This document shows positions 1 to 64,000 of a stretch of DNA of 64,000 nucleotides, one piece after another. Where the stretch lies: assembly GCA_001773695.1 (NCBI GenBank), contig MEXN01000005.1, positions 67,687 through 131,686 of the forward strand, read 5' to 3'. The first letter of the stretch is position 1. Every line of letters starts with the position of its first letter. Under the pieces are notes generated by a model. That model saw only the letters and a list, made by a program, of their open reading frames with translations. It was not told the DNA's origin and searched no databases. Both the position numbers and the translations under genes were made by a program. The stretch comes from Candidatus Amesbacteria bacterium RIFCSPLOWO2_01_FULL_48_25 (GTDB lineage Bacteria; Patescibacteriota; Microgenomatia; CAZETR01; Amesbacteraceae).

Positions 1-40
1 TGGGGTTGGGGGAGTTGGGTCGGGGTCAGATTTTGAGAGA

Positions 41-790
41 GTGGAGGGAAAGTCGAGGGAAGGAGATAGTGTGAGCGGGGTGAGCTTGAAGGATTTACTT
101 GAAGCGGGGTGTCATTTCGGGCATCAGTCCAGGAGGTGGAATCCAGCTATGGCCAAGTATATTTATACGGCCCGGGACGGGGTACATATTTTAGATTTGG
201 CCCAGACTAAAAAAGGGATCGAGGAAGCGGCCAAATATTTGGGCAGCATGGCTTCTGAGGGCCGCGTGATTTTGTTCGTGGGCACCAAGCGTCAAGCCCA
301 GGAAGTAGTTAGGAGGGAAGCGGTGAGACTGGGGATGCCGTATGTGACTGCCAGATGGATAGGGGGGTTGTTGACCAATTGGGAACAGGTGCAAAAGAGG
401 CTGGCTAAACTTGCTGATTTGAAAGATAAGAGGAATAGGGGGGACTTTAAGGTTTACACCAAGCGGGAGCAACTGCTGCTAGACCGGGAGATAGCCAAAT
501 TGGAGAAGTTTTTTGGCGGTGTTTCGACTCTTTCTAAACTTCCTGACGTGTTGTTTGTCGTGGACTCACATAGAGAAGAAGTGGCGGTAAAAGAGGCCAG
601 AAGGATGAACATTCCAGTAGTGGCTCTGGTGGATACCAATGGCGACCCGGCGCTTATTGATTATGTGATTCCGGTTAATGACGATGCGGTAAAATCGGTA
701 GAATTGGTGGTGACCGCAATCGCAGATGCGATTGCAGGTTCCAAGCCACAAATCTCAAGTAACAAACAAGAATCAAGTCCCAATGAATAA
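41..790 (+). CDS. rpsB: 30S ribosomal protein S2
   Basis: GTG start. Translation has the S2 hallmarks LLEAGCHFGHQSRRWNPAM and VVDSHRE...AVKEARRMNIPVVALVDTNGDP. The stop overlaps the tsf start (ATG 783). Confidence 0.9.
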   Translation: MEGKSREGDSVSGVSLKDLLEAGCHFGHQSRRWNPAMAKYIYTARDGVHILDLAQTKKGIEEAAKYLGSMASEGRVILFVGTKRQAQEVVRREAVRLGMPYVTARWIGGLLTNWEQVQKRLAKLADLKDKRNRGDFKVYTKREQLLLDREIAKLEKFFGGVSTLSKLPDVLFVVDSHREEVAVKEARRMNIPVVALVDTNGDPALIDYVIPVNDDAVKSVELVVTAIADAIAGSKPQISSNKQESSPNE

Positions 791-1238
791 AATCTCAATA
801 GAGGACATAAAAAAACTTAGGGAGAAGACCGGGGCGGGAGTGTCCGATTGCCGGGAGGCATTGGAGGAGTCGGGGGGGGATATGAAGAAAGCTGAGGAGG
901 GTTTGCGTAAAAGGGGGATTGAACGGGCGGCCAAAAAGGCCGATCGGGAAGTGAGAGCGGGAGCCGTCTTTTCTTATGTGCATCACACCGGCCGATTGGG
1001 GTCGATGGTGGCTCTGGCCTGCGAGACGGATTTTGTGGCTAAAACCGATGATTTTGTCAAATTAGGTAAAGAATTGGCCTTGCATGTTGCCGCTTCAAGG
1101 CCCGAGAGTGTTGATGTGCTTTTGGGGCAGGAGTACGTGCGGGATCCGGCTAAAAAAATTTCCGATTTGGTAAAAGAGGTGATCGGTAAATTGGGTGAAA
1201 ATATTCAGGTAGTTGATGTCAGGATCGTAGAAGTGTAG
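783..1238 (+). CDS. tsf: Elongation factor Ts (short form)
   Basis: MNKISIEDIKKLREKTGAGVSDCREALEE is the UBA-like N-terminus of EF-Ts, and the gene sits in the conserved position after rpsB. The ORF track starts it at 726, but the ATG at 783 fits the conserved N-terminus. Confidence 0.85.
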   Translation: MNKISIEDIKKLREKTGAGVSDCREALEESGGDMKKAEEGLRKRGIERAAKKADREVRAGAVFSYVHHTGRLGSMVALACETDFVAKTDDFVKLGKELALHVAASRPESVDVLLGQEYVRDPAKKISDLVKEVIGKLGENIQVVDVRIVEV

Positions 1239-1251
1239 ACTAAAGTCCACA

Positions 1252-1806
1252 ATGGATTTGGGGGAAGTGAAGCAAAAGATGCAGGCGGGAGTGGATTATA
1301 CGCGGCGGGAAATGGCGATGATCAGAACCGGGCGGGCAAATCCGGCGCTGGTTGAGAATATTGTCATAAACGCATACGGCGGGACGGCAAAGATGAGGGT
1401 GGTGGAGCTGGGGACTATTTCTGTACCGGAGCCGCAGCAGCTGGTGATTACACCTTACGACCAATCGATAATTGGCGATGTTAGGAGGGATTTGGAGGCG
1501 GCAAATTTGGGAGTGATGCCGGTAATTGATAACGGGGTGATTCGGATGACATTTCCGGCACTAACGACCGAGCGGCGATTGGAATATGTGAAATTGCTAC
1601 ACACCAGGCTGGAGGACGGGAGAGTGAAAATAAGGCAAATTAGGCACGATAAAATGACCGAGTTAAAGAGGCAGTTTGAGGCGAAAGAGCTAACCGAGGA
1701 TGATAGGCATAGGCTGGAGAAGGAACTGCAGGAGCTGACTGATGAGATGATGAAACTGGTTGAGGAGATGGGGAAGATGAAGGAAGAGGAGTTGAAAACT
1801 TTGTAG
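1252..1806 (+). CDS. frr: Ribosome recycling factor
   Basis: 184 aa with the RRF-typical MIRTGRANPALVENIVINAYGG...LVITPYD and a C-terminal coiled coil. It follows tsf directly, with no pyrH between them. Confidence 0.9.
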   Translation: MDLGEVKQKMQAGVDYTRREMAMIRTGRANPALVENIVINAYGGTAKMRVVELGTISVPEPQQLVITPYDQSIIGDVRRDLEAANLGVMPVIDNGVIRMTFPALTTERRLEYVKLLHTRLEDGRVKIRQIRHDKMTELKRQFEAKELTEDDRHRLEKELQELTDEMMKLVEEMGKMKEEELKTL

Positions 1807-1826
1807 ACTTATAGTATAATAGGGTT

Positions 1827-2018
1827 ATGACCAGTGGTGAGTGGTGTAAGCGTAAATATAGAAATTCTGAGTTATCGTTGGGTGCCAGAATTAAGCTGGG
1901 GTTGTTGGCTCTGGCGTTGGCTTGTGGGTATGGTTTGTACAAATTAGGGCCGGATAATTGCAATCATGCGGCGATGTACGGAGATATGTGCCCACCTGCG
2001 ACTTCGCAAAGCAGGTAA
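1827..2018 (+). CDS. Small hypothetical membrane protein (63 aa)
   Basis: One hydrophobic helix (LGLLALALACGYGLYKL) in the frr-rseP gap. Supported only by ORF length and position. Confidence 0.25.
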   Translation: MTSGEWCKRKYRNSELSLGARIKLGLLALALACGYGLYKLGPDNCNHAAMYGDMCPPATSQSR

Positions 2019-2037
2019 TGTCTGATACACTTGGGAA

Positions 2038-3168
2038 ATGGCGACGGGGGTGATATTTTTTGTAGTTCTGTCGATTTTGGTGCTGGTCCACGAATTGGGG
2101 CATTTTATGGCGGCTAGGTTATTTGGGATCGAAGTAGAGGAATTTGCTTTCGGATTGCCGTTTACTAAGCCGATTTTTAAGATCAAAAAAGGGAAGACGC
2201 AGTATGGGTTGTATCCACTTTTATTTGGCGGATTCGTGAGATTAGAGGGGGAAGAGCAGGAGAGTGGAAGAGCAGGAGAGTATAAGGAGGGGTCGTTTTG
2301 GAGCAGGGGAAAGAAACAAAGAATGATGGTGATCGCGGCCGGTGTAGTCATGAACGTGGTCTTGGCTTTGGTTGGATTTGGTGTGTTGTATGCGAGTGTC
2401 GGAGTGCCGGTTAGAAGAGTGGAGCTCGTAACTGTGGTCGAAGTGCAGAAGGATACTCCCGCTGATTCTGCTGGTATTGCCCGTGACGACCGGATTGTAG
2501 CGGTGGAGGGCCGGCCGGTATCTGCTTCCGAGTTTCCCCAATTGATGAAATCCTGGGCCGGGGTGGAGGTACATTTACTAATCGAGCGGGGGAAAGGGAC
2601 ATATTTGTTTGAAGGGATTGCTCCCGGTCCGGTGGAGCAAAAGATCGTGGCCATTGTGCCCCGGGCCAACCCTCCGGAGGGACAGGGATCGATAGGAGTT
2701 CTTATTTCCAATTATCCGTATCTGGAAACAATAAAATGTTCAATGTCTAATGTTCAATGTTTAGTATTGGCAGCGGGAAAAGGGGTAGAAAGCACGGTGA
2801 TTTGGGCGGGGAGAGTGTTCGACGGCTTACGGAGTATTGGAAAAAGCTTGGTGGCGGGGAAGGCGCCTGAGGGGGTGTCGGGACCGGTAGGGATTTACCG
2901 ATTGGTGGATGTGGTGGCTGTGGGCGGGTTTTGGCCGCTTTTGGAGTTGACGGCAATATTGTCTGTTAACTTGGCTGTATTTAACGTTTTGCCCATTCCG
3001 GCGCTGGACGGAGGACGGATGATATTTATCTGGTGGGAATGGGTGAGGAAAAAGAGAGTGACACCTGAGTTGGAGAGAAAAATAAATTCCTGGGGAATGG
3101 CTTTTTTGATAGGTTTACTTGTCCTAATTACGCTTCAGGATGTGATTAGTGGAGGGTTGGGGAAGTAG
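2038..3168 (+). CDS. rseP: RseP-type site-2 zinc metalloprotease with PDZ domain
   Basis: HELGHF (HExxH) in TM1, a PDZ-like middle region, and a C-terminal LDGG motif (LPIPALDGGRMIF). Conserved position downstream of frr. Confidence 0.8.
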   Translation: MATGVIFFVVLSILVLVHELGHFMAARLFGIEVEEFAFGLPFTKPIFKIKKGKTQYGLYPLLFGGFVRLEGEEQESGRAGEYKEGSFWSRGKKQRMMVIAAGVVMNVVLALVGFGVLYASVGVPVRRVELVTVVEVQKDTPADSAGIARDDRIVAVEGRPVSASEFPQLMKSWAGVEVHLLIERGKGTYLFEGIAPGPVEQKIVAIVPRANPPEGQGSIGVLISNYPYLETIKCSMSNVQCLVLAAGKGVESTVIWAGRVFDGLRSIGKSLVAGKAPEGVSGPVGIYRLVDVVAVGGFWPLLELTAILSVNLAVFNVLPIPALDGGRMIFIWWEWVRKKRVTPELERKINSWGMAFLIGLLVLITLQDVISGGLGK

Positions 3169-3180
3169 CAAGGGATAAAT

Positions 3181-3579
3181 CTATTTCTGTCTCCGGTAAA
3201 CGGGAAGCTTGGGAAGGCCATATGCTACAGATCTAGTTTCGTCCAGAAGTCTGTCCATGAGATTACCGGTTCGTTTCATCACTTTCGGGTCGGGGTCTTG
3301 TGGGTTCAGTGTAGGATCAATATATTGTGATTCTTGGTGCCGTCTTCCATATTCAGTCATTATTTCCTGGTAGTCCTGGGAGCTAAGCCCTGGGAAAGGT
3401 GGACCGAGTTGGGTGAGGTAGTGGGCGAACAAGCTAAGCATGTTTTTTAGATGGATCTGGGCTCTTATTTGATCTTCGGGAGACATCTCACCGACTTGTT
3501 TAGTCATGTATGCTACTTGGCCTTCGAAAATATTTACGACTTTTCGGGGATCAAGAGTTTCTCTGATGTTGAGCGGCAT
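3181..3579 (-). CDS. Hypothetical protein
   Basis: 132-aa ORF convergent with rseP. Balanced composition, no recognised motif. Confidence 0.4.
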   Translation of the reverse strand: MPLNIRETLDPRKVVNIFEGQVAYMTKQVGEMSPEDQIRAQIHLKNMLSLFAHYLTQLGPPFPGLSSQDYQEIMTEYGRRHQESQYIDPTLNPQDPDPKVMKRTGNLMDRLLDETRSVAYGLPKLPVYRRQK

Positions 3580-3620
3580 AATTTAGAAATTATAGGGTAA
3601 TTTGGTAAAATGTCTAGGTT

Positions 3621-3827
3621 ATGGATGGAGGTCAGATGTTTTTAGTTGGGATGGGGCTGTTGACAGTGGCGGTAGTGGTGGGAGTGGGGTTGAAGGTGGG
3701 GGAGTTGGAATTGAGGCAGGAAAAGGAGAATAGATGGTATCGAGAGAGAGCTCACGTGGTTACTGATAGCTCTGAAATGCTTAGAGGGTTGCAGGCTAAA
3801 AGGGCAGAAGGAGCTGAGAAGGAGTAG
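3621..3827 (+). CDS. Hypothetical small membrane protein
   Basis: 68 aa with an N-terminal TM helix (MFLVGMGLLTVAVVVGVGL). Confidence 0.3.
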   Translation: MDGGQMFLVGMGLLTVAVVVGVGLKVGELELRQEKENRWYRERAHVVTDSSEMLRGLQAKRAEGAEKE

Positions 3828-3834
3828 TTAATAT

Positions 3835-4233
3835 ATGACCAGGGAACTGGAAGAGTTAATTGGTAATGAGGTCGAACCGAAGTATAGGAGAAAGTCGATT
3901 TACGATGCGGTGGTGATTGCCTATAAAAGACGAGAGCATGGGAGGCGGATTAATAACTTGATGTCAGAGCGGGGGATTACCATGCGTCAGGTGACTGGTC
4001 AGATGGAGGTGGATGTGGAACGGGAGGTGGCGAGAATGTTTATTGAGGTGGTTATGACCGGGAGGCGGGAGAGGGAATATTTAAACGTGGCGGCGGCGAC
4101 AAATTTGGCGGCAATGACACCGGAGCAGATTCAGGATTTGCATAGCATTGGGCCGGTTAAGGGGCCGATGGTGTACCGAGCGTTACAGAGGTGGTCTGAA
4201 CTCCATGGGGGAGGTCAGGCTGAGACTGAGTGA
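3835..4233 (+). CDS. Hypothetical protein
   Basis: 132-aa ORF starting 8 bp after the previous ORF. No motif recognised. Confidence 0.4.
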   Translation: MTRELEELIGNEVEPKYRRKSIYDAVVIAYKRREHGRRINNLMSERGITMRQVTGQMEVDVEREVARMFIEVVMTGRREREYLNVAAATNLAAMTPEQIQDLHSIGPVKGPMVYRALQRWSELHGGGQAETE

Positions 4234-4579
4234 GGTGGAAGATATTTCTATCGAAGCAGACGGAAAGAGTTTGTCCCCTGAATGTGTATGAATGTGATTT
4301 GCCGTCTTCGACTTCTGCCATCCAGGGAGAGTATGGTTTGCCGGTCTTTTGATAAATTGTATAGAGAGTGACATAAGGGTGGGGGTGATTGTATAAATCT
4401 TTGTAGAAGTCGGGGAGGAGGAGAGAAGAGTCGTTTAGAAAATGGGGTTTTGTGGTTTGGAGGGGAATACCAGTACAGCTGGATGGAGAAAAAGGGAAGG
4501 CTTGGACGGGGGAGGTAATGCCCAATAGGGCAAGTGCGATGGCGAGGTAGATGTGGAGGTGGCGGATTTTTTCTGGCAT
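4157..4579 (-). CDS. Hypothetical secreted protein
   Basis: N-terminal signal peptide (IYLAIALALLGITSPVQA). Overlaps the 3' end of the preceding + strand ORF. Confidence 0.35.
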   Translation of the reverse strand: MPEKIRHLHIYLAIALALLGITSPVQAFPFSPSSCTGIPLQTTKPHFLNDSSLLLPDFYKDLYNHPHPYVTLYTIYQKTGKPYSPWMAEVEDGKSHSYTFRGQTLSVCFDRNIFHLTQSQPDLPHGVQTTSVTLGTPSAP

Positions 4580-4767
4580 TTCTGAGCTGATTATATACCC
4601 ACAAAGAACTTGTTAATAGGCAACAAAAATCCTATACAAATAATGTTGAACTAGCGCAATATTTACTAGTGTCTGGATATATATAGTAACTACTTTTTAT
4701 AAGCCCGGGGGGGCGGGGTGTAAGACCGAAGATTGAACGAAAATGTTGGATTTTGGAAAATTGATTG

Positions 4768-4796
4768 TTGACCGGAAAATTTTGGGAGATTATGAT
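4768..4796 (+). promoter_or_regulatory. Sigma70-like promoter of galU (TTGACC-17-TATGAT); -10 ends 7 nt before the ATG
   Basis: TTGACC at 4768-4773, a 17-bp spacer, TATGAT at 4791-4796, and the start codon at 4804. This implies a leaderless or near-leaderless transcript. Confidence 0.4.
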
Positions 4797-4803
4797 GCGG
4801 TGA

Positions 4804-5685
4804 ATGGCAAAGGTTCGTAAGGCGGTAATTCCAGCGGCGGGGTTTGGGACGCGGTTTTTACCGATGACCAAGGCCAGTCCCAAAGAGATGCTGCCGGTCG
4901 TGGACAAGCCGATTATCCAGCGGGTAGTGGAAGAATTGGTGGGAGCGGGAATAGAAGACATTATTATCGTCACCGGTTATCATAAGCGCAGTATCGAAGA
5001 TCACTTTGATGCGCCGTCTTCGGAGTTGACACAGATGTTGAAAAATAAACCAGAGATGCTTTTGAAAGTGGAAAAGATAGGTAAATTGGCTAATTTTGCC
5101 TATGTGCGGCAAAAGGGACCGTATGGCAACGGGACGCCACTTCTCAACGTGCGGCATTTGGTGGGTAACGAGCCGTTTATTTATACGTGGGGGGATGATT
5201 TTGTCGAGGCGGCGCCGGTCACCAGATTTGCCCAGATGGTTGAGTGTTATGAGAAGTATGGAGCGACTACTTTAAGTTGTATCCGGGCGACTCGCAACCA
5301 GGACTATGTGAAATATGGATTTGCATCGGGAAAAAAGTTGGCGGAGGGGGTAATTGAGGTGGAAAAGATTGTGGAGAAACCGGGGAAGGAGAATGCTCCT
5401 TCAGATCTGGCTACGGTAAGCGGATTTCTGGCGGCGCCTGAGATATTTGAATACGTGGATCAAGCGGCCTCTGGTTTGCAGCCGGGACATGAGTTTTACT
5501 ACAATGATGTATTGAAGCTGATGCTTTTAGCGGGTAAAAAGATCATAGCCCGGGAAATTGAAAACGCCAGGTTTTATGACACTGGGGATAAACTGGATTA
5601 TTTGAAAGCGGTTGTCGAATTTGGGATAAAGCACGAGGATATCGGGGAGGAGTTTTCCAAATGGATCGGAGGGCTAAAAGTATGA
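4804..5685 (+). CDS. galU: UTP--glucose-1-phosphate uridylyltransferase
   Basis: N-terminal AVIPAAGFGTRFLPMTKASPKEMLPVVDKP is the nucleotidyltransferase signature of GalU. Length 293 aa. Confidence 0.85.
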   Translation: MAKVRKAVIPAAGFGTRFLPMTKASPKEMLPVVDKPIIQRVVEELVGAGIEDIIIVTGYHKRSIEDHFDAPSSELTQMLKNKPEMLLKVEKIGKLANFAYVRQKGPYGNGTPLLNVRHLVGNEPFIYTWGDDFVEAAPVTRFAQMVECYEKYGATTLSCIRATRNQDYVKYGFASGKKLAEGVIEVEKIVEKPGKENAPSDLATVSGFLAAPEIFEYVDQAASGLQPGHEFYYNDVLKLMLLAGKKIIAREIENARFYDTGDKLDYLKAVVEFGIKHEDIGEEFSKWIGGLKV

Positions 5686-5858
5686 AGAACAAGGAGAGGG
5701 AGCGGTTGGAGATATTGAAGGAGAATTTGGAGGTAAGTCAACGAGAACTGGATGCGGCTATAGGGTCCGGAGCGGTTGGTTGGGCCAGGGAATTTGCGAA
5801 AAAGGTAAAAAATGTCAAAAGACAGTTACTGGGAAGGAAAAATAGGCGCAAGGTCTGA
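5661..5858 (+). CDS. Hypothetical small basic protein
   Basis: 65 aa, Lys/Arg-rich. Overlaps the galU 3' end. Confidence 0.25.
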   Translation: MDRRAKSMKNKERERLEILKENLEVSQRELDAAIGSGAVGWAREFAKKVKNVKRQLLGRKNRRKV

Positions 5859-6162
5859 TATGGAATTTGATCCGGGAAAGCCATATGTGGAATCGGAAGA
5901 TACAGTGAGGTTGACGTGGAGAGATGGGTGGATTAGGAATGGAGTGTGGAGAGTGAGTATAGAGGACTATTTGACTTTTGTGCGGGATGTGGGGTTGATC
6001 TCATGGGGGTGGATGATGAGGTTGGTCCAACCGGAAGTTGGTGATTGGATCTTACCGGTACCAATTATAAGGAATGGGCGATTGCATAGGATCTTGTTTG
6101 ACCAAAGAGAAGCTGAGGAGAAATTGGTGATGTATGAATCTAGTGGACCAGAGCAGGGGTAG
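5812..6162 (+). CDS. Hypothetical protein
   Basis: 116-aa ORF, no motif recognised. Confidence 0.35.
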   Translation: MSKDSYWEGKIGARSDMEFDPGKPYVESEDTVRLTWRDGWIRNGVWRVSIEDYLTFVRDVGLISWGWMMRLVQPEVGDWILPVPIIRNGRLHRILFDQREAEEKLVMYESSGPEQG

Positions 6163-6181
6163 ATAAGGGATAGTGTAGAAT

Positions 6182-6673
6182 GTGGGGCGGATGGCGGCAG
6201 AAAATGGATCATTTGAATGGCTGGATAAACTGGAGTTTAAAAGGAGCGGTGGGCAGGTATTGAACCCTGGATGTGACCCTGGAAGGCATGCCTGTGCAGA
6301 CGGATGTGTGGTGGAATCCGGGCTTCGTTGGGAGGTTAGGATGGGGTTAATAAAGAATAGTGTCCAGGTAAAGGAGTATTTGGAGAGGCAGCCTTGCCCG
6401 GTGTTTGCAGTGGTTGTGACGAAGGCGATGGGGAAGGAGGCAAAAATTGTGGTTAGTGTCGAGGAGTTTAAGAGGAGATTGGAAAAGGAAAGGAAAAAAA
6501 AGGCCGATTTGGACGCGCAAATTGCCCAGGCCAGGGCTAATGGGGGCAAGGGGGTGGCGGGGTTGGAGAAGAAAAGGAAGCAGAGTGGGTCGGTGATTGG
6601 AGCAATTGTGACGAATCTAAAGAGATTGAACAAGGCTCGTGGTTCTGATCATGACGCGGAGGTTATGGATTGA
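6182..6673 (+). CDS. Hypothetical protein
   Basis: 163-aa ORF with a charged coiled-coil-like C-terminus. Contains an A8 run at 6493-6500. Confidence 0.4.
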   Translation: MGRMAAENGSFEWLDKLEFKRSGGQVLNPGCDPGRHACADGCVVESGLRWEVRMGLIKNSVQVKEYLERQPCPVFAVVVTKAMGKEAKIVVSVEEFKRRLEKERKKKADLDAQIAQARANGGKGVAGLEKKRKQSGSVIGAIVTNLKRLNKARGSDHDAEVMD

Positions 6674-7840
6674 GGCCAGGCGATAGTAGAGAAGCTCATG
6701 TGACTTGAAAAGATGATGGAGGTAAGAGCGCGAATAATCGCGGCAAGTGGAGCAATCGCAAGTGTCGTCGATGGGGTTTTTGTCTAGTTTGAATTGGGAT
6801 TTGGAGATATCAAGCCTTTCGGTTTTTGACTGACGATTATATAAAAGACCGCAGCGGGCGAGCCGAGTGGGAGCTACACAGTCAAACATATCCGCGCCGG
6901 CACGGATTACCGAAACTATATCTGACGGTTTGACTCCGACCCCCATGGTGTAGAGGGGTTTATTTTTGGGAAGGAGATCGCGGATGATGGCGAGAGCTTG
7001 TGAGGTTTGGCTTGGGTTGGAGCCGATGACGGCGCCGCCTATTGCGATACCGGGAAGATCTTGGTCGACAATAAATTTGGTGGATTCTTTTAATAGGTCG
7101 GGGTATTGACCACCCTGGATGATGCCAAAGAGGGCTTGTTTATTGCGGACTCGATCTTGCGAAAATTCGTGCTCGACTCCCGCAAGCGGGGTCCGGCTGC
7201 GCGCGAATTTTCTGTCAAGATCTGCGTCCTTCCATGTTTTTATGCATCGGAGTAGCCAGGCGTGGGTTCTGAGCATTGCCTCTTTGGCGTAAGCATGAGA
7301 CGCGCCGGCGGGGATGGGGTGATCGAAGGCCATAATGATATTCGCCCCAATATCTATTTGAGATAGGGTGGTAGTTTCAGGCGACAAAAATTGGAGCGAG
7401 CCGTCGAGATGGGATTTGAAATATGCTCCTTTGTCTGTAATTCGAGGAGTAAGACTCATGATTTGAAAGCCTCCCGAGTCGGTCAGAATGGGGTGAGGCC
7501 AGTTCATGAAGGTGTGGATGCCACCTAACTTTTTGATGTTTTGTGGACCGGGACGAAGATAGAGATGATAATTGTTGGCCAAGATTATTTGGGCGCCTAC
7601 TGACTCGAGATCTTCGCTGGAGAGGGACTTGACGGAGGCGGCTGTACCCACGGGCATAAAGACGGGAGCGGTGATATTGCCATGAGGCGTGGAAATGACC
7701 ATTTGGCAATTATACCTATTGACTGGGTGTGAAAAGGAGTAGAATTGGGCATGGCTGGGGTTATAAAGAAAGAGATATCTGAGTGTCCTCATAGTGAGCA
7801 CACTTCGAAATGGAAGGATGACTTTACTGGAGCAGGTCAT
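6617..7840 (-). CDS. tgt: Queuine tRNA-ribosyltransferase
   Basis: TPHGNITAPVFMPVGT near the N-terminus, the catalytic region LTDSGGFQ, and the zinc site CDCSTCRDYSRSYLHHL. The true start may be an internal Met (M17 or M47). Confidence 0.85.
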   Translation of the reverse strand: MTCSSKVILPFRSVLTMRTLRYLFLYNPSHAQFYSFSHPVNRYNCQMVISTPHGNITAPVFMPVGTAASVKSLSSEDLESVGAQIILANNYHLYLRPGPQNIKKLGGIHTFMNWPHPILTDSGGFQIMSLTPRITDKGAYFKSHLDGSLQFLSPETTTLSQIDIGANIIMAFDHPIPAGASHAYAKEAMLRTHAWLLRCIKTWKDADLDRKFARSRTPLAGVEHEFSQDRVRNKQALFGIIQGGQYPDLLKESTKFIVDQDLPGIAIGGAVIGSNPSQTSQALAIIRDLLPKNKPLYTMGVGVKPSDIVSVIRAGADMFDCVAPTRLARCGLLYNRQSKTERLDISKSQFKLDKNPIDDTCDCSTCRDYSRSYLHHLFKSHELLYYRLASIHNLRVMIRTTSLVQSL

Positions 7841-7894
7841 TGCGAGACGCGACGGCTCTTGACAAGAGGAAAGGGGATGTGATGTACTGGATGA

Positions 7895-8434
7895 GTGATG
7901 AAGAAGTTGTTGGTGTCTGTGGTTTTGGGGCTTTTGGTTTTGCCGGTGGCTGTGGGGGCGCTGGATGAGGAAGAAGTGGATGGATTGAAAGAACAGCGGG
8001 CGAAGTTGATGCTGGAGAGGCGGTCGGAGACTACGGCTCAGATTTTAGAGAGACTGGTCAAAAATATGAATGGTATAAACAGCCGGCGGGTGGCTGCTAT
8101 GAACCGGCATTTGGAGAGGATGCGAGCCTTGATGGAGAAAGTGGGTGCTGCTCGTGATAAAGCTGCCGCTTCCGGAAAAGATGTAAGTGCTGTGGACACG
8201 GCCGTGACGGCCGCGGATGCGGCGATTGCGTCGGCCCAGGCAGCGGTGGATGCGCAAGGGGCAAAAGTTTATAGTGCGACCACCCGGGCGGAATTTATGG
8301 CTGCTAAGAAGCAGCTGGCAACTGATTTGAGGGGGGTGCACCAAAGAATCGTGGAGGCGAGAAAGGCAGTAGCTCGAGCGATATCATCATTAGCTAAAGT
8401 CAGAGGGGAGGTGGCGCCGACGGCTACGCCGTAA
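7895..8434 (+). CDS. Hypothetical secreted coiled-coil protein
   Basis: Signal peptide MMKKLLVSVVLGLLVLPVAVGA, then an Ala-rich helical sequence. Confidence 0.5.
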   Translation: MMKKLLVSVVLGLLVLPVAVGALDEEEVDGLKEQRAKLMLERRSETTAQILERLVKNMNGINSRRVAAMNRHLERMRALMEKVGAARDKAAASGKDVSAVDTAVTAADAAIASAQAAVDAQGAKVYSATTRAEFMAAKKQLATDLRGVHQRIVEARKAVARAISSLAKVRGEVAPTATP

Positions 8435-8445
8435 AAAGGGATATT

Positions 8446-8712
8446 ATGGCATCTTCTGAACAAAATCAAAATAATTTTCTTATGTTTCTGCTTTTGGCTG
8501 GGGCGTTTCTGGCAGCAGGAGTGGTTTTGATGAGGCTGATTCCGGTAAGGACTGGTAGTTTGTCGGGTTACGCTAGAGGGCAAAATGTAGTTAAACCAAC
8601 TGTGTCTCCTGATGTGAGCGCGAGTGATTTGATGAATGAACTAAACACCACCGCGGATGACGGGGGTGAGGGCGATCTTCGCCAACTGGATCGAGACGCA
8701 GCGGGATTGTAG
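8446..8712 (+). CDS. Hypothetical membrane-anchored protein
   Basis: 88 aa with an N-terminal TM helix (FLMFLLLAGAFLAAGVVLM). Confidence 0.35.
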   Translation: MASSEQNQNNFLMFLLLAGAFLAAGVVLMRLIPVRTGSLSGYARGQNVVKPTVSPDVSASDLMNELNTTADDGGEGDLRQLDRDAAGL

Positions 8713-8735
8713 GGGCGGAGTATAATAAGGGGCTT

Positions 8736-9071
8736 ATGAATAGTTGCGTTTTTTGTCGGATTGTGGCGGGTGAGTTGCCTACCCAGAAAGTGTGGGAAGA
8801 CGAGGAGATAGTAGCCTTTAAGGATGTTAATCCCTCGGCGCCGGTACATGTATTAGTAGTACCTAAAAGGCACATTGATAAGTTGACGGAAGCTACTAGC
8901 CAGGATCGGGACTTGTTGGGTGGATTGCAGTTGGCAGCGGCCGTTGTCGCTCAAAAAATGGGAATAGCGGATGGATTTAGATTAATGTTGAATAACGGAG
9001 CCAGCGCGGGGCAAGTGGTCTGGCACCTGCATTATCATGTGCAGGGAGGATGGAAAGGGGGGGTGAAATGA
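8736..9071 (+). CDS. HIT-family (histidine triad) hydrolase
   Basis: CVFCRI..., VLVVPKRH, and the histidine triad HLHYHV near the C-terminus. Confidence 0.8.
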   Translation: MNSCVFCRIVAGELPTQKVWEDEEIVAFKDVNPSAPVHVLVVPKRHIDKLTEATSQDRDLLGGLQLAAAVVAQKMGIADGFRLMLNNGASAGQVVWHLHYHVQGGWKGGVK

Positions 9072-9075
9072 TTTT

Positions 9076-9261
9076 ATGGCGACAGTGGTACACAAAAAAC
9101 CCGGCCAATCAGATGACAAACTTATCGCTGACTTTCGTAAGAAAGTCCTTAATGATGAGTTGATTTTGGAGATCAAAAAGCGGGAATTTTATCGTAAGCC
9201 GTCGGTATTAAAGCAAGAGAGAATTAAAGAGCGCAGAAAAACGCGACGGAGGAGTTATTAG
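9076..9261 (+). CDS. rpsU: 30S ribosomal protein S21
   Basis: 61-aa basic protein with the S21-typical KKREFYRKPS and an Arg-rich tail. Confidence 0.8.
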   Translation: MATVVHKKPGQSDDKLIADFRKKVLNDELILEIKKREFYRKPSVLKQERIKERRKTRRRSY

Positions 9262-9266
9262 GAAAT

Positions 9267-9692
9267 ATGATTTCCGAAAAAATTAGGAGCGATTTGACGA
9301 GTGCCATGAAGGCGGGTGATTCGCTGCGGGTTTCGGTGTTGCGGATGGCCATTTCGGCCTTTGACTATAGAAAGATCGAGTTGCAGCGGGAACTGACTGA
9401 GGCAGAGGGGGTGGGTGTCCTACAAAACGAGGCCAAAAAGAGGCGAGAAGCGATCGAGTCGTACCGGGCAGGAGGACGGGGGGAGCAGGCGAAAACAGAG
9501 GAGGCAGAACTGGCTATTTTGCAGGGTTATTTGCCTTCGATGATGAGTGAAGAGGAAATAAGGACGGAAGTGGCAAAGATGGAATTGCCTAAAGATTTTG
9601 GCGGGGCGATGCGGTTAGTTGCCCCGGTTTTTAAAGGTAAGGCAGACGGAGGGTTAGTGGCTAGAATTGTTGGGGAGATGGTGAGTGGTTAA
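9267..9692 (+). CDS. yqeY: GatB/YqeY domain protein
   Basis: 141 aa. The YqeY pattern (DLTSAMKAGD...LRMAISAF..., ...EAELAILQGYLP) and its position directly after rpsU match the conserved rpsU-yqeY arrangement. Confidence 0.7.
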   Translation: MISEKIRSDLTSAMKAGDSLRVSVLRMAISAFDYRKIELQRELTEAEGVGVLQNEAKKRREAIESYRAGGRGEQAKTEEAELAILQGYLPSMMSEEEIRTEVAKMELPKDFGGAMRLVAPVFKGKADGGLVARIVGEMVSG

Positions 9693-9948
9693 GTATAAGA
9701 CCGGTGATGTTGGTGGTCGGGTATTTGAAGTGTGGCTGGGGGACGAGAAAGAAATGAGAGAGTTGGGGAAGAAATGGATGAAGGACGATGAATTTCATGA
9801 GGTGATCAGTTTTCCTCTAGACGAAATTGGACCGGGGCCGGATGGGGTGTGGAGATTGGGAGATGTAGTAATTTACAAAAGGGCTAAAAATAGGGATTTT
9901 TTTATAGTACATGGAATTGAGCATTTGCTTGGGCGTCATCACGATTGA
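9685..9948 (+). CDS. ybeY: Short YbeY-like endoribonuclease (rRNA maturation factor)
   Basis: EVISFPLDE... and HGIEHLLGRHH match the YbeY motifs SFPF and HxxxHxxxxxH. Only 87 aa, whereas YbeY is typically about 150 aa. Confidence 0.65.
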   Translation: MVKYKTGDVGGRVFEVWLGDEKEMRELGKKWMKDDEFHEVISFPLDEIGPGPDGVWRLGDVVIYKRAKNRDFFIVHGIEHLLGRHHD

Positions 9949-9996
9949 GTAGGAAATTTATACAGTTGATTAGTGAGATCGGGATCGATATAACTG

Positions 9997-11385
9997 ATGT
10001 GGCCTATGACTTTGTATTTGAAATACCGGCCCCAAACTGTTCCTGAATTGGATTTGAAGGCTGTTCGGGAGTCCTTGGGAAAAACTCTTTCTAACAAAGA
10101 CCTGCCTGCCGGCAGGCAGAGTTTGCCACATGCGTGGCTGTTTTCGGGTCCGAGAGGCGTTGGAAAGACGAGTGCAGCTAGGGTGCTGGCTAAATACATT
10201 AATTGTCGGGGGAAGGAGAAGCCATGTAATAAGTGTGATTTATGTTTGGGGATTACGGCAGGGGCGTGTCCGGACGTAGTTGAGATTGATGCGGCCAGTA
10301 ACCGGGGTATAGATGAGATTAGGCAGTTGCGTGAAGGGGTGGGCTTGGCGCCCATGCAGGCTAAATTTAAGGTTTATATTATCGACGAGGTGCATATGTT
10401 GACGTCGGAGGCGGCTAATGCTTTGCTGAAAACATTGGAGGAGCCGCCGCCACATGTGATGTTTGTGCTGTGCACGACAGAGGCGGAGAAGTTGCCGGAG
10501 ACTGTGATCAGCCGATGTACGAGGGTGGTATTTTCTAAGCCTAGCCTAGAGGAGATTGTGGAGAAGCTGAAAAGAGTGGCGGGCGAGGAGAAATTGAAAG
10601 TTGATCATGGACAACTGATATTGATAGCTAAGGCGGCGAGGGGGAGTTTCAGGGATGCCATAAAAATGCTGGAACAGGTGATGCTGGGGGGAAAGTTGGA
10701 TGAAATAGAAGGGGCGGGGGAGTTTTTGGAGATGGGGACTGATGAGGCGCTTGCTTATGTCAATAAGCTGGCAGAGAGAGGAGTGAATTTGCGGACTTTT
10801 GTGGAAAAGTGTGTTGAGGAGCTGCGGGAGAAATTGCTGGAGACGAAGGATGTGAGTTTGATTTCTAAAATTGAGGAGTTGGAGAGAGCGTATGGGAGAA
10901 TGAAAGATGCGGCGGTGCCGCAATTGCCTTTAGAAATATTTGTGATTGAAAGGGCGGGAGAGTCTAAGAGTATAAGAGCTGGAGGGGAAAAGAAGAGTGA
11001 AGGACCAACAATAAAGAAACAAGAACCTGTGGTGGGTGGGAATTTGGGGGGGCATATGCTAGATGATGTGTTGTCACATTGGCCGGAGGTGATGAAGGCG
11101 GTTCGGCCAAAAAATCATTCGGTGGAAGCGCTCCTTCGTTCTACCAAACCTGTCGGGTTTGACGGGCGGGATTTGATTTTGGAGGCTTTTTACGAGTTTC
11201 ATAAAAAGCAGTTGGAGACTGAAAGGTGCCGAGTGATTGTAGAGCAGACGGTGAGTGAGGTATTGGGGGTGGATGTGGTGGCATTGAAGATGCAGCTGGG
11301 GCATGGTTCAACGGTTGCGAAGGCCACCGGCGGAGACGGAGGAGAGGAGTTAGTCAAGGCGGCAGAAGAAATATTTAAACGATGA
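9997..11385 (+). CDS. dnaX: DNA polymerase III subunit gamma/tau
   Basis: Walker A GPRGVGKTS, the zinc module CNKCDLC, and DEVHML...ALLKTLEEPP. Contains the in-frame 18-bp palindrome at 10102-10119, which encodes LPAGRQ. Confidence 0.9.
   Translation: MWPMTLYLKYRPQTVPELDLKAVRESLGKTLSNKDLPAGRQSLPHAWLFSGPRGVGKTSAARVLAKYINCRGKEKPCNKCDLCLGITAGACPDVVEIDAASNRGIDEIRQLREGVGLAPMQAKFKVYIIDEVHMLTSEAANALLKTLEEPPPHVMFVLCTTEAEKLPETVISRCTRVVFSKPSLEEIVEKLKRVAGEEKLKVDHGQLILIAKAARGSFRDAIKMLEQVMLGGKLDEIEGAGEFLEMGTDEALAYVNKLAERGVNLRTFVEKCVEELREKLLETKDVSLISKIEELERAYGRMKDAAVPQLPLEIFVIERAGESKSIRAGGEKKSEGPTIKKQEPVVGGNLGGHMLDDVLSHWPEVMKAVRPKNHSVEALLRSTKPVGFDGRDLILEAFYEFHKKQLETERCRVIVEQTVSEVLGVDVVALKMQLGHGSTVAKATGGDGGEELVKAAEEIFKR
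10102..10119. repeat. Perfect 18-bp palindrome CTGCCTGCCGGCAGGCAG (type A element), in-frame within dnaX
   Basis: Self-complementary. The same core with its 3' flank (..GCAGRRTTTGCC) recurs at 45150-45169. Confidence 0.8.
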
Positions 11386-12014
11386 CCAAGCCACAAACCC
11401 GCCTGCCGGACGGGCAGGTCTCAAGCCACAAATTAATTTTATTGATTGCATACTTGCTAATATTGAGTGTTCCTGGGGTGACGTGGGTGAAAAACTCTGG
11501 GTGGAGTGGTGGGGTGGTTTACGGGTTGGCAAGGCTGGCCGGGTTGTATGCGTTTACCTTGATGACGCTTCAAGTGGGAATCGGGGGGCTGGCGGATAAA
11601 TTGAGGCCGATTTTTGGAGCCAGAATAATCAGATGGCATATATGGCAGGGAACAGTGGCTTTTAGTTTGGCAATGTTGCATCCGGTACTTATGGCTGTCG
11701 TGTTTGGGGTGGGAGAAGTTCTGCGAATGGGCGGGGACGCGGTGTGGGGGAAAATAGCCTTAAATCTTTTAATTATTTCTGTTTTGGCCGGAGCGATGCG
11801 GGCTCAGCCGTGGCTGGTCAGGTATTGGCGGTGGGTACACCGGCTAAATTATGTCATATTGGCGATGGTGTGGTGGCATTCGTGGAGACTAGGGACGGAT
11901 ACTCATACCTGGCCGATGGCGGGAATTTATTTACTGGCGCCGGTGGTTTTGGTTTGGGCTTTGACAAACAAGCTATTGGAGTCTAGAATCCTGAGTAAGT
12001 ATGGGTATCGGTGA
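11382..12014 (+). CDS. Hypothetical polytopic membrane protein
   Basis: Several hydrophobic helices. Its 5' end is occupied by the type B hairpin element, so the real start may lie downstream of 11432. Confidence 0.5.
   Translation: MTKPQTRLPDGQVSSHKLILLIAYLLILSVPGVTWVKNSGWSGGVVYGLARLAGLYAFTLMTLQVGIGGLADKLRPIFGARIIRWHIWQGTVAFSLAMLHPVLMAVVFGVGEVLRMGGDAVWGKIALNLLIISVLAGAMRAQPWLVRYWRWVHRLNYVILAMVWWHSWRLGTDTHTWPMAGIYLLAPVVLVWALTNKLLESRILSKYGYR
11398..11418. repeat. Type B hairpin element CCCGCCTGCCGGACGGGCAGG, flanked by 11-bp direct repeats CAAGCCACAAA (11387-11397 and 11422-11432)
   Basis: The 21-mer recurs at 29849-29869 with one change (A to T in the loop). Direct repeats on both sides were read from the sequence. 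Confidence 0.8.
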
Positions 12015-12270
12015 TGCATTCGGAAAACTTGGAGATATAAACAAGCTAAGACAGCAGGCAATGCAGATGCAAAAGAATTTGTCTGGTCAGGTGATTACCG
12101 TCGAGGAAAATGGGGTGTATATCGAGATATCCGGGGACCAGAGAATTTTGAAACTGTCTATCCAGGGGATGGAGAACCCGGTTCTAAATGATGTTTTGAA
12201 CAAGGCGATTCGAAAAAGTCAGGAGCTGGCGGCGAAAGAGTTGATGAATGTTTCCGGCGGGCAGATGTAG
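12001..12270 (+). CDS. ybaB: Nucleoid-associated protein YbaB/EbfC
   Basis: 89 aa with the typical GDINKLRQQAMQMQKNLSG... pattern, in the conserved position between dnaX and recR. Confidence 0.8.
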   Translation: MGIGDAFGKLGDINKLRQQAMQMQKNLSGQVITVEENGVYIEISGDQRILKLSIQGMENPVLNDVLNKAIRKSQELAAKELMNVSGGQM

Positions 12271-12751
12271 GATTAGCGGGGTTTTTTGGCGAGAGATTTG
12301 AGGATGAGGTAGGAGATGATCCCAATTCCTGATAGGACCCTGGGGTGCTTGAAGGCGTATTCGAGTTCATCCTGGAACTGGTTTGCAAGTGCCTTACCCA
12401 TAGGATCGCGAGGATCAGCGTCGATGTATTTTTTGGTGCGGGTGTATTTGGAAACCAGTGTGAAGATATTGTCTTTTGCAGCTCCGGATTCGATTGGCAT
12501 AATTTTATGGATTAATTTTTCGCGTTTCGGGATCGGTGCGATTGCTAACAGCATCAGCGTTGGTGGTGGGTTGAGAGGGATATTCGTCGATGCACAGGTC
12601 GGCGCGCGAGTCCTTCTTGTATTCGGGCCTTATTTTCGGAAGAAAGATGTTTTAACATGCAGCCAGTTTTGTTCTTTATTCCCATGCCTACCAGATATTT
12701 GCAGAGTTCGCAATTGGGGATGCTCATAATAGAATTGTATCCTATAGTGAC

Positions 12752-13261
12752 GTGGGGGTCAAGGGGGATGTTATACTGAGGGATATGGCTATAAAAGATA
12801 TATTTCCGGAGGAACTGCCTGGCAACGGAGTAATCCGGATGGGTGGGTCTGAGACAATTGAAAACCGGTTTGCGAGAGCGGCTGTGTTGGGGTTGCTGCG
12901 GAACGATTATAAGAAGCGGAAGGAGAGAGGGCAACCGGCTTCTGATAAGAGGTCGGCGGTTCCAGCCTATGGCCAGATTCTTGTTGTGGGTAGGGAGGGA
13001 CCCGATTTGGGGCCAAGTGTGCAACGATTGCTGGGTGAGGAGGATCTGAATACTTCTGAACAGGCGGGGGGGTTGATGACAATCAGTGTGGTGAATATGG
13101 GCATGGATGCGGCTGGCATGGCATTGGATAGACCACAGGGTGAAGAGCCGGGAAGAGTTGTGGTGCTGCAAACGGATCAGGACGGCTATGAAGGCTTTTT
13201 GGGTCTGATGGAGCGGGAGCGACAAGTACTGTCTTTTGCTCTTCTGGCTTTAAGGAAGTAA
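12752..13261 (+). CDS. Hypothetical protein
   Basis: 169-aa ORF on the same strand as the dnaX-ybaB-recR string. The long minus-strand ORF opposite it is low complexity (Pro/His/Gln-rich), so the + strand was preferred. Confidence 0.4.
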   Translation: MGVKGDVILRDMAIKDIFPEELPGNGVIRMGGSETIENRFARAAVLGLLRNDYKKRKERGQPASDKRSAVPAYGQILVVGREGPDLGPSVQRLLGEEDLNTSEQAGGLMTISVVNMGMDAAGMALDRPQGEEPGRVVVLQTDQDGYEGFLGLMERERQVLSFALLALRK

Positions 13262-13280
13262 TGGGTTAGAATATAAGCTT

Positions 13281-13871
13281 GTGAGAGTAGCTAGAGCAAT
13301 AAGTAGCCTGATTGAGGCGTTTGAGCGATTGCCGGGGATCGGGCCGAAGTCGGCGGCGCGGCTGACTTATTATCTGTTGCATGTGCCCCAGGGTGAGCTG
13401 GATAAGTTTTCTGGGGCGGTGTCTGATTTGAAGAGGAATACCAAGGAGTGCTCGGTATGTCATAATGTGGCGGAGACGGACCCGTGTGATATATGTGCTG
13501 ACCCAGGCCGGGACCGGAAGATGATTTGTGTGGTAGAGCAGCCGCTGGACGTACTAGCTTTGGAAAGGGGAGATGGATATAAGGGAGTGTATCACGTGCT
13601 GCACGGGGTAATTGATCCGTTACATAATATCGGGCCGGAAGAAATTAAGATAGTCGAGTTAATAGAGAGATTAAGAGATGAAGGAATTAAGGAGGTAATA
13701 TTGGCGTTGAATCCGAATATGGAAGGTGAGGCCACCTGCCTGTATATAAAAAGATTATTGAAGAATGTAAAAGTGACCAGATTGGCGCATGGATTGCCGG
13801 TGGGGGCGGATATTGAGTATGCCGACGATCGGACCTTGGCGCATGCGATGGAGGGGAGGAGGGAATATTAA
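13281..13871 (+). CDS. recR: Recombination protein RecR
   Basis: HhH LPGIGPKSAARL, the C4 zinc finger CSVCHN...CDIC, and a Toprim-like region (VVEQPLDVLALERGDGYKGVYHVL). Confidence 0.9.
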   Translation: MRVARAISSLIEAFERLPGIGPKSAARLTYYLLHVPQGELDKFSGAVSDLKRNTKECSVCHNVAETDPCDICADPGRDRKMICVVEQPLDVLALERGDGYKGVYHVLHGVIDPLHNIGPEEIKIVELIERLRDEGIKEVILALNPNMEGEATCLYIKRLLKNVKVTRLAHGLPVGADIEYADDRTLAHAMEGRREY

Positions 13872-14884
13872 TGATCAGGCCACTTGCTTTAAAGTCGGGT
13901 GATGTGGTGGGGTTGGTGGCGCCGTCTGATGCGGTGGAAAGAGAGGGAGTGGAAAAAAGCCTGGAGATAGTTAAATCCTGGGGATTGAAAGTGAAAGTGG
14001 GGAAACATGTGTATGCCAAAGTTGGAGATTTTATGGCTGGGACGGCGGAGGAAAGAATGGAGGACTTGAAGACGATGATTTTTGATGATGAAGTTAAAGC
14101 AGTTTGGGCGGCATCGGGTGGGTATGCGGTGACAGAGGTGATGCCGGTATTTAACCGGGAGACGATAGATCACCTCAAGGATCATCCTAAATGGTTTATC
14201 GGTTACTCGGATATGTGCATGATTTTAAATGCCTTAACTAGCTTTCGAATGGTGTCTGTTATGGGACCAAATATGTGGGGACTGCATGAGTGGGATAAGA
14301 TGAGCCAGGAGACGGTTTGCAAGATGCTTTTTGGAGAAGAAGTGGGGGGGGTAGGAGAAAAGGCGAGGTGGACGGTGGGTTTGGGGGGAGAAGCGGAAGG
14401 GAGAATTGTGGCTTCCAATCTGGAACTTTTGATCTTGTCTTTCGGGACACGATTTGACCCGATTATGTATGGGGAGGGGGATATTTTGTTGGCCCTCGAG
14501 GAGCTGGACATAGATAAAAGTACGTTGCAGCGGCAAATCGACGTAATTTTTAGTCACAAAAGAGCCAAGAGGATTAGGGGAATAATTGTGGGACGGCTGA
14601 CGAATATTTTGGAGAAATCATATCCGGAGTGGGGAATGAAGGTGACGGCGGAGGAGCTGATTCGCGGGCGAGTGAAAAAAGTAGGCCTGCCATTGGCGTT
14701 TTGCGGAGACTTCGGGCACCCGGAGTGGGCGTATGGGAATTTCCAGGAAATAAAGCGCTTTTTTCATAACCGACGGTTTTACCCGCTGCCGAATGGAATT
14801 TTGACTAAGTTGACAGTGGGGGAAAAAGAATGTAAGTTGGATTTTTTAGAACCCGTGGGTAATATGGAGAACGGTAATGCCTAG
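13871..14884 (+). CDS. ldcA: LD-carboxypeptidase (peptidase S66, LdcA-like)
   Basis: GDVVGLVAPS at the N-terminus, then ASGGYA and the GYSDMCMI nucleophile motif. Confidence 0.75.
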   Translation: MIRPLALKSGDVVGLVAPSDAVEREGVEKSLEIVKSWGLKVKVGKHVYAKVGDFMAGTAEERMEDLKTMIFDDEVKAVWAASGGYAVTEVMPVFNRETIDHLKDHPKWFIGYSDMCMILNALTSFRMVSVMGPNMWGLHEWDKMSQETVCKMLFGEEVGGVGEKARWTVGLGGEAEGRIVASNLELLILSFGTRFDPIMYGEGDILLALEELDIDKSTLQRQIDVIFSHKRAKRIRGIIVGRLTNILEKSYPEWGMKVTAEELIRGRVKKVGLPLAFCGDFGHPEWAYGNFQEIKRFFHNRRFYPLPNGILTKLTVGEKECKLDFLEPVGNMENGNA

Positions 14885-15158
14885 TGACGAATGGTTGCGC
14901 AGAGCTGAGATATTGGTGGGTGGGAATTGTGATGATTTGCGTAGACCGGAGGATAATAAAGAGAGAATTGTTTTGAGGGCTGAGGATTTTTTGGCTCATC
15001 AAATAGCTTGTTTTTTTCATCGAAACGTCCCTATTTTGAGAGAAAAACGCCGGAGAAGGCAAGAGGTGAGAGTGTCGGATTTTTCGTGGTGTCCTGATGA
15101 TTGTCCGGCGGCGTTATTGTACCAAGCCGGGCGAGGGAAAAATGGTCATAGAAAATAA
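14877..15158 (+). CDS. Hypothetical protein (possibly the 5' part of a frameshifted gene)
   Basis: 93-aa ORF overlapping the next ORF by about 60 bp in another frame. Confidence 0.25.
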   Translation: MPSDEWLRRAEILVGGNCDDLRRPEDNKERIVLRAEDFLAHQIACFFHRNVPILREKRRRRQEVRVSDFSWCPDDCPAALLYQAGRGKNGHRK

Positions 15159-15375
15159 ATGGTTGGTGGTGTGCAATGATCAAATTTTGGATGGGAGTAA
15201 CGACCTGATGGCGGCGTTGATGATGGTGGGGAGGTATTGGGGGGATGGAAGTGTGAGGGTGGGGGTGATGGAAAGGGAGAACTATAAAGCTGCAGTGTTG
15301 GGGAGGTTGGAGGCGATGGCGAGGTTAGATGAGTTGAGGAAGGCGGGATTTGGGCCTGGAAGCCAGGAAGTCTGA
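15097..15375 (+). CDS. Hypothetical protein
   Basis: 92-aa ORF. See the preceding entry. Confidence 0.25.
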   Translation: MIVRRRYCTKPGEGKMVIENKWLVVCNDQILDGSNDLMAALMMVGRYWGDGSVRVGVMERENYKAAVLGRLEAMARLDELRKAGFGPGSQEV

Positions 15376-15387
15376 TATCATTTAGAT

Positions 15388-15819
15388 ATGCAGGTAAAGC
15401 TGGTTAGAAATCCTTGGGAGACGAGCTTTGAGAACTTGACGACTAAAGTACATAAGTCGGTCAAGAAGGCGGCTTCGGATGCGACAAAAACGATCGCTGC
15501 TGATGTAAAATCCTCCTTCGCTGAAGCTCCGGCGGACAAGCAGGTTGCCCAGGCAAATTTGCAGGCAGTGCAACAGGAAGTGAAGCCGGAGGAAAAAAAG
15601 AAACTGGACCAGTGGCGGCGGAATCTGGCGGATTTGGAAGCGCAGATTAAAAAGGCCAGGGAAGAGAGGTTAAAAAAGGAGCAGGCGCTTCGGCAAGCTC
15701 AGGGTGAAAGAGCCGAAAAAAAGAAGGTGGAGGAGAAAAAAAAGAAAGAAGAACCGGTGTGGAAGAAGATGATGAAGATGGGGAGCCAGGCGGAGAGGAA
15801 AGTAAATGCGGGAGGATGA
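15388..15819 (+). CDS. Hypothetical Lys/Glu-rich coiled-coil protein
   Basis: 143 aa. The C-terminal half is KKEE-type low complexity with several poly-A tracts. Confidence 0.4.
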   Translation: MQVKLVRNPWETSFENLTTKVHKSVKKAASDATKTIAADVKSSFAEAPADKQVAQANLQAVQQEVKPEEKKKLDQWRRNLADLEAQIKKAREERLKKEQALRQAQGERAEKKKVEEKKKKEEPVWKKMMKMGSQAERKVNAGG

Positions 15820-15964
15820 TATACTAAGTTTATGTCTAGGGAAGTAAAGAAAAAGAAAGTAAAGGTTCCGCCGGTGGCGGGGTTTGACAGGGGGCCGAGG
15901 GATTTTTTCCGGGGGTCGACGGGGTTTTTCAATAAGGATCTAAAAATTCAAAATAAGGGTTTTA

Positions 15965-15993
15965 TTGGCATGAGACGGGGTTCGCGGTAGAAT
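15965..15993 (+). promoter_or_regulatory. Sigma70-like promoter of cysS (TTGGCA-17-TAGAAT); -10 ends 6 nt before the GTG start
   Basis: TTGGCA at 15965-15970, a 17-bp spacer, TAGAAT at 15988-15993, and the start codon at 16000. Confidence 0.45.
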
Positions 15994-15999
15994 GAGCTA

Positions 16000-17427
16000 G
16001 TGAGGATTTACAACAGTCTTTCTCGTCAGGTAGAAGAAATTGAGCCGTTGAAAAAAGGAAAAGTGGGGATGTATACCTGCGGGATGACGGTCTATGATTA
16101 TGCGCACATCGGGCACGGGCGTAAATACGTGTATGACGATTTATTGCGCAGAACTTTGGCTTACAATGGATTAGATGTGATACATGTTCAAAACGTGACA
16201 GATGTGGGGCATTTAGTATCAGATGCGGACGAAGGGGAGGATAAGTTGGAGAAGGGAGCGAGAAAATTAAAGAAAACGGTGTGGGAGGTGGCAAAGTATT
16301 TTGAGAGGGATTTTTTCGAGAATATGGATTTGCTTGGTGTTTTGCGGCCGACGATTGTGGCTCGGGCGACGGAGCATATTGAAGACCAGATAAAATTAAT
16401 TGACAGGTTAGTAGATCGCGGTTTTGCCTATGACACGCCGGAAGCAGTTTATTTTGATGTAGGCAGATTTCCTCGGTATGAGGGGTTGTTTGGGCGGGGC
16501 GGGCTTTCGGAAAAACAGACGGCGGTTCGGCCAGAAGTCGAGCGGGGGGAACATAAAAAAACCCCTGCTGATTTTGCGTTGTGGTTTAAACGGGTGGGCA
16601 GGTTTGCTGATCACCAAATGCACTGGGACTGCCCGTGGGGGGATGGATTTCCGGGGTGGCATATCGAGTGTTCGGCCATGTCGATGAAGTATTTAGGAGA
16701 AACGTTTGATATTCATACAGGCGGCCTAGAGCACCAAATGGTGCATCATCCAAATGAAATAGCCCAATCTGAGGCAGCATCCGGGCATCCATTCGTGAAG
16801 TACTGGGTGCATTATTCGCACTTAACTTTGGATGGAGTGAAGATGGCCAAAAGTGTAGGCAATGTGCTTCGGGTGCAAGATATTATAGAAAAGGGATTTT
16901 CACCTCTGGCACTGCGGTACTTGTATTTGACAGCGCATTACCGGACGCCTCTAAACTTTACTTGGTCAAGTATGGCGGCGGCGCAAACGGCATACGACAA
17001 ACTTTTGGACTTTGTCCGTAAATCCCAAGCTCCAAGTCTCAAATCCCAAAGAACTGAATTATCAAAAGAAAAATTAAGAAAATTGGAAAGTTACAGATCG
17101 AGATTTGAAGGGGCAATAAACACTGATTTGGGTTTCCCTGGGGCGCTTTCAGTAGTGTGGGAGATGGTCAAAAGTAACATTCCAGATTACGATAAAGCGG
17201 ATGCACTTTTGGATTGGGATGCTGTGTTGGGACTGAATTTGGCGGGGCCGCTTATTTCTGAAGAGGCACCGGGTGAGGTGAAGGATATGCTGCAAAGGAG
17301 AGAGCAGCTGCGTCGAGAGGGAAGCTATGTGGAGGCGGACAACACTCGGGTGGAGATGGAAAAAATGGGATGGAAGATAGAAGATACTAAAATGGGATCT
17401 AGACTTAAGAAAATTCCTAATTATTAA
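16000..17427 (+). CDS. cysS: Cysteine--tRNA ligase
   Basis: HIGH motif (YDYAHIGHGRKYV), the zinc-binding C in MYTCGMTVYD, and the KMSKS-type motif KMAKSVGN. Contains the low-complexity insert SQAPSLKSQ. Confidence 0.9.
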   Translation: MRIYNSLSRQVEEIEPLKKGKVGMYTCGMTVYDYAHIGHGRKYVYDDLLRRTLAYNGLDVIHVQNVTDVGHLVSDADEGEDKLEKGARKLKKTVWEVAKYFERDFFENMDLLGVLRPTIVARATEHIEDQIKLIDRLVDRGFAYDTPEAVYFDVGRFPRYEGLFGRGGLSEKQTAVRPEVERGEHKKTPADFALWFKRVGRFADHQMHWDCPWGDGFPGWHIECSAMSMKYLGETFDIHTGGLEHQMVHHPNEIAQSEAASGHPFVKYWVHYSHLTLDGVKMAKSVGNVLRVQDIIEKGFSPLALRYLYLTAHYRTPLNFTWSSMAAAQTAYDKLLDFVRKSQAPSLKSQRTELSKEKLRKLESYRSRFEGAINTDLGFPGALSVVWEMVKSNIPDYDKADALLDWDAVLGLNLAGPLISEEAPGEVKDMLQRREQLRREGSYVEADNTRVEMEKMGWKIEDTKMGSRLKKIPNY

Positions 17428-17433
17428 TTTCTA

Positions 17434-18093
17434 ATGCTAAACAAGATTTTAAAAATTATTTTGGTTTTGGATTTGGTGGCAGTGAACGGACTGCTGATTT
17501 ACCAACTTACAATTCTCAATTCACAAATAATTTCCAATGAACTAATTTCCAAGAATGAAACATCAGTTGAACAAATTGACCAGTGTGGGGAGGAGTGCAG
17601 GGAAGAAATCAGAAATCAAGTAGCAAATTTGCAGATTAAGGATCAGAAATTGGTTTTACCTACTATGGTGCCGACGGTGACGCCGACTCCGAAGCCGGTG
17701 GTGAAATCGGTGGTTAAAAAAGTTAGGCGGGAGGAGATTTTGACGATTCCGGGGAGCGGTTCGACGGGTGCGACCGACTGGGCAAATTTGAGCGGGACCG
17801 AGTTTTATTTTGATACGCGAGATTATCCGGGGTTGGTCGAAGTTTATTTTGAAGCCAATATGAGACTGGTAAGCGGGGGAGGCAGCGCTTATGTGAGGCT
17901 TTATGATGTTACGAATAATATTTCTCCAGTGGGGGGTCAGAACGACACCAAGTCCCAGGTCGATATCTGGACCAAATCGCAAAAAGTTTATTTCTGGGCC
18001 GGAAAAAATCTCATTCGGGTTCAGGCCAAGACTCTAGTGCCGGATACTACGGTATATAATAGTGGGAAACTGAGGATCGTGACGGAGAATTGA
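17434..18093 (+). CDS. Hypothetical membrane-anchored protein
   Basis: N-terminal TM helix, then a Thr/Pro/Val-rich linker and a beta-rich C-terminal domain. Confidence 0.5.
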   Translation: MLNKILKIILVLDLVAVNGLLIYQLTILNSQIISNELISKNETSVEQIDQCGEECREEIRNQVANLQIKDQKLVLPTMVPTVTPTPKPVVKSVVKKVRREEILTIPGSGSTGATDWANLSGTEFYFDTRDYPGLVEVYFEANMRLVSGGGSAYVRLYDVTNNISPVGGQNDTKSQVDIWTKSQKVYFWAGKNLIRVQAKTLVPDTTVYNSGKLRIVTEN

Positions 18094-18102
18094 ATAAGGA
18101 AG

Positions 18103-18147
18103 TAGTAATACTAGTTGACAGGGTAATACTGGGAGTATTAGTATTAC
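18103..18147 (+). promoter_or_regulatory. Promoter/operator of the VapBC-like module: TTGACA(18115)-18-TAGTAT(18139), with GTAATACT half-sites at 18105, 18124 and inverted at 18140
   Basis: Inverted repeat GTAATACTAG / TTAGTATTAC brackets the -35 and overlaps the -10. The ATG at 18151 lies 6 nt after the -10. Confidence 0.45.
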
Positions 18148-18150
18148 ATT

Positions 18151-18381
18151 ATGTATATTTCGCCGGTGACGCAGAAGGGGCAGGTGACTATTCCCGCGGG
18201 ATTGCGGGCGCAGTTTGGGGTGGAGCCTTATGGGAAAGTTAAGATCGAGCCGGGGAACGGATACATAAAAGTGTCGGCGACTGAGGATATTTTGGATCTG
18301 GCAGGAAAATGGAAAGCCCCACGGGGCAAGAACGCGTTGGCGGCCCGCCGGGCAATGGAGAAGACCTATAGGAGGTTTTAA
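18151..18381 (+). CDS. AbrB/SpoVT/MazE-family antitoxin
   Basis: KGQVTIPAGLRAQFGV...GKVKIE matches the swapped-hairpin (SpoVT/AbrB) signature. Its stop overlaps the PIN gene start. Confidence 0.7.
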   Translation: MYISPVTQKGQVTIPAGLRAQFGVEPYGKVKIEPGNGYIKVSATEDILDLAGKWKAPRGKNALAARRAMEKTYRRF

Positions 18382-18794
18382 TGAAGTATTTTCTGGATAC
18401 GAATGTCTTTTTGCGAGTGGCGGCTAGGGAAAATCAGAAAAGCTTTGAGGAGTGCAAACGGGTTTTGGAGAGGGTGAAACGGAGTGAGTTGGAAGCGGTG
18501 ACGGCGGGCCTGGTGTTGGCGGAAGTGGCTTGGACGTTGGGCTCGCATTACAAATGGGAGAAAAACCGGGTGGCGCTGGTTTTGAAAAGTATTGTTAACC
18601 TTGGAGGTTTGCGGTTTGTGAACGGTTACGGAGCGGCAGGGGCAGTAGAGCGTTTTTCGGAAAAAACGGTAAAGTTTGTGGACGCGATGATTGGCTCAAT
18701 CAGGGAGGTCGCGGATGGGGAGTGGATTGTGGTGTCGTATGACCGGGATTTTGACAAACTGGGAGTTAAAAGGGTTGAGCCGGGAGCAATATGA
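18381..18794 (+). CDS. PIN-domain toxin (VapC-like)
   Basis: The N-terminal FLDTNVFLR supplies the first acidic residue of the PIN fold, with further conserved acidic positions downstream. 137 aa. Confidence 0.75.
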   Translation: MKYFLDTNVFLRVAARENQKSFEECKRVLERVKRSELEAVTAGLVLAEVAWTLGSHYKWEKNRVALVLKSIVNLGGLRFVNGYGAAGAVERFSEKTVKFVDAMIGSIREVADGEWIVVSYDRDFDKLGVKRVEPGAI

Positions 18795-19456
18795 TTCAGG
18801 CGGTCATATTCGACTTGGATGGGACGGTTTTGGATAATGAGTCCCAATGGGAGGCCGCCTTTCGGGCGGGAGTGGACAGTTACCAGTCGACAGTTGTTCA
18901 GTTGGTGAGACAGCCAAATGGGTGGGTACATGAGCCGGGGATAGGGTTGGAGCGAAACTGGCTCAAGATTACCGAAGGGGATGTAGAGATGGCGAGGAAG
19001 TTGGCGGCGGAGACAAAAGCGAAGTATGTATCAAGCGTAGCGGATAACGGATTGGGGTTGAGGGACGGGGTGGTAGAAGTGGTGGAGAAAGTGAAAGAAA
19101 GAGGGTGGCGGACGGCTTTGGCGACCAGCTCCTTGTGGCATGTTGTGGAGCGGGAACTGGAAGAATTATCACTGCAGCTGGCGTTTGACGTGACAGTCAC
19201 CGGGGATGAGGTGCTGCTGCCTAAGCCGGATCCGGAAATATACACACTAACGGCCCAAAAATTGGGACTGGAGCCAGTGGAATGCCTGGTGATTGAGGAC
19301 GCGGTAGCGGGGGTGCGCTCGGCCGTGGAAGCGGGGTGCCCGGTCGTGGCCCTAGCGTCTGATTACGCGCCGGGTAAATTGTTGACTGCCGCGGCTGGTG
19401 AAGGAAAGATTTGGGTAGTGGAAAGTATGGAAGAAGTATTAAGCCTTGAGTTTTGA
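18791..19456 (+). CDS. HAD-superfamily hydrolase (beta-phosphoglucomutase-like)
   Basis: DxDGT motif I (VIFDLDGTVLD), a cap domain, and motif IV (IEDAVAGVRSAVEAGCPVVAL). Confidence 0.75.
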   Translation: MIQAVIFDLDGTVLDNESQWEAAFRAGVDSYQSTVVQLVRQPNGWVHEPGIGLERNWLKITEGDVEMARKLAAETKAKYVSSVADNGLGLRDGVVEVVEKVKERGWRTALATSSLWHVVERELEELSLQLAFDVTVTGDEVLLPKPDPEIYTLTAQKLGLEPVECLVIEDAVAGVRSAVEAGCPVVALASDYAPGKLLTAAAGEGKIWVVESMEEVLSLEF

Positions 19457-19876
19457 AATGGTGACAATTTCTAGTTTTTGAGAAAAATGTTCTAAACGCG
19501 AGTCGTTGGTAAGGAATGACGTACAAGCGTGTTCTTGGGCAAGGCTGAGTTGATAGCAGTCGGGGAGGGGGAAACCGTATTTTGCTTTGATGTGGGCGGC
19601 GTCGATCGCTGTTTGCATGTTGGGCTCGACCACTTTGAGGCTAGTGAGATTAGTAAATAAATTTAAGTATTTTTCGATTAAAGATTTGTTTTCCTGTTTC
19701 ATGGGATTTACCAGAACTTCTGTAACTGTAATGATTGAGGTAATAGACTGAAGCTGGTTTTGGAATATTTGATTAAATATTGGAGATATTTTGGGTGAAA
19801 AATCTGGATGGTTTTCGATCAAATAGATGAGCGCGTTCGTGTCTAGAAATATTTTGGGCGTCATGATTTTGACCAT
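19439..19876 (-). CDS. PIN-domain toxin (VapC-like)
   Basis: KIFLDTNALIYL near the N-terminus. The start is more likely MTPKIF (19864) than 19876. Confidence 0.7.
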   Translation of the reverse strand: MVKIMTPKIFLDTNALIYLIENHPDFSPKISPIFNQIFQNQLQSITSIITVTEVLVNPMKQENKSLIEKYLNLFTNLTSLKVVEPNMQTAIDAAHIKAKYGFPLPDCYQLSLAQEHACTSFLTNDSRLEHFSQKLEIVTISKLKA

Positions 19877-20100
19877 TCGTTTCTGAGGCTTTTGATGTAT
19901 TCATCTGAATTGCCGTATACACCAGTGCCTGAACCACGTAGATATGACATCCAGTCTTTGGGGGCGAGTTTGAGGCGGACTGCGTCTGGAGAGATTTCCC
20001 ACAGTAAATCGTCGCCCGGTTTGGCTCCGAGGGCTTTGCGGACTGGAGAGGGAATAAGGCGGTTGACTTTGGATTTTGTGTATTGCGGTAGGGTGTACAT
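19861..20100 (-). CDS. AbrB/SpoVT-family antitoxin (79 aa, start MYTLPQY)
   Basis: RLIPSPVRKALGAKPGDDLLWEI is the AbrB-type DNA-binding signature. The longer 128-aa ORF in the track extends through the operator and has a Cys-rich, unlikely N-terminus. Confidence 0.6.
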   Translation of the reverse strand: MYTLPQYTKSKVNRLIPSPVRKALGAKPGDDLLWEISPDAVRLKLAPKDWMSYLRGSGTGVYGNSDEYIKSLRNEWSKS

Positions 20101-20148
20101 GCTATCATAATAAACTCTTGATAGCATATTTGTCAAATGGTAGCATAG
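20099..20148 (-). promoter_or_regulatory. Minus-strand promoter/operator of the second VapBC-like module: TTGACA (20136-20131), TATTAT (20112-20107), inverted repeat ATGCTATCA..TGATAGCAT (20099-20107 / 20119-20127), third TAGCAT at 20141-20146
   Basis: The palindrome overlaps the -10, and the start codon (20100) lies 6 nt downstream of it. Confidence 0.45.
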
Positions 20149-20214
20149 GGCAAAAGCTTTTATGGCCATGCGGTTTATCTTATTGGTGCATAGTGGAGGA
20201 TATAAATAAATGCA

Positions 20215-20251
20215 TTGACATACTAAACATACTATGATATGTTTCATACTA
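20215..20251 (+). promoter_or_regulatory. Promoter (TTGACA 20215-20220, TATGTT 20238-20243) with three direct CATACTA repeats (20219, 20228, 20245) before the RHH antitoxin gene
   Basis: The repeats span the spacer and the start region. Confidence 0.4.
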
Positions 20252-20529
20252 TGCAGACAGTTACGACTAATTTAAGGATAGACGAGGAAGTTTACCGCCG
20301 AAATAGACTTATTGCGGTTGAGGAGGGGATGAGCTTTAACGAATATGTTAACCAGATATTGAGAGAAGAGCCGACCAGGAGGTATTTGGCATCCGCGAAA
20401 AAGACCAAAAAGTCGAAGACGGGAGAGGATTTTTATGAAGCTTTTGAAAAATTTATAGATGATCCGTACGAGCGAAAGCCGATGGGGTTATCCGAGGAGG
20501 ATAAGATCATTTACGGAGATAATGAATAA
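20251..20529 (+). CDS. Ribbon-helix-helix (CopG/Arc-like) antitoxin
   Basis: TTNLRIDEEVYRRNRLIAVEEGMSFNEYVNQILRE matches the RHH beta-strand plus two helices. The ATG at 20251 (MQTVTT) is preferred over 20239 because of the promoter position. Confidence 0.55.
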   Translation: MQTVTTNLRIDEEVYRRNRLIAVEEGMSFNEYVNQILREEPTRRYLASAKKTKKSKTGEDFYEAFEKFIDDPYERKPMGLSEEDKIIYGDNE

Positions 20530-20929
20530 AATCTTTTTGGATACGGGGTGGTTTAAGGCCGAGTTGGACGAGCGGGATGGTCATCACCTCCGGGCAAAAA
20601 ATATTTTCAGAAGAATTAAAAAAGAGAGGCTAGTGATGGTCACGACCAACTTTGTCCTCGATGAATCTTTTACTTTAATTAAAGATAAATGTGGTGTATT
20701 TAGGGCAAAAAGATTATTTGGGTTTTTGACCAAGTTTCCGGAAAAATTCGGAATCGAAAGGGTGACTTTGGAAGATGAAAGGAGAGTGTGGGATTGGTTT
20801 TGGCATGACTGGCGGGAGTTATCGTACACCGATTGTACCAGTTTTGCTGTTATGGAAAGGTTGGGCATAGAAAAGGTGGCGACTTTTGATGAGCATTTTG
20901 AAACGGCTGGATTTGAAGTGGTGAAGTGA
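20522..20929 (+). CDS. PIN-domain toxin (VapC-like)
   Basis: Starts MNKIFLDTGWF with the conserved acidic residues. It overlaps the antitoxin's 3' end. Confidence 0.7.
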   Translation: MNKIFLDTGWFKAELDERDGHHLRAKNIFRRIKKERLVMVTTNFVLDESFTLIKDKCGVFRAKRLFGFLTKFPEKFGIERVTLEDERRVWDWFWHDWRELSYTDCTSFAVMERLGIEKVATFDEHFETAGFEVVK

Positions 20930-20977
20930 TTGGGGATGTGGTGGAGGGGATGGAGGAAGTGAAAGGGTTGATGGAAG

Positions 20978-20986
20978 TGGTATAAT
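20978..20986 (+). promoter_or_regulatory. Extended -10 promoter TGGTATAAT, 9 nt upstream of the ATG at 20996
   Basis: TGnTATAAT with no good -35. The same TGGTATAAT..GTATG arrangement recurs at 23942-23959. Confidence 0.45.
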
Positions 20987-20995
20987 TTAGTTTGT

Positions 20996-21232
20996 ATGAC
21001 AAAGACGGGTGAGATTGCGAAGGTCGCTAAAGCCATTGCTAGCAGGATGGCTGAAAAACGTGATTCTAGGCTCTTCAGTGAGGAGCCGACTACGGGGGCT
21101 GATCCTAGGGAGGCTGGGTGGATTGAGACTGGGGAGACGGATGGTAAGGGAAGGAAAATACTTGTCAATAAGGATTTACCAGGGAGCAAGATGTATGAAG
21201 CGGGTGACAACTTTGAAGTGGTTGACGATTAA
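20996..21232 (+). CDS. Hypothetical protein (78 aa), first gene of the unknown-function operon
   Basis: Helical N-terminus, acidic C-terminus, no motif recognised. Confidence 0.45.
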   Translation: MTKTGEIAKVAKAIASRMAEKRDSRLFSEEPTTGADPREAGWIETGETDGKGRKILVNKDLPGSKMYEAGDNFEVVDD

Positions 21233-21288
21233 CTTGGGCGGTGAGATCTAGTGTGGGGATATTGGAAGAAATTTGGTAAGATTGGGGT

Positions 21289-22044
21289 ATGCCACCGGCG
21301 GCGCCAGCGAGTCCCGATATTGGTGCGAGGACAAGGTCTTTGGCTGAATTGACTAGACCACAAAAACCTGAGAATCTTGTCCAGGGTTTGTTTGGGAAGG
21401 GTGCAGTTGTTGGGGAGGACTTGGCTCAACGAGCTGAGATGGCGAGGTTAAGACAGGATGCGGCGGCGCTTGCGAGTGCAGAGCAGAAAATGATTACTGG
21501 TCAAGGGGGGTTGACGCCGAGAGAGAGCGAAGTGTTGACCGATTTCAAGTTGCGTAGTTTAGGGGTGGGGGAGAAAAAGGGAAACTCTGAAAAAAAAGCC
21601 ATGTCATTGGCTGTAGAGAAAGCAGAAACTAGAGAAAAATGGGATTTGGGGGTAGGGGCCATGAAGGTTGATACGTTAACTGGATCTCCTGAGTTGATAG
21701 TCGATCAGCGCGATGAAACGGTAGATGGCAAAACGACGATGGTGCCTCGGGTGGTAATGCTCCCTGTAGGCTCGACTCACAAATCTTTGGAAAGGCTTTG
21801 GGTTGATGATGGAAAGGGAGGAAGAAGGTATTTTAAGGCGGTTTCTGGACGGGAGGCTCAGGAAGCGGAGAGGAGAGTGGGAGAGATGATAGAAAAACTC
21901 AACAAAGACTCTCTGATTCCTGTGTATAAGGCTTCGAAAAGGATTTATTACCACGAGCTTACTGAAAAAGAGGTGCGGGTTGAGGACACAAGCAGATTTG
22001 TGGATGCTGGGAAGTATAGAAATCCTGTAGACAATAAAAAATAA
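21289..22044 (+). CDS. Hypothetical protein (251 aa)
   Basis: No TM helix and no recognised motif. Its stop abuts the next start. Confidence 0.45.
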   Translation: MPPAAPASPDIGARTRSLAELTRPQKPENLVQGLFGKGAVVGEDLAQRAEMARLRQDAAALASAEQKMITGQGGLTPRESEVLTDFKLRSLGVGEKKGNSEKKAMSLAVEKAETREKWDLGVGAMKVDTLTGSPELIVDQRDETVDGKTTMVPRVVMLPVGSTHKSLERLWVDDGKGGRRYFKAVSGREAQEAERRVGEMIEKLNKDSLIPVYKASKRIYYHELTEKEVRVEDTSRFVDAGKYRNPVDNKK

Positions 22045-22389
22045 GTGTGGTTTAATGGGGTGATGTTTGATGGGGTGTTGGATAAAGCGGGGTTTGTGGC
22101 TAGATTGAAGGAGTTGGGGTATTCGGACGAGGAGATTTCTTCTGAGTGGAAGAAGCTGGAAGACGAATTTTATCGGCAGGTATTAGTGGCTGTCTACGAT
22201 GGCCTTTCGGGTGAAGAAAAAGGCCGGTTGTCTCCGGATGGGGACTTTGGTGAGGCTATAGATAAGGTAGTGGCTTATGTTAAGGAGAACTTGTCCAAGC
22301 TGGACGGCAACGGGATTATTAAATCTGCTGCAATGCGGGCCCAGGAAAATTATTTGAAGGGATTTAAGGTTGAGGAGGGGATTTCGTGA
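22045..22389 (+). CDS. Hypothetical small protein (114 aa), paralog of the 23311-23679 product
   Basis: FVARLKELGYSDEEISSEWKKLEDEFYRQVLVAVYDGL aligns with FVRQLKEKGVSDEIITAEWEKIYKLFCLSYVMQVYDRL of the downstream ORF. Confidence 0.5.
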   Translation: MWFNGVMFDGVLDKAGFVARLKELGYSDEEISSEWKKLEDEFYRQVLVAVYDGLSGEEKGRLSPDGDFGEAIDKVVAYVKENLSKLDGNGIIKSAAMRAQENYLKGFKVEEGIS

Positions 22390-23339
22390 CGACTTTGACG
22401 AGTGGAGAAACAACTGTGGGGGCGCAGAATTTGGGAAGGGAATCTCTTGTGAGTTGGAAGGGGAGTGTTGGGGGAGCGTTTGAACTGATAAAAAATGGTG
22501 GACTTATTGTTCTGGGTGCGAGAATGGGAGTTGAGTTGGCAGGGCAATTGCCTCCCGAGGCCTGGAATTTACTTAGTACGTATGCTCAGCATTTTACAGG
22601 CGCCGGGAGAGAATCGGCGGAGGTGATGGTAGCGGGTGGAGTGGTGGTAGGATCGGCTCTGGCGGTTCCGGCAGTGGAGTGGGCGGTTGAATCGTTGGCT
22701 GGGCTCAGGAGACGGAAAGAGAAAAAATTTGAGCTGGATGTAAGAGGGGGAGTGAGCGAGAAGAGCAGGGGTGTTTATCATATGGCCATGGCTGAGTTAC
22801 CGAAGAATTTGTCTGCGGAGGAGATCCAAAAGGCCGTTCCAAGGACGATAGTTGAGTATTTGGCGGCTCGGGGAGTTGAGGGGGGTTTGTCTGGGGATAA
22901 ATTGGATAAAGGGGTTGAGGCGGTTGCTCAGGCGATGAGAGTCATTGAAGGAGATCCAGCTTTGAAAAAAGAGCTTAATGCGAAATATTCGATGCCGGGC
23001 AGGGAACCAAACCCGGTAGGTCAGGATTTGACAGAAAGGGAGAAGGTTTACTTGGGGGGGAGAATGTTTCAGCAGGCGGCATTGGAGAACCATGTGGATG
23101 GTGAGAGAGTGTCGGATAACTTGAAATTGTTGGGTTTGGACGGAAACAGGACAACGTATTTGGATGCAGTGGTTGGTGCGGTGGTGGGGAGTGAGCCAGT
23201 AATGAAATCGAGCCCAGTTGTTAAAAGGTTGGCAGAGTTGATAAGGGGGGGCGAGGATGGGGGAAAGGTATACGACGAGGCAGTAAATGGAATTAGAGGT
23301 TTGATGGGGGGTGTTGGAGGTCGGGGGAGAAATGGATAG
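22386..23339 (+). CDS. Hypothetical Gly/Ala-rich protein (317 aa)
   Basis: Overlaps both neighbouring ORFs by 4-29 bp. One hydrophobic stretch (GGVVVGSALAVPAVEWAV). Confidence 0.45.
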   Translation: MTTLTSGETTVGAQNLGRESLVSWKGSVGGAFELIKNGGLIVLGARMGVELAGQLPPEAWNLLSTYAQHFTGAGRESAEVMVAGGVVVGSALAVPAVEWAVESLAGLRRRKEKKFELDVRGGVSEKSRGVYHMAMAELPKNLSAEEIQKAVPRTIVEYLAARGVEGGLSGDKLDKGVEAVAQAMRVIEGDPALKKELNAKYSMPGREPNPVGQDLTEREKVYLGGRMFQQAALENHVDGERVSDNLKLLGLDGNRTTYLDAVVGAVVGSEPVMKSSPVVKRLAELIRGGEDGGKVYDEAVNGIRGLMGGVGGRGRNG

Positions 23340-23679
23340 CGCGAATTTGTATGATAGGATTTTGGGGAAGGAGGAGTTTGTAAGGCAACTAAAAGAGAAA
23401 GGTGTTTCGGATGAGATTATTACTGCGGAGTGGGAGAAAATCTATAAGTTGTTTTGTTTATCGTATGTCATGCAAGTTTATGACAGACTACCGATGAGCT
23501 TGCAGAAAGAGGCGGAGATGGGTCTGGACATAACTAAGGCCGAAGGCGCGACTGAGTTTCTACAAAGAGTTTCCAAGCATACGAAAGAGTTTGGTGGTAA
23601 AATGGACGTGGCAGATTTAGTTAAGGAGGCTGCCAACGAGGCATACAAGATGTATGTTGAACTAGAGGAGAAAAAATGA
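23311..23679 (+). CDS. Hypothetical small protein (122 aa), paralog of the 22045-22389 product
   Basis: See the paralog entry at 22045-22389. Confidence 0.5.
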   Translation: MLEVGGEMDSANLYDRILGKEEFVRQLKEKGVSDEIITAEWEKIYKLFCLSYVMQVYDRLPMSLQKEAEMGLDITKAEGATEFLQRVSKHTKEFGGKMDVADLVKEAANEAYKMYVELEEKK

Positions 23680-23924
23680 ATATTGATGCTAGTATGGCTG
23701 AAAAAACAGGTCATTCGCCGGAGAATCCTTTGGCTAAAGGAAAGAGAATATTTTTGGGGGCGCTGGCTCTGGCTAACACCGCAGTGGCTGGAGTAGGGAT
23801 TGGAGTGCTGGCAATGGGTGAGTTGGGTCATTCTGCGGCCCTAGCGGGGGCTGAAGGATTGGTGGGCGGTGTGTTATTCGCTGCAGTTGTGAACAAAGTG
23901 GTTAATAAGGCATTCGGGTATTGA
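23676..23924 (+). CDS. Hypothetical glycine-zipper membrane peptide (82 aa)
   Basis: GALALANTAVAGVGIGVLAMGELGHSAALAGAEGLVGGVLFAAVV contains repeated GxxxG/AxxxG motifs. Last gene of the operon. Confidence 0.45.
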   Translation: MNIDASMAEKTGHSPENPLAKGKRIFLGALALANTAVAGVGIGVLAMGELGHSAALAGAEGLVGGVLFAAVVNKVVNKAFGY

Positions 23925-23956
23925 TCGGTGTTGGCATTTTGTGGTATAATGAATGT

Positions 23957-24070
23957 ATGTTGAAAGAGTTGGCTCAAAAGCTAACGATTATTCGAGAGGC
24001 TCGGGAGGCTGCATTAGCGGCAGCGAGAGAGGCTGATCAGCAAGAGCGGTTAGGGCCGCTTTATGGGTGA
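23957..24070 (+). CDS. Hypothetical 37-aa helical peptide on a leaderless transcript
   Basis: MLKELAQKLTIIREAREAALAAAREADQQERLGPLYG. Preceded by TGGTATAAT (23942-23950), which places the ATG at the predicted transcription start. Too short for the ORF track. Confidence 0.25.
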   Translation: MLKELAQKLTIIREAREAALAAAREADQQERLGPLYG

Positions 24071-24148
24071 TAGGGGGGGACACAAACGTTGAAATTGAAG
24101 GTTGGAAGCCGTCTCCTAAAGTCGGTTCTGAGACTCAAGACAAGGGAA

Positions 24149-24508
24149 CTACTGGATCGTAAGGGGAATGGAGATGAGGTCGGTGGGAGAGCCGAGAGTG
24201 AGGGAAATGGTGTCACCTGGCTGGACGGACGAGGAGAGGTCGATAATTTGGGTGAAATTGGAGTCGGAAACGGTAGTTGAATAAATCTCGCGGTTGGATG
24301 AATCGGTAATGATCAGGGGTGCGGGTGGGGATTTGATGAAGCCGGTGACGGTGAAAAGGCTTGGGATTCTTTGGCCGGAGCGGGGGGAGGTGACGATGAT
24401 GTTGGGAAGGGGAAGGCTGGGGAAGCGGGTGAAGAATTGGGGCTGGTATTTGAAGGTGAGGAAGGCGGCGATGGCCACTCCCAAGATGACCAGAAGCGCG
24501 ACTTTCAT
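24149..24508 (-). CDS. Hypothetical secreted / membrane-anchored protein
   Basis: N-terminal hydrophobic helix followed by a Ser/Thr-rich beta-type sequence. Confidence 0.45.
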   Translation of the reverse strand: MKVALLVILGVAIAAFLTFKYQPQFFTRFPSLPLPNIIVTSPRSGQRIPSLFTVTGFIKSPPAPLIITDSSNREIYSTTVSDSNFTQIIDLSSSVQPGDTISLTLGSPTDLISIPLTIQ

Positions 24509-24522
24509 GTTAATATATTAGC

Positions 24523-25527
24523 ATGCCTAACCTGTGGCTGGTGTTTACAACTGGGCTTTTGGCTGGGGGAGTGACATGTATGGCAGTTCAGGGAGGTCTT
24601 CTCGCCACTGCAGTGGCGGCAAATCCCAATCCTCAAGCCACAAACCCCAATAAAATCTTGGGGACGATTAGTTTTTTAATCAGCAAGCTAGTTGCTTACA
24701 CGATACTGGGGTTGATACTCGGGTGGTTGGGAAGTAAGTTGCAGTTTTCGCCGCAATTTTTCGGGTGGCTGCAAGCAATTGTCGCTGTATATATGCTGGG
24801 GGTGGGACTATCTATGCTTGGTGTCCACCCAATTTTTCGATATTTCGTGATCCAGCCGCCTAGATTTTTGACGCGGATGGTAAGAAATCAGGCTAAAGCC
24901 GGAACGGTTTTTGCCCCGGCTGTACTAGGAGCCATGACGGTTTTTATCCCCTGCGGCACAACACAGGCGATGATGGCACTAGCCGTCGCCTCGGGTAATC
25001 CGGTATGGGGGGCCGCTATTTTGGGGACATTTGTATTGGGAACTAGCCCACTGTTTATGGGTTTGGGGATGGCAATGAGCAAGTTGGGGGACATGTTTCG
25101 GGAGAGATTTTTGCGATATGCAGCGTGGGTTGTCGTTGGAATGGCAGTGTGGGGTGGGAATTCGGCGGCTGTCGTATTGGGTAGTCCGGTGACGATTCAA
25201 GGAGTGCTGGCGCGGGCGGAGTGTGCCATTAGCTATTGTGAGGGACAAGTGGCGGGAATGGTGTCTGATCGGGTGACGGTGGAGATTAATAAAAGCGGAT
25301 ACAGCGTGTCTAATTCGGTGCGGGCTGGAGATGAGGTTAAAATGACATTGGTAAATACTGATGGGCGGGGATGCCAGCAAGCGGTAACTATCCCGTCTTT
25401 GGGAATATCCAAAATTGTGCGGCCGGGGCAGAGCCAGGAAATTAGCTTTAAAGCCCCTCAGAAACCTGGGGAGCTGTTGATTGCTTGCGCTATGGGAATG
25501 TATACCGGAAGCATTAAGATAATATGA
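24523..25527 (+). CDS. Polytopic membrane protein with conserved TM cysteines and a C-terminal cupredoxin-like domain; probable copper/heavy-metal handling
   Basis: At least 6 TM helices with Cys in TM1 (GGVTCMAV) and in a later TM (VFIPCGTTQ), similar to DsbD_2/CcdA-type proteins. The C-terminal roughly 100 aa is beta-rich with C..C..M ligand-like residues. Followed by copZ. Confidence 0.45.
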   Translation: MPNLWLVFTTGLLAGGVTCMAVQGGLLATAVAANPNPQATNPNKILGTISFLISKLVAYTILGLILGWLGSKLQFSPQFFGWLQAIVAVYMLGVGLSMLGVHPIFRYFVIQPPRFLTRMVRNQAKAGTVFAPAVLGAMTVFIPCGTTQAMMALAVASGNPVWGAAILGTFVLGTSPLFMGLGMAMSKLGDMFRERFLRYAAWVVVGMAVWGGNSAAVVLGSPVTIQGVLARAECAISYCEGQVAGMVSDRVTVEINKSGYSVSNSVRAGDEVKMTLVNTDGRGCQQAVTIPSLGISKIVRPGQSQEISFKAPQKPGELLIACAMGMYTGSIKII

Positions 25528-25727
25528 CAAAAAAAATCTATAAATTGTCGGGGATGCATTGCACTAGTTGCGCTATGGTGATCGAGGGAGAACTAGAAGA
25601 TCAGCTAGGGGTGAGAGCCGCGTGCGATTGGATCAAGCAGATAGTGGAGGTAGAGGGAGAGGTGGATGACAAGAAAATTCGCCAGATAATTGAGGCGCAG
25701 GGATACAGGGTGGTGGGAGAAGGCTGA
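25524..25727 (+). CDS. copZ: Heavy-metal-associated (HMA) copper chaperone
   Basis: GMHCTSC (GMxCxxC metal-binding loop) in a 67-aa ferredoxin-like protein. Confidence 0.75.
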   Translation: MTKKIYKLSGMHCTSCAMVIEGELEDQLGVRAACDWIKQIVEVEGEVDDKKIRQIIEAQGYRVVGEG

Positions 25728-25728
25728 G

Positions 25729-26847
25729 ATGGATATCCCACTGGCGGAGAGATTGAGACCGACAACACTTGATGAATTTGTGGGCCAGGAGCATTTGGTG
25801 GGTAGAGATAAGCCTCTTCGCGTTGCCATTGTACAGAAACATAAATTTAGCTTTATTTTGTGGGGGCCGCCGGGGTCCGGGAAAACGACACTGGCTCGGA
25901 TTTATGCGAAAGCGTTGAAGTTGGAATTGACAGAGATTTCAGCAGTGTCGGCGGGTAAAGACGAGATGCGCCAGGCTGTAAAAATGGGTGGAGTGTTGTT
26001 TGTGGATGAGATTCATCGATTTAATAAGGCTCAACAGGACTATTTATTGCCATATGTCGAGAATGGGACAATTACCTTGATTGGGGCGACGACCGAAAAT
26101 CCCAGCTTTGAGGTAATTAGTCCGTTGTTGTCTCGAGCCAGAGTTTTTGTCTTGAATGAACTGACTGACGAGGAGATGAAACTGATTATTGCCAGGACGG
26201 GAATAAAGATAGCGGTGAAAGAAATGGATTGGTTAGTGAGGATGGCCAATGGGGATGCCAGGCAGGCTATAACTATGATTGAGAATACGCAGGAACTGTA
26301 TAAAAAAATAACTTTAGAGACATTGAAGAATACTTTGCAATCCAAGCATTTGCGGTATGACAAACTGGGAGAGGAGCATTACAACACTATATCGGCATTT
26401 ATTAAATCCATGCGGGCGTCTGATGTGGATGCCGCATTGTACTATTTGGCCAGGATGGTGGATGCGGGCGAGGACCCGCTTTTTATTGCTCGGAGAATGG
26501 TGGTGTTTGCCAGCGAAGATGTGGCGGCACCCACGGCTTTGGTTGTTGCCAATGCTGTGTTTCGGGCGTGTGAGACGGTTGGATATCCTGAGTGCCAGGA
26601 GAATTTGGCGGCGGGGGTGGTGTATTTCTCTAGCGCTAAAAAAGACCGGCGGGCGTACGACGCGTATATGACTGCCCTTTCTGATGTCAAGAAATACGGC
26701 AACTTGCCGATCCCCTTAAAAATTAGAAATGCTCCGACAAAGTTGATGAAAGATTTAGGTTATGGGAAAGGATATGAAAAATATGCAAAAGAGAGTCTAT
26801 TGCCGGATGAATTGAAAGGAAAAGTGTATTTTAAGAAAAATGCCTGA
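25729..26847 (+). CDS. rarA: Replication-associated recombination protein A (AAA+ ATPase RarA/MgsA)
   Basis: LAERLRPTTLDEFVGQEHL, Walker A GPPGSGKTT, Walker B VLFVDEIHRFNKAQQD, and the conserved MgsA C-terminal domain. Start taken at MDIPLAE. Confidence 0.85.
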   Translation: MDIPLAERLRPTTLDEFVGQEHLVGRDKPLRVAIVQKHKFSFILWGPPGSGKTTLARIYAKALKLELTEISAVSAGKDEMRQAVKMGGVLFVDEIHRFNKAQQDYLLPYVENGTITLIGATTENPSFEVISPLLSRARVFVLNELTDEEMKLIIARTGIKIAVKEMDWLVRMANGDARQAITMIENTQELYKKITLETLKNTLQSKHLRYDKLGEEHYNTISAFIKSMRASDVDAALYYLARMVDAGEDPLFIARRMVVFASEDVAAPTALVVANAVFRACETVGYPECQENLAAGVVYFSSAKKDRRAYDAYMTALSDVKKYGNLPIPLKIRNAPTKLMKDLGYGKGYEKYAKESLLPDELKGKVYFKKNA

Positions 26848-26871
26848 GGAGTTAGCTGACCAATTGGGTGA

Positions 26872-27207
26872 TTACTCGTGGGATCTGGTGCAATGTTTTC
26901 TCTGGCCGTGGAATGTGACAAGACGATGAGAGCTTTGTTGATTGGCAAATACTTCAAGAACCGTGGCTGAGAGTGAGGCTAGTTCCGGGTCTTGGATATT
27001 GCGGCGCAAGGTTGCAGCCTCTTTTTGTGGATCGAGAAGAACTCTGGCTAAGGCCAAAAAGGTAATGTTGGGATAGGTTGATTTCAATTCAGCGGCGAGA
27101 TTTTCGAGGTCGGTTAAATTTTTTTTGTGAAGAGGGCAGCGGCTGGGGCAGTTTGCTGGGTAATTTGGTAGGAGGAAATTCCAGATGCAGGGGATTTCGA
27201 TAGCCAT
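26872..27207 (-). CDS. Hypothetical protein
   Basis: 111-aa ORF convergent with rarA. No motif recognised. Confidence 0.4.
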   Translation of the reverse strand: MAIEIPCIWNFLLPNYPANCPSRCPLHKKNLTDLENLAAELKSTYPNITFLALARVLLDPQKEAATLRRNIQDPELASLSATVLEVFANQQSSHRLVTFHGQRKHCTRSHE

Positions 27208-27269
27208 GGGATAGGATTATACATCAGGGTGGTTGACAGAGCTTATGAGGGGGAATTAATATAGTCTGG

Positions 27270-28058
27270 ATGCCTGCCCGGAAGAAAGTTATTAAGAAGG
27301 AGGAGGAAGAATCTAAGCCGGAGGTGAGATTGGAGACGGCGGTTGAGGGAACTCCGGCATCTTCTACTACCGATGAGTATGCGGCTACGTCAGTGACGGA
27401 ATTGGGTAAAGCTAGCGCCGGGTCAGTGCCGGAAGTGGCGCATGCGGTGACGGTGGGTGACTTGGCTCGGGTAACTGAGCCGGAAGCGGTTACGTCAGCG
27501 CCAGCGGTGACAACGGCGACTCCATCAACTACCCAAATGCCGGTGGTTATGCCTGAGGTGGAGATGGCTAGTGCCAAGGGTGGGGGGTGGAACTGGCTGG
27601 GGGTGGTAGTAGCGTTTTTGGGTGGGGCAGCTATTGGAGGATTGGGCGGATACGCGGCGTGGGGGTCGGGACTATTGGCCAAACTTATTAAAGCTCCAGC
27701 AGCGGTAGTGATGACAAAAGGGGGCACAGAGACGGCCCCAACTGCCGCTCCAAGTCCCACTATGGCAACGGTCGCGAGGGAGGATTTGAAAGTTCAGGTA
27801 TTGAACGGGAGTGGTGTACGAGGAGCAGCGGGGGTAGCTGGGGGTTATTTGGAGAGTTTGGGATATAGCATTGCTGATGTGGGCAACGCTCCGGACAGTG
27901 ACTTCGAGGAGACGGTGGTCCGGATTAAGTCCGACAAGAAGACGTATTGGGAAATGTTGAAAGCGGACTTAGGGGGAAAGTACACAGTTGTGGCCCAGGT
28001 GGAGAGCCTTGAAGAGGGCTCACTATATGATGTTGTCGTTATAGTGGGGAAGAAGTGA
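27270..28058 (+). CDS. LytR_C-domain membrane protein
   Basis: Low-complexity N-terminus, one TM helix, and a C-terminal LKVQVLNGSGVRGAAGVAGGYLESLGY...VVRIKSD typical of the LytR C-terminal domain. Confidence 0.55.
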   Translation: MPARKKVIKKEEEESKPEVRLETAVEGTPASSTTDEYAATSVTELGKASAGSVPEVAHAVTVGDLARVTEPEAVTSAPAVTTATPSTTQMPVVMPEVEMASAKGGGWNWLGVVVAFLGGAAIGGLGGYAAWGSGLLAKLIKAPAAVVMTKGGTETAPTAAPSPTMATVAREDLKVQVLNGSGVRGAAGVAGGYLESLGYSIADVGNAPDSDFEETVVRIKSDKKTYWEMLKADLGGKYTVVAQVESLEEGSLYDVVVIVGKK

Positions 28059-28059
28059 G

Positions 28060-29025
28060 CTATTTGAAGAGAGTGAGGGAGGAAATTTGGGCGGTGACGA
28101 AGGCGACGTAAAGAGTGATCAAAACGATGCCTTCAAGATATGAAAGACGGTTTTTGGAATGGGTGAAGACCAAAAAAAGCACTAATGAGAAAACCATAAA
28201 GATGGCGGAGATCTCGATTTGTATTTGGGAATTGACGACGAAAGGGGAGAAAATTGCTAAAAGTGAGATGATGAAGGTGTTGGCGGCGGCGCTGCCTAAA
28301 ATGTCACCGATGACCAGATTGGTATGACGGCCGCGGATGGCGGCGATGGCGACTGAGATTTCGGGAATATTGGTGCCCAGTGACAAAAACAGAGTACCAA
28401 TGACGAGAGGGGGGATGCGGAGGAGGGTGGCCAGGCGGAGGGAGGAAAAAAGGACAGCGCGGGAAGACAAAACTACTCCAATGAGCCCTACCAGAGTGAG
28501 AAATACTGTGTTTAGAAATTTTTGGTTGAGCAAATTTTCGTCGAGAGGCGGAGAATCCGGCGGACGAAGTTTGTAGACGTATAGCAAATAGCCAATATAG
28601 AGCAAGATTAGAAATACACCGTCTAGTCGGGTAAGGCGGGAATCAAGAAGAAGAATAAGGGGGGAGAGAATGAGAACGGCAATATGCAGTATTCGGTCGG
28701 GATGGGCCAGTTCGTCGCGAATAATAGCATTGGGATGAAAGACGGCGGTGCCGCCAGCGATAAGGGACAGAAGAACAATGGTGGCGCCAAAGAGATTGCC
28801 CAGAGAAAGTTGGGGGTTTCCAGAAAGAATGGAATTAACTGCGATTCCGGTTTCGGGGATGGAAGTGGCGATGCCTAAAATAATAAATCCGGTAAGGAAT
28901 TGGGAGAGGCGGAGAAAGACTCCCAGACGGGAGACTGCGGTAACTAGATAGCCTGCAGTTTTGCCTAAAATTATGAGGCCAATTAGACAGGTGAAGAAAT
29001 AAAAGAGCAGGTGGACAGGGACCAT
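28060..29025 (-). CDS. Ca2+/cation antiporter (CaCA family, YrbG-like)
   Basis: Two alpha-repeat motifs, GNLFGATI and GDILGSAAANTF, in a 10-TM protein. Confidence 0.75.
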   Translation of the reverse strand: MVPVHLLFYFFTCLIGLIILGKTAGYLVTAVSRLGVFLRLSQFLTGFIILGIATSIPETGIAVNSILSGNPQLSLGNLFGATIVLLSLIAGGTAVFHPNAIIRDELAHPDRILHIAVLILSPLILLLDSRLTRLDGVFLILLYIGYLLYVYKLRPPDSPPLDENLLNQKFLNTVFLTLVGLIGVVLSSRAVLFSSLRLATLLRIPPLVIGTLFLSLGTNIPEISVAIAAIRGRHTNLVIGDILGSAAANTFIISLLAIFSPFVVNSQIQIEISAIFMVFSLVLFLVFTHSKNRLSYLEGIVLITLYVAFVTAQISSLTLFK

Positions 29026-29044
29026 TTAATATAATGTAACAGAT

Positions 29045-30076
29045 ATGACGGGGTTTTGGAAAAGTTTGTCGCGGCCATTTTGGGCAATGGCGCCAATGGA
29101 AGATGTGACGGATACGGTTTTTAGAAGAATCGTGGCCAGTGTGGGGAAGCCGGATGTGTGTTTTACGGAGTTTACGAATGTAGATGCGATAGTGTATGCA
29201 GTTCGGAATGCGCAAAAGTCTGTCCTCGAACTACCGGTCTCACTGCGTTCGCCGGGATCGCTGCGGGCGGATTTTGCTAGCATTCCTGCACTGCAGAGAT
29301 TGTATTTCTCTGAATCAGAGAGGCCGATTGTGGCTCAGATTTGGGGGACGGATCCTCAAAAGTTTTATGAGGCCTCCAAAATTATAAAAAAACTCGGGTT
29401 TGACGGGATAGACATAAATTTCGGCTGTCCGGTTAGAGACGTGGTCAAAATCGGCGCTTGTTCGGCGATGATAGGAAAAAATTCGCAGGTGGCTGAAATA
29501 ATTGCGGCTGTGAAAGAAGGAAGTAAGTTGCCGGTGAGTATCAAGACCAGGATTGGATTTAAAGCGATAGTTACCGAGGAGTGGATTGGATTTTTGTTGG
29601 GGCAAGGGCTAGCGGCGATTACGGTTCATGGGAGGACGGCAGTCGAGCTCAGCTCGGTGCCGGCGCATTGGGAGGAGATTGGGAAGGCGGTCAGTTTAAG
29701 AGATCAGTCTGAGTCTGAGACTTTGATAGTTGGTAATGGAGATGTGAAGAGTCTGGAGGAGGCAAGAGAGAAGGTTCGTGAATATGGAGTGGATGGGGTG
29801 ATGATAGGAAGGGGGGTTTTGGAGAATCCCGCGATTTTTAATTCTAAACCCGCCTGCCGGTCGGGCAGGTTTTTAATTTTAAATCGAACTCAAAAGTTGA
29901 AATTATTGAATCAGCACTTAAAACTTTGGGAAGAGACGTGGGGGGAACACAAAAATTTTGCGGCGTTTAAAAAATATGTAAAAGTTTATGTCAGGGATTT
30001 TGAGGGAGCGGGGGAATTACGGGCGAGGCTAATGAATGCGGCGAGCTATAGTGATTTGAGGCAGATTCTGGGGTAA
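29045..30076 (+). CDS. dusB: tRNA-dihydrouridine synthase (DusB-like)
   Basis: APMEDVTDTVFRRI at the N-terminus, a TIM-barrel flavin-binding region, and the catalytic Cys region (INFGCP). Contains the in-frame type B hairpin at 29849-29869. Confidence 0.85.
   Translation: MTGFWKSLSRPFWAMAPMEDVTDTVFRRIVASVGKPDVCFTEFTNVDAIVYAVRNAQKSVLELPVSLRSPGSLRADFASIPALQRLYFSESERPIVAQIWGTDPQKFYEASKIIKKLGFDGIDINFGCPVRDVVKIGACSAMIGKNSQVAEIIAAVKEGSKLPVSIKTRIGFKAIVTEEWIGFLLGQGLAAITVHGRTAVELSSVPAHWEEIGKAVSLRDQSESETLIVGNGDVKSLEEAREKVREYGVDGVMIGRGVLENPAIFNSKPACRSGRFLILNRTQKLKLLNQHLKLWEETWGEHKNFAAFKKYVKVYVRDFEGAGELRARLMNAASYSDLRQILG
29849..29869. repeat. Type B hairpin element CCCGCCTGCCGGTCGGGCAGG inside dusB, flanked by 14-bp direct repeats TTTTTAATT(C/T)TAAA (29835-29848 and 29870-29883)
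   Basis: Second copy of the 21-mer found at 11398-11418. Both copies are bracketed by direct repeats, and this one is in-frame (encodes PACRSGR). Confidence 0.8.
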
Positions 30077-30087
30077 AATGGGCTTGG

Positions 30088-30576
30088 ATGTTGCAAAAGA
30101 AAACGGTAGTAAAGGCGGAATCTGCAAGACGGGAGTTTGCCAAGCGATTGATGGCTGTCGTTATTGGGACTTGGGTGTGGGAAATGGGTTTAGAGAAGCA
30201 AGGGAAGAAATGGCAGGAAGCGGGTAGGGTGCTTGATGAAATGTTGGCAGAGGCAAAGAAACGAGGTTATGAGGAATTGGTGGAGAAACGGAGAGGGAAG
30301 TTGGTGCCGGCTGGATGGTTATACGATCAGGTGGAAGAGATGATAGAGGAATTTGAGGACGACATGTTTTGGGAAAGATTGGAGACGGATTTGGCCCATC
30401 GGGATTTGGAGGAAAATCATGGAGAGGACTTGAAGAAAATGGGTGATGAGAAAAAAGCCGACTTGCACGATCGGTATCACGAGAAATGGGCTCAGGAGTT
30501 TGAAAAAAATGGACTGAAAAGGCTGGATATAATAGACAACGTTCCCTCGGTTAGGACGGGAAGAGTGAGGAATTAA
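30088..30576 (+). CDS. Hypothetical acidic protein
   Basis: 162-aa ORF, charged and helical, no motif recognised. Confidence 0.4.
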   Translation: MLQKKTVVKAESARREFAKRLMAVVIGTWVWEMGLEKQGKKWQEAGRVLDEMLAEAKKRGYEELVEKRRGKLVPAGWLYDQVEEMIEEFEDDMFWERLETDLAHRDLEENHGEDLKKMGDEKKADLHDRYHEKWAQEFEKNGLKRLDIIDNVPSVRTGRVRN

Positions 30577-30627
30577 ATATGGGTGATTCTTGCATAGCAG
30601 TAATATTTATTGTATGACTGAGCGAGA

Positions 30628-31755
30628 GTGAAAATGTCGAAGAAGTTGTTTCTGCTGGTACTGATTTTCTCTTTGGCGGTGTTTCTGACAGCTTCGCGTA
30701 GTTCTAAAGCGGAAGTAACGTTGACGAGTTTTGGCTCTTTGGTATTACCGGAGACTTCTGCTTGGGTTAACCTGGGAATTGCAATTTCCGAAGGGGCGGA
30801 AGGGGAGTGGGACAGGTATCTGTGGGGAGGATTTGCAGAGAGTCTGGTTAAAAAGCATGGGGTTTACTATTTGTATTATCAGGGTTCGTCCTCATTTAGC
30901 GATACATGCAACGATAATACGTATAGACAAATCGGGGTAGCGACATCGACGGACGGGATCAATTGGACGAAATATGCCGGTAATCCGGTGATAACTTGGA
31001 CGGATCAGGGAGCAGTGACGGAGGGGGCAGTCAGTTCGGGGGCAGTTTTGGGAGCAGATGGGAATATATACCTCTATTATGGGGCGAATAGCGCTTATGA
31101 TCAGTGTTTGGTGCATGCTGCCGGAAGGCTGGCCCAAAGTAGTGACGGTATTAATTTTACTGACGTAGGTGAGGTTATTCACAATGCGTCTCCGTTGTGG
31201 GGCTTCGGCGATGAGATTTTTCCGGTAGGGGTTTATGAAAACGGAGGCAGTTGGAATGTGTTTTATATTCCAAATGGGGTAAGCAAATATGCGAATAAAA
31301 AGTTGGGTGTTATTACCGGATCGAGCTTGACAGGATTGGACCCAAATCAGAGCAGGGGAGTAAATGGCGGGTTGCCGGCTTGGGGTCCAGTTTCGATTGT
31401 AAGTGATAGTTCGGCGGCTTATGCATTTGTAAATGACCCAGCGACAAATCGTCCCGTGAAGGTTTACTCGTTTGCCCCTGGCTTTCCTTCTAGTATGACT
31501 TTGCGGAAGACATATGTATTCTCTGATTGTATGCAAGCGTCAGTGTTGTATGAACCGGAGATGAGCAGGTGGCTAATGCTGTGCAGAGACGTGCCCGATA
31601 ATGCTTTTTATAGGGTAAAGGTTGCCCCGGTAGTGTTTGCCACTCCCAGTCCGACGGGAGGTCCGGTTCCGACCATAGGTCCCAGCTCAACTTCTTCTCC
31701 AAAATCCACGCCACCATCAAGCTCCCCGACACCCTGGCCTACAGGGACTAAATAG
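30628..31755 (+). CDS. Secreted five-bladed beta-propeller glycoside hydrolase-like protein (GH43/GH32/GH130-type fold)
   Basis: Signal peptide, then repeated blade motifs (GVYYLYYQGS, GVATSTDGINWTKYAGNPVI, GNIYLYYGAN), and a Ser/Pro/Thr-rich C-terminal tail. Confidence 0.5.
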   Translation: MKMSKKLFLLVLIFSLAVFLTASRSSKAEVTLTSFGSLVLPETSAWVNLGIAISEGAEGEWDRYLWGGFAESLVKKHGVYYLYYQGSSSFSDTCNDNTYRQIGVATSTDGINWTKYAGNPVITWTDQGAVTEGAVSSGAVLGADGNIYLYYGANSAYDQCLVHAAGRLAQSSDGINFTDVGEVIHNASPLWGFGDEIFPVGVYENGGSWNVFYIPNGVSKYANKKLGVITGSSLTGLDPNQSRGVNGGLPAWGPVSIVSDSSAAYAFVNDPATNRPVKVYSFAPGFPSSMTLRKTYVFSDCMQASVLYEPEMSRWLMLCRDVPDNAFYRVKVAPVVFATPSPTGGPVPTIGPSSTSSPKSTPPSSSPTPWPTGTK

Positions 31756-32037
31756 AACAACATGACTTTTAGGCTCGAATCCGAGTGGTGGTGGCGGAAT
31801 GATAAAATTGGTGAATGACATTAAAAAAGACTTGGGTAGTGGTTTTCTGTGGTAGGGAGGGTTTTTGCCCAAAAGGTGGGATATGAACCTATCGGTAGGG
31901 ATCGAGATTGCGCCATCCCAACGTTCTTCCGGAGCTGAGAAAGATAAGAATTATTACCCAAGGGGATGAATTTGGGAGAATAGTTAGTTCGATAACTCCC
32001 AGTATAAAAATGAGTTATTTGCAAACCGAAAATATTA

Positions 32038-32682
32038 TTGTATAAATCGAGCATGAGATTGGAATCAGTATTAATGCACGATGCTATTGGCGAGAAAGAT
32101 TTGGCAGTAGTTCCGCGTCAAAACCTCTTCAGCGGGGAATATTGGAGCGGAGTTCGAGAGATGGGAGAAGAAGAGCTGTTCCAATTATTGAGTCGGCAAA
32201 TGGTTTTTAAAGAAAGAACAGAGGAGCTGGAAAAGGACGAAAGTTTAAAACAAGTAATACCTTATTTCTTGGTTCGGAGAGATGATCAATATTTAACTGC
32301 CAGGAGAAAAAACACTCAAGGAGAAAAAAGGTTGCATGGTGGTAGATTAATTGGATTCGGTGGGCATCTAAGAGCAGGCGATATCAAAGGAAGGATGAAA
32401 GACTGGTTGGAAAGAGAGTTTGATGAGGAGATTGAAGCCGAAAAGGTTTTAGGAATTTCTTTTTTCGGTGTTGTGAATCATGACGGGCCGGAAGACAATG
32501 GGGTGCACAAAGTTCACTTTGGGCTAATTTTTGAAATTCAGGTTGAAGATGAGGCAAAGATTAGGGAAGAAGACAAGTTTCAAGAAGAGGAATTCTTGCC
32601 AATTGAGTCTTTAATTTGGAAGAGAGAGGAAATGGAGTTGTGGAGCAGGCTTGTTTTGGACTTCATTGCCCAGGGAAAATGA
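32038..32682 (+). CDS. Putative Nudix-like hydrolase
   Basis: A degenerate Nudix-box-like stretch (GGHLRAGD...LEREFDEEIEAE). The assignment is weak. Confidence 0.3.
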   Translation: MYKSSMRLESVLMHDAIGEKDLAVVPRQNLFSGEYWSGVREMGEEELFQLLSRQMVFKERTEELEKDESLKQVIPYFLVRRDDQYLTARRKNTQGEKRLHGGRLIGFGGHLRAGDIKGRMKDWLEREFDEEIEAEKVLGISFFGVVNHDGPEDNGVHKVHFGLIFEIQVEDEAKIREEDKFQEEEFLPIESLIWKREEMELWSRLVLDFIAQGK

Positions 32683-32694
32683 TAAAATTGAGCC

Positions 32695-33324
32695 ATGAAG
32701 ACAAACGCTTTCATTGACGCTTCGAATCTCTTTTATGGGGGCGAGAAGAGTTTGGGATGGAAAATTGATTACGCGAAGCTGATAAAGTATTTGAAGAGTA
32801 AATATGGAGTTTCCGAGGTCTATTATTTTGGCGGTGTAGAAATACATGGATATCAGTACGATTATCTTAAAAATGACTGTGTGCCGGTGGACGAGTTGGA
32901 AAGTAAATTATTAGAGTACATTAAGAAAGAGAAGAAGAATCTTGATGAGGCTAAGCTCTTTTTATTGTCTAAGCACTTGGGGCGGATACGCTTTTATCTA
33001 AAATTGAAACAATTTGGATATACATTATTCTTGAAACCAGTGAAACTATATCATCAGGAAGATGGCAGCACTCAAAGAAAAGCTAACTGTGATGTAGAAA
33101 TGGCTTTCTATCTAATGAAAGAGAAAGACAATTTCGATCGAGTCTTGGTATTGTCCGGAGATGGAGACTTCTTGCCGGTTCTTAAACACCTTAGGGAGAT
33201 TGGAAAGGAAGTTATCATATTAGCTAGAGGAGAGAGGACAGCGAGGGAAATTCGTCAATTTGCTGGAGACAAGTTTAGAGATTTCGTGAAGCTTGAGCGG
33301 GAAATCAAATATGAAGGTAAGTAG
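32695..33324 (+). CDS. NYN-domain (LabA-like) protein
   Basis: FIDASNLFY at the N-terminus, CDVEMAF and LSGDGDF match the conserved NYN/LabA acidic residues. Confidence 0.7.
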   Translation: MKTNAFIDASNLFYGGEKSLGWKIDYAKLIKYLKSKYGVSEVYYFGGVEIHGYQYDYLKNDCVPVDELESKLLEYIKKEKKNLDEAKLFLLSKHLGRIRFYLKLKQFGYTLFLKPVKLYHQEDGSTQRKANCDVEMAFYLMKEKDNFDRVLVLSGDGDFLPVLKHLREIGKEVIILARGERTAREIRQFAGDKFRDFVKLEREIKYEGK

Positions 33325-33333
33325 ACAAAAAAA

Positions 33334-33360
33334 GAAGCGGACATACGAGATATCCGCTTC
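33334..33360 (+). terminator. Hairpin GAAGCGGA-11nt-TCCGCTTC downstream of the NYN gene, flanked by an A-run upstream and an AUGUUUAGU tail
   Basis: 8-bp perfect stem 10 nt after the stop. The weak U-tail makes intrinsic termination plausible but unproven. Confidence 0.4.
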
Positions 33361-33411
33361 ATGTTTAGTAAGTTCATTATATACATATGTTGATTTTTGT
33401 CAATATTTACT

Positions 33412-34317
33412 ATGGGTCTAGAAATTGGGATTATTGGCCTGCCGAATGTGGGAAAGTCCACATTGTTTAATGCACTTTTGAGGAAACAGCAGGCGTATGT
33501 GGCTAATTACCCGTTTGCGACGATTGAGCCAAATATTGGAATAGTGCCCGTGCCGGATGAGAGATTGCAGAAACTAGCGGATGTGGCACACACGGAAAAG
33601 ATCGTCCCGGCGACGGTGAAATTTGTGGATATTGCCGGGTTGGTGAAGGGGGCGAGCCAAGGAGAGGGGTTGGGGAATAAATTTTTATCACATATCCGGG
33701 AAGTAGACGCGATAGTTTATGTACTAAGGGATTTTACGGATGAGAATGTGATCCGGGCGGGATCGGTCAGCCCGCAAAGTGATTATGAGACACTACGGAC
33801 GGAGTTGCAATTGGCAGACTTGGAGACGATAGAAAAAAGAAAAGCTAAAAAAGGTGAAATTCAAGAGGCGCTGGCATTATTGGCTGAGAAGCCGGAGATA
33901 AAAGTATTGAATGTCGATGAGGACAAGATCGCGCCCAGGGAGGAATACATTGTTTTGAGTGCCAAATTGGAAAGTGAACTGGGGGATGAGATAAAAGATT
34001 TGGGGATTTCAGAATCGGGTTTGGAAAAGTTGATTAAAAGATCATATGAGATTTTGGGATTGCAGAGTTTTTTGACGGCCGGCGAGAAAGAGGTGCGGGC
34101 GTGGACTATTAAAAGGGGGATTAAAGCGCCACAGGCCGCAGGAGTAATCCACACCGATTTTGAAAAGCATTTTATAAAAGCTGATGTTATTTATTGGGAG
34201 GATTTTGTAAAGCTGGGGGGGTGGCAGAAGGCGAGAGAAGCGGGCAAAGTGCGGCTAGAAGGACGGGATTATGTGATGCAGGAAGGGGACGTAGTGGAGT
34301 TTAAAGTGGGGGTTTAA
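33412..34317 (+). CDS. ychF: Ribosome-binding ATPase YchF (Obg-family GTPase, short form)
   Basis: GIIGLPNVGKSTLFNAL (G1), DIAGLVKGAS (G3), and a C-terminal TGS-like domain. ATG at 33412 preferred over the upstream TTG. Confidence 0.85.
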   Translation: MGLEIGIIGLPNVGKSTLFNALLRKQQAYVANYPFATIEPNIGIVPVPDERLQKLADVAHTEKIVPATVKFVDIAGLVKGASQGEGLGNKFLSHIREVDAIVYVLRDFTDENVIRAGSVSPQSDYETLRTELQLADLETIEKRKAKKGEIQEALALLAEKPEIKVLNVDEDKIAPREEYIVLSAKLESELGDEIKDLGISESGLEKLIKRSYEILGLQSFLTAGEKEVRAWTIKRGIKAPQAAGVIHTDFEKHFIKADVIYWEDFVKLGGWQKAREAGKVRLEGRDYVMQEGDVVEFKVGV

Positions 34318-34703
34318 GTGGGTGGTTGGGTTGCTTCTTGAAGAAATTTTGATTTTATTTCCCCAGCCATTTGATTAAGTTCGGCTGGTGTGTAGGGTCC
34401 TTTATCACTGGCATTAAGGGCCTCAGTAATTAGAGCTTGGATTTGCGCGGCTGTGGAGTCAACGTATGTATGAGACATTTTAATATTGAGATGCCGGTCC
34501 GCCATGATAGCTTTGTATGTGGCCAAGAATAAGTATCCAGGTGCTTGTTTCCAGATTTCTTCGGGGTTGGTTACACCAGGAGTGTTTTTTACAAGATATG
34601 GTTTGAGAATTGTGGATTCAGCTTTGGTATAATCCCGGGTTGGGTTGTCTGGTTGCCCGATGGGACGACCAAGCTTGAAACTATAATTTTTTTCGTCTCC
34701 CAT
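34314..34703 (-). CDS. Hypothetical protein
   Basis: 129-aa ORF convergent with ychF. Confidence 0.4.
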   Translation of the reverse strand: MGDEKNYSFKLGRPIGQPDNPTRDYTKAESTILKPYLVKNTPGVTNPEEIWKQAPGYLFLATYKAIMADRHLNIKMSHTYVDSTAAQIQALITEALNASDKGPYTPAELNQMAGEIKSKFLQEATQPPT

Positions 34704-35009
34704 ACACTTTTAATTATAGCGTTTATATGGAGTTTTTGCTATACTTGGGAGATGTTTGAGATTCCCGATGAGACTGCTCGAGAGTATGATAAGTTAGTGA
34801 AGTGGCTTGAAATAAAAAGTGAATCACTGGCTTTGTATGGGTTTGGTATGATTTTGAGCGTGGCTGAGATGGCTGGTAATTTGCTGGGTAGAGTTGTAGG
34901 ACGAACTGGAAGGACGGGTGATGAGAAGTAGTGGGCGTATTCGGAGCAGGCTCAGGTGGAGAAGCCATCATAAAGTGGAATTGAGCTGGATTTTATTGTA
35001 AAATGCATC

Positions 35010-35276
35010 GTGATGAAAAAGTATGAATTGACGATTTTGGCCACGGATTTGGCCGGGTTGGTCGAGAAAATCGAAAAACTAGTTAAAGTTCTTAAGGGAG
35101 GGGTCGAAAAAGTGACGGAGATGGGGAAGAAACCACTGGCGTTTACGATTAAGAAAGCCGGCGAAGCCCATTATTTATCACTGGATGTTGAACTGCCGGG
35201 TGAGTCGGTGGTACAATTGAGAAAGAAGTTATCGGTGGATAAGGTAATCTTGAGATATTTGTTGGTGAAAAAATAG
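35010..35276 (+). CDS. rpsF: 30S ribosomal protein S6
   Basis: MMKKYELTIL...VILRYLLVKK shows the S6 fold pattern. First gene of the rpsF-ssb-rpsR string. Confidence 0.8.
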   Translation: MMKKYELTILATDLAGLVEKIEKLVKVLKGGVEKVTEMGKKPLAFTIKKAGEAHYLSLDVELPGESVVQLRKKLSVDKVILRYLLVKK

Positions 35277-35278
35277 AA

Positions 35279-35800
35279 ATGGCTACGAGGTCTTTAAATA
35301 AGGTGATGCTGATTGGGAACTTGACCCGGGATCCGGAGATGAGATACACACCCCAGGGGACAGCAGTGTGCACTTTTGGTCTGGCGACTAACCGGACATG
35401 GGTGACTGACTCTGGAGAGAAAAGGGAAGAGACGGAATGGCATCGGATCGTGGCCTGGAACAAATTGGCTGAGCTATGTTCGCAACTTCTGTTTAAGGGG
35501 CGGAGAGTGTATGTGGAGGGTCGGTTGCAGACCCGGCAGTGGACGGGCCAGGACGGATCGACTAGGCAGGCGACTGAAATTGTGATCGAGGATATGCTGG
35601 TACTGGACTCTAAAAGGCAAGGAGAAGAGGGAGGCGGAGGATATGACGTGACTCCAATGGAGCCGGTAATGGCTGCCGGAGGCTCTGAAGATATAGCTAA
35701 AGAAGTGGTTTCGGCTACGGCTGGGAAGCCAGGAAAGAAAAAAGAAGAGAAAGAGGAGAAAGAGGAGAAAACAGAAGTTGCCGAGGATATACCCTTCTAG
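35279..35800 (+). CDS. ssb: Single-stranded DNA-binding protein
   Basis: OB fold (VMLIGNLTRDPEMRYTPQG...WHRIVAWNKLAE), a Gly-rich linker, and the acidic tail ending DIPF. Confidence 0.9.
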   Translation: MATRSLNKVMLIGNLTRDPEMRYTPQGTAVCTFGLATNRTWVTDSGEKREETEWHRIVAWNKLAELCSQLLFKGRRVYVEGRLQTRQWTGQDGSTRQATEIVIEDMLVLDSKRQGEEGGGGYDVTPMEPVMAAGGSEDIAKEVVSATAGKPGKKKEEKEEKEEKTEVAEDIPF

Positions 35801-35802
35801 TC

Positions 35803-36033
35803 ATGATACAGAGAAAAAGAATATTCAAAGTTCCTAGGAATTGTATGTTTTGTAAAGAAGGCCGGGAGCCGGATTTTAGAGATGTGGCGGCGCTTTCTAG
35901 ATATGTTTCGGATCGGGGGAGAATATTGGGGAAGGACCGGACTGGGGTATGCGCCAAACATCAGAGGAAGCTCGCTAGGTCGATTAAGAGGTCTAGGCAG
36001 ATGGCTATGATGCCCTTTGTTGCAGGATTGTAA
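35803..36033 (+). CDS. rpsR: 30S ribosomal protein S18
   Basis: CMFCKEG...DFRDVAALSRYVSDRGRIL...RKLARSIKRSRQMA matches the S18 signature. Confidence 0.85.
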   Translation: MIQRKRIFKVPRNCMFCKEGREPDFRDVAALSRYVSDRGRILGKDRTGVCAKHQRKLARSIKRSRQMAMMPFVAGL

Positions 36034-36042
36034 TCTGGTACT

Positions 36043-37311
36043 ATGGACGGCATGGGAGTGAGGAAGTATCTACTCATAGTAACCCTGATTACTCTATCAG
36101 TAACGGTGGGTTATTGGTTGGGGGAGCAGAGAGTAAGGCTGGCTTGGCAGGGATGGAAACCCGGGGTGGTAGTTAACAAGACTCCAAACTTCCCAACTCC
36201 TCAGAGCGACGTAGATTTTTCCTTGTTTTGGCGGGTGTGGGATAGATTGGGAGAGTTGTATGTGGACAAAAATGCACTGGACTCCAAAAAAATGCTGGAC
36301 GGGGCGATTTCAGGCATGGTGGGGGCTGTCGGTGACCCTTATACCGTGTATTTGCCGGGACAAATTAACAAAGAGTCCAAGGAGGATTTGGGAGGAGCGT
36401 TTGAGGGGGTGGGAATACAACTGGGGTATAGGGATAGCCGATTGGCGGTTGTGGCGCCACTTGAGGGGTCCCCGGCATATTTGGCGGGGGTAAAAGCGGG
36501 TGACTATATTTTGCATATCAAGGACGTTGTCGCTAAAATGGATCGAGATACGGATGGGCTGAGCTTGCCGGAGGCGGTGAGACTTATTCGGGGAAAGAAG
36601 GGGACAGTGGTGCAATTGTCTCTTCTTCGAAACGGCCAGAAAGAACCGATCAAAGTAGATTTGGTACGGAATACGATTGTGGTGAAGAGTGTGGAGGTGA
36701 TGTTTTTGGATCGTGAATTATCTGAAAGCGAGAGGGCTAACATTGCCTGGATTAAGCTTTCTAGATTTGGGGATAGGACCCAGTCGGAATGGGGAGAGGC
36801 AATTAGCCGCATTGTGAACAATGAATCACGTATAACGGGAATCGTCTTAGACTTAAGAAATAATCCGGGGGGGTATTTGGAGGGAGCGGTGCAAATTGCA
36901 GGGGAATTTTTAACCCCTGGGAAATTGGTAGTAGCTCAACAATATGGTGATGGGTCTAAAATTGAAAGTAAGGTGGGGCGGAACGGGTCTTTGCTTAAGA
37001 TTCCATTGGTGGTTGTGGTGAACAAGGGAAGCGCCTCGGCTTCGGAGATTCTGGCTGGGGCGCTACAGGATTATAAGCGGGCTAAGATTGTAGGGGAGAA
37101 GTCGTTTGGCAAGGGAAGCGTGCAGCAGCCGGAGGATTTTGCCGACGGGTCGGGATTGCATGTGACAGTCGCTCGCTGGTTACGGCCGAGCGGGGAGTGG
37201 ATAGATAAAAAAGGAATAACGCCAGATTTTGAGGTGAAATACGAGGCGTCTGATAGCGCAGAGTTAAAAGATGACTTGCAGCTAGTAAAATCCATAGACT
37301 TGTTGAAGTAG
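36043..37311 (+). CDS. ctpA: Carboxyl-terminal processing protease (peptidase S41) with PDZ domain
   Basis: N-terminal TM, a PDZ region (GVGIQLGYRDSRLAVVAPLEGSPAYLAGVKAGD), and the S41 catalytic region (NNPGGYL...GSASASEILAGAL...GKGSVQ). Confidence 0.8.
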   Translation: MDGMGVRKYLLIVTLITLSVTVGYWLGEQRVRLAWQGWKPGVVVNKTPNFPTPQSDVDFSLFWRVWDRLGELYVDKNALDSKKMLDGAISGMVGAVGDPYTVYLPGQINKESKEDLGGAFEGVGIQLGYRDSRLAVVAPLEGSPAYLAGVKAGDYILHIKDVVAKMDRDTDGLSLPEAVRLIRGKKGTVVQLSLLRNGQKEPIKVDLVRNTIVVKSVEVMFLDRELSESERANIAWIKLSRFGDRTQSEWGEAISRIVNNESRITGIVLDLRNNPGGYLEGAVQIAGEFLTPGKLVVAQQYGDGSKIESKVGRNGSLLKIPLVVVVNKGSASASEILAGALQDYKRAKIVGEKSFGKGSVQQPEDFADGSGLHVTVARWLRPSGEWIDKKGITPDFEVKYEASDSAELKDDLQLVKSIDLLK

Positions 37312-37349
37312 GTATTAATTTCAGGTATTTTTAAGGATGGAGGAGTGAA

Positions 37350-38531
37350 ATGAATGCCATGAAGACTATAGACTTGAGAAGTTTTGGAGTCGGGGCTTTG
37401 GCTGCTGTAGTGGTCGTGGGGAGCGTGGTTGGAGGGTCGGTTGCAGATAGGTTGGGGAAGATGGAGTGGCTGGACAAGTTTCTGCCGAGGCAGAACAATA
37501 CTCAGTCCTCAAGCCTCAATTCTCAAAGGGTTTTAAGTGAGGAGAATGTGGTGATTGAGGTGGCGGAAAAGGTATCGCCATCGGTAGTAACTGTGGGAAT
37601 TAAAAAGACACAAACGGTAAGGTTTATGGATCCGTTTGGGATGTTTCGCCGGATTCCTGGGGGCCAGCCTCAGGAGAGGAAAATTGAGCAGGACATAGGT
37701 ACGGGTTTTGTGATCTCGGCCGACGGGCTAATTGTGACTAATAAGCATGTGGTAGATGATTCGGATGCCGAGTACAAGATCGTGACTCGGGACGATAAGA
37801 CGTATGAAGTGGAAAAAATTTACCGCGATCCAGTGAGCGACCTGGCTATTTTGAAAATAAGTCCTTCGGCAGGCTCAGGATTTAAACCAGTGGAGATGGG
37901 CGACTCGGCAAAATTGAAAGTAGGGCAGTTTGTGGTGGCAATTGGAACCGCTTTGGGGGAATTTAGGCATACAGTGACGACAGGGGTGGTGTCCGGATTG
38001 GGGCGGGGGATTACGGCCGGAAGTCCGTTTGAGGGATCGGAAAAACTGGATGACGTAATCCAGACTGATGCGGCTATAAACCCGGGTAATTCGGGAGGGC
38101 CGCTCCTCAATTCGGCCGGACAGGTAATAGGAGTAAATGTAGCAGTGTCTACCCAGGGGCAGAATATCGGGTTTGCCCTACCCATAAATGTAGTGAAAGA
38201 AGCAATAGAAAATTTTAATAAAACCGGCCAGTTTAGCCGGCCGTACTTGGGAGTCAGGTACCGGATGATTGACTTAAAAACCGCTCTTAATAACGATGTT
38301 GTCCAGGGAGCATATGTGCAGGAGGTGATCGAGGATTCGCCGGCTGCCCGGGGTGGGATAGAGCCGGGAGATATTATCACGAAAATGGGTGGGGAGAAAA
38401 TAGACGGAGACGATCAGAATGGCCTGGCTAAGTTGATTTCCGGGCACAAAGTGGGAGACAGAGTAGAACTTGAGGTGTGGAGGGAAGGGGAGACTAATAA
38501 ATTGACGGTGACGCTGGAAGAAGCAAAGTAG
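37350..38531 (+). CDS. htrA: HtrA/DegP-family serine protease (S1C) with PDZ domain
   Basis: Catalytic triad context (TNKHVV, DLAILK, GNSGGPL) and a C-terminal PDZ domain. Confidence 0.85.
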   Translation: MNAMKTIDLRSFGVGALAAVVVVGSVVGGSVADRLGKMEWLDKFLPRQNNTQSSSLNSQRVLSEENVVIEVAEKVSPSVVTVGIKKTQTVRFMDPFGMFRRIPGGQPQERKIEQDIGTGFVISADGLIVTNKHVVDDSDAEYKIVTRDDKTYEVEKIYRDPVSDLAILKISPSAGSGFKPVEMGDSAKLKVGQFVVAIGTALGEFRHTVTTGVVSGLGRGITAGSPFEGSEKLDDVIQTDAAINPGNSGGPLLNSAGQVIGVNVAVSTQGQNIGFALPINVVKEAIENFNKTGQFSRPYLGVRYRMIDLKTALNNDVVQGAYVQEVIEDSPAARGGIEPGDIITKMGGEKIDGDDQNGLAKLISGHKVGDRVELEVWREGETNKLTVTLEEAK

Positions 38532-38546
38532 ATTTGGTAAAATGGC

Positions 38547-38882
38547 TTGATGAAGGCGAAGATACACCCAACTTACTATTCCGATTGTGTGGTCACGTGC
38601 GCGTGCGGCACGACTTTGACCGTGGGTTCGACTAAGCCTGCGATTTCTGTAGAAATTTGCTCGGCTTGCCATCCGTTTTTTACGGGGGAGATGAGGTTTG
38701 TGGATACCATGGGGAGGGTGGAACGGTTCCAACAGAAACAACAGGCACTAGGTCTTGCTCAAGGTAAGCCGTTGTCGAAGAAAGCCAGAGTAGCACTCAA
38801 AAAGAAACTTGAGGAGGAGGAAGAGGCCAAGAGGCCAAAGAGTCTCAAAGAGATGTTTGATCGGGTTAAAGCGAGGGCGTAG
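38547..38882 (+). CDS. rpmE: 50S ribosomal protein L31 with a Lys/Glu-rich C-terminal extension
   Basis: [10 protein letters not shown]...CACG...[10 protein letters not shown] is the L31 zinc ribbon. About 40 extra C-terminal residues. Confidence 0.8.
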
Positions 38883-39737
38883 ATGGACTATTTAGAGCAG
38901 GAGCTGGCTAAGATTGAGACTAAAATCGTCGAGACTGGTGAGTTGGTGGAAGAATTAGGAGAAGTAGCAGCCAAAGAATTGGAGGAATTGAAGCGGAGGC
39001 GGGACGAGTTGAAACGAATAATTGAGGGTGAACCGGCGGAGTCGCAAAGTTTTAATAGCGTTATTTTGGAAGTAAGACCCGGGGTGGGAGGGGAAGAAGC
39101 TAAGATCTGGGCAGAGGATCTGCAGCGAATGTATAACCGCTTTGCGGAGTTCAACAGTTTTTCAGTTTCCCAGTTGGACAGTGGGGTAATTAAAATTAAA
39201 GGCAAAGGGGTTTGGGAGAAGCTGAAGTATGAGACTGGAGTTCACAGGGTGCAGCGGGTGCCTGAAACTGAGGCGCAGGGGCGGATCCATACTTCTACAG
39301 CGTCGGTAGTAGTGCTGCCTGAAGTTCCTGAGTCTCAAATTGAAATTGGCGAAGATGATCTGTTGTGGGAGTTTAGCCGGGGGGGCGGGCACGGGGGGCA
39401 GAATGTGAACAAGGTGGCGACGGCGGTGCGATTAACTCATAAACCGACAGGAATCGTGGTGTCTTGCCGGCAGGAGAGATTCCAAGAGCAGAACCGGAAA
39501 ATAGCATTGGAGTTATTGAGGGCGGAGTTATGGGAAATAGAGCAGGAGAAGAAGAGCAAGTTAATCAGTGATCAGCGATCTGCAATCGGGAGGAGTATGC
39601 GGGCGGAAAAGATCAGGACTTATAACTATCCACAAAACCGGGTAACGGATCACAGAATTGGTAAGAGCTGGCACAAGCTGGACCGGATTATTGATGGGGA
39701 TTTGGAGGATGTGGTTGTTTCTTTGTCTCAGCTATGA
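38883..39737 (+). CDS. prfA: Peptide chain release factor 1
   Basis: GGQ motif (RGGGHGGQNVN) and a PET tripeptide in the position of the RF1 PxT anticodon-mimic (SPF would indicate RF2). Conserved rpmE-prfA arrangement. The 3' end overlaps the convergent EamA gene by 50 bp. Confidence 0.85.
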   Translation: MDYLEQELAKIETKIVETGELVEELGEVAAKELEELKRRRDELKRIIEGEPAESQSFNSVILEVRPGVGGEEAKIWAEDLQRMYNRFAEFNSFSVSQLDSGVIKIKGKGVWEKLKYETGVHRVQRVPETEAQGRIHTSTASVVVLPEVPESQIEIGEDDLLWEFSRGGGHGGQNVNKVATAVRLTHKPTGIVVSCRQERFQEQNRKIALELLRAELWEIEQEKKSKLISDQRSAIGRSMRAEKIRTYNYPQNRVTDHRIGKSWHKLDRIIDGDLEDVVVSLSQL

Positions 39738-40638
39738 TCACGCCGATTGCGGTTATGAAGGCGCCGAAAATAAAAATTGGCGTAACCTGTTCGTGTAGCC
39801 AGAGTATGGATAGAGGAATGGTGAAAATGGGGTAGAGATAGGAGAACACGGCGGTTTCTCCGGTTTCTATGGTTTTTTGGGCCCGGTGCCAGAGAGAGTA
39901 GGCGAGAGTGCCAGATATCAGGGCCATGTAAAATATGCTGGCATGGGCGCTTGCGGGGATGCTAGTTACTAGATGGTAGATGCTAGATGGGGAGTACAGA
40001 AAAAGTACGATTGGGATTACGGTTACAAATCCGACGATGAAAGAAAGTTGAGTTAGGGCGAAATCAAAGTTTACGAGGTGCCGAAGTAGAAGTTTTGCCA
40101 TGATGGCTAATACGATGCCAACCAAGAGTGAAGCGATAATGTATAGGTTACCTGATAACGATGAGCCTGGTTCGAAAACTATCGCCATGGTTCCTAGCGT
40201 GGCGATGGCCATACCGGTCTTTTCGCGTCGCGTGACACGTTCGTGCAAGAAAGCGGCTCCGGTTGCTGAGACCATGATGGGATATAGGGCGTTGATGATG
40301 CTGCCGTCTAGAGCTGTAGTTTTTTCGTAACCTAGAAATAAAAGCCCTAATGAAACTGTTGACGTTAGGAAGCAGTAGATGGTAATCCAAATAATGTCGG
40401 AAATTTTTTTGGGCCATTGAGTTTTGGTGAAAGAAAGTAGGAAGATTCCTGCAATTGCTGATAGAAAAAAACGATAAAGAAGAAATAGAAATGGAGGTAT
40501 AAATCCCACCGTGAAGCGGATGACGGGACCGGCAAAGCCCCAAATGGCAGAAACGGCAAGAAGGATAAGGTAAGCGCGAGTACGGGTTTTGGTCACTGCT
40601 CTATTGTTGGGTTTTGGACTCGTATTTTCAATCGCCAA
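39688..40638 (-). CDS. EamA/DMT-family transporter
   Basis: Ten predicted TM helices in two EamA-like halves. Confidence 0.7.
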   Translation of the reverse strand: MAIENTSPKPNNRAVTKTRTRAYLILLAVSAIWGFAGPVIRFTVGFIPPFLFLLYRFFLSAIAGIFLLSFTKTQWPKKISDIIWITIYCFLTSTVSLGLLFLGYEKTTALDGSIINALYPIMVSATGAAFLHERVTRREKTGMAIATLGTMAIVFEPGSSLSGNLYIIASLLVGIVLAIMAKLLLRHLVNFDFALTQLSFIVGFVTVIPIVLFLYSPSSIYHLVTSIPASAHASIFYMALISGTLAYSLWHRAQKTIETGETAVFSYLYPIFTIPLSILWLHEQVTPIFIFGAFITAIGVIIAETKKQPHPPNPHQ

Positions 40639-40996
40639 AAAATTTGGTATACTATGGGGTATGAGGTTAGAAGATTTTTTGGGGCCAAGAAACTATGCTC
40701 GATTAGGAGTGGGTATATTGATCATTGCTACGGCTTGTGGTGCAGTGAGGACGCCAGTGGTGGATGTGTTTGCTACCGAAGAGGCGAAGGCTGATGCAAG
40801 TAGAACAGCATTGGAGCTGACTCAGAGCGCTTTGGGGATTTGCGCTGATTTGGAACGAATTAATGGTGATTTGGCGACTTTAGCCGTGGAAGGTGGGGAT
40901 CAGGCAATTGTGGTAACGCAAATTTTGGCCCAAATGACTGAGAGGCCGGTGCCCGCTTGTGCTACTGCGACTGCGACAGTTGAGCCAGTTCAATAA
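40589..40996 (+). CDS. Hypothetical protein
   Basis: 135-aa ORF bridging two convergent/divergent genes. The start is more likely internal (MRLEDFL). Confidence 0.3.
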   Translation: MVTALLLGFGLVFSIAKKFGILWGMRLEDFLGPRNYARLGVGILIIATACGAVRTPVVDVFATEEAKADASRTALELTQSALGICADLERINGDLATLAVEGGDQAIVVTQILAQMTERPVPACATATATVEPVQ

Positions 40997-42182
40997 CGAG
41001 ATAGTTTTGGCTGAGGGTTTTTTGTTCTCCCGTGGCCATGTTTTTGAGAGTAACCGTGCCTTTTTCGATTTCTTCTGGGCCTAAAATGGCAACATACGGG
41101 ATGCCTTTGGCGCTGGCGTATTTGAGCTGTTTGTCTAACTTAATATTCGGGTCGGGATAAAGTTCAGTATTAATATTTTGTGAGCGGAGGGATTGAGACA
41201 GGGAGAGAGAGTTGTTTAATAGTTCCGGTGAGAAAACGGTTACGAGAACTTGAGTGGGGGTTTTAAATTGGGGAACTAGCCCAAGTTTTTCGGCGGCCTC
41301 GAGAGTGCGGTCGAAGCCAAAAGCAATGCCAGTGCCGGGGATTTTTTGACCGGTGATTCTTTCTACAAGTGCGTCGTATCTTTCGCCACCGCCGACCGAA
41401 CCGGAGGAGTATTCTGGGATAACAATTTCCCAAATGGGGCCTTGGGAATAGGAGAAAGCCCGGGCGAGGGTGGGCTGGAAACGATACCAGTCCGGAGGGA
41501 AGCCGGCATTTTTCAGATAATCGAAAATGGTATTAATAGTTTCGTCGGGCTGAATATTTCTGACCTGGTCGAAATACTTTTGGGCCAGATCCGGGGTAAT
41601 ACCCTTGGAGATCATGCTGGAAATTACTCCGTCAGAGCCGATTTTATCCAGTTTGTCGATGGCGGAAATGGCGGCGTAGGGGATATCTTTCATCAGGTCG
41701 CGGTTATTAACTACGGCGACCACTTGTTTGAAGCCTAGAGATTTGTAAAGATCCAAAGAAATTGCGATGGTTTCGGCGTCTGCCAGGGGGGATGCGACTC
41801 CGAAAATATCCACATCTGCTTGGACGAATTCACGATATCTACCAGCCTGGGGTTTTTCGGCTCTAAAATTGGATTGGATCTGGTAGCGGCGGAATGGAAA
41901 GGTTAATTGATTGAAATACTGGCCGATTACCCTGCAGGTGGGAACGGTCTGGTCGTAGCGGAGCATAATTTCCCGATCACCCAGGTCTTTGAACTTGTAG
42001 AATAGTTTCTCGTCTTCGCCGATTTCGCCTTTGAATAATTCGTATGACTCTAAAGTCGGGGTTTCCAAGGGTTCGTAGCCCCATTTTTCAAAAACTTTAA
42101 TCATTTGGCCTTTTAACCACTGCCTAGCCGCTGCCTGCGGCGGCAAAAAATCCCGAAAGCCTTTGAGGGTTTGAGTGGTCAT
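40962..42182 (-). CDS. hisS: Histidine--tRNA ligase
   Basis: KGFRDFLP near the N-terminus, class II motif 2 context (RYDQTVP...FRAEKPQAGRYREF), and a C-terminal anticodon-binding domain. Confidence 0.9.
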   Translation of the reverse strand: MTTQTLKGFRDFLPPQAAARQWLKGQMIKVFEKWGYEPLETPTLESYELFKGEIGEDEKLFYKFKDLGDREIMLRYDQTVPTCRVIGQYFNQLTFPFRRYQIQSNFRAEKPQAGRYREFVQADVDIFGVASPLADAETIAISLDLYKSLGFKQVVAVVNNRDLMKDIPYAAISAIDKLDKIGSDGVISSMISKGITPDLAQKYFDQVRNIQPDETINTIFDYLKNAGFPPDWYRFQPTLARAFSYSQGPIWEIVIPEYSSGSVGGGERYDALVERITGQKIPGTGIAFGFDRTLEAAEKLGLVPQFKTPTQVLVTVFSPELLNNSLSLSQSLRSQNINTELYPDPNIKLDKQLKYASAKGIPYVAILGPEEIEKGTVTLKNMATGEQKTLSQNYLVIELAQLSQSQ

Positions 42183-42197
42183 ATGTTTATTTAAGCA

Positions 42198-42219
42198 TAA
42201 AAAAGCACCTTGCGGTGCT
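42198..42219 (-). terminator. Intrinsic terminator-like hairpin AGCACC-GCAA-GGUGCU followed by UUUUU, 16 nt upstream of the hisS start codon
   Basis: 6-bp perfect stem with a GNRA loop, then a T5 run on the minus strand. Confidence 0.6.
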
Positions 42220-42328
42220 CTGTATTATCGACTTTGGCGGATTTTTACAGTTTGCCTTCTGTACAGTATTTGGCTGTCTCCTCCCCAGGCGTGACTTGGG
42301 TACAAGCGGATTTACAAATTGTACACTT

Positions 42329-42358
42329 TTTATACCGGATATATTTGACTTGTCAAAT
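42329..42358 (-). promoter_or_regulatory. Minus-strand promoter TTGACA (42356-42351) -16- TATAAA (42334-42329), embedded in the palindrome ATTTGAC-TT-GTCAAAT (42343-42358), just downstream of the yafQ-like stop
   Basis: Consensus -35 within a 7-bp-arm inverted repeat. It would give a roughly 140-nt leader for hisS that ends in the terminator hairpin. Confidence 0.4.
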
Positions 42359-42359
42359 T

Positions 42360-42626
42360 TCAGTAGACTTGGGGGTGGGTACCGATGTCTAAAAACAATA
42401 CAGTGTTTTCGTCCAGTTTTTCGTAAATAACACGGATATTTCCGGTGATCCAGAATGCCCTGTGTCCGAAATGGGTTCCGGTTAAAGCATGGTCTTTGAT
42501 GAGGGGGTTTTTTGGATCTTGTTTAAATAGACCGACTCTTTCTATTGTTTTGGAAGTAAGTTTTTGATTTTGGGAAATTCTTTTTTTGTAGTGCTTTTTG
42601 AATGTGGGATGAAGTTCAATGTTCAT
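42360..42626 (-). CDS. RelE/YafQ-family toxin
   Basis: HPTFKKHYKK...NPLIKDHALTG...RAFWITGNIRVIY is typical of YafQ/RelE mRNA interferases. Overlaps the antitoxin stop. Confidence 0.7.
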   Translation of the reverse strand: MNIELHPTFKKHYKKRISQNQKLTSKTIERVGLFKQDPKNPLIKDHALTGTHFGHRAFWITGNIRVIYEKLDENTVLFLDIGTHPQVY

Positions 42627-42907
42627 GAATTGAGGTATTTGAACATCTCGTCAACGTCAGTGAAACCGACGGTTTTGACTTTTCCTGATTTGACATCCTC
42701 GCTCATTTTATTATATTTTCGGATGGCCTTGTGGGAGAGTTGGACTGGTTGGGGCTCGAAGGTGACGCGGATGGCCTGGGATGAAAGCTGATTTAAAAAA
42801 ACCCTAACGGCTTCCTGAAGAGAGGAAAATCCTTGGGAAAGAGCGGATTTGGCTGCTTTATCACGAAGGGCCTTGCTAATGGGAACCTGGAGAATAGTTG
42901 CGTCCAT
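42623..42907 (-). CDS. DinJ/RelB-family antitoxin
   Basis: N-terminal RHH-like segment (ILQVPISKALRDKAAKSA) directly upstream of, and translationally coupled to, the YafQ-like toxin. Confidence 0.6.
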   Translation of the reverse strand: MDATILQVPISKALRDKAAKSALSQGFSSLQEAVRVFLNQLSSQAIRVTFEPQPVQLSHKAIRKYNKMSEDVKSGKVKTVGFTDVDEMFKYLNS

Positions 42908-42942
42908 GTTTATTATTATAATGGTTTGATAATGGATGTCAA

Positions 42943-43725
42943 CTAGCGGTTTTTTTCGTTGTGATTGAGGAAGTATGTTCCGGCAGTAAGGTAGAGGAGG
43001 AAAAGGACCGACATGATGGCCAGATTTATGAGGGGAGAGTGGAGAACGACTCGGGAGTATTCCGGGCGGCCGAGATAATACAAACCGCGTAAAAAGTCGA
43101 CAGCGTAGGTCATGGGGGCGATGCGGGAAAGAACAAAAAGGAGCGGGGGGAGGTGGGTAATGGGATTAAAAACACCGGCTAGGAAAAACTGGGGAAAGAT
43201 GACGAAGGGAAAAACTTGGTTGGCTGATTGAACACCGGAAAGATTGGACATGACTAGGACGCCGAAGGCGCCACCCAGAAGACAGGCAAGAAAGCCGGCG
43301 GGTAAAATGAGAATTAAGCGGGTCCAATCGACTGGAATGCTCATGATAAGGCCTAAAATCAAGATACTAAGGACCAATATGAATGAAACAGTCGATTCAC
43401 CTAAGATTTTGCCGGTAATTATGGTGTAGCGGGAGATGGGGGCGACGAACATTTCTTGGGCGAAATCAGAGTCGCGGTCGGTGACTAGAGAGATGATGCC
43501 CGAGGCTGAGGATTGAAAAAGTGTTTGGGCCATGACGCCGATGAAAGTAAACAGAAGGACATTGAAGCCCAGAGAAGAGGCGACGTTGGCTTGGAGGCTT
43601 TGACCTAAGATACCTATGAAGATGAGAGGGAACATAAAACTAAAGATGATACGGGTGCGGTCGCGCAAAAGTTTGGTGACGTCGCGGCCGGCTATGGCTA
43701 ATATGGCGTTTAGTTCATGGTTCAT
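42943..43725 (-). CDS. ABC-2 type transporter permease
   Basis: Six TM helices with the ABC-2 architecture. Translationally adjacent to the ATPase gene. Confidence 0.75.
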   Translation of the reverse strand: MNHELNAILAIAGRDVTKLLRDRTRIIFSFMFPLIFIGILGQSLQANVASSLGFNVLLFTFIGVMAQTLFQSSASGIISLVTDRDSDFAQEMFVAPISRYTIITGKILGESTVSFILVLSILILGLIMSIPVDWTRLILILPAGFLACLLGGAFGVLVMSNLSGVQSANQVFPFVIFPQFFLAGVFNPITHLPPLLFVLSRIAPMTYAVDFLRGLYYLGRPEYSRVVLHSPLINLAIMSVLFLLYLTAGTYFLNHNEKNR

Positions 43726-43727
43726 AG

Positions 43728-44501
43728 TCAGTTAGTCTCTTGGATGATTTTTAGATAGGCCTGTTCGAGGGTGGTGTGGTGGCCGGTGTATTGCCTCTTG
43801 ATGTCACCGGGGCTGCCGTAAGCCACTATTTTGCCGTTATTTATGATGCAGACGTTGTCGCAGTCTTCTGCTTCTTCGAGATAGTGGGTGGTGAGAAAGA
43901 TTGTGGTGCGATCGTTTTTGCGAATATGGGTAAGATAGTCCCAGAGATTTTTTCGGGATAGTGGGTCGAGACCGGAAGTGGGTTCATCTAAAAAAAGGAT
44001 TTCCGGTTTGTGCATCAGACTTCTGACGATTTCTAATTTGCGTCTCATGCCGCCGGACATGTCTTTGACTTGCTTATTTAAGTCTGTGGCAGTTAATCCT
44101 ATGACCTCGGTTAGAGATTTAACTTGGATTTTATAATTATCCGGCATTTGGGTGTAAAGCGGGCGGTAGGGGAAAAGGTTATATAGACAAGCGTGGAAGC
44201 GGATGTTTTCCTCGGCAGTGAGGTTTTTGTCCAGGCTGGGGTTTTGAAAGATAATGCCGATTTTTGCCCGGACAGAAGCGCTTTGAGTGGCGACGTCTAG
44301 GCCTGCTACCAGGCAGTCGCCTGAAGTTTTGGAGAGGGTCGTCGTTAGAATGGAGATGATGGTGGTTTTACCGGCGCCATTGGGGCCCAATAGAGAGAAG
44401 AATTCGCCCCTTTTTACACTAAAGCTAATATCGTCAACGGATGAGGTGGGGGAGTTGCGATAACGTTTAACCAGGTTTTTGACGGAGATAATCGACGACA
44501 T
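43728..44501 (-). CDS. ABC transporter ATP-binding protein
   Basis: Walker A GPNGAGKTT, signature LSGGMRRK, and Walker B ILFLDEPTSGLD. Confidence 0.85.
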   Translation of the reverse strand: MSSIISVKNLVKRYRNSPTSSVDDISFSVKRGEFFSLLGPNGAGKTTIISILTTTLSKTSGDCLVAGLDVATQSASVRAKIGIIFQNPSLDKNLTAEENIRFHACLYNLFPYRPLYTQMPDNYKIQVKSLTEVIGLTATDLNKQVKDMSGGMRRKLEIVRSLMHKPEILFLDEPTSGLDPLSRKNLWDYLTHIRKNDRTTIFLTTHYLEEAEDCDNVCIINNGKIVAYGSPGDIKRQYTGHHTTLEQAYLKIIQETN

Positions 44502-44504
44502 GAT

Positions 44505-45038
44505 CTAGAGTTTGCGGTGAAGGAGCGTTTCGAAGTTCTCCAGGGCTTCGGAAATGGCTAGGGGTTTGGGAGAGAGTTCTTTTTCCACTTGGGACTCAAT
44601 CTGGGCAGTGTTGAGGGCCTTGAGCATATGTTCAAGTTCGGGATCCGGTTTTTTGTCGGTAACTATTTTTTTGTGAATTTCGGCTAGGAGTTGGAGGGAT
44701 TTGGTAATTTCCTTTTCGGCGATTTCGTTTATCTGGAGGTGGATTTCCTCTCGAAGTGAGTCGATTGCGGAGGCGCGGTTTTGGCTCATGAGGACAAAAA
44801 CGGCCAAAAATATGGCTTCAAGAGAAACGAGCATGGTAAGGAAGGTGAACGGGTAGGGGTCGATAATGGATAGCCCCGGGATGGACCCGGAGTTCATGGC
44901 AATCCAGAAGGCAAAAACTATGATGTTTGTTGTAAAGAATCCGAAGGATCCGGCGATGCGGGTGATGTCATCGGCCATCCGCTCTGTAAACTTGCGGTTC
45001 TTTTGCAGTTTGGCTTCGAAAGAGTGGACAGGGGGCAT
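44505..45038 (-). CDS. DUF1003-like membrane protein
   Basis: Two TM helices followed by a long charged coiled coil. Family assignment made from memory of the sequence pattern only. Confidence 0.45.
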   Translation of the reverse strand: MPPVHSFEAKLQKNRKFTERMADDITRIAGSFGFFTTNIIVFAFWIAMNSGSIPGLSIIDPYPFTFLTMLVSLEAIFLAVFVLMSQNRASAIDSLREEIHLQINEIAEKEITKSLQLLAEIHKKIVTDKKPDPELEHMLKALNTAQIESQVEKELSPKPLAISEALENFETLLHRKL

Positions 45039-45039
45039 T

Positions 45040-45684
45040 TCAAGGAGATTGTACCAGATGGATCAGGCGGGCAGTAAGGGTATTGGCCGTGGCGCTTTCG
45101 GTACCCACGACGACAATTTTGGAGTTTACTTTGACGTCGGAAGCTTTGGCCTGCCTGCCGGCAGGCAGGATTTGCCCAGTGTATTTGGTGGCGGAAGTGA
45201 GTTTTATGGTCAGGGTCTGGTTTTTGTTATCGGTTACAGTGAGTTGGGAAGTCGTAACTTTAGTGATGTTTGTGAAGATGGCGCGGCGTTTGTCCGCCCG
45301 GGGAGTGGGAACGACCAGGAGGCGTTTGGCGGTCAGTTTGCCTTCGGCGTCGGCGTCACCCATTGCCAAAACGGTAGTGCCTTCTTTGAGGTCTGCAATG
45401 GTGCCGTCCTTACCACCGGTTAACTTGATGATTGAGTCGGTGGTGACGGTTATGGTTCTGGTAGCGTTGCCTGTGGTAGTCAGGGTGAGGGTGGCGTCGG
45501 ACTTGGAAGAGATAGTACCCAGGTAGGCACGTTTGGAAATTGCCTGTTTAATGAGGTTTAGCTCCTCGTCAACTTTCTTTTTGATGGAGTCACGGATGCC
45601 GCTGTCGGTGGCGGTTGGGGATTGGGCAGCAATTAGAGCAGGAGAGTTTAAGAGTAGGAGAGCTAGAGCCAGGAGAGTTTTCAT
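45040..45684 (-). CDS. Hypothetical secreted beta-rich protein
   Basis: Signal peptide MKTLLALALLLLNSPALIAAQ. Thr-rich repeats. Contains the in-frame type A palindrome, which encodes LPAGRQ. Confidence 0.5.
   Translation of the reverse strand: MKTLLALALLLLNSPALIAAQSPTATDSGIRDSIKKKVDEELNLIKQAISKRAYLGTISSKSDATLTLTTTGNATRTITVTTDSIIKLTGGKDGTIADLKEGTTVLAMGDADAEGKLTAKRLLVVPTPRADKRRAIFTNITKVTTSQLTVTDNKNQTLTIKLTSATKYTGQILPAGRQAKASDVKVNSKIVVVGTESATANTLTARLIHLVQSP
45150..45169. repeat. Perfect 20-bp palindrome CCTGCCTGCCGGCAGGCAGG (type A element) inside a secreted-protein gene
   Basis: Same core and 3' flank as 10102-10119. Confidence 0.8.
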
Positions 45685-45685
45685 T

Positions 45686-46126
45686 TTAGATTTTGCTAGT
45701 GGAGTAAGTAACTAATAGTTTTTGCTCGGTGGAGTTGCCGGAATTGTCAAAAACCACGATACGCAGTTGGTTGTAACCGCCTTCCAATTCGACCTCGGCT
45801 GAAAAGTTACCGGTGGCACTGCTTGTGGTGATCTTCTCCTCGGTTTCGGTGAAGATGACTATTGTTGCAGATGGGGAAGTTTTTCCGGATATAGTGAGAA
45901 CGTTATTATTTGTTAAAAGCTCGTCACTTGGGGAGTCGAGGGTGAGGGACAGTTGAGATGATGGTGCGGGAGCGGGTGAGGGGCCTTCAGCTAGTGGGGA
46001 AGAGGTGGGGGTGGGTTTGGTGGTGGCGGCCTGACGCAAACTTTTATTGGCTGTCCAGATTCCGAAAGTGATGGTAAGGCCTACGGCAAAGCCGATAAGA
46101 ATGGCTAAGATGACCTCCTTTTTCAT
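45686..46126 (-). CDS. Hypothetical membrane-anchored Ig-like protein
   Basis: N-terminal TM helix, a Pro/Ser/Thr linker, and a beta-rich domain. Confidence 0.45.
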   Translation of the reverse strand: MKKEVILAILIGFAVGLTITFGIWTANKSLRQAATTKPTPTSSPLAEGPSPAPAPSSQLSLTLDSPSDELLTNNNVLTISGKTSPSATIVIFTETEEKITTSSATGNFSAEVELEGGYNQLRIVVFDNSGNSTEQKLLVTYSTSKI

Positions 46127-46159
46127 TGTTGGTCTTGAGATTAACAGCGGAAACTGGTA

Positions 46160-46816
46160 TTGTCAAGAATTGTGGAAATAACTTATTTGGGACACTCAAG
46201 TTTTAGACTGAAGGGTAAGTCGGCTGTAGTGGTGACTGACCCTTATGATGAAAAATGCGGTAAGTACCCTCGTGATATTACGGCGGATATGGTGACAGTT
46301 TCGCACGATCATGGTGACCATAATGCCACGAAATTACTTAGTTCATCGTTTATTGTTCGTGGTCCTGGGGAATACGAGGTGAAAGGGGTATCTGTTGTTG
46401 GAGTACACACTTGGCATGATGATAAAAACGGAGTGGAGAGGGGGGCAAACTCGGTTTATGTAATAGAGATTGACGGACTGCGAGTGGCGCACTTGGGAGA
46501 CTTGGGACACAAGTTGGCTCAAGAGCAAATAGATGAAATGGGGCCTGTTGATGTGGTATTGGTTCCAGTGGGCGGGGTATATACCATAGATGCCAAGATT
46601 GCGGCGGAAGTGGTTCGCCAGGTGGATCCGTGGGTGGCGATTCCGATGCATTACCAGCAAGGAGGGTTAGATGCTAAGGTTTTTGGCCAGTTGGGAGGAG
46701 TGGGTGAGTTTTTGAGCGAGATGGGAAAAGGTGAGGTACAGCCGGTAGCAAAGTACGTAATAACAGTTGACAAACTTCCGTCCGAAATGCAGGTAGTTGT
46801 TTTGGAGAGGAAATAG
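46160..46816 (+). CDS. Metallo-beta-lactamase-fold metal-dependent hydrolase (UPF0173-like)
   Basis: ITYLGHSSF and the SHDHGDH metal-binding motif. Confidence 0.7.
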   Translation: MSRIVEITYLGHSSFRLKGKSAVVVTDPYDEKCGKYPRDITADMVTVSHDHGDHNATKLLSSSFIVRGPGEYEVKGVSVVGVHTWHDDKNGVERGANSVYVIEIDGLRVAHLGDLGHKLAQEQIDEMGPVDVVLVPVGGVYTIDAKIAAEVVRQVDPWVAIPMHYQQGGLDAKVFGQLGGVGEFLSEMGKGEVQPVAKYVITVDKLPSEMQVVVLERK

Positions 46817-46831
46817 TATATTTGGGGCAAG

Positions 46832-48151
46832 ATGGCAGAATTAAAAGTGCCGCCGCATTCGATTGAGGCTGAGAAGTCGGTATTGGGGGCGTGTCTTTTG
46901 GATCGGGATGCGGTCGTAGAGGTGGTGGAGTTTTTGCGGCCGGAACACTTTTATGAGGACAAACACGGGAAGATATTTGAGTCGATAGTGGATTTATACC
47001 AGGCTCGTGAGCCAGTAGACGTGGTGTCCGTGGCGGAAACGCTGAAGAAGAAAAAGGCCTTGACGGCAGTCGGCGGGCAGGCGTATCTGACCGAACTGGT
47101 AAATAATGTGCCGACGGCGGCTCACGCCCAGCATTACGGACAACTGGTGCGGGACCATTTTACGAAGCGGCAGTTGATCTCGTCCGCTGCTCAGATTTCG
47201 GACATGTCGTTCGACGCATCTGCCGATGTGAAGCAGATTTTGGATACTGCCGAACAGAAAGTGTTTTCGCTGTCCCAGCAACATTTAAAGCAAGTGTTTG
47301 TGCCGGTTAAGGAAATTTTGTCCGAGTCATTTGATCGGCTGGACGAGCTGCATAAAACTGCTGGGGCGCTACGAGGAGTGCCGACGGGATTTTCTGATTT
47401 GGATGATACATTGGCTGGAATGCAGGATTCAAACCTTCTTATTCTGGCTGCCAGGCCAGGGGTGGGGAAGACGGCATTGGCTCTGAATATTGCTCAAAAC
47501 GCCGCATTTGGGTATAAGCAGCCGGTTGGATTTTTCTCACTTGAAATGAGCCGGGAGGAGTTGATGGATCGACTTTTGGTATCCCAGGCGGAAATTGACG
47601 CTTGGAAAATGAAAACAGGAAATTTGGAGGAAGGAGAATTTGACCGGTTGTCCCGGGCAATGGGGGAGCTATATGAGACACCGCTTTTTATAGATGATAC
47701 GCCGGGGGCGTCGATATTGGAGATGAGGACCAAGGCCAGACGACTACAGGCGGAGCACGGATTGAGGCTGGTCATTGTTGATTACTTGCAGCTAGCCCGA
47801 CCGGTTCGGAATTTGGATAATAGGGTGCAGGAAGTATCGGAAATTTCCCAGGGATTAAAAAATTTGGCTCGGGAACTCAAAGTGCCAGTACTGGCTTTGT
47901 CCCAATTGTCCAGGCAGGTGGAGTCCCGCGGGGTGAAAAGACCCCAGCTAGCTGATCTAAGGGAGTCGGGAGCGATTGAGCAGGATGCGGACGTGGTGAT
48001 GTTCATGTGGCGGGAAAACGATGAGGATTTGGAAAATATGACTTTGGATATTGCCAAACACAGAAACGGTCCACTACGCTCTCTTAAACTGCGCTTCCGT
48101 GGCGACAGGATCAAGTTTTATGGAGTGGAGGGGAAGAGGAAGGGGGAGTAA
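46832..48151 (+). CDS. dnaB: Replicative DNA helicase
   Basis: N-terminal PPHSIEAEKSVLGACL, Walker A ARPGVGKTALALNIA, Walker B LVIVDYLQL, and the arginine finger region. Its last 39 bp are duplicated at 48827-48865. Confidence 0.9.
   Translation: MAELKVPPHSIEAEKSVLGACLLDRDAVVEVVEFLRPEHFYEDKHGKIFESIVDLYQAREPVDVVSVAETLKKKKALTAVGGQAYLTELVNNVPTAAHAQHYGQLVRDHFTKRQLISSAAQISDMSFDASADVKQILDTAEQKVFSLSQQHLKQVFVPVKEILSESFDRLDELHKTAGALRGVPTGFSDLDDTLAGMQDSNLLILAARPGVGKTALALNIAQNAAFGYKQPVGFFSLEMSREELMDRLLVSQAEIDAWKMKTGNLEEGEFDRLSRAMGELYETPLFIDDTPGASILEMRTKARRLQAEHGLRLVIVDYLQLARPVRNLDNRVQEVSEISQGLKNLARELKVPVLALSQLSRQVESRGVKRPQLADLRESGAIEQDADVVMFMWRENDEDLENMTLDIAKHRNGPLRSLKLRFRGDRIKFYGVEGKRKGE
48113..48151. 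repeat. Direct repeat copy 1 (39 bp, the dnaB 3' end: AAGTTTTATGGAGTGGAGGGGAAGAGGAAGGGGGAGTAA)
   Basis: Matches 48827-48865 at 37 of 39 positions. Confidence 0.9.
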
Positions 48152-48164
48152 TTATTTGTCACCA

Positions 48165-48201
48165 TTGACAGGGTATGAAAGTATGATAGTATGAAAGTAT
48201 G
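48165..48201 (+). promoter_or_regulatory. Promoter/operator of the inserted TA cassette: TTGACA (48165-48170) -16- TAGTAT (48187-48192), with direct repeats GTATGAAAGTATG at 48173-48185 and 48189-48201
   Basis: Shares TTGACAGGGTA...TAGTAT-6nt-ATG geometry with the promoter at 18115-18150. Confidence 0.45.
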
Positions 48202-48441
48202 GATGATGTGATAGTAATGCTCCAACCCAGGGGACAGATAACGGTACCTAGGAGATTCAGGGTCAAATATGGTTTTGGTCAGGGCCCGGTAAGGGTGAGG
48301 GATGTGGGTGGTGGGGTGATGATAGAACCAGTGACGATTTTGAAATATCGAGTGAGAAGATATAGCGATCAGGAAGTGGACGAGTTTTTGAAGCTGGACG
48401 AAAAGGAAAGTCGGGAGCTGAAAAATGCGGGTATTATTTAA
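48199..48441 (+). CDS. AbrB/SpoVT-family antitoxin
   Basis: PRGQITVPRRFRVKYGF...VRV matches the swapped-hairpin motif. It overlaps the toxin start. Confidence 0.65.
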   Translation: MDDVIVMLQPRGQITVPRRFRVKYGFGQGPVRVRDVGGGVMIEPVTILKYRVRRYSDQEVDEFLKLDEKESRELKNAGII

Positions 48442-48865
48442 CGCCTCGGTAATTATTGCCGGGGTTGGTTCTCCGGCCGGAGGGTCTGGGGCGGCTTTAG
48501 AATTGGCAAAGCGAGGTAAGATCGTGGGGATTGTATCTGAACTTATTGTGAATGAAGTGGTAAGTCACGCCGGAAAGGTGAAAAAGGACGAAGTGGAAAT
48601 GCAAGCGATAGTTGTGGAGACTTTTCGTGAAGTAACTCTCGCTCCGAGTAAGTCGCAGGTTGAAAAACAAGCTGTTCATGTGACGGATCCCGGGGATGCT
48701 CATATTTTGGCGACCTACATGAATGAAAAATGCGACCTGCTTATCACTTTGGACAAGAAACACCTGTTGGTTTTGCAGGGTAAGTTAAAGGGGGTGGAGA
48801 TTTTGACCCCCGGCCAGCTTATTGGGAAGTTTTATAGAGTGGAGGGGAAGAGGAAGGGGGAGTAG
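48425..48865 (+). CDS. PIN-family toxin-like protein
   Basis: 146-aa ORF with acidic residues placed for a PIN-like fold (LFNASVII, DAHILAT, LITLDKK). Its C-terminal 13 residues are a copy of the DnaB tail. Confidence 0.55.
   Translation: MRVLFNASVIIAGVGSPAGGSGAALELAKRGKIVGIVSELIVNEVVSHAGKVKKDEVEMQAIVVETFREVTLAPSKSQVEKQAVHVTDPGDAHILATYMNEKCDLLITLDKKHLLVLQGKLKGVEILTPGQLIGKFYRVEGKRKGE
48827..48865. repeat. Direct repeat copy 2 (39 bp), immediately abutting the tRNA-Leu 3' end
   Basis: AAGTTTTATAGAGTGGAGGGGAAGAGGAAGGGGGAGTAG. Confidence 0.9.
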
Positions 48866-48950
48866 TGCCGGGGGAGGGACTCGAACCCACACGAGCGTTT
48901 CGGCTCACTGGTTTTTGAGACCAGCCTGTCTACCATTCCAGCACCCCGGC
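48866..48950 (-). tRNA. tRNA-Leu (anticodon CAA), class II with a long variable arm, no encoded CCA
   Basis: Folded by hand: a 7-bp acceptor stem (GCCGGGG/CCCCGGC) with discriminator A, a 3-bp D stem, the anticodon stem CUGGU/ACCAG with loop CUCAAAA, a variable arm GAGC-CGAAAC-GCUC, and the T arm GUGGG-UUCGAGU-CCCUC with one U-U mismatch. Confidence 0.8.
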
Positions 48951-49167
48951 CGATATTGCTTATTTTAGCTTTTGGGGCGTAAAATTGCCAGGTTATGAGA
49001 GAACGAGAAGTTGTGACAAGAAGACTTGATATATTGCCCGTTGGGTTTGGGTTGGGTATAGCTTTTGTTGCTAAGGGTGAGACATGGCTGGTCAGAGTGA
49101 CTAAAAATGAGGGGGTGAGTTACATTCGGAGATTAATGAATGCGGATGCGGGAGAGGTGAAGAAAAA

Positions 49168-49725
49168 ATGATCGGGGTGCAGGATATTAGGAATGGGACG
49201 GCGTTTCTTTTGGATGGGCAACCATGGGTGGGCCTTAAATACGAGCACATCAAAATGGGCCGGGGGTCGGCAACGATTAAGATCAAGATGCGGAATTTGT
49301 TGACCGGGGCGATTGTGGAAAAAGCGTTTATCAATTCAGCTCGGGTAGAGGAGATTAATTTGGCGAGAAAGCCGATGCAATACCTGTACAAGGACCAGGG
49401 GTATGTATTCATGGATCCCAGAACATATGAACAGGTGGTTCTTCCGGCAGATGTGGTGGCTGAGTCGCTGGGTTATTTGAAAGAGGGAATAGTAGTCAAC
49501 GTTTTGTTTTGGGATGAGCGGGCGCTCCTGTTGGAACTACCGCCAAAAATGTCATTTACTGTCGTGGAGTGCGACCCGGGGATAAAGGGTAACTCTGTGG
49601 CCAACCTGTATAAACAAGCGCTTTTGGATAACGGGATGAGTGTGAGGGTGCCGCTTTTTATTGAGGTGGGGGACGGAGTGGTAATTGATACGCGTGATGG
49701 AAGTTATGCGGAGAGAGTGAAATAA
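49168..49725 (+). CDS. efp: Elongation factor P
   Basis: 185 aa with three OB-like domains (KMGRGSA...IKMRNL). Preceded by an SD-like GGAGAGGTG. Confidence 0.9.
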   Translation: MIGVQDIRNGTAFLLDGQPWVGLKYEHIKMGRGSATIKIKMRNLLTGAIVEKAFINSARVEEINLARKPMQYLYKDQGYVFMDPRTYEQVVLPADVVAESLGYLKEGIVVNVLFWDERALLLELPPKMSFTVVECDPGIKGNSVANLYKQALLDNGMSVRVPLFIEVGDGVVIDTRDGSYAERVK

Positions 49726-50402
49726 TGGATAAGTTGGCGAGTTTAACAATTGTACAGTCGATTAGTAGTGTTGCGGGGGTTTTTGCTGGGGGATTTTGGG
49801 TGTGGAAGAGGATGCGGGCAGAATATGAAAGTGAAAAAATATTGTCACTTCTGGCCAGAGTAATAGTTGGAGCGATAGTTTTTGGAGGTGTGAGCTACTT
49901 TGTGATATATAGAAATTTGGGCGTATGGGTGTGGGGGACGGTTGCTGGGGCCGGGGTAGCTGTGTATTGGTGGTGCGTGAATTCGGAGTGGGACACGTGG
50001 GAGTGGTTGGACGGGTTGACGGCAGGAGGGCTGGTAGTCGGAACTGTAGTGGCGCTGGCGGGGCTTAAGTGGCAGCAGGCGGTAGGATATGGTGTGGGAG
50101 TGGGAGTGGTGGCGGTGTTGGCCGGGGTACATCGGAGATGGCGATGGTATGTGAGTGGGAAACCCGGGTTGGTGGGTCTAATTGGCTTGATGTGGTTGGG
50201 ATTGGTGCAATTGCTGGTTGCAAACCGCAACAATGACGGTTTATACTGGGGCGGCTTTGAGCTTTCACAGTGGATCGGTTTGTGGGTAGTGGTGGCCTGC
50301 ACTGTGGTAATATATTTGCGTGGGGGACGGAGAGTTACGCAAGATGCGTATAACTTATGGCAAAAGACGAAAATAATAAAAAAAAGAAGTCATCGAGAGT
50401 GA
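49725..50402 (+). CDS. Hypothetical polytopic membrane protein
   Basis: Gly/Val/Trp-rich TM segments. Confidence 0.45.
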   Translation: MDKLASLTIVQSISSVAGVFAGGFWVWKRMRAEYESEKILSLLARVIVGAIVFGGVSYFVIYRNLGVWVWGTVAGAGVAVYWWCVNSEWDTWEWLDGLTAGGLVVGTVVALAGLKWQQAVGYGVGVGVVAVLAGVHRRWRWYVSGKPGLVGLIGLMWLGLVQLLVANRNNDGLYWGGFELSQWIGLWVVVACTVVIYLRGGRRVTQDAYNLWQKTKIIKKRSHRE

Positions 50403-50761
50403 TCAGATACCCTTGGGAGGTGCTGGAGCCGGTGAGGAGATATTTGGGAGAGAGGCTGGCTACGCTGGAGAAAAGAAAGAGGGCGGTTTCTGAGGCGGAT
50501 CCGTTTCGGGATAAGAGCAGACTGGATGACAACGCGGCTATTGATGCAGATGCGGCGGAACAAGTGGGGCATATGCAGGCGTCGGCCATTCGCCAAGTGC
50601 TCGACCGGAGTATTATCCAGGTAAGAAAGGCTATGTCTATGATGAAGATTGGTAAGTATGGTGTGTGTGAGAATTGCGGGAAAATGATAGACACCGACCG
50701 GTTGATGGTTATGCCGGAAACGACCTTGTGTGTGGGCTGTGAGAAAAAGAGAGAGAAATGA
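50357..50761 (+). CDS. DksA/TraR-family C4 zinc-finger protein
   Basis: C-terminal CENCGKMIDTDRL...CVGC is a four-Cys zinc finger after a helical region. The start may be internal. Confidence 0.6.
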   Translation: MAKDENNKKKKSSRVIRYPWEVLEPVRRYLGERLATLEKRKRAVSEADPFRDKSRLDDNAAIDADAAEQVGHMQASAIRQVLDRSIIQVRKAMSMMKIGKYGVCENCGKMIDTDRLMVMPETTLCVGCEKKREK

Positions 50762-51462
50762 AGATAATTTTTGAAGATGAATGGATCTGCGTGGTGGACA
50801 AGCCGGCGGGGGTAATAGTGAATGATTCGCACACATCCGGCGATACATTACAAAGCTGGTTTGCAAAAAAAAATAAGATTGAGAGGGACGACACGGAATT
50901 TGGTTCTAAGCAAGGCGTGGTGCACCGGTTGGATAAAGACACCAGTGGAGTAATGATATTGGCCAAAACCCCAGCGGCTTACGAAAAAATGAAATATCAG
51001 TTTCTCGAGAGAAAAGTTGTGAAAGTATATTTGGCTTTGGTGCATGGGATTATGAATGAGAGAGAGGGGATTGTGAGCATGCCTGTTGTTAGGAACCCTA
51101 AAAATAAAATGAAATTCACAGTCGGAAATGATCTATCCCGGACGGCAGTCACGCAGTGGAGAGAGATTCATAGGTACAAGGGCATAGGGGAGCAGAGCTT
51201 TAGTCTGTTGGAGATAAGACCGATGACGGGAAGGACTCACCAAATTAGAGTACATCTGAAGCATTTGGGTCACCAAATCGTGGGAGATCCCATTTATGGA
51301 GGGAAACGGTATAGAGAGGATGTGGCGTGGTGTCCCAGATTGTTTTTACATGCCAAGTCCTTGGGATTTGTACATCCGGGTACTGGTGAGGAAGTTGAAT
51401 TTGAGGCGCGGATCCCTGCGGCGCTTGAGAGGGTGTTGGCAAACTTGGTACACTTGAACTAA
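50758..51462 (+). CDS. rluA: RluA-family pseudouridine synthase
   Basis: Catalytic HRLDKDTSG motif and RTHQIRVHL. Confidence 0.8.
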   Translation: MKIIFEDEWICVVDKPAGVIVNDSHTSGDTLQSWFAKKNKIERDDTEFGSKQGVVHRLDKDTSGVMILAKTPAAYEKMKYQFLERKVVKVYLALVHGIMNEREGIVSMPVVRNPKNKMKFTVGNDLSRTAVTQWREIHRYKGIGEQSFSLLEIRPMTGRTHQIRVHLKHLGHQIVGDPIYGGKRYREDVAWCPRLFLHAKSLGFVHPGTGEEVEFEARIPAALERVLANLVHLN

Positions 51463-53162
51463 TGGCGTACGAATCGATAGGGGTTTTGGCGGGGGTGTTG
51501 ATACTTTCCGCAGTCGGGGGGGCGTTGGCTAGATGGATGAGACTGCCTGTTATAACTGGCTATATTTTGGTGGGGGTGATGGTGGGATGGATAGGATGGG
51601 CGGCAAATCCTGGGGTTCGAAATTTACTGGGACTGATGGGGCAAATGGGAGTGATGTTCCTGCTGTTTTTGGTGGGATTGGAGTTGCCCGTGTCTCAGGT
51701 GAAGAAGATGGGGAGAGCGGCACTTTTATCTGGAGTGGGACAGATAGCAGTAACTTCGGGTTTGGGATTCTTTTTGTCCCGCCTTTTGGGGTTTGGGATA
51801 GCAGCGGCTTTGTATTTGGGAGTAGCACTGACGTTTAGCAGCACGATAATAATAGTAAAGCTGCTTTCGGAGAAGAGGGAATTGAATAGCTTGCATGGGC
51901 GGATTGCCGTGGGATCGCTTCTGGTACAGGATTTTGTGGCCATAGGTATTTTGATTGTGCTTTCCGGGGTGGGCAGATTTGACGGTGTGGGAGTGGCGGC
52001 TTTGTTAATAAAAGGGACGGCAGCGGTAGCAATTGGTCTGGGTCTGGCTGACAAAGTTTTGCCGTGGGTGGCTCGGAAGTTGTCAACTTCGGTTGAGGTG
52101 TTGTTTATTTTTTCTATTGCCTGGTGCTTGGCTGTCGCTTGGGTGGCGGCATCCAAGTGGGTGGGTTTGTCACTTGAGATCGGAGGGTTTTTGGCGGGAT
52201 TATCGCTCGCTCATGCTGCGGCTCATTTTCAAATCACGGCCCGGATTCGTCCCCTGAGGGATTTTTTCCTGACTCTATTTTTTGTGGTACTGGGGACTCA
52301 AGTAAGTTTGGAGTCTTTGGGATCTGTTTGGTGGCCGGCTATGGTACTGGCACTTTATGTGATGGTCGGGAACCCGTTGATAATGGTGTGGGTTTTGACC
52401 GGGTTGGGCTATGGTAAACGGACTGCGTTTTTGGCCGGAATAACTATGGGTCAGATCTCGGAATTTTCCCTGGTGGTAGTGGCGGCGGCTGTCGCGGCCG
52501 GACAAGTGCCGCGGGAAGTAATAGGGGTTGTGACCGTGGTAGGGCTGGTTACGATGACGACAGGTAGTTATGTGGTGGCAAATTCCGAGAAAGTTTATAG
52601 AAGAATAAGTAAGTACTTGCCGGTTTGGCCAGGGAAGGGCAAAAAACAATCGCCTCTTGAACTTTCGGGGGAGGAGCTAGTTGGACACGCAATCCTTTTT
52701 GGCCATAGTCGAACTGGATCGAGTTTGGGCAAATCTTTGGCCACATTTGGGAGATTGGTTGTCGTTGATTTTGATCCGGTGGTGGTGGAGAAGGCCAAGA
52801 GTGAGGGGTTGGACGCGATCTTTGGGGACATGTCCGACCCGGAATTGTATGAAAGTTTGGGGTTGGATAGGGCTAGTGTGGTGGTGTCGACAGTGCCGGA
52901 TTTGAGTGATACCCTGCAACTACTTAGGGTACTGCGCCCGGAGGGAAAAAGGGGAGGGAAGAAGCAGCTGGTGATAGTGACGGCCGTTGACAGCGGGGAC
53001 GCGAAAGAGTTGTACAGGGCGGGTGCGGATTATGTGTTGGTGCCGCATAGCGTGGGCGGGGATTTTCTGGCGCAGATATTGGACCGTCACAAGCGGGATA
53101 TGGAGTACGTGGTGAACTATGGCAAGTTACATTGGAATTGGTTGGTGGCAAATGCGGTTTAG
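51462..53162 (+). CDS. Monovalent cation:proton antiporter (CPA2/Kef-type) with a C-terminal RCK/TrkA-N domain
   Basis: About 12 TM helices, then a Rossmann-like domain (GHAILFGHSRTGSSLGKSL). Confidence 0.75.
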   Translation: MAYESIGVLAGVLILSAVGGALARWMRLPVITGYILVGVMVGWIGWAANPGVRNLLGLMGQMGVMFLLFLVGLELPVSQVKKMGRAALLSGVGQIAVTSGLGFFLSRLLGFGIAAALYLGVALTFSSTIIIVKLLSEKRELNSLHGRIAVGSLLVQDFVAIGILIVLSGVGRFDGVGVAALLIKGTAAVAIGLGLADKVLPWVARKLSTSVEVLFIFSIAWCLAVAWVAASKWVGLSLEIGGFLAGLSLAHAAAHFQITARIRPLRDFFLTLFFVVLGTQVSLESLGSVWWPAMVLALYVMVGNPLIMVWVLTGLGYGKRTAFLAGITMGQISEFSLVVVAAAVAAGQVPREVIGVVTVVGLVTMTTGSYVVANSEKVYRRISKYLPVWPGKGKKQSPLELSGEELVGHAILFGHSRTGSSLGKSLATFGRLVVVDFDPVVVEKAKSEGLDAIFGDMSDPELYESLGLDRASVVVSTVPDLSDTLQLLRVLRPEGKRGGKKQLVIVTAVDSGDAKELYRAGADYVLVPHSVGGDFLAQILDRHKRDMEYVVNYGKLHWNWLVANAV

Positions 53163-53991
53163 GAAGATTTTTGGCGGTTGGATTGTGGTGGGGGGCATTG
53201 TTTGGGCGGGGGTAACAATTGTCGCGGTAACGAGGGGTTATTTGCTTCGGAAATGGGATGGGATGAGCCGATTTACGATTGTTGATATTGGCGATGGAGA
53301 TGAAAGCAGGACAGTGGTCGAAAGTTTTGATCCAGTTTCTAGGAGGGGTGTCAAACTTATCCTGCCCGATAATATGGAAATCGATACAGTAGGAGGGCGG
53401 GGTAAGTGGAGGGTAAAAATGTTGAGTCAGGCACCGTCTTGGTTTGGGGGAAAGAAGTGGGCGGCAGATTCGGTAGCTGATTATATGGGGATAATGTATA
53501 CCGGAGAAAAGACGCTTTTGGGCTGGTGGGATAATTTGGCTTGGTGGAGATGGAGATCTAGGGTAGATTGGCGGGAGAAGGATGTAGCAGACTCGAGTTG
53601 GGTGGAAGAAGTAGTGGCGGCGGACGGAGAGAGAATGTGGCGGTTGGGATTAAATTGGGATGTTGAAGCAAGGGAATTATTTGTATCCGCGGCAATAGTG
53701 GGTGAGAAGTTGAATGTGACCGTGGTGAACACCACAATTACATCCGGTTTGGGAGGACATGCGGCCAGGTCGTTGGAGTCGGCGGGCTTGCGAGTAGGAT
53801 TGGTTAAGTCCGATGAAGATGCGGGTGGGGAGAGATGCAAGATCGTGGCGGGGGGAAATACACTTGATAGCATTGGGGCTAAAAGAATGGTTGGAAATTT
53901 TGGTTGTGGGGCGGAAGTGGGGGAGTTTGGGGAGGGGGAGGTAGAACTGAGGTTGGGTATCAATTATCAGAGATGGTGGTTGGGAATCTAG
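53152..53991 (+). CDS. LytR_C-domain (LCP-like) membrane protein
   Basis: TM helix, then LNVTVVNTTITSGLGGHAARSLESAGLRVG typical of the LytR C-terminal domain. Start taken at MRFRKIF. Confidence 0.5.
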   Translation: MRFRKIFGGWIVVGGIVWAGVTIVAVTRGYLLRKWDGMSRFTIVDIGDGDESRTVVESFDPVSRRGVKLILPDNMEIDTVGGRGKWRVKMLSQAPSWFGGKKWAADSVADYMGIMYTGEKTLLGWWDNLAWWRWRSRVDWREKDVADSSWVEEVVAADGERMWRLGLNWDVEARELFVSAAIVGEKLNVTVVNTTITSGLGGHAARSLESAGLRVGLVKSDEDAGGERCKIVAGGNTLDSIGAKRMVGNFGCGAEVGEFGEGEVELRLGINYQRWWLGI

Positions 53992-54755
53992 GACTCTTCG
54001 CGTGCGGAATCGGCGTCGAAGCGTGATTCGGTATCTTGTTCTTCCGGGGTGGAGACATCCGGTTTTTCGTCGTGAACGAGCTCTGGGGGCGTAAATGCCG
54101 CGTAGGAGAGTTTTTCACTGAGAGGGAATGAGGGAGAATGGCGGAATTTGTGGCTGCGAAAAGTCTCGCGGATGAAAATTTTGAGAGTGGGGGACGATAC
54201 GTGTTCACGAGTATCGACCGATTTGATCCAGGCGTCGTATTTGTTGCCGGCGTTAATCAGCGAGCGCAATCGGGAGGCCAAGTCGTCTGGAAGCCTACCC
54301 AGATATGCATTTTGGGAGGAGACGACGCTGACCAGGTGTCCGCGAGCGACGATTTTTACGGCGTCACCCGGATGGAGAGAGGAAATAACTTTGGGATCTC
54401 CGGGCCGGATAAGAGGAACTGTCTTGGTGACTCCGGGTTCTTCTAGGAATAAAGGGAGGACAGCTGGAGGTGGAGAAGAGCGGATAGGGGAGACTCGGGA
54501 CTTTTTTAATAGTTCGAGGTTTCTGGTGGCTATGGAGTTGAATTTGTCTAATCTGGTGACCTGTGAGTAGATATTTTTGGCTTTGGTTTTTAGTCCGAGT
54601 TCGGTGTATGCCCGGCCGAGACGGTTTAGGGAGTCGATGTCTTTCGGGTTTTGTTTTATGAGCCGAAGATTTGTGGTTACGGCTTGTTTCCAATCAGACT
54701 TTAGAGCGGCATTGATGGCGTCTTGGGGAGTATAGTCCATATTAAACTGTTGCAA
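53988..54755 (-). CDS. Hypothetical TPR-like protein
   Basis: N-terminal helical repeats (AINAALKSDWKQAVTTNLRLIKQNPKDIDSLNRLGRAYTELG). Confidence 0.45.
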   Translation of the reverse strand: MQQFNMDYTPQDAINAALKSDWKQAVTTNLRLIKQNPKDIDSLNRLGRAYTELGLKTKAKNIYSQVTRLDKFNSIATRNLELLKKSRVSPIRSSPPPAVLPLFLEEPGVTKTVPLIRPGDPKVISSLHPGDAVKIVARGHLVSVVSSQNAYLGRLPDDLASRLRSLINAGNKYDAWIKSVDTREHVSSPTLKIFIRETFRSHKFRHSPSFPLSEKLSYAAFTPPELVHDEKPDVSTPEEQDTESRFDADSAREES

Positions 54756-54800
54756 AGTATATGGTGTGTGTGGAGGATGTCAATGGTGTAAAATTGCGCT

Positions 54801-55523
54801 ATGTCCGGTCATTCGAAATGGGCGACAATTCACCGACAAAAAGAGATAAAAGACGCGAAGAGGGGAGCAATATTTACGAAACTGGCGGCAAATATTACAG
54901 TAGCGGTTAAATCTGGGGGAGGGATTGCTGATCCGAGTCAAAACTTCAGGTTGAGGCTGGCAATTGATAAGGCCAAGCAATTTAATATGCCTAAGGAGAA
55001 TGTGAACCGGGCAATCGAGAAGGGTATGGGTGGGGTTTTGGAAAATACGTTGACAGAGGTGGTGTATGAGGGCTTTGCGCCGGGCGGGGTGGCGGTAATG
55101 ATTGAGGTTTTGACTGATAACAAGCTGCGGGCAGCCCAAGCGGTTCGGGAGGTTTTTGATAAAAACGGAGGGACGATGGGAAGCAGTGGAGCGGTAGCGT
55201 ATTTGTTTTCACAAAAGGGGGAGATAAGAATTAAGAATAAGGAGTTGAAGGATGAAGATGAGCTGAGGATAATCGATTTGGCAGTTTCTGAAATTGTGAG
55301 GGGCGAGGACGAGTGGATGATATATTGCCATCCTGACCAAACGTTTGTCATTCGCGACAGATTGGCAGGTATGGGGTGCGAAGTGGTGGGGGCCGAGCTG
55401 GTGCGGTTACCGGAGACCACGGTCTTGGTGTCAGACCCCGGAGCCAGAGTTAAAATCGAAAAAATATTGGAAATGTTGTCTGAATTGGACGATGTTCAAA
55501 AGGTTTGGACCAACTATGCGTAA
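54801..55523 (+). CDS. yebC: YebC/PmpR-family transcriptional regulator
   Basis: MSGHSKWATIHRQK...RGAIFTKLA is the invariant YebC N-terminus. 240 aa. Confidence 0.85.
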   Translation: MSGHSKWATIHRQKEIKDAKRGAIFTKLAANITVAVKSGGGIADPSQNFRLRLAIDKAKQFNMPKENVNRAIEKGMGGVLENTLTEVVYEGFAPGGVAVMIEVLTDNKLRAAQAVREVFDKNGGTMGSSGAVAYLFSQKGEIRIKNKELKDEDELRIIDLAVSEIVRGEDEWMIYCHPDQTFVIRDRLAGMGCEVVGAELVRLPETTVLVSDPGARVKIEKILEMLSELDDVQKVWTNYA

Positions 55524-56286
55524 AAGACAAAAATTTGTTTTGACGTCGGTGCTACTGTCTGTCGGAGTTCTGGCTGTTCAGTATGCTCCTCTGGAGTGGA
55601 GGTACTGGCTGGTTTTTGGATTGGCGGCTGTTTCCTGGGCGCTTTCGGCCTGGTCGCTTCGGGAGGGGCTGACTGGAGTAGAGTGGTTGGTGGTGACGAT
55701 GCCGCCGGTGCTGTTTACTGGGGCGGTGGGTCTGTTTTACATATTGTTGCCCCAGGCGTGGTGGGCGAAACTACTGGTAGTATTTTTGTTTGGGGTGGGT
55801 GAGTATGCCTTGCTTTTGACAGCTAACATTTTTTCAGTGGCGGCGATTCGAACTATTGCTCTTTTGCGGGCTGCTCATGCTGTAGGATTTGTGATGACAC
55901 TTCTGACGGGATTTTTCATGTATGACACAATTTTATCTTTCAGGTTGGATTTTTGGTGGCAGGGACTTTTGGTCGGAATGGCGACGTTTTTGCTTTTAGT
56001 GCCGGCTTTGTGGTCGGTGGACTTGAGAGAGAAGATTTCTGCTGACACCTGGTGGTTTAGCTTGGGGTTGGGAGAGAGTGTGGGGGGGCTGGCGGTGGCA
56101 GTGGCGTTTTGGCCGGTGACGCTGGCCGTGGCATCGTTGTTTTTGACCACGGCTTTATATGTGTTTTTGGGTATTTCCCAGCATCACTTCTCGCAGAGAT
56201 TGTTTTTTAGAACTGTTATGGAATATGTGGTGGTGGGAGTGGTAGTGTTGGTGACAATGTTAGTCACTTCGGCGTGGGGGGTGTAG
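55519..56286 (+). CDS. Hypothetical polytopic membrane protein
   Basis: Start taken at MRKRQKFVL, which overlaps the yebC stop. Six or more TM helices. Confidence 0.45.
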   Translation, partial: RKRQKFVLTSVLLSVGVLAVQYAPLEWRYWLVFGLAAVSWALSAWSLREGLTGVEWLVVTMPPVLFTGAVGLFYILLPQAWWAKLLVVFLFGVGEYALLLTANIFSVAAIRTIALLRAAHAVGFVMTLLTGFFMYDTILSFRLDFWWQGLLVGMATFLLLVPALWSVDLREKISADTWWFSLGLGESVGGLAVAVAFWPVTLAVASLFLTTALYVFLGISQHHFSQRLFFRTVMEYVVVGVVVLVTMLVTSAWGV

Positions 56287-56455
56287 TTTCCTCGCCTGGC
56301 TCCAAATTTATTCCCAGGGCTTTTAGTGTTTTTAATATTTCGTCAAGACGTTCTGGCCCTATTGGTTGTTCGGGCAGGGTAGCAGTCCAGCCGGCAGGGG
56401 TGCCTCTGGTGATTGATTTGATTCTGACTCTTACCTCGGCCGGGGGCGGGGGCAT

Positions 56456-57094
56456 GTGGTTGAGATTATAGACACAGTTTGGTTTAAAATTCCAGATATG
56501 TTTCCGGATTGGGAGCGGAGAGTAATTACGCCTTCGATGATTAGAGAGGCTAAGTATGGGCCGATGAAACTGGACGAAAGAAGTAAAGAATTGGCTAGAG
56601 CGGGGCAAGAGTACCATAGGCGTTTGTTTTCGTTAGTTCTGGGTGGCGGGCTGATTGATATTGACGGGAGAAATGTAAAGAAAGAGGTTACGGTAAAGAG
56701 AGCGGTGAGTTTTCCGTGGGAAGTGAAGGCTCGACTGGATGTGGTTGTGGAGAATGGTGATGGCCGTGTGGTTGTTGAGGGGAAAATGCGCAGAGGTGAA
56801 GAGAAAATAGATGCTGTTCAGGCTGTCTGCATAGCAATAGCTGGAGCTACGATTAGGGAATTATTTTTTTGTTATGGTCATGAACACCGATTAGTTCATG
56901 TAAATGTGGAAGGTTTGCGGGAATTGCAACCGATCTTACTGAGCGTGGCTGGGGCTGCCTTGGCTTTCTTGGGGAGGGGAGGACAACGGATGTCAAAAAG
57001 CCAGTTGAAGGAAGAGTTACTGGGAAATTTTAACCCAGTATACGACAGATTGGTGGGTGAGGGGATGAAATTTTTTGGGGTCAATGGGAAGTAG
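56456..57094 (+). CDS. Hypothetical protein
   Basis: 212-aa ORF, no motif recognised. Confidence 0.4.
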   Translation: MVEIIDTVWFKIPDMFPDWERRVITPSMIREAKYGPMKLDERSKELARAGQEYHRRLFSLVLGGGLIDIDGRNVKKEVTVKRAVSFPWEVKARLDVVVENGDGRVVVEGKMRRGEEKIDAVQAVCIAIAGATIRELFFCYGHEHRLVHVNVEGLRELQPILLSVAGAALAFLGRGGQRMSKSQLKEELLGNFNPVYDRLVGEGMKFFGVNGK

Positions 57095-57426
57095 GGTAGT
57101 CGCTTTTCACGCGGGGAGGGGAGAGTTTTCACAACTAGGTGATATTACTATGGGACTATCCTGTTGCACTTGGGAAGTGATATTGGGGCTTAACATGGGT
57201 TAGATTACACTAATCTTAGATTTAAATGATATAGTTTGATGTGTATCCCCGAGTAGGGGGGTGCTCCCTTGTTGAGCACAATTTGTGGATAAGTGCTAGG
57301 AAAATGCCGGAGAGAGAGTTATGGATTAAGGTTTGGGGACTGGGGACTAGTAAGAGCAATTAATAAAGTGATAGTGAATAGTAATAGAGATATAGAAAGA
57401 AGGGTTGTTGTTCTTCCCTAGTGGTA

Positions 57427-57455
57427 CTTGACGGCATTACAGTAACTGGGTATAA
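57427..57455 (+). promoter_or_regulatory. Near-consensus sigma70 promoter TTGACG-17-TATAAT, about 70 nt upstream of the xerC-like gene
   Basis: TTGACG at 57427-57432, a 17-bp spacer, and TATAAT at 57450-57455. Sits inside a 430-bp AT-rich non-coding region. Confidence 0.5.
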
Positions 57456-57530
57456 TATCTCTTAGGCTCGGTTACCTTTGATCGGAGGAGACCTAGTCTA
57501 AGAGTTATTAATCCGAGTGATAATTTTCCT

Positions 57531-58493
57531 ATGAATGACGAGGTTCCCCAGAAGTCAAAAGTGAGATTACCCTACTTTGATGAATTCCTCTTATTTCTCA
57601 AGACCCAAAACTATTCCGAAGAAACTTTGTATAACTACGAGGCGGATTTAAAACAGCTGGAACATTTTTTAGAAGAAGAAGAAATTGACTTTCTAGCCTT
57701 GAATAAAGAAAAGGTTAACCATTATAAGGCGTATCTGGTCAGCCGGGAGCGAAAACAGCCGTTTACGGGGCTTACAGCGGGTCGTAAGCTTGAAGCGAGA
57801 TCGGTAAATCGCAACTTATCGACCTTTAGGACTTATTTGCGATATCTCATCGATATGGATCGGAAGGTTCCGGTGCCGCCGGATGCAGTAAAGTTGGTGA
57901 AGACAGATAAGAAACACCCGCAAGTGGCGGAGCTGGCTGAACTAATTTCTCTTATCGAAAGTCCGATGCGGCTTGAGAAAGATCAATTGATTGGGATTCG
58001 CAATCGGGCGATGCTCGAAGTTTTGTTATCCACCGGGATGCGAATTTCGGAACTGGTGTCACTTAATAAAAACCAGCTAGATGGTACGGGTAGATTGTTT
58101 ATCCGCGGTAAGGGACGCAAAGAGAGGTTTGTTTATTTGACCGACAGGGCGGTGTATTGGCTGAACCAATACTTAACCCGAAGGGTGGATCCGGCGCCGG
58201 CGATGTTTGTGCCGTACCGGGGGAATAATGCTGGCAAAATGATTAGGCGGATTTCCACCAATTACTTACAAGCGAAAATTAAGGAGTACAGGGAGAAACT
58301 AAGGATAAATGTACCAACCTCGGCTCATTCGTTGAGACATGGGTTTGCAACTTATCTGGCGGAAAGTGGTGCAAACCCGGCGGCAATACAGGTATTGTTG
58401 GGTCACGAATCTTTGGATACTACAACTCGTTATGTCCATGCGTCGGATAAATTTGCTGAAGAGACGCACCGAAAATTTCATCCGGTAAAATAG
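57531..58493 (+). CDS. xerC: Tyrosine site-specific recombinase (XerC/XerD family)
   Basis: Catalytic residues in context: R in RNRAMLEVLLSTGMRISEL, HSLRHGFAT, and LLGHESLDTTTRYVH, which contains the catalytic Tyr. Confidence 0.8.
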   Translation: MNDEVPQKSKVRLPYFDEFLLFLKTQNYSEETLYNYEADLKQLEHFLEEEEIDFLALNKEKVNHYKAYLVSRERKQPFTGLTAGRKLEARSVNRNLSTFRTYLRYLIDMDRKVPVPPDAVKLVKTDKKHPQVAELAELISLIESPMRLEKDQLIGIRNRAMLEVLLSTGMRISELVSLNKNQLDGTGRLFIRGKGRKERFVYLTDRAVYWLNQYLTRRVDPAPAMFVPYRGNNAGKMIRRISTNYLQAKIKEYREKLRINVPTSAHSLRHGFATYLAESGANPAAIQVLLGHESLDTTTRYVHASDKFAEETHRKFHPVK

Positions 58494-58545
58494 CCCCTGG
58501 TCCCCTACTCCAGTCCCCTGTTTGTGAAAACAATTTTGTGGAAAT

Positions 58546-58959
58546 TTAAATTTCGTTAATAAATCCACGGCATTTAGGCGAACCACAGTGGCAAACTTCC
58601 AATGGTTCTTTGGAATCGAAGGCGTAGTCGACAGTTAGTTCGTTGCCTTTCGGAATAAATTTGTTGGAATAAAGAAAAACCCGATTTTTAAATCTTTCAG
58701 CGTCGCAATTCGGATCACAGGAGTGATTTATATATTTTGAGTTGTTACCTCCGATTGCAGCGTCGATACTGTATCTGTCGTTGACGTCGAAGATATATGT
58801 GATACCAATTTTTTCGTTTTGTTTTTCGCGACGTGCTTCCTCTTTTTTGTCAATTAACTCTCCAGTATATTCAATTATCCGAGTGCCGACCGGGATATCT
58901 TGACCCGCAAAAATTCCGAAATTGTGGATATGAGATTTTTTTACAAAAGTTTTAATCAT
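58546..58959 (-). CDS. SET-domain protein (putative protein-lysine methyltransferase)
   Basis: GIFAGQDIPVGTRIIEYTGELI, NHSCDPNC, ELTVDY, and the post-SET CHCGSPKC cysteine cluster. Confidence 0.7.
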   Translation of the reverse strand: MIKTFVKKSHIHNFGIFAGQDIPVGTRIIEYTGELIDKKEEARREKQNEKIGITYIFDVNDRYSIDAAIGGNNSKYINHSCDPNCDAERFKNRVFLYSNKFIPKGNELTVDYAFDSKEPLEVCHCGSPKCRGFINEI

Positions 58960-59111
58960 TAATTTTATTTCAATAATTTATTACGCACAAATATGATATT
59001 TAACGCCTTAGTAGGGCCATAAAAAAACTTGACATAAAATTGATTATTATTCAGACTCAATTGTATTAGTTGTATAGTGTTTGTTTGAAATGAAAATTTC
59101 AAAAGCCGTTA

Positions 59112-60071
59112 ATGAAAAGAATAAATTCGATAACTGTATTATATAACTTACCCGAATTGAGTGATGAATCGGACACTGATACGCAAAAATCGGCTCAGAG
59201 AGTGGCGGAGGAATTGAAGCGATATTATGACGTTAGAATATTGGGAATTGATAGTAACGATATTGGTAATTTGATGAATTTAAAAACGGATTTTGTGTTT
59301 AATCTGGTCGAGTGGTCGGGACTAAATTCGCAATGGGGAGTGAAAGTTATCGAGACTTTGGAAAAGGCCGGTCTCCCCTACTCTGGTTCTAACTCTTGGG
59401 GGTATTGGTTGTCATGTAATAAAAAAATTATGAAAGAAGAGATGGATAAAAAAAATATTCCTACACCAAGATGGTTTGTAAACGAGGGCAAGTTGAAATT
59501 TCCGGTGATTGTGAAACCCGTGCTTGAGCATTGTGGGATAGGAATTTCGCAAACCAGTGTTTGCTACAACGACCAAGACACAAGAAACAAGGTACAAGAA
59601 ATGATGGAAAAATATAAACAACCGGTGTTGGTGGAAGAATATATCGACGGGCGGGAGTTGCATGTGACTATTCTGGAAAAAAACGGGGAACCGTGGGTGC
59701 TGCCACCTGCCGAGGTGATTTATGAGAAAAAAGAAGGGCATGTGCCGATTTTGTCCTACGAAATGAAGTGGAACGAGAAGTCGGAAGAGTACAAAATGGC
59801 TAGGATGCAGGTGGCGAAATTGGATAAGAGGCTTGAGAAAGAGGTAGGGAGAATCGCTAAAAAGTGCTATTTGGAATTGGGGGGAAGGGATTATCCCCGT
59901 TTGGATCTAAGAATTAGGGATAATGAGATTTTTGTGTTGGAGATAAATAACAATCCGGGTATTGATTACGATGTTGAAAGCGGTATTGGTGTGTCTGCAA
60001 GAGCGGTGAGTTTGAATTGGGAAGACTTACTGAAACACATTGTGGAAAACGCTTGGAGGAGGTTTGTATGA
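59112..60071 (+). CDS. ATP-grasp ligase, D-Ala-D-Ala ligase (Ddl)-like, copy 1
   Basis: Ddl-type layout with EEYIDGRELHVTIL and the C-terminal RLDLRI..NEIFVLEINNNPGI. Confidence 0.7.
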   Translation: MKRINSITVLYNLPELSDESDTDTQKSAQRVAEELKRYYDVRILGIDSNDIGNLMNLKTDFVFNLVEWSGLNSQWGVKVIETLEKAGLPYSGSNSWGYWLSCNKKIMKEEMDKKNIPTPRWFVNEGKLKFPVIVKPVLEHCGIGISQTSVCYNDQDTRNKVQEMMEKYKQPVLVEEYIDGRELHVTILEKNGEPWVLPPAEVIYEKKEGHVPILSYEMKWNEKSEEYKMARMQVAKLDKRLEKEVGRIAKKCYLELGGRDYPRLDLRIRDNEIFVLEINNNPGIDYDVESGIGVSARAVSLNWEDLLKHIVENAWRRFV

Positions 60072-61117
60072 CTCCATTACATTTTGATTATCCGATTTCC
60101 GTGGCGGTATTGTATTACGGGGGGGAAGCCGGTGATTTACAGGATACTGAGGAGGCAGTAGAAGGAATTACCCAAGCTCTGGAAGAAAACGGACACGTGG
60201 TCCGGACGATGTTGGTGAATGAAAGAAATTGGTTGAGGGCGGTTCGGACGCCGGGTGAGGTGGTGTTTAATTTGGTGGAAGATCCAATGTGGGAGTTGTA
60301 CGTAAAAGTGGGGCAAAGGTTGGAAATGCTGGGGAGAGCTCAGGTGGGACATGATATGAAATGTTTCAAGTATGCGACACGTAAGGCGTGGGTAAAAAAT
60401 CGGATGCAAAAATTGGGAATAAGCACCCCGAATTTTAGGATATTTAACCGGAGATCTAAGTTTAGTCAGGTGCGGGGACTTGAATTTCCATTAATGGTTA
60501 AGCCGTCCAGGCAGCACGCTGGGATTGGGATTTCCCAGGACTCGGTGGTGATTGACCAGCAGGAATTGGAAGAAAGAGTGAAGTATTTGTTTAGTAATTT
60601 TCCCGGAGAAGTAATTGCGGAAGAGTTTGTAGATGGGCGGGAAATTCACGTCACTTTGATGGGTAATAATAGGCGGGTGGTGGCGCTGCCAGCGAGTGAA
60701 GTAAGTTTTGGGGGAGAGTTTGTAGACAATTGGGATGTATATTCCTATGAGGCTAAGTGGGATAAGAAGTCTTGGGAGTATTGGGACGCGCGGGTGGAGG
60801 CACCGGCGAAATTGCCCCGCAAACTGGAGGAAAAGATAGAGAAACTGGCTATCGGTGCGTATAGGGCATTTGGGTGTCGGGATATTGCCAGAATAGACTT
60901 AAGGCTTAATGAAAAGGACCGACCGTTTATTGTCGATGTAAATATGAACCCCAGCCTAAATAAATTTGACGATCAGGATGCGACGCTGGCGTCCGTTTAT
61001 GCATTGGACTGGACGTATGAGCAATTTGTGGAGACCTTAGTGGCGATTACTTATAAACGTGTTTATGGGAGGTTGCCGGACCGGATTCGCGAGCGGCAAT
61101 TGATGCTGACGGCATGA
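60068..61117 (+). CDS. ATP-grasp ligase, Ddl-like, copy 2 (paralog of the upstream gene)
   Basis: EEFVDGREIHVTLM and RIDLRLNEKDRPFIVDVNMNPSL. The ATG overlaps the upstream stop (ATGA). Confidence 0.7.
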   Translation: MTPLHFDYPISVAVLYYGGEAGDLQDTEEAVEGITQALEENGHVVRTMLVNERNWLRAVRTPGEVVFNLVEDPMWELYVKVGQRLEMLGRAQVGHDMKCFKYATRKAWVKNRMQKLGISTPNFRIFNRRSKFSQVRGLEFPLMVKPSRQHAGIGISQDSVVIDQQELEERVKYLFSNFPGEVIAEEFVDGREIHVTLMGNNRRVVALPASEVSFGGEFVDNWDVYSYEAKWDKKSWEYWDARVEAPAKLPRKLEEKIEKLAIGAYRAFGCRDIARIDLRLNEKDRPFIVDVNMNPSLNKFDDQDATLASVYALDWTYEQFVETLVAITYKRVYGRLPDRIRERQLMLTA

Positions 61118-61497
61118 TACTTGAAGACGGAAAAACTAACACCCAGTTCGGTCAAGAGCTTATACTGGACTTGTACGAGTGCGATTTGAAAAGAATTTCT
61201 GACGGGGAGCATATCCGAAAATATATTGTTAAATTGTGTGATGAAGTGATTTTGATGAAGAGATATAAAGGGCCGTTGATTGAACATTTCGGACATGATA
61301 ATCCAATTACAGCGGGATACTCGGTGGTGCAACTTATAGAGACTAGCTGCGTCTCGGGACACTTTTCTGAATACAAAAAATCCTGTTACATTAATATTTT
61401 TTCGTGCAAATGGTTTGATGCGGATGCTGCGGCGGAGTTTACTAAGAACTGGTTTGGAGCTACCTCGTTTCGTAGGAAAGTGTTACAACGGAGGTGA
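61114..61497 (+). CDS. S-adenosylmethionine decarboxylase-like pyruvoyl-dependent decarboxylase (SpeH/PdaD family)
   Basis: 127 aa. LILDLYECD, LIETSCVSGHFSEY (corresponding to the ESH-type self-cleavage region) and NIFSCKWFD follow the class 1a AdoMetDC pattern. The start overlaps the upstream stop. Confidence 0.55.
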   Translation: MILEDGKTNTQFGQELILDLYECDLKRISDGEHIRKYIVKLCDEVILMKRYKGPLIEHFGHDNPITAGYSVVQLIETSCVSGHFSEYKKSCYINIFSCKWFDADAAAEFTKNWFGATSFRRKVLQRR

Positions 61498-62185
61498 TGT
61501 CAGTGGAGCCGGGTTCTACTTGGGTATCCCCTCCCCCACGGCCTATGGCCTTTTCGGATAGTGCTAGGTAGGGTCTGGGAAATGAAGGCTCCGATTCCTG
61601 GACATTGACGATTCGACCCAGGGTAAGTCCAGCTGAGCGGGACAGGCTTTCCGCCTTGATTTTGGCTTCTTTGACTGCCTCTTGCCGGGCTTGTTGTGAT
61701 AGTTCTTTTTGGCGGGTTTCGTCTACGGTAAATTGGACTGAGCTAATTGTATTGGCACCTTGGGCTGTGGCTGTATCTATGGCCTCGTTTATTTTTTCAA
61801 GATTTCTGACGGTGACAGTAAGACTGGTAGATACTTGGTAGCCAGTGATGCGATTGGTGCCGCTTTGGTAGTCGTATTGAGGATAGATGGAATATTGATC
61901 GGTCTTAATGTCCTTTTCGGCAATGCCAGCACTTTTCAGGCTGGAAGTAATCCGGTTGATTATAGTGTTGGCTTCTGTTTGGGCTGCCTTGACAGTGGGA
62001 CGGGAGACCGTGATGCCTAGGCTGATGATGGCTGTGTCGGGGATGACTGTAACTTTGCCGGTGCCAGTGACGGTGAATAAATCTTGTTTTTGGGTGACGG
62101 TAGAAGAAATTGGTATGGCTGGAGCGAAGCGCAGAAGGAGGTAGGCCAGAATGAATATGGAGAAAATATTAATTAGGCCTTTCAT
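61460..62185 (-). CDS. SIMPL-domain (DUF541) protein
   Basis: Signal anchor, then TVTGTGKV...IPDTAIISLGI typical of the SIMPL family. Confidence 0.6.
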   Translation of the reverse strand: MKGLINIFSIFILAYLLLRFAPAIPISSTVTQKQDLFTVTGTGKVTVIPDTAIISLGITVSRPTVKAAQTEANTIINRITSSLKSAGIAEKDIKTDQYSIYPQYDYQSGTNRITGYQVSTSLTVTVRNLEKINEAIDTATAQGANTISSVQFTVDETRQKELSQQARQEAVKEAKIKAESLSRSAGLTLGRIVNVQESEPSFPRPYLALSEKAIGRGGGDTQVEPGSTDITSVVTLSYETR

Positions 62186-63560
62186 ATATCCCTGTTTTGG
62201 TTATATCATTTTGTGAAACAAGTTTCCATTCTTTATATTCGGTGGGAAGTTGACCGCGGACAAGGAGGTAATCGAGGTTTCCGGAAGGCGTTGCAATGTA
62301 AGCGTTTAGGTAGAATAAATTATTAATGCCGATAGGTAGAACTTTATCTGTGTCTTTGAAAAAATGATCGAAGTCGTAGTAATCTCCAAAGTCGAATGCG
62401 AGTTTGGAGGCAAGGAGTTTTTCTTTGGGTTGGAGATATTTTAAATTAGCAGCGAAACGATAAGAGATGCTGAATACCGAATACAGAATACAGAATACTA
62501 TAAGGGCCTTGTGTTTTGATGCTATCGATGCCGCGACGATGGATAGGGCGGGGAGGTAGGGCAGGATGAAGCGGCCGCCACCGGTATTGGGGGTCAAGAT
62601 CCAAATTATTAAAGATAATAGAGAATAGAGAATAATAATTTTTAATTTATGATTTTTAATTTTTAAAGTCGGGATTAAAAGTAGTGAAACCAGATAGATG
62701 GGGTGGATGGGATCGACGGCGTGGGTAAGTAAATTTAATAAATTTCTGGGATCTAGTGAAATGTGCGTGTCAGTGTAGAGAGATGAAAAGAAGGGATAAA
62801 ATGGGTTGCTAGTGTGATAATAGGCACGGAGAAGCCAAGGGCTTAAAACGAGTATTACGTATAACGTATAACGTATGAGGGGTTTGAATGATTTTTCTTT
62901 GAACCAGAGAAGTAGCCAGAAGATGGGGAGGGAGGTGAGGGCTAAAAGCTTGGTGGAGGCGGCGAGTCCTAGCATGACGGCGGATTTGTATATTTTGTTC
63001 TGGGTGAACATATAAAGGGCCATGATTTCAAAAAAGGCCCTGGATAAATCTATGTAGGCCGAAGTTTGTTGCCAGCCAAATACAAGATTGGCTGATAATA
63101 TGAGAACAGCTAAGAGTGAGCGGGAAAGTTTGTAGGTGACGATAAGAGTTAAAACTCCGAACAAGTAATGAATAAGCTTGCCCGGGAAAATAAAGTAAAA
63201 CATTTCGGTGAGCATGGGCATGACGGAGTATTTAAACTGCGCGCCGGGGATGAAAATCATTTCACCTCGTTGAAGCCAGATTTTGGGAAGAGTGAGATGA
63301 TACCAGAGAGCGTCGAAACCGATTTCCGGGCCAAGAGCGCCAACCAAGTTTACAAGTAACTGAGTGATTAAAAGACTAAGTAATATTTTTGATAATTTAT
63401 CTTCCGGAAGTTTAAAAGAGAGATTCTTTAATTTATTAAACAGCCAGAGCGCTAGGGGGATAGTGACTAAAATAATATTGGTTTTGGTGAGGAGGTGGAG
63501 TACGCCGAGGAAAAAAATGGTGTATGAATAGAGGCCGAGGGTGAGAGCTAGTGCGAACAC
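62169..63560 (-). CDS. Membrane glycosyltransferase, family 39/83-like (PMT/ArnT-type)
   Basis: 463 aa with about 11 TM helices and an early extracytoplasmic loop, consistent with a GT-C fold. Contains three 7-bp tandem-repeat tracts. Confidence 0.55.
   Translation of the reverse strand: MFALALTLGLYSYTIFFLGVLHLLTKTNIILVTIPLALWLFNKLKNLSFKLPEDKLSKILLSLLITQLLVNLVGALGPEIGFDALWYHLTLPKIWLQRGEMIFIPGAQFKYSVMPMLTEMFYFIFPGKLIHYLFGVLTLIVTYKLSRSLLAVLILSANLVFGWQQTSAYIDLSRAFFEIMALYMFTQNKIYKSAVMLGLAASTKLLALTSLPIFWLLLWFKEKSFKPLIRYTLYVILVLSPWLLRAYYHTSNPFYPFFSSLYTDTHISLDPRNLLNLLTHAVDPIHPIYLVSLLLIPTLKIKNHKLKIIILYSLLSLIIWILTPNTGGGRFILPYLPALSIVAASIASKHKALIVFCILYSVFSISYRFAANLKYLQPKEKLLASKLAFDFGDYYDFDHFFKDTDKVLPIGINNLFYLNAYIATPSGNLDYLLVRGQLPTEYKEWKLVSQNDITKTGIYERPN
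62472..62499. repeat. 4 x 7-bp tandem repeat GAATACN inside the glycosyltransferase gene
   Basis: gaatacc gaataca gaataca gaatact. Further tracts at 62613-62640 (AGAGAAT-like) and 62854-62880 (TATAACG x3). Confidence 0.8.
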
Positions 63561-63623
63561 AACATTATTTTACTTCGTTTTCTTTTTCCAGGCAGGTGAC
63601 TGAGGAGATGGAATAGCCCTTTA

Positions 63624-63977
63624 TTATTGAGTTGTAATTAAGTGGGAAATTAGTATTTGGTCCAACTTGTCCGAATTTAATTTATGAACTTCGTCCTTTT
63701 TTTCTTGTTTCTCAGCGTCCCTGTCGTAGTAGGCTTCACCTACTTTACCGAATCCGCAGGCTCGGAGAACGTTTCGGGATTTTATATTTTGAGGATCGAT
63801 GGTGGCTATAAAAATTGTCTCGTGGTGTGTGAGTCCTTTGCCACTCGCATAGGCCTTTATGGCTTGCCTGGTGGCACTGGCTACTTGATTAGGTTTGGCT
63901 CCCGGGAGAGCAGCAAAGCTGACTTCTGAAAGTTTAGTATCTGGTATATTAATTCCTCCCTTCTTGAAACAATCCAT
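63624..63977 (-). CDS. GNAT-family acetyltransferase-like protein (probably partial; N-terminus beyond the window)
   Basis: SRNVLRACGF near the C-terminus is the typical GNAT motif D region. Confidence 0.35.
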   Translation of the reverse strand: MDCFKKGGINIPDTKLSEVSFAALPGAKPNQVASATRQAIKAYASGKGLTHHETIFIATIDPQNIKSRNVLRACGFGKVGEAYYDRDAEKQEKKDEVHKLNSDKLDQILISHLITTQ

Positions 63978-64000
63978 TGATTCCTGGCTTACGGGATAAA

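Follow-up and report, generated by a model that had tools for sequence, protein, structure and literature searches.

Genes g3-g4 and g5-g6 of a six-gene cluster on a Candidatus Amesbacteria (CPR) chromosome are two copies of a two-gene module that is undescribed and restricted to Patescibacteria, in which a gene for an acidic helical protein is followed by one for a Gly/Ala-rich hydrophobic protein. The cluster lies within a stretch of 64,000 nucleotides, which was analysed as a whole and is referred to here as the window. The first-pass annotation had described six co-oriented plus-strand ORFs at 20996-23924, and all six were present at these coordinates (Table 1). Codon-usage log-odds, trained on 23 genes with a mean of 0.38, ranged from 0.30 to 0.48 in frame 0 for the six ORFs and were negative in the other two frames of each. 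Two minus-strand ORFs (20584-21210 and 23478-23831) were rejected as genes, with codon-usage scores favouring the plus frames; long spurious ORFs arise readily on the minus strand because it is G-poor and TAG and TGA stops are rare. These results indicated that all six genes are real and have native codon usage.

Table 1. Features of the cluster and its flanks, with positions counted from the first letter of the window
Feature	Position	Strand	Description
Left neighbourhood	18151-20929	mixed	Three VapBC-type pairs, HAD hydrolase gene between first two
First VapBC-type pair	18151-18381, 18381-18794	+	
HAD hydrolase gene	18791-19456		Between first and second VapBC-type pairs
Second VapBC-type pair	19439-19876, 19861-20247	-	
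Third VapBC-type pair	20239-20529, 20522-20929	+	
Promoter-like site	20959-20986	+	-35-like GTGAAA, 16-nt spacer, extended -10 TGGTATAAT
g1	20996-21232	+	78 aa, acidic (pI 5.0), soluble
g2	21289-22044	+	251 aa, basic (pI 9.2), soluble
g3	22045-22389	+	114 aa, or 108 aa with ATG 22063 start
g4	22386-23339	+	317 aa
g5	23332-23679	+	115 aa from ATG 23332; 122 aa with GTG 23311
g6	23676-23924	+	82 aa, two Gly/Ala-rich TM segments
Right boundary	23942-24070	+	TGGTATAAT, then ATG 23957 opening an ORF of 37 aa, codon usage native

The junctions between the genes (gaps, an abutment, and overlaps of 4 to 29 nt) agreed with the earlier description of a tightly packed, co-oriented cluster. The gap between g1 and g2 is 56 nt, and the TAA of g2 abuts the GTG of g3, or is spaced 18 nt from the alternative ATG start. 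The g3/g4 and g5/g6 overlaps are both 4 nt (GTGA and ATGA, respectively), while g4 and g5 overlap by 29 nt with GTG 23311 or by 8 nt with ATG 23332, the latter being the g5 start chosen by gene callers and also that of the orthologue P0004. For g4 and g6, strong Shine-Dalgarno sequences (GGAG for g6) are located within the 3' ends of g3 and g5, respectively. The genes of the cluster are probably co-transcribed. An extended -10 element, TGGTATAAT, was found at 20978-20986, 9 nt ahead of the g1 ATG, exactly where it had been placed previously. As the g1 start has no Shine-Dalgarno sequence and the -10 element is only 9 nt away, the transcript would be nearly leaderless. The window contains three copies of TGGTATAAT versus 1.4 expected, a number that is not significant alone (19 of 100 shuffles reach 3). 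A second copy at 23942-23950 lies just past g6 and 6 nt before ATG 23957, and hence two copies bracket the cluster; the region 23942-24070 marks the beginning of the next transcription unit. No direct or inverted, operator-like repeats were found at 20880-21300, and Rfam gave no match.

The paralogy of g3 and g5 proposed in the first-pass annotation was confirmed by 33% identity across 104 aa (E 2e-12). A word-indexed search with the g3/g5 profile gave close variants only, and the wider family emerged only by exhaustive HMMER, in which 1.84 billion representatives were searched with g3, g5, and two variants as the profile. Matches at E<=1e-3 comprised 66 proteins, of which ~62 were genuine, with lengths of 100 to 135 aa; ~62 database clusters aligned end to end with the profile, 22 of them at E<=1e-10. 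P0025 and P0061 were rejected as members, being repeat or retroelement artefacts. The family was defined by the N-terminal motif M-[YF]-D-x-x-L-x-K-x-x-F ... E-W-x-K ... F, a length of 100 to 135 aa, and a full-length profile match, and g3 and g5, which seed the profile, belong to it; a likeness of the N-terminal motif to WHEP-TRS (match P0063) was rejected on the basis of an hhalign probability of 1.4%. The median isoelectric point was 4.96, and 57 of 64 members were below pI 6. An AF2 model of g3, built from a 64-sequence alignment, had five helices (pLDDT 81, pTM 0.69). When this model was compared with the PDB using Foldseek, the best match had an E of 1.6, and the 50 matches listed included neither an immunity protein nor a chaperone. 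The family had no match in Pfam, NCBIfam, PHROGs, PADLOC, the PDB, or BFVD; when the 64 members were scanned individually, no Pfam family was matched by more than one of them, and PADLOC defence models were not matched consistently. No HTH, RHH, or AbrB domain was detected in g3 or g5, and none was matched consistently when all 64 members were considered. Overall, the sequence searches suggested that g3 and g5 belong to an unnamed family restricted to CPR/Patescibacteria, whose ~110-aa members are acidic and predicted to be cytosolic and all-helical.

None of the six products had been assigned to a named family, and searches of Pfam, PHROGs, NCBIfam, and PADLOC with all six likewise returned no match. 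Sequence profile searches of the PDB with the family, g2-like, and g4-like profiles and with g6 alone gave nothing meaningful, and word-indexed searches with g2 or g4 each recovered only the query itself. Scans of GTDB genome contigs detected neither relatives nor the source species. A metagenome scan with alignment A5 found none, and one with alignment A8 returned locus L009 again and one probably chimeric contig, but nothing else.

The genes downstream of family members were then compared across 11 modules from 10 loci (two in the window and one each in L009, L010, L012, L013, L014, L015, L016, L017, and L018). In all 11, the gene directly after the family gene encoded a protein with hydrophobic, Gly/Ala-rich segments close to the N-terminus, the two genes either overlapping by 4 to 14 nt or being 1 to 9 nt apart. 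These segments begin at approximately residues 15 to 32. By an ad hoc criterion chosen post hoc, such a segment was present in 10 of 11 partners, and in 18 of the 52 ORFs that served as background (Fisher p 0.0008). The L018 module, which was looked at once the pairing pattern had been stated, fits this pattern. The module is self-contained: L013 consists of the pair alone, and in L012 the pair is preceded by the housekeeping gene frr. As the family gene is coupled to a downstream gene for a hydrophobic protein in 11/11 modules, the repeated modules are g3-g4 and g5-g6, and the paired genes are translationally coupled.

This unit differs from that of the first-pass annotation, in which a larger protein followed by a small paralog was duplicated to produce one functional machine of six genes. 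That duplication unit was largely refuted: the 251-aa and 317-aa proteins were dissimilar (best E 0.81). A single machine would fit the co-oriented tight packing, the presence of a promoter-like site upstream with the next only past g6, and the recurrence of g2-g3-g4, in the same order, in metagenome locus L009. We consider it distinctly unlikely given that g2 and g4 are unrelated, that syntenic relatives lack g1, g2, and g4 and keep only one family gene and its downstream partner, and that an unrelated or housekeeping gene precedes the family gene in L012, L013, L014, L016, and L017. The C-terminal ~70 aa of g2 were 66% identical to a protein of L009 whose gene immediately precedes the g3 orthologue, and there was a weak likeness to L015_322 (E 0.15); g2 is a subfamily-specific accessory upstream partner of g3-type modules. 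No homologues of g1 were found, including in the syntenic relatives, and g1 is probably lineage specific and outside the conserved module.

Partner lengths varied from 82 to 401 aa across the modules, with long partners bearing ~250-aa cytoplasmic domains. The hydrophobic segments of g6 extend over approximately residues 24-48 and 53-76 (Kyte-Doolittle values of 1.88 and 1.93). The earlier description of g6 as a membrane peptide dominated by GxxxG/AxxxG repeats held in part: this small membrane protein is Gly/Ala-rich and its hydrophobic segments abound in small-xxx-small spacing, but a strict glycine zipper was matched just once, and the Pfam glycine-zipper families (Gly-zipper_Omp, _YMGG, and _OmpA) were not matched above the gathering score. 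Sub-threshold matches of g6 were to SepZ (19.1 bits versus a cutoff of 27.3) and the Inc protein InaC, and DUF7322 was matched at E 0.31. In g4, Gly/Ala-rich hydrophobic segments at approximately residues 28-50 and 76-104 are followed by RRRKEKK and a helical C-terminal domain; the C-terminal motif HVD..VS.N...G.DG is common to g4, L009_401, and L017_371. A single-sequence structure model of g4 was discarded (pLDDT 41). The partners in L009, L014, L015, L016, and L018 were weakly hydrophobic (Kyte-Doolittle <1.5). Leave-one-out HMMs failed to retrieve the partner that had been left out (ranks of 4 to 239, E>=0.24), and weak alignments were obtained for long partners only (L009_401 versus L017_371, E 0.017; g4 versus L017_371, E 0.09). 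The Gly/Ala-rich trait common to the partners may be compositional rather than due to shared ancestry. A relation of the partners to the Rv2743c/PspA-partner family was dropped, only one partner having matched it, below the cutoff.

The size and two-TM topology of g6 are as in class II holins, and single family members had isolated weak matches to holin models, raising the question of whether the cluster is a remnant phage lysis cassette (holin/antiholin). These matches amounted to 1/64 members (E 0.007) and involved the soluble rather than the membrane protein. Unlike in phage lysis cassettes, there was no adjacent endolysin gene and no phage gene nearby, and viral and plasmid collections (including IMG/VR, INPHARED phages, and BFVD) contained no relatives. 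A lysis cassette is scarcely credible as an explanation.

Three syntenic relatives had one module at this site versus two in the window, with a family gene closer to g5 than to g3. Genes g1, g2, g4, and g6 were undetectable in these relatives, in which cysS is 54-65% and PIN3 46-50% identical. Because the trio recurs in L009 and the single module of the relatives resembles g5-g6, the cluster is composite, with two anciently diverged modules having been juxtaposed rather than produced by local duplication. The module is accessory in character, as its content varies among syntenic genomes. In another strain, g6 was identical at 81/82 residues while the adjoining g5 was just 79% identical. This mosaic g5 allele had 24% nucleotide divergence limited to 23321-23607, with differences mostly at third codon positions and a dN/dS of 0.12, indicating that g5 is under purifying selection. 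A diversity-generating retroelement was rejected as the source of this hypervariable tract, since third-position changes and this dN/dS point to ordinary old divergence introduced by recombination. Across genomes, the soluble partner was better conserved and the membrane partner more variable.

VapBC modules had been reported directly upstream of the cluster, and three PIN-domain genes with small upstream partners were indeed present, interrupted by a HAD hydrolase gene. The HAD gene and the third VapBC pair are positionally conserved in three relatives. VapBC adjoins four syntenic loci and AbiEii/DUF6922 adjoins L014. As the four loci are syntenic and the other loci are in unrelated contexts, the toxin-antitoxin-rich neighbourhood counts as one independent observation; several family loci lie beside the housekeeping genes frr, secE-nusG, and ileS. 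A defence or competition role for the cluster is plausible. The module resembles VapBC in having the small gene first, in its overlapping two-gene layout, and in occupying the same chromosomal hot spot, where the position of the third VapBC pair is conserved along with the module in the three relatives. VapC is, however, a PIN-domain RNase, and the g3 to g6 proteins have no PIN or AbrB/RHH likeness.

The explanation that we tentatively put forward, while judging it short of probable, is that the module encodes a putative toxin-antitoxin-like or immunity-like pair, made up of a hairpin that would depolarise the membrane and a soluble protein that would sequester it. The downstream protein (g4 or g6) has one or two hydrophobic, Gly/Ala-rich helices in its N-terminal part, with a basic cluster after them, and would insert in the membrane as a helical hairpin. 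Self-association of hairpins via small-xxx-small packing would result in a leaky membrane, unless the co-translated acidic partner (g3 or g5) bound the hydrophobic helices in the cytoplasm and held the protein inactive. Such a pair may be active in abortive infection or addiction. We infer membrane insertion for the weakly hydrophobic partners, as well as physical binding between the soluble and hydrophobic proteins, toxicity, its neutralisation, and the biological role.

In PanA/PanT pairs, a soluble protein neutralises a small membrane toxin, and PanT-type toxins depolarise the membrane and are inactivated by complex formation (PMC8832971). The module is similarly bicistronic, with a soluble protein beside a protein with predicted TM helices, and adjoins other toxin-antitoxin modules; unlike in PanA/PanT, 0/64 family members match Panacea (DUF4065), no DNA-binding domain was detected, and the partners are up to 401 aa. 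In Staphylococcus aureus, ExiB sequesters the glycine-zipper helix of EsxX in the cytoplasm before membrane contact, and the genes for ExiA and ExiB, both DUF5085 proteins of alpha/beta fold, follow that of the LXG toxin in a T7SS locus (PMC12744356). Sequestration of a membrane-depolarising zipper by an adjacently encoded soluble protein is likewise proposed for the module, but the family is predicted to be all-helical and is encoded upstream. No LXG, DUF5085, Lap, or T7SS match was found by Pfam in the cluster products or within 10 kb on either side. Most type II antitoxins have a DNA-binding domain and are autoregulated via operator repeats. The adjacent, closely spaced genes of all 11 modules are as in these systems, but g3 and g5 have no HTH, RHH, or AbrB domain and the 20880-21300 region has no repeats; a family with no recognisable DNA-binding domain and a promoter with no operator-like repeats argue against a toxin-antitoxin-like pair. 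So do the combination of a conserved soluble protein with a variable membrane partner, which reverses the usual toxin-antitoxin pattern, the ~250-aa cytoplasmic domains, which would be superfluous for a simple pore-former, the weak hydrophobicity of several partners, the failure of profile searches to link the partners to one another, the lack of consistent PADLOC defence matches, and the reduction of the toxin-antitoxin-rich neighbourhood to a single observation.

It is possible, although doubtful, that the soluble protein instead serves a non-toxic lineage-specific membrane protein, as its dedicated chaperone, its insertion factor, or a cytoplasmic subunit. The pair would then form a membrane complex with a structural or regulatory task, for example in membrane stress, in curvature, or as a scaffold. 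Pairing and coupling in 11/11 modules, better conservation of the soluble component, and the common motif in the sizeable cytoplasmic domains of long partners are consistent with such a complex, as are the native codon usage, the chromosomal position kept across genomes with CysRS 54-65% identical, and the location of several loci next to frr, secE-nusG, and ileS. Module number and partner type nevertheless differ among close relatives, with two diverged tandem copies here, and there are mosaic alleles in the population. Furthermore, partners diverge past detection where flanking genes are 50-65% identical, which would be unusual for a structural complex.

A further reading, which we regard as unlikely, is that the hydrophobic proteins leave the cell as exported or translocated effectors, or as bacteriocin-like peptides, and insert into the membranes of competing cells or of the cell that hosts this probable episymbiont, with the acidic protein acting as a secretion chaperone or in cytoplasmic immunity. 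Rapid partner divergence and the mosaic g5 fit an arms race, and g6 resembles small Gly-rich membrane-active peptides; its sub-threshold match, SepZ/EspZ, is a translocated effector with two TM segments. Chlamydial Inc proteins and EspZ/SepZ, taken with their chaperones, likewise combine a bilobed hydrophobic hairpin with a small acidic partner, but the g6 matches are below curated cutoffs, there are no type III secretion genes, and the likeness may be compositional. Precedents for small acidic helical partners encoded beside membrane-active toxins are the Lap proteins and ExiAB with the LXG toxin EsxX, and the Cdz system of contact-dependent killing in Caulobacter, in which one compact operon encodes small glycine-zipper-rich hydrophobic proteins and protective partners (PMC5380434). 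A small Gly-rich hydrophobic protein in a compact operon is also seen here. The Cdz system reportedly depends on type I secretion genes located next to it, and its immunity protein is a membrane protein; in contrast, the Pfam-based gene list of this neighbourhood contains no ABC transporter or HlyD-like gene, and the partner is soluble. No transporter, T1SS, T7SS, or double-glycine leader was found within 10 kb on either side. Unlike class II bacteriocins, g6 had no Bacteriocin_IIc match (one partner matched at E 0.52), and the g3 model had no EntA_Immun-type, other bacteriocin-immunity, or chaperone match among the 50 Foldseek matches listed. The basic cluster past the second helix predicts a cytoplasmic C-terminus, and therefore the protein would remain in the producer's membrane; the hydrophobic segment begins 15-30 residues in, unlike a Sec signal peptide. 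More specifically, in a Patescibacteria-specific effector system, comparable to EspZ and the Inc proteins, the acidic helical chaperone would keep the hairpin soluble until it reached a secretion apparatus and was inserted into the membrane of the episymbiont's host cell, and rapid divergence and allelic mosaicism would reflect host-symbiont conflict; this version is highly improbable.

CPR/Patescibacteria genomes are small and encode largely proteins of unknown function, and one recurrent unit has now been defined there. Its ~62-cluster family has a predicted fold without a match among solved or viral structures and a hydrophobic Gly/Ala-rich partner in all modules examined. The corrected duplication unit means that the relevant constructs would be g5+g6 and g3+g4, rather than g2+g3 and g4+g5. 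If the module does encode a membrane toxin and a protein that sequesters it in the cytoplasm, toxin-antitoxin and immunity biology would gain a new neutraliser fold, and the module, with g5-g6 spanning only 600 bp, would provide an experimentally tractable two-gene handle on hard-to-culture organisms. Action on host membranes, if true, would bear on how episymbionts manipulate their hosts.

All six plus-strand open reading frames (ORFs) of the cluster, designated g1 to g6, had exactly the coordinates proposed in the first-pass annotation. The window has the character of chromosomal DNA and belongs to a Candidatus Amesbacteria (CPR/Patescibacteria) genome; 16 contigs from several assemblies carried the same locus at no less than 99.98% identity. 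In NCBI, the exact matches to g2 and g5 are annotated as hypothetical proteins. Codon usage was scored as log-odds per codon, with 23 long genes from the window as the training set (mean, 0.38; minimum, 0.19). The annotated frames of all six ORFs scored 0.30 to 0.48 and the other two frames were negative in every case, indicating six coding genes of native composition. Long minus-strand ORFs overlapping g1 to g6 were rejected as artefacts, since the minus strand is poor in G and TAG and TGA stops are consequently rare. The junctions were largely as previously described, and g3 and g5 contained good Shine-Dalgarno sequences for their downstream neighbours, g4 and g6, respectively. Small corrections were required, as at the g4/g5 junction, where ATG 23332 (8-nt overlap), chosen by gene callers and supported by the orthologue P0004, is more probably the g5 start than GTG 23311 (29-nt overlap).

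The motif TGGTATAAT was found 9 nt upstream of the g1 ATG, where a promoter had been placed, and an identical copy occurred just past g6, 6 nt upstream of the ATG that opens a 37-aa ORF, so that two copies bracket the cluster. Both would be predicted to produce nearly leaderless mRNAs. The 37-aa ORF (MLKELAQKLTIIREAREAALAAAREADQQERLGPLYG) had native codon usage and is a candidate small gene with a leaderless transcript; in L007, a contig from a divergent strain, the promoter and first bases of this region were identical. A third copy of the motif was present in the window.

A very strong and uniformly positive GC skew, with (G-C)/(G+C) values of 0.22 to 0.49 in every 2-kb bin, extended over the whole 64 kb. 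As the skew held across a true minus-strand gene, Na_Ca_ex, it is a property of the strand beyond a mere effect of gene orientation. The skew was common to related loci L009, L010, L014 and L015 (0.28 to 0.43) and absent from more distant loci of the g3/g5 family.

Locations of features in the window and in the loci compared with it
Feature	Location	Strand	Remark
g1	window 20996-21232	+	56-nt gap to g2
g2	window 21289-22044	+	abuts g3
g3	window 22045-22389	+	4-nt overlap with g4 (GTGA)
g4	window 22386-23339	+	
g5	window 23332-23679	+	4-nt overlap with g6 (ATGA)
g6	window 23676-23924	+	
Second TGGTATAAT copy	window 23942-23950		
Region of 37-aa ORF	window 23942-24070		
Third TGGTATAAT copy	window 34625-34633		
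HAD hydrolase gene	window 18791-19456		
HAD gene with overlapping PIN genes	window 18381-19876		
Na_Ca_ex	window 28060-29025	-	
Stretches compared for g5 allele	L007 1-717; L008 1-595		window 23241-23957
Divergent block of g5 allele	window 23321-23607		
Scaffold gap inside g3	L005 7868-7877		N run; window 22202-22239
Region of JGI contig	L021 630-1373		matches window 21942-22570
278-aa protein gene	L010 4361-5197		
Region with module next to 7TM_transglut gene	L018 7801-10992		
Region with module next to 7TM_transglut gene	L013 74-1057		
DUF6922/AbiEii pair	L014 7899-8880		GCA_964356705.1

The reported paralogy of g3 and g5 was confirmed (33% identity over 104 aa; E, 2e-12), and no relationship was detected between g2 and g4 (best E, 0.81). 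None of the six products matched a named family in Pfam, PHROGs, NCBIfam or PADLOC, and the first-pass annotation had likewise been able to name no family for them. Self matches and close strain variants were all that word-indexed searching of 5.8 billion proteins recovered. An exhaustive HMMER search of 1.84 billion representatives with a four-sequence g3/g5 profile detected 66 proteins at E≤1e-3, including 22 at E≤1e-10. Three large matches were set aside as repeat or WHEP-TRS artefacts. The remaining proteins (∼62) were 100 to 135 aa long, aligned end to end and had the N-terminal motif M-[YF]-D-x-x-L-x-K-x-x-F ... E-W-x-K ... F in common; the family is acidic, with a median pI of 4.96 and values below 6 in 57 of 64 members. 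Each library model matched at most one of the 64 members, and no PDB sequence gave a meaningful match to the family profile. A confident AF2 model of g3, obtained with the family alignment as input, had five helices (pLDDT, 81; pTM, 0.69), and the best Foldseek E values were 1.6 in PDB and 0.57 in BFVD. That the g3/g5 family is new and set apart from every named family tested is a solid conclusion.

Genomic contexts were fetched for nine further family members, which gave 11 modules with the two of the window. A partner gene was located directly downstream in 11 of 11, with an overlap of 4 to 14 nt or a gap of 1 to 9 nt, and the partners ranged widely in length: 317 aa (g4), 82 aa (g6), 401 aa (L009), 109 aa (L010), 151 aa (L012), 113 aa (L013), 150 aa (L014), 119 aa (L015), 143 aa (L016), 371 aa (L017) and 111 aa (L018). 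The upstream neighbour varied, being frr in L012, absent in L013 and an unrelated protein in L014, L016 and L017. Since a downstream partner is always present and the upstream neighbour is not conserved, the modules of the window are g3-g4 and g5-g6. The repeat unit proposed earlier (g2-g3 and g4-g5) would be headed by g2 and g4, which are unrelated, and was discarded; the wider reading of the six genes as one duplicated machine, to which the g3/g5 paralogy had given rise, is poorly supported and very improbable.

All partners had a common layout, consisting of a hydrophilic N terminus (about 15 to 30 residues), one or two hydrophobic stretches rich in Gly and Ala, often with a Trp or basic residue in front, then a basic cluster and a tail of variable length. 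This pattern held in L018, which was inspected once the pattern had been stated. An uncharged 17-mer with a Kyte-Doolittle value of at least 1.0 and at least 6 Gly plus Ala residues, an ad hoc criterion, was present in 10 of the 11 partners and in 18 of 52 ORFs taken from the window as background (Fisher P value of 0.0008, for a criterion chosen post hoc). Several partners were weakly hydrophobic, and the clearest membrane candidates were g6 and g4. Leave-one-out profile HMMs of the partner N termini failed to retrieve the partner left out (ranks 4 to 239). The 401- and 371-aa partners (L009_401 and L017_371) matched over their full length at an E of 0.017, g4 matched L017_371 at an E of 0.09, and an HVD..VS.N...G.DG motif was present in all three, which weakly suggests common ancestry for these long forms only. 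In two related loci, L018 and L013, a 7TM_transglut gene adjoined the module, and in L018 to L020 an ATPgrasp_ST gene and a RimK-type ATP-grasp gene followed on the same strand; in that sub-lineage, the module may be functionally linked to a peptide-modification system.

Synteny with the window was seen in three related genomes (L010/L011, L014 and L015), which had in common the order cysS, a 212- to 219-aa gene, the HAD hydrolase gene and the third VapBC pair, followed by zero to two variable genes, one family gene and a short hydrophobic partner; L015 had extra 58-aa and 775-aa genes between the HAD gene and the VapBC pair. At the protein level, identity to the window was 54 to 65% for CysRS, 51 to 56% for HAD, 46 to 50% for PIN3 and 30 to 40% for the family protein, for which g5 was a closer match than g3 in each of the three relatives. 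Counterparts of g1, g2, g4 and g6 were undetectable in these genomes. The order in L009 was a g2 orthologue (66% identity over the C-terminal 70 aa), a g3 orthologue (44% identity) and the 401-aa g4-like gene, and a 322-aa upstream gene of L015 resembled g2 weakly (E, 0.15). Given the single g5-like gene in the relatives and the trio in L009, the window cluster is a juxtaposition of a g2-g3-g4 trio with the resident g5-g6 pair, g1 being apparently lineage specific.

In L010, the g1 position was filled by a gene whose 278-aa product contained MHELSH, an HExxH-type motif, and had no match in Pfam; this protein is a possible uncharacterised metalloprotease occupying that variable slot. The HAD gene of the window overlapped the PIN genes of two VapBC pairs, one at either end, and its position beside VapBC was kept in L010, L014 and L015; this arrangement is an unusually stable interleaving of housekeeping and toxin-antitoxin genes. 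A DUF6922/AbiEii pair directly followed the module in L014, indicating that toxin-antitoxin or abortive-infection genes collect at this site in several genomes.

A g5 allele with 79% protein identity to the window was carried by contigs L007 and L008. Of 74 nucleotide differences in L007, 69 lay inside one block (24% divergence), and the flanks were about 99% identical; the next 350 nt, comprising the g5 end, the whole of g6 and the next promoter, contained one difference only. The allelic differences were mostly at third codon positions (dS about 1; dN/dS, 0.12). The allele is a recombination mosaic between diverged strains within the sampled populations, and DGR-type mutagenesis was rejected in favour of this explanation. 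Thus, g5 is under purifying selection and g6 is near-identical between strains. The g3 gene was also polymorphic (variant P0005), and three variant sites flanking a scaffold gap in L005 matched the P0005 allele, the gap being probably an assembly break caused by strain heterogeneity in g3. JGI contig L021 matched the window at 98.4% and then ran into unrelated, C-richer sequence, with g4 replaced past about codon 62 by a tail (FHIGGYQVCQKWLKDRKGRTL...) reminiscent of the C termini of type IIG restriction-modification enzymes. Given the shift in composition at the junction, L021 is most probably a chimeric assembly.

The function of the module is speculative. A toxin-antitoxin-like or immunity-like pair is our tentative preference, held at well below even confidence, because its features match those of known pairs of a soluble and a membrane-active protein: the two-gene module is self-contained in varied contexts, copy number is variable among relatives, the partner diverges rapidly, and VapBC and AbiE modules lie alongside. 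The acidic soluble protein, translationally coupled to its partner, would neutralise or escort that hydrophobic, mostly basic protein. Experimentally supported precedents are the PanA/PanT pairs with small membrane-depolarising toxins (PMC8832971) and the cytoplasmic sequestration of the EsxX glycine zipper by ExiB (PMC12744356). Against a toxin-antitoxin-like pair, no DNA-binding domain was found in the family and no operator at the promoter, the soluble component was better conserved than the partner, the long partners had large cytoplasmic domains, and the toxin-antitoxin neighbourhood represents one independent observation. The strongest rival, in which the membrane protein is nontoxic and the cytoplasmic protein is a partner or chaperone dedicated to it, is possible if somewhat unlikely. 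Export of the hydrophobic proteins, or an effector role, is improbable, as no transporter was located nearby and the predicted topology speaks against it. At least one defining feature was missing for each of Panacea, ExiAB/LXG, Cdz, class II bacteriocin immunity, the Pfam glycine-zipper families, holins and SepZ, and a phage lysis cassette is poorly supported and scarcely credible. The module is outside every described family tested. Overall, the conserved pairing and the corrected module structure are solid as anatomy, and the module would at most be a known kind of system, combining a soluble neutraliser or chaperone with a membrane-active hairpin.

What the first reader, a model, noticed from the sequence alone, without database searches (positions are those of the whole stretch)
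29835..29883. The same 21-bp hairpin element inserted in-frame inside the tRNA-dihydrouridine synthase gene, with 14-bp flanking direct repeats and a terminator-like shape
CCCGCCTGCCGGTCGGGCAGG is bracketed by TTTTTAATTCTAAA and TTTTTAATTTTAAA. The hairpin followed by a T5 run looks like an intrinsic terminator, yet it sits inside the Dus coding sequence (it encodes ...NSKPACRSGRFLILN...) and the ORF continues for a further 60 codons of plausible Dus C-terminal domain. It could be an insertion with target duplication, or it could attenuate transcription inside the gene.
Basis: partly seen in the sequence, partly recalled or inferred. Interest (0 to 1): 0.55.

Follow-up and report, generated by a model that had tools for sequence, protein, structure and literature searches.

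The report
Tiny mobile hairpin inside dus gene
The 21-base hairpin in the tRNA-dihydrouridine synthase gene is a precise in-frame insertion of a tiny, stop-codon-free palindromic element whose exact sequence recurs in genomes of many bacterial phyla and in phages, apparently an undescribed kind of miniature mobile DNA.

Summary
CCCGCCTGCCGGTCGGGCAGG lies at 29849-29869 inside a 343-aa Dus ORF, flanked by TTTTTAATTCTAAA and TTTTTAATTTTAAA. The closest orthologues lack exactly these 21 bp (7 codons, PACRSGR), so it is a clean in-frame insertion in the linker between the two Dus domains.

The 14-bp repeats are not a duplication made by the insertion. Element-free orthologues already carry both copies, and a 35-bp insertion would break the frame.

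The element belongs to a family. A second copy sits at 11398, and 21-nt relatives sit in dnaX (10101) and at 45150. The exact 21-mer occurs in at least 120 genome stretches across many phyla, including cultured Bacteroidota, and in phage contigs at up to 10 copies per 14 kb. About one match is expected by chance.

Filled/empty comparisons show 21-bp insertions without target duplication where the alignment is unambiguous. Insertion sites are enriched in hairpin loops, in the element's own loop, and at the centre of 7/14-nt-phased direct repeats.

The terminator-like shape (hairpin plus T5) is real, but the T-run predates the insertion and the family shows no T-tail enrichment.

The mobilising machinery is unknown. 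Single-strand hairpin transposition is my best guess. No prior description was found.

The parts
29849..29869 (+). Element E (T-centre variant), CCCGCCTGCCGGTCGGGCAGG. A 21-bp in-frame insertion encoding PACRSGR.
   Evidence: Exact 21-column gap in L001 and L002 in the DNA alignment; 7-aa gap in the protein alignment; all full-length members of the >=90% identity cluster that were read keep it.
29853..29869 (+). Hairpin core: stem CCTGCC/GGCAGG with 5-nt loop GGTCG. The 5' CCCG (29849-29852) stays unpaired.
   Evidence: RNA fold -11.1 kcal/mol for the 21-mer alone and -13.5 kcal/mol in context.
29835..29848 (+). Left 14-mer TTTTTAATTCTAAA (codons ..IFNSK). Pre-existing target sequence.
   Evidence: Present and identical in the empty alleles L001, L002 and L188.
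29870..29883 (+). Right 14-mer TTTTTAATTTTAAA (codons FLILN). Pre-existing target sequence. Its T5 (29870-29874) supplies the terminator-like tail.
   Evidence: The empty alleles have TTTTTAACTTTAAA at this place; terminator-like pattern match.
29045..30076 (+). dus gene (tRNA-dihydrouridine synthase) hosting the insertion in the linker between the TIM barrel and the C-terminal helical domain.
   Evidence: Pfam PF01207. Alignment to 1VHN places the insert after ..RGxxxxPxIF; the 1VHN linker is naturally longer.
11398..11418 (+). Second copy of E (A-centre, the common form). An in-frame insertion (TRLPDGQ) at codons 6-12 of a ferric-reductase-like membrane protein gene, just after the dnaX stop.
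   Evidence: Orthologue P0243 lacks exactly these 7 residues; its empty site in L146 is ATGACCAGGCCACAAA|TCCCAAACCCCAAA.
11384..11432 (+). Flanks of copy 2: GACCAAGCCACAAA and TCTCAAGCCACAAA (11/14 identical, same 14-nt register as at dus).
   Evidence: A weaker version (9/14) exists in the empty site of L146.
10101..10121 (+). Related 21-nt palindromic element (type B), CCTGCCTGCCGGCAGGCAGAG, inserted in frame in dnaX (LPAGRQS).
   Evidence: About 40 aligned orthologues lack the 7 residues; three distant ones (P0132, P0133, P0150) have an insert at the same site. The empty site in L143/L145 is AAAGA|TTTGCC.
45150..45170 (.). Type B palindrome CCTGCCTGCCGGCAGGCAGG(A) inside a DUF5666-like gene on the minus strand (reads LPAGRQA). 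Also directly 5' of TTTGCC.
   Evidence: No orthologue comparison was done for this copy.

Best explanation
The 21 bp at 29849-29869 are one copy of a very small, non-autonomous mobile DNA element, called E here, with consensus CCCGCCTGCCGG[A>>T]CGGGCAGG.

What is shown:
- E was inserted precisely, as exactly 21 bp with no target-site duplication, into the inter-domain linker of dus.
- E is three-codon-phased (7 codons) and has no stop codon in any of the six frames, so the ORF stays intact across it.
- The 14-bp flanking repeats belong to the target. They are present in element-free orthologues.
- E and its 21-nt relative B recur as exact copies in many phyla and in phages.
- They are polymorphic between related genes as clean 21-bp indels.
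- They nest inside one another.
- They are enriched in DNA hairpin loops, typically with 5 loop nucleotides on the 5' side and abutting the 3' arm.
- They are enriched at the centre of direct repeats phased at 7 or 14 nt.

What is inferred:
- E is simply translated, giving Dus seven extra residues (PACRSGR).
- Mobilisation is in trans and acts on single-stranded, structure-forming DNA such as hairpin loops or slipped repeats at replication forks. The most likely agent is an HUH/Y1-type or similar single-strand transposase, as proposed for REP elements. My confidence in that particular machinery is only about 0.3.
- The copy in dus is a tolerated, essentially neutral passenger.
- Its terminator-like shape is an accident of landing in front of a pre-existing T-run. 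It could still cause some premature termination.
For: **Precise 21-bp insert.**
- dus versus L001/L002.
- Membrane-protein gene versus L146.
- dnaX type B versus L143/L145.
- The phage sheath paralogues L140 and L141 differ at six E positions. Two are clean 21-bp indels without duplication.

**Not chance and not local.**
About one match is expected for 20 specified bases in 2 x 596 Gb (my arithmetic).
- Hits include cultured Flavivirga, Flavobacterium, Mucilaginibacter, Aequorivita, Maribacter and Zunongwangia, many candidate-phyla-radiation (CPR) lineages, Planctomycetota, Nitrospirota, Omnitrophota, Elusimicrobia and others, and long-read assemblies.
- E occurs in 20 viral stretches and B in 35, against 0 for a reversed-sequence control.
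- Up to 10 copies lie in 14 kb inside phage terminase, tape-measure and sheath genes.

**Insertion-site anatomy.**
- Flank preferences are limited to position -1 (purine), +1 (G or T) and +2 (A).
- A flanking perfect stem of at least 7 bp occurs at 12.3% of sites versus 0.9% of controls. The commonest geometry is 5 nt on the left and 0 nt on the right of E.
- Copies nest in E's own loop and in B.
- Flank self-similarity occurs only at periods 7 and 14: 5.5% vs 0.27%, and 5.5% vs 0.02%. It is absent at periods 10-12, 15 and 17-20.

**Translated and under protein-level selection.**
- 67% of copies lie in long ORFs.
- The two Cys-containing frames are the rarest (9 and 2 of 87).

**Tolerated site.** The linker varies in length among Dus proteins and is longer in 1VHN.
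Against: - No mobilising enzyme was identified. There is no transposase or HUH Pfam hit in the 40 largest window ORFs or in the E-dense phage contigs.
- The flanks show no conserved 4-5-nt target motif, which IS200/IS605-type elements would have.
- E has a single hairpin, not two ends.
- The exact 14-nt extent of flank similarity on each side looks like a target duplication. In one orthologue pair the two 14-mers co-vary. The simple pre-existing-target reading does not explain this.
- No allele more than 90% identical to the window gene lacks E, so the insertion is not demonstrably recent.
- Translation of the insert and any effect on transcription were not measured.
Confidence: 0.72

Rival explanations
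1. Classical transposon-like insertion with a 14-bp target-site duplication (35 bp added). Element-free alleles with both 14-mers would then be excision footprints.
For: Flank similarity extends 14 nt on each side of E and peaks exactly at the junction. Period 14 is enriched about 270-fold over control junctions across the family, and period 7 about 20-fold. B copies show perfect 7-, 8- and 14-nt flanking repeats. In the L150/L152 orthologue pair the two 14-mers co-vary, as if regenerated independently.
Against: Filled and empty alleles differ by exactly 21 bp at dus and at the membrane-protein gene, and both 14-mers are in the empty alleles. Neither +35 nor a +14 footprint keeps the reading frame, yet the downstream domain is conserved in frame and the linker length is normal. 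The same frame argument holds for E in Tgt, DHFR and methyltransferase genes. Tandem heptamer arrays continue in phase across E. The clean phage sites have no duplication.
Confidence: 0.1
2. The hairpin is a selected regulatory device: an intragenic intrinsic terminator or attenuator that truncates dus transcripts or limits read-through into the downstream gene.
For: A GC-rich stem of 6-7 pairs followed by TTTTTAATTTT is listed first among the terminator-like matches in 28500-31000. The empty allele has no structure at all (0 kcal/mol).
Against: The T-run predates the insertion. Family-wide, T-rich tails after E are no more frequent than at control positions (7.3% vs 7.4%). E occurs in both orientations and mostly inside ORFs, including phage structural genes. 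A translating ribosome would normally suppress such a hairpin (established knowledge). The ORF continues intact for about 70 conserved codons.
Confidence: 0.1
3. No dedicated enzyme exists. The 21-mer spreads by replication template switching or short-patch recombination between dispersed repeats (heptamer arrays, small hairpin families, other E/B copies), followed by ordinary homologous recombination between strains.
For: E is often embedded in other repeat families whose flanks resemble each other across loci, for example ccgccNNNggcg|E|gatccgccNNNggcgg, and the Flavivirga loci L014, L061 and L097. The link to slippage-prone 7/14-nt repeats and hairpins fits replication-error hot spots. The same dnaX and dus linker sites are occupied in distant orthologues.
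Against: Many sites, especially the roughly 30 in the phage contigs, have unique flanks with no repeats. Identity of the 21-mer across phyla and bursts of identical copies point to an active, sequence-specific process. Template switching would need microhomology at both junctions, which was not seen.
Confidence: 0.15
4. Assembly or sequencing artefact, or a native lineage-specific coding segment unrelated to mobile DNA.
For: The length of 21 equals a common smallest k-mer size in assemblers. The insert is in frame and has no stop codon.
Against: Identical protein sequences with the insert come from independent NCBI, JGI, ENA and Logan assemblies. E is present in isolate genomes and long-read assemblies. 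The identical 21-mer in over 100 unrelated genomic contexts excludes a private coding origin.
Confidence: 0.02

Closest known systems
REP / BIME elements (GTAG- and CGTC-tagged repetitive extragenic palindromes, thought to be mobilised by RAYT Y1 transposases; PMC3733652)
   Same: Short (20-40 bp) imperfect palindrome with an unpaired 5' tetranucleotide. Multi-copy. No encoded protein. Some REPs lie inside ORFs, notably replication and repair genes, and some sit inside other small palindromes (PMC3733652).
   Different: E has no GTAG or CGTC terminal tag (its 5' end is CCCG). Its stem is 6 GC pairs, not the 8-9 bp AT-starting stem of CGTC REPs. Most copies are intragenic rather than mainly extragenic. 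The same exact sequence occurs across many phyla, not in one species or genus. No RAYT gene was seen nearby.
Rickettsia palindromic elements (RPE; Ogata et al. 2000, from my own knowledge; mentioned in PMC3733652 and PMC1779305)
   Same: Palindromic selfish DNA inserted in frame into functional protein-coding genes and translated as extra peptide segments in tolerated surface regions.
   Different: RPEs are about 100-150 bp and confined to Rickettsia. E is 21 bp and found across bacteria and in phages.
Mitochondrial GC clusters, repetitive hairpin-forming elements and 'byp' elements (PMC4478555, PMC2800124; Lang et al. 2014 from my own knowledge)
   Same: GC-rich palindromic mini-elements. They are sporadically present or absent, insert in coding and non-coding DNA, merge and nest with one another, and have no known mobilising mechanism.
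   Different: They are organellar, 30-60 bp and flanked by 2-3-nt duplications (AG/ACT). E is bacterial or phage, 21 bp, has no duplication, and is kept in frame rather than bypassed.
MITEs (PMC10969869)
   Same: Non-autonomous, multi-copy, hairpin-forming, and able to sit in or next to genes.
   Different: MITEs are 50-500 bp with terminal inverted repeats matching a parent IS, and they make fixed-length target duplications. E meets neither criterion.
IS200/IS605-type and other HUH single-strand transposition (own knowledge)
   Same: Hairpin-based recognition, insertion without target duplication, and action on single-stranded DNA would fit the loop preference.
   Different: Those elements need two different hairpin ends and insert 3' of a fixed tetra- or pentanucleotide. 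E has one hairpin and only a one-base purine preference at -1.
Rho-independent terminator
   Same: A GC-rich stem-loop immediately followed by a T-run.
   Different: It lies about 200 nt before the dus stop codon, inside a translated region. The T-run is older than the hairpin. The family as a whole has no T-tail bias.

Membership tests
REP/BIME (RAYT-associated) | 20-40 bp imperfect palindrome present in many copies | tested here: met
   21 bp, 6-bp stem plus 5-nt loop. Two E and two B copies in 64 kb. Up to 10 copies per 14 kb elsewhere.
REP/BIME (RAYT-associated) | Conserved terminal GTAG or CGTC tetranucleotide | tested here: not met
   The 5' end is CCCG and the 3' end is CAGG. CGTC occurs only internally on the minus strand of the A-centre form and is lost in the dus copy.
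REP/BIME (RAYT-associated) | Predominantly extragenic location | tested here: not met
   67% of copies lie in stop-to-stop ORFs of at least 120 codons, against 86% for random positions, so E is only mildly depleted in ORFs.
REP/BIME (RAYT-associated) | Cognate RAYT (Y1 transposase) gene in the genome | not testable with these tools
   None among the 40 largest window ORFs or in the E-dense phage contigs. The rest of the genome was not available.
MITE | Terminal inverted repeats plus fixed-length target-site duplication; 50-500 bp | tested here: not met
   E is 21 bp. Filled/empty pairs differ by exactly 21 bp, with both flank copies present in the empty alleles.
Rickettsia palindromic elements | In-frame insertion of a palindromic repeat in functional ORFs | tested here: met
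   dus, dnaX and membrane-protein gene.
Rickettsia palindromic elements | About 100-150 bp consensus; Rickettsia lineage | tested here: not met
   21 bp; host is Candidatus Amesbacteria, plus many other phyla.
Intrinsic terminator | GC-rich hairpin followed by a U-tract | tested here: met
   Pattern match at 29852-29870 plus TTTTTAATTT.
Intrinsic terminator | Causes transcript 3' ends; sits at the end of a transcription unit | not testable with these tools
   It lies inside the ORF, 207 nt before the stop. No transcript data. No family-wide T-tail bias.
IS200/IS605-like (HUH) elements | Insertion without target duplication | tested here: met
IS200/IS605-like (HUH) elements | Fixed 4-5-nt target immediately 5' of the insertion; distinct left and right hairpin ends | tested here: not met
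   Only position -1 (A/G), +1 (G/T) and +2 (A) carry information. E has a single hairpin.
Casposon/Cas1-type integration | 14-15-bp target-site duplication generated on insertion | tested here: not met
   A 14-nt flank repeat is present, but it is already there in the empty alleles and is incompatible with the reading frame.

The most novel reading that the evidence does not exclude
E and its relative B define a previously undescribed family of 21-nt, stop-free, codon-phased hairpin 'nano-elements', spread across bacterial phyla and phages. They would be the smallest mobile DNA units known. They insert without target duplication at the junction between loop and 3' arm of DNA hairpins, including tRNA-gene loops and their own loop, and at the centre of 7/14-nt-phased direct repeats. 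This would imply a widespread, still unknown single-strand insertion machinery. It may also involve a process that homogenises 14 nt on either side of the insertion point without changing length.
Probability: 0.4. Interest if true: 0.85.

Novelty: new variant of a known kind. Interest (0 to 1): 0.68.

Why it matters
If correct, a single 21-nt sequence is moving through genomes as different as candidate-phyla-radiation (CPR) bacteria, Bacteroidota, Planctomycetota and tailed phages. It adds seven-residue loops to housekeeping proteins (Dus, DnaX, Tgt, DHFR) and to phage structural proteins.

- It would be a minimal model for how selfish DNA stays harmless: length divisible by three, no stop codon in any frame, and a Pro/Ala/Gly/Arg-rich translation.
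- It would be a source of protein indel variation in reduced genomes.
- It would confound gene calling, terminator prediction and alignment.
- The strict 7/14-nt phasing of flank similarity and the polarity within hairpin loops are concrete signatures. They make the unknown insertion mechanism testable in cultured E-bearing Bacteroidota.

Tried and rejected
- **Target-site duplication of 14 bp.** Rejected from the empty alleles and the reading frame.
- **tRNA disruption as a general theme.** L013 turned out to be only a hairpin, and L045 is a tRNA-like 5' half next to a GIY-YIG-like ORF. ARAGORN finds no tRNA at either site. B copies in tRNA-like sequences (L183, L176) were noted but not pursued.
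- **A larger conserved 'master' element around E.** Flank similarity across phyla ends after about 15 nt.
- **A mobilising gene.** No transposase or HUH family appeared in the phage contigs or the window. Only an XerC/D-like integrase was found, at 57531-58490.
- **Rfam.** No family other than one tRNA was found in the window.
- **Literature.** Exact DNA strings and the encoded peptides gave no relevant paper. Keyword searches returned only REP, RPE, MITE and mitochondrial GC-cluster work.
- **A near-identical empty allele in metagenomes.** The scan found only the L001-type allele and an unrelated AT-rich intergenic match.
- **Terminator function for the family.** There is no T-tail enrichment.
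- **Related phages lacking E.** The viral scan found only a paralogue in the same genome. That paralogue nevertheless gave the filled/empty comparison.

Full report
**1. The observation**

The window reads TTTTTAATTCTAAA (29835-29848), CCCGCCTGCCGGTCGGGCAGG (29849-29869), TTTTTAATTTTAAA (29870-29883), as reported.
- The segment lies in ORF 29045..30076 (+), 343 aa. That ORF is a tRNA-dihydrouridine synthase (Pfam PF01207, E=3.5e-56).
- A second copy with a central A is at 11398-11418. Among 100 dinucleotide-preserving shuffles of the window, none had a match within three mismatches.
- Two closely related palindromes, CCTGCCTGCCGGCAGGCAG(G/A), lie at 10101 and 45150. I call the 21-mer E and the related form B.
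- E folds as a 6-bp GC stem with a 5-nt loop and an unpaired 5' CCCG (-11.1 kcal/mol alone, -13.5 in context).
- Together with the following T5, E is listed first among nine terminator-like matches in 28500-31000.

**2. It is a clean 21-bp in-frame insertion**

The organism is a Candidatus Amesbacteria, a member of the candidate phyla radiation (CPR) (source names).
- In an alignment of 28 Dus proteins, only the window protein has PACRSGR. The two closest orthologues read ..NPAIFNSK-------FLTLNQTQK...
- Their DNA (L001, L002) is collinear with the window except for a gap of exactly the 21 bp of E.
- All full-length members of the >=90% identity cluster that were read, from independent assemblies, keep the insert.
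- Alignment to the solved Thermotoga Dus (1VHN) places the insert just after the last barrel motif (..RGxxxxPxIF), in the linker to the helical domain. That linker is naturally longer in 1VHN and varies among orthologues.

**3. The 14-bp repeats are not a target duplication**

- The element-free alleles already read ...TTTTTAATTCTAAA|TTTTTAACTTTAAA... (12/14 identical).
- A 35-bp insertion, or a 14-bp footprint, would shift the frame. Yet the downstream ~70 codons are conserved in frame and the linker length is ordinary.
- The second E copy behaves the same way. It is flanked by GACCAAGCCACAAA / TCTCAAGCCACAAA.
- Orthologue P0243 lacks exactly TRLPDGQ. Its empty site, ATGACCAGGCCACAAA|TCCCAAACCCCAAA, already shows the repeat in weaker form (9/14).
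- A third case lies at the same dus linker in another clade. P0017 (L150) has a degenerate E-like 21-mer in a different frame, flanked by CAATGCTCAAAAC / CAATGCTCAATAC.
- Its E-less relative P0018 (L152) has CAATGCGCAGCCC-g-CAACGCTCAGCCC.
- In whole-gene scans the linker junction is the top or near-top period-14 self-match in all four genes. An orthologue without the repeat peaks at 8/14.

So the repeat is real and non-random, but it is a property of the site. How it arises is unresolved. In the L150/L152 pair the two 14-mers even co-vary.

**4. E is a dispersed, widespread element**

By my arithmetic, about one match is expected by chance for 20 fixed bases in 2 x 596 Gb.
- The central base is A in 115 copies and T in 11.
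- Hosts include nine or more cultured Bacteroidota, Ignavibacteriota and Chlorobi, about ten CPR lineages, Planctomycetota (including anammox bacteria), Nitrospirota, Omnitrophota and Elusimicrobia.
- They also include Margulisbacteria, Marinimicrobia, Acidobacteriota, Chloroflexota, Synergistales and others, and megabase-scale long-read contigs.
- In viral contigs, E occurs in 20 stretches and B in 35. A reversed-sequence control gave none.
- One termite-gut genome has phage regions with up to 10 copies per 14 kb, inside terminase, tape-measure, portal and sheath genes.

**5. Evidence of mobility and insertion-site anatomy**

- Two paralogous phage sheath genes (about 70% identical) differ at six E positions. 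The unambiguous ones are exact 21-bp indels with no duplication.
- One further copy has lost its central base. It coincides with a split ORF, so a 20-nt version is a frameshift.
- E is found inside other E copies (after GCCG|GAC) and in the centre of B.
- Flank composition is informative only at -1 (A/G; T 4%), +1 (G/T) and +2 (A). The two main classes are A|T and CG|GA.
- 12.3% of sites are flanked by a perfect inverted repeat of at least 7 bp, against 0.9% of control junctions. The typical geometry has five loop nucleotides between the 5' arm and E and none between E and the 3' arm.
- Flank self-similarity is enriched only at periods 7 (5.5% vs 0.27%) and 14 (5.5% vs 0.02%). It is absent at periods 10-12, 15 and 17-20.
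- Heptamer arrays continue in phase across E. B shows the same 7/14-nt flank repeats.
- E and B also occur in tRNA-like sequences at loop positions.

**6. Coding behaviour**

- E has no stop codon in any frame and is seven codons long.
- 67% of copies lie in long ORFs, against 86% of random positions.
- All six frames are used, but the two Cys-containing readings are the rarest. This suggests that the inserts are translated and filtered at the protein level.
- In the window, B adds LPAGRQS to DnaX. About 40 aligned orthologues lack it, while three distant ones carry an insert at the same codon. The empty site is AAAGA|TTTGCC.

**7. Function**

- The T-run that gives the dus copy its terminator look predates the insertion.
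- T-rich tails are not enriched after E in general (7.3% vs 7.4%).
- I therefore regard the terminator shape as incidental. Some premature termination cannot be excluded without transcript data.

**8. Mechanism**

The data show precise, duplication-free insertion with a preference for structure-forming DNA. They do not show the machinery.
- No transposase or HUH gene was found in the window or in the E-dense phage regions.
- My best guess, at about 0.3, is trans-mobilisation on single-stranded DNA by an HUH/Y1-like enzyme, as proposed for REPs.
- An enzyme-free replication or recombination route is the main alternative.

**9. Comparison with known elements**

- REPs are the nearest kind. They too can sit in ORFs and inside small palindromes (PMC3733652). 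E, however, lacks the GTAG/CGTC tag and the stem architecture, is mostly intragenic, and is identical across phyla.
- RPEs share the in-frame habit but are five times longer and restricted to Rickettsia.
- Mitochondrial GC clusters share the nesting, the sporadic distribution and the unknown mechanism. They make 2-3-nt duplications (PMC4478555).
- Searches of the paper library for the DNA strings and the encoded peptides found no description.

**Verdict**

The insertion reading is correct, the target-duplication reading is wrong, and attenuation is untested and unlikely to be the point. The finding opens onto a widespread, apparently undescribed family of 21-nt mobile hairpins.

Noticed in passing
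window 29192-29272: The same dus gene has a second in-frame insert of 81 bp (VYAVRNAQKSVLELPVSLRSPGSLRAD) that L001 lacks. Other orthologues carry unrelated inserts at the same position. Examples are a B palindrome nested in another hairpin (L151) and a CCCCCTCC..GGAGGGGG palindrome (L150).
   Followed up: partly
window 10101-10121 and 45150-45170: Two 21-nt type-B palindromes are inserted in frame in dnaX (LPAGRQS) and in a DUF5666-like gene (LPAGRQA). Both lie directly 5' of TTTGCC. The dnaX site is also occupied in three distant orthologues.
   Followed up: partly
window 11382-12014: A ferric-reductase-like membrane protein gene sits between dnaX and ybaB. Relatives L143-L145 have dnaX followed directly by ybaB and recR.
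   Followed up: no
L002 1019-1882: This Dus gene is a mosaic. Its 5' and 3' parts are identical to L001, its middle part is identical to the window, and it has a 75-bp deletion. It is either an assembly chimera or a recombinant between co-occurring strains.
   Followed up: no
L141 about 9090-9110 (compared with L140 6959-9733): A 20-nt variant of E, with the central A missing, coincides with the point where the phage sheath gene is split into two ORFs. This could be a frameshift, a sequencing error in the hairpin, or programmed frameshifting.
   Followed up: no
L045 4547-4610; L183 around 515-534; L176 and L123: E or B sits inside tRNA-like sequences. E follows GTAGCTCAGATGGTAGA (D arm). B follows GGTAGCTCAGTTGGTA. 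B precedes TCGCCGGTTCGAATCCGG (before the T arm). ARAGORN does not call a tRNA at the L045 site.
   Followed up: partly
L117 4582-5395: Three E copies lie in one ORF, at equivalent positions of a repeated protein motif (..Y[DN]|ARLPDGQ|GK..).
   Followed up: no
L150 501-1517: A 33-nt stretch of the dus linker (with the E-like insert removed) is a 32/33 copy of a segment about 96 nt upstream in the same gene (NAQNAMLNAQE). That upstream segment also has a 14-nt-period internal repeat.
   Followed up: no
L187 1391-1418: The emptied dus site sequence ATTTTTAATTCTAAATTTTTAATTTTAAATC occurs in an AT-rich intergenic region upstream of a gene in an unrelated metagenomic contig, within a run of similar 14-16-nt repeats.
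   Followed up: partly
L010, L054, L062, L066, L073, L083 and others: E recurs across phyla between two copies of another small GC hairpin, (T)CCGCC-NNN-GGCG(G). This suggests a set of small hairpin modules that associate with one another.
   Followed up: partly
window 57531-58490: An XerC/D-like tyrosine recombinase is the only recombinase-type gene found among the 40 largest ORFs of the window.
   Followed up: no

Follow-up and report, generated by a model that had tools for sequence, protein, structure and literature searches.

The junction between dnaB and tRNA-Leu(CAA), two genes that originally abutted within a few nucleotides, is an insertion hotspot in Candidatus Amesbacteria, an uncultured groundwater bacterium, and the toxin-antitoxin cassette that occupies it in the window (the whole 64-kb stretch of DNA analysed here) belongs to a kind of array that occurs repeatedly and should not be seen as a lone element of 714 bp. 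Behind dnaB, at least five other Amesbacteria lineages have one such cassette or two, each with a copy of the dnaB tail at its end; dnaB therefore always retains an intact end. The novelty lies in this recurrence of the repeat: cassettes carrying dnaB tails are found across Amesbacteria lineages, an arrangement of which full-text literature searches gave no description. We tentatively propose, at a probability of about 0.4, that the cassettes are gained by recombination anchored in dnaB and joined at a K-F-Y (AAGTTTTAT) microhomology that is native to one of the toxin families, VapC(a).

In the window, dnaB (46832..48151, + strand) encodes a replicative helicase of 439 aa (TIGR00665, 527 bits; Pfam DnaB and DnaB_C), of which the DnaB_C domain stops at residue 429 according to Pfam. 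The intact 3′ end of the gene is the first copy of the repeat (48113..48151, + strand), comprising the final 12 codons, KFYGVEGKRKGE, and the stop. The second copy (48827..48865, + strand) is in frame with the toxin gene and abuts the 3′ end of the tRNA gene with zero gap. The two copies are 39 nt long, lie 714 nt apart from start to start and differ by two mismatches, a G>A change at position 10 (Gly>Arg) and TAA>TAG. The sequence-only reading had described this repeat, the regeneration of dnaB, the gain of a DnaB tail by the toxin (whose PIN_3 open reading frame ends in GKFYRVEGKRKGE and a stop) and the abutment on the tRNA, and each of these points holds. The 64-kb window contains two copies of the repeat only, with 0 matches in 100 shuffled windows. 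The pattern of the DnaB tail, KFY[GS]VE.KRK.., is also kept in relatives in which the site is empty. An assembly artefact was considered as the source of the repeat and rejected: both tail copies, with the same two mismatches, were present in 11 loci from independent assemblies (ENA, JGI and NCBI, built with different assemblers), and positions 48113-48950 were identical in all seven loci compared base by base.

Between the two tails lies a self-contained toxin-antitoxin cassette with its own promoter and putative operator, as had been read from the sequence. The promoter-like element (TTGACA-16-TAGTAT, with a TG-extended -10; 48165..48192, + strand) begins 13 nt past the dnaB stop, and the cassette mRNA is likely to be leaderless, since the antitoxin ATG is located only 7 nt downstream of the -10. 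Three overlapping GTATGAAAGTATG repeats with 8-nt spacing (48173..48201, + strand) cover the -10 and represent the putative operator. These repeats are conserved in cassettes that share a common AbrB-type antitoxin N-terminus, which suggests them as the binding site of the antitoxin. The head of the window's cassette, TTGACAGGGTATGAAAGTATGATAG, is the same in the second cassette of locus L054, and related heads are present in L002, L051 and L049. The antitoxin gene (48199..48441, + strand; 80 aa) overlaps the start of the toxin gene by 17 nt. Taken alone, the window's antitoxin matched Pfam MazE_antitoxin at E=0.11, below threshold; the profile of its family matched the AbrB regulators 5itm, 5itj and 2l66 at 3e-5, and six of seven antitoxin homologues matched PF04014. 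Judged by these profiles, the antitoxin is of the AbrB/MazE/SpoVT type at the level of its family.

The toxin gene (48425..48865, + strand) encodes a PIN_3-family protein of 146 aa (PF13470, 7e-13 over residues 2-112), of which the final 13 residues, a shared K followed by KFYRVEGKRKGE, are encoded by the second repeat copy. The AF2 model of the protein has a pLDDT of 89.6, falling below 50 for residues 140-146. A sequence search of the PDB with the PIN_3 profile returned zero matches, and a fold search was used instead, in which the model aligned with VapC/PIN structures at TM 0.6-0.7 (Foldseek). Among the 72 PIN_3 members listed, 67 lack the tail and end about 10 residues earlier. In an alignment of 30 members E44, D88/D91 and D110 are invariant, and the position expected for the first catalytic Asp is occupied in 30/30 by an invariant Asn (N6, motif FNASV). 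With a PIN-domain fold found in the toxin (PF13470, AF2/Foldseek) and an overlapping upstream antitoxin of a DNA-binding family (17-nt overlap; family profile and PF04014), the cassette should act as an ordinary type II toxin-antitoxin module, in which the antitoxin would repress the GTATG-repeat operator and neutralise a PIN RNase.

The right border of the hotspot is tRNA-Leu(CAA) (48866..48950, - strand; ARAGORN; Rfam RF00005, 54 bits), which is convergent with dnaB and whose discriminator base is placed at 48866 by Rfam and at 48865 by ARAGORN. The synteny of dnaB and tRNA-Leu is kept in at least 25 relatives. In five related genomes (L017, L031 and L025-L027) the empty site that the sequence-only reading had proposed to look for was found, the dnaB stop being located about 1-5 nt from tRNA-Leu, while in other relatives the junction is filled with 95-3212 bp of varied cargo. 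Metagenomes scanned for a DnaB-type tail with TTGACA behind it gave only loci that have a single tail and other cargo, namely L057 (an NYN-domain protein), L058 (a retropepsin-like pair) and L060. One further locus, L047, at first seemed closely related, with other cargo and a crossover within tRNA-Leu. It was set aside as evidence because its contig, which comes from the same study site, is probably a chimera joined at the conserved half of the tRNA: of its 96 kb, only 3.4 kb at one end are identical to the window. Relatives thus show the site without an insert, and of the earlier proposal of a mobile, tRNA-proximal cassette with target duplication, the part that sees the cassette as an insertion stands. 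Other parts call for amendment: the repeat holds zero tRNA sequence, and the insertion is therefore not tRNA-targeted in the classical sense; a fresh duplication is not supported (see below); and no sign of current mobility was seen in the window's population, the arrangement being fixed in all assemblies read, in which neither a second copy was found nor, by exact-protein look-ups of DnaB and EF-P, an empty-site allele.

Three families of PIN toxins are present in the arrays: PIN_3, VapC with a Phd antitoxin, here VapC(a), and VapC with an AbrB antitoxin, here VapC(b), for which only three homologues were found. Tail copies were identified at the toxin ends of L049, L051, L052, L053, L054-L056 and L050, of which L049 holds three tail copies and two toxin families, and L050 a longer dnaB fragment of about 105 nt. 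Every tail copy runs from the AAG of K-F-Y to the stop, with a promoter 1-22 nt further on. Toxin and tail, the latter consisting of the last 12-13 dnaB codons, are joined in frame at AAG-TTT-TAT (K-F-Y). In all arrays observed the cassettes follow one order, with PIN_3 first, VapC(a) second and VapC(b) last. The native C-terminus of the VapC(a) family is GL[KE]FY. In L070, dnaB is followed by a Phd-VapC(a) cassette that ends in AAGTTTTATCAATAA and carries no tail; its native toxin end reads AAGTTTTAT-CAA-TAA, of which the AAGTTTTAT part is identical to the first 9 nt of the dnaB tail. Likewise, L016 is a tail-less PIN_3 cassette at the same locus. Native PIN_3 toxins end in EKFVC or SKFR in some cases and in ...LS in most, so that their microhomology with the dnaB tail is only partial. 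The tail was absent from homologues of the array toxins elsewhere, or at the dnaB locus without duplication, and where the same toxin-antitoxin family is inserted at other loci (BipA/Lon and dNK/DHFR), the upstream gene has no second copy of its end.

When compared with the dnaB tail of their own genome, the toxin tails show 15 synonymous and 5 non-synonymous codon differences, a synonymous bias that argues against a decaying local duplicate (p=1.2e-4). The tail of L053 carries GGG (Gly), the codon of another lineage, where the local dnaB has TCG (Ser); a tail of L049 has AGT for a Ser that is TCT in its dnaB, and the two tails t1 and t2 of this locus differ at 5/33 nt, including TCT versus AGT. 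Non-synonymous or truncated toxin tails were found in the window (G>R), L054 (K>R), P0122 (G>W), the first cassette of L054 (KFYVVEV and a stop) and L002 (RFYNG and a stop). Because the toxin tails differ from the local dnaB mainly at synonymous positions, a recent duplication of the target site is an improbable origin of the repeat. The divergence of the cassettes between genomes (63-78% at the nucleotide level) is not below that of dnaB (75-84%), and recent transfer is therefore not demonstrated.

In the dnaB-anchored recombination that we favour, new cassettes would enter on the dnaB-proximal side by recombination and not through a cassette-encoded enzyme. DNA would be received from a related strain in which dnaB already precedes a cassette, a donor state exemplified by L070 and L016, and would pair with the recipient chromosome via the long dnaB homology. 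The far end would then be joined at the short K-F-Y microhomology that is native to the VapC(a) C-terminus (...GL-K-F-Y). Through this homology-facilitated illegitimate recombination (HFIR) the donor's 3′ part of dnaB would replace that of the recipient, whose old dnaB tail would be left on the incoming toxin. Once tails are repeated, tail-by-tail recombination could delete or transfer whole cassettes. HFIR has been described as a RecA-dependent anchor combined with 3-10 bp of microhomology (PMC6382021). Microhomology of this size was found for VapC(a), as seen in L070, and partly for PIN_3, and dnaB offers a potential anchor, being 75-84% identical between genomes. Natural competence has been shown in the Patescibacteria phylum Saccharibacteria (PMC10187176, PMC10633639); the proposed route would require DNA uptake and a RecA pathway in Amesbacteria. 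The tail-less Phd-VapC(a) of L070 with its 9-nt microhomology matches the predicted donor state, and if the tails once ended the dnaB genes of other strains, mostly synonymous tail differences are what one would expect. The empty sites, varied cargo and conserved synteny, the tail copies at toxin ends with their exact start at K-F-Y, the arrays and tails devoid of recombinases, hairpins or dyads, and the tail-less homologues at other loci without duplication were also counted in favour of recombination anchored in dnaB. Counted against it were the partial microhomology of PIN_3, the left boundary shared by the three toxin families, the cassette divergence between genomes and the single order of the arrays. 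The nearest neighbours of dnaB in sliding windows shift along the gene, and these shifts are within noise.

A site-specific enzyme would likewise account for the left boundary being identical in three toxin families, and a rather unlikely, though not negligible, reading is that the dnaB tail is the attachment site of a site-specific recombinase encoded in trans, the cassettes being integrase-less att-flanked units, similar to cis-mobilizable elements (CIMEs) or integron cassettes, that integrated serially at the dnaB end. A candidate enzyme for such a role is a XerC/XerD-like tyrosine recombinase of 320 aa in the window (57531..58493, + strand; PF00589, 4.5e-34, and SAM_1). It scores 195 bits for NCBIfam XerC and 189 bits for XerD, both below the equivalog cut-offs, and 60 bits on the integron-integrase model (cut-off 265), and is the only recombinase among the 30 open reading frames of the window scanned, 8.7 kb from the cassette. 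The exact boundaries, identical for the three toxin families and across six or more lineages, the architecture of the arrays, the import of the L053 tail together with its cassette, and remnants of the tRNA-Leu 3′ end beside the tRNA in L047, L049 and L051, which show that the locus has undergone integrase-type events, all speak for an enzyme of this kind, and integration at gene 3′ ends with tandem accretion is well documented (PMC5704250). However, no integrase lies inside the unit, in agreement with the sequence-only reading, no recombinase was found in or beside any array or cargo, and no integrase-bearing parent element was present at the dnaB/tRNA-Leu junction in about 45 loci, a limited sampling. 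The tail and the toxins were absent from viral and mobile contigs, IMG/VR scans for the tail and the PIN_3 family returning chance matches or nothing. No inverted repeat, dyad or hairpin was detected within the tail; attC-like folding was rejected on both strands (MFE 0 kcal/mol for the tail and 0 to -2.3 kcal/mol for tail regions, positive z-scores), and so was a dif or terminus site, as the tail has no dif-like dyad and GC skew stays between +0.25 and +0.45 without a change of sign across the window. In addition, tail DNA differs by up to 12/33 nt among array-bearing genomes, and the L050 fragment of about 105 nt indicates that the duplicated length is not fixed. A version in which the last 13 dnaB codons are the recombination site of an unrecognised Patescibacteria gene-capture system, served by a chromosomally encoded recombinase, is considered unlikely; such a system would be integron-like without an adjacent integrase or hairpin sites, it would gather PIN-toxin cassettes downstream of an essential gene, and its site would encode toxin C-termini.

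A single fixed order would equally result if one old array had lost different cassettes in different lineages, and we regard as doubtful the proposal that an ancestral array (PIN_3, VapC(a), VapC(b)) has descended vertically with differential loss and gene conversion of the tails and without ongoing gain. Every array is a sub-sequence of the same order, cassettes have diverged as much as dnaB or more, and the arrangement is fixed in the window's population, as this proposal would have it. Many precise losses would nevertheless be needed, given that the genomes with arrays are spread over two or more DnaB clades, among others whose site is empty or filled with unrelated cargo; tails group by genome and not by cassette type, yet they have not been homogenised (5/33 nt between the two L049 tails); and the same locus also carries these cassettes without a tail (L016, L070). 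Moreover, L049 and L051 differ in array content and their cassettes are just 70% identical, even though the 128 nt of dnaB that precede the tail are 92% identical between them. Selection might instead keep the frame if the DnaB peptide were functional on the toxins, as a shared degron or a tag for a replisome-linking partner. This seems very unlikely to us: the tail is intact in most toxins and its differences are strongly biased to synonymous ones, a bias that an origin as former dnaB ends explains equally well, whereas non-synonymous changes and truncations do occur and the last residues are modelled with low confidence. Most improbable is the target-site duplication implied by the sequence-only reading, with a transposition-like staggered cut 39 nt apart. 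Near-identical copies do directly flank the insert in the window, but neither terminal inverted repeats nor a transposase were found at the cassette, 39 nt far exceeds known target-site duplications, tails in other genomes are not identical local copies, and a cut-and-fill mechanism would not be expected to fuse three toxin families in frame at one and the same codon.

Mobile elements and gene capture are poorly known in Patescibacteria (the candidate phyla radiation), whose genomes are very small. The dnaB locus represents a repeatable way of stacking toxin-antitoxin cassettes behind an essential gene that is left undamaged, and the former dnaB ends fused to the toxins constitute a readable record with which recombination between strains could be traced. 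If a dedicated recombinase were responsible, this would be a new cassette-array system; if homology-facilitated recombination were, it would be a natural, recurrent case of a process known mainly from laboratory transformation.

Among known systems, the dnaB arrays resemble integron arrays in their small cassettes ending in a common type of repeat, the fixed entry point and the own promoters of toxin-antitoxin cassettes, which chromosomal integrons also contain. Unlike integrons, the dnaB locus has no intI or attC hairpin, its repeat is the coding sequence of an essential gene and its arrays comprise 1-2 cassettes; no adjacent intI and attI, and no recombinase beside any array, were found. The dif site near the replication terminus that is expected of an IMEX, an element that exploits Xer/dif, was not detected by GC skew or as a dif-like dyad, and instead of the short fixed duplication of a transposon there is a 39-nt repeat that in other genomes does not exactly match the local dnaB tail. 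With CIMEs, and with tandem accretion at a gene 3′ end as in ICESt1/ICESt3 at fda (PMC5704250), the arrays share integrase-less units, direct repeats that include the target gene 3′ end with no integration or transfer genes inside, the regeneration of the gene and tandem stacking. They differ from CIMEs in that the units are of about 0.7 kb and hold a toxin-antitoxin pair only, the repeat, in which no core-type dyad can be recognised, is read as a toxin C-terminus, the insertions target the dnaB gene of Patescibacteria, and an integrase-bearing relative was not found at the site (about 45 loci and IMG/VR, a limited sampling). As in VapBC modules, a PIN-fold toxin follows an overlapping antitoxin of the AbrB/MazE or Phd type behind a direct-repeat promoter; unlike these, the window's toxin has a foreign C-terminal extension of 12 residues copied from DnaB and belongs to the PIN_3 subfamily, with an invariant Asn in place of the expected first catalytic Asp. 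HFIR, in contrast to the dnaB locus, is known from laboratory transformation experiments, and no description of it as a recurrent natural builder of ordered cassette arrays was found. Its combination of a one-sided homologous anchor with a 3-10 bp microhomology joint, as summarised in PMC6382021, predicts exactly the product that was observed: a donor dnaB end, a cassette, and a toxin whose junction with the former tail of the recipient lies at AAGTTTTAT.

The last 39 nt of dnaB (46832-48151; TIGR00665, 527 bits), AAGTTTTATGGAGTGGAGGGGAAGAGGAAGGGGGAGTAA at 48113-48151, recur 714 nt further on at 48827-48865 with two mismatches (G>A at position 10 and TAA>TAG). Direct reading of 46500-49500 and a repeat finder both bear out this 39-bp repeat, which had been proposed by the sequence-only reading. 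The 64-kb window contains only these two copies of the dnaB end, here called the tail, and 100 shuffles yielded no match. The second copy forms the 3' end of a PIN_3 toxin ORF of 146 aa (48425-48865; PF13470, 7e-13). The interval between the two copies contains a promoter-like site (TTGACA-16 nt-TAGTAT, 48165-48192), three overlapping GTATGAAAGTATG repeats detected by the repeat finder (48173-48201) and an antitoxin ORF of 80 aa (48199-48441), whose last 17 nt overlap the start of the toxin. Since the minus-strand tRNA-Leu(CAA) ends at 48866 according to Rfam and at 48865 according to ARAGORN, the second copy touches the tRNA 3' end. A perfect 8-nt inverted repeat (CCCCCGGC / GCCGGGGG, 48807-48814 and 48867-48874) flanks this copy, possibly by chance; its arms fall in the toxin TPGQ codons and in the tRNA acceptor stem, respectively. 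An assembly duplication was ruled out, as eleven loci of the window population from independent assemblies agree in having the repeat twice, with identical mismatches at the two positions and equal spacing; 48113-48950 was identical in all seven loci compared base by base.

The toxin model adopts a PIN fold (pLDDT 89.6) and matches VapC/PIN structures with TM scores of 0.6-0.7; its confidence drops along the C-terminal extension, to below 50 at residues 140-146. The window antitoxin alone gave no significant Pfam match, and a profile of seven antitoxin homologues, six of which match PF04014, identified AbrB-family regulators at 3e-5. The earlier gene calls, an AbrB-type antitoxin and a PIN-family toxin, therefore stand at family level. 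The PIN_3 subfamily of the window toxin carries an invariant FNASV motif (window toxin residues 5-9, within 48425-48450), with Asn in place of the Asp expected as the first catalytic residue of a PIN domain, which raises the possibility of an altered or inactive nuclease.

The source organism belongs to Candidatus Amesbacteria (Patescibacteria), and the DnaB proteins of its closest relatives in the genome collection are 79-86% identical. The convergent arrangement of dnaB and tRNA-Leu(CAA) is kept throughout Amesbacteria and neighbouring candidate phyla. Empty sites, with 1-5 nt between the dnaB stop and the tRNA 3' end, were found in five related loci (L017, L031 and L025-L027), while other relatives carry 95-3212 nt of unrelated cargo, including small membrane proteins, glmS, a FecR-like protein, an NYN nuclease and a retropepsin-like pair. 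Several kinds of toxin-antitoxin pair also occupy the junction. Given these empty sites and the varied cargo, the junction is an insertion hotspot. In one relative (L015, 5305-8518) the gap holds a run of eight minus-strand ORFs of 107-127 aa, several of them mutually similar. Duplication of the dnaB tail was seen in none of 36 species representatives.

Most of the 72 PIN_3 homologues end about 10 residues short of the window protein. Four, with only 52-56% identity, have DnaB-like tails (KFYPVETKRKS, KFYPVETKRKTN, KFYSEDKKRMRE), and their contigs share the window's architecture. In L049, dnaB (ending KFYPVETKRKSS) is followed by an AbrB-type antitoxin with PIN_3 (ending KFYPVETKRKS) and then by a Phd-type antitoxin with VapC (ending GLKFYPVETKRKSG), giving three tail copies, the last on a toxin unrelated to PIN_3. 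The cassette order of L052 matches that of L049. L051 shows the window pattern built on a tail of its own (43 nt, 88% identical, spacing 694), and in L053 a tailed Phd-VapC(a) cassette comes after dnaB. In L054 and the independent assemblies L055 and L056, dnaB, whose tail is the window's KFYGVEGKRKGE, precedes Phd-VapC(a) with a truncated tail and AbrB(103 aa)-VapC(b) with a full one. Three toxin families thus carry the DnaB tail in frame. All tail copies start at the AAG of K-F-Y and end at the stop codon, and the TTGACA promoter of the next cassette lies 1-22 nt beyond. The head of the window cassette (TTGACAGGGTATGAAAGTATGATAG and the antitoxin N-terminus MDDV..LQPRGQ) precedes a different toxin in L054 and L002. 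In L002 (3832-3886) a perfect 20-nt palindrome, CCTGCCTGCCGGCAGGCAGG, lies downstream of the dnaB stop and ahead of the cassette promoter. In L050 (95-205) a PIN_3 cassette is preceded by roughly 105 nt from the dnaB 3' end (35 codons, AKHRNGP to KFYSVDRKRKDS and stop), and upstream of these a tRNA-like fragment stands in place of the remaining dnaB; the duplicated segment is therefore not always 39 nt.

Cassettes of the PIN_3 family at other genomic sites lack the tail and do not duplicate the upstream gene end; one is at a BipA/Lon site, in the same MAG as L002, and another at a dNK/DHFR site in a different lineage. At these convergent housekeeping pairs (L061, 3744-4423; L063, 3754-4453) the toxin 3' end overlaps that of the convergent gene, and the cassette opens, past the upstream stop, with a conserved TTGACGGAAATACGG head. 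Tail-less cassettes also lie directly behind dnaB in L016 (PIN_3) and L070 (Phd-VapC(a)). The L070 toxin natively ends in GLKFYQ, encoded by AAGTTTTATCAATAA, and GL[KE]FY ends many members of its family, so that VapC(a) toxins hold the first 9 nt of the dnaB tail in frame.

Between genomes, cassette DNA is 63-78% identical and the last 540 nt of dnaB 75-80%. Tails group by genome or genome group, not by cassette type. Within genomes, toxin and local dnaB tails differ at 15 codons synonymously and at 5 non-synonymously, a departure from the non-synonymous share of 0.67 expected for a decaying local duplicate (p=1.2e-4). The middle tail of L049 encodes Ser as AGT and its dnaB as TCT; where the L053 dnaB reads TCG (Ser), the tail on its toxin reads GGG (Gly), the codon also present in the window and L054. 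From this synonymous bias and these codon mismatches, the tails appear to have once been dnaB ends in other strains.

We favour an origin of the arrays by recombination with dnaB as its anchor and the K-F-Y microhomology as its joint, that is, homology-facilitated illegitimate recombination (summarised in PMC6382021), which reproduces every feature of the arrays. The incoming donor dnaB end would remain intact, the cassette would start directly after its stop, and the toxin would be joined in frame onto the recipient's old tail, which would retain its original right neighbour (in the window the tRNA, in L049 and L052 an older cassette's head). Among Patescibacteria, natural competence is on record outside the Amesbacteria lineage, in the phylum Saccharibacteria (PMC10187176, PMC10633639). 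A recombinase acting in trans, in a CIME- or integron-like manner (definitions in PMC5704250), is a possible alternative. Among 30 window ORFs scanned the only recombinase is XerC/D-like (57531-58493, 320 aa), a tyrosine recombinase whose scores for XerC, XerD and XerA stay under the equivalog cut-offs of NCBIfam; no recombinase was found in any array or cargo examined, and the tail contains neither hairpin nor dyad. An old array with differential loss is also possible. In a mosaicism scan of dnaB, a test able to tell these models apart, nearest neighbours changed along the gene within the range of noise. Genomes with arrays occupy two or more clades of the DnaB tree and are interspersed with genomes that have empty sites or unrelated cargo.

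On the tRNA side, fragments resembling the last ~19 nt of tRNA-Leu (GTGCCGAGGG.GGGAGTC) occur in L049 (~5700-5790), L051 (~1110-1200), L047 (~2634-2700) and L050 (30-62), at a distance of a few tens of nt from the intact tRNA 3' end. L049 and L051 share a conserved spacer. The fragments resemble scars that integrase-type events would leave at the tRNA. L047 (GCA_001792545.1, MGGT01000015.1; locus 1-6121) is 99-100% identical to window 48864-52408 from the tRNA-Leu anticodon arm rightwards. It differs in the 3' half of the tRNA, in its cargo, which is a GT2 glycosyltransferase, and in dnaB (67% nt). As the identical part is only 3.4 kb long and lies at the end of a 96-kb contig, this is either a chimeric join, which is more likely, or a crossover inside the tRNA. 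Between two blocks of otherwise 99-100% identity, ~144 nt of the window (50981-51124) correspond to ~24 nt in L047, an indel in or near the dksA/traR-like gene region. GC skew is positive throughout window 1-64000 and extremely high (+0.25 to +0.45 in 4-kb windows), also over the minus-strand genes at ~40-46 kb, which fits with the purine-rich dnaB tail. As no skew switch occurs across the window, a terminus or dif site at the tail was rejected.

The proposal of an inserted cassette that regenerates the dnaB end is supported; that of a single mobile unit with target duplication should give way to a recurrent array structure at a hotspot, with the repeat as a portable piece of dnaB. The eleven independent-assembly loci, all with both copies, give no evidence of current mobility in the window population. 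A literature search found no published description of the dnaB-tail cassette arrangement. Compared with known systems, it represents a variant both of integration at a gene 3' end with regeneration and of cassette arrays.
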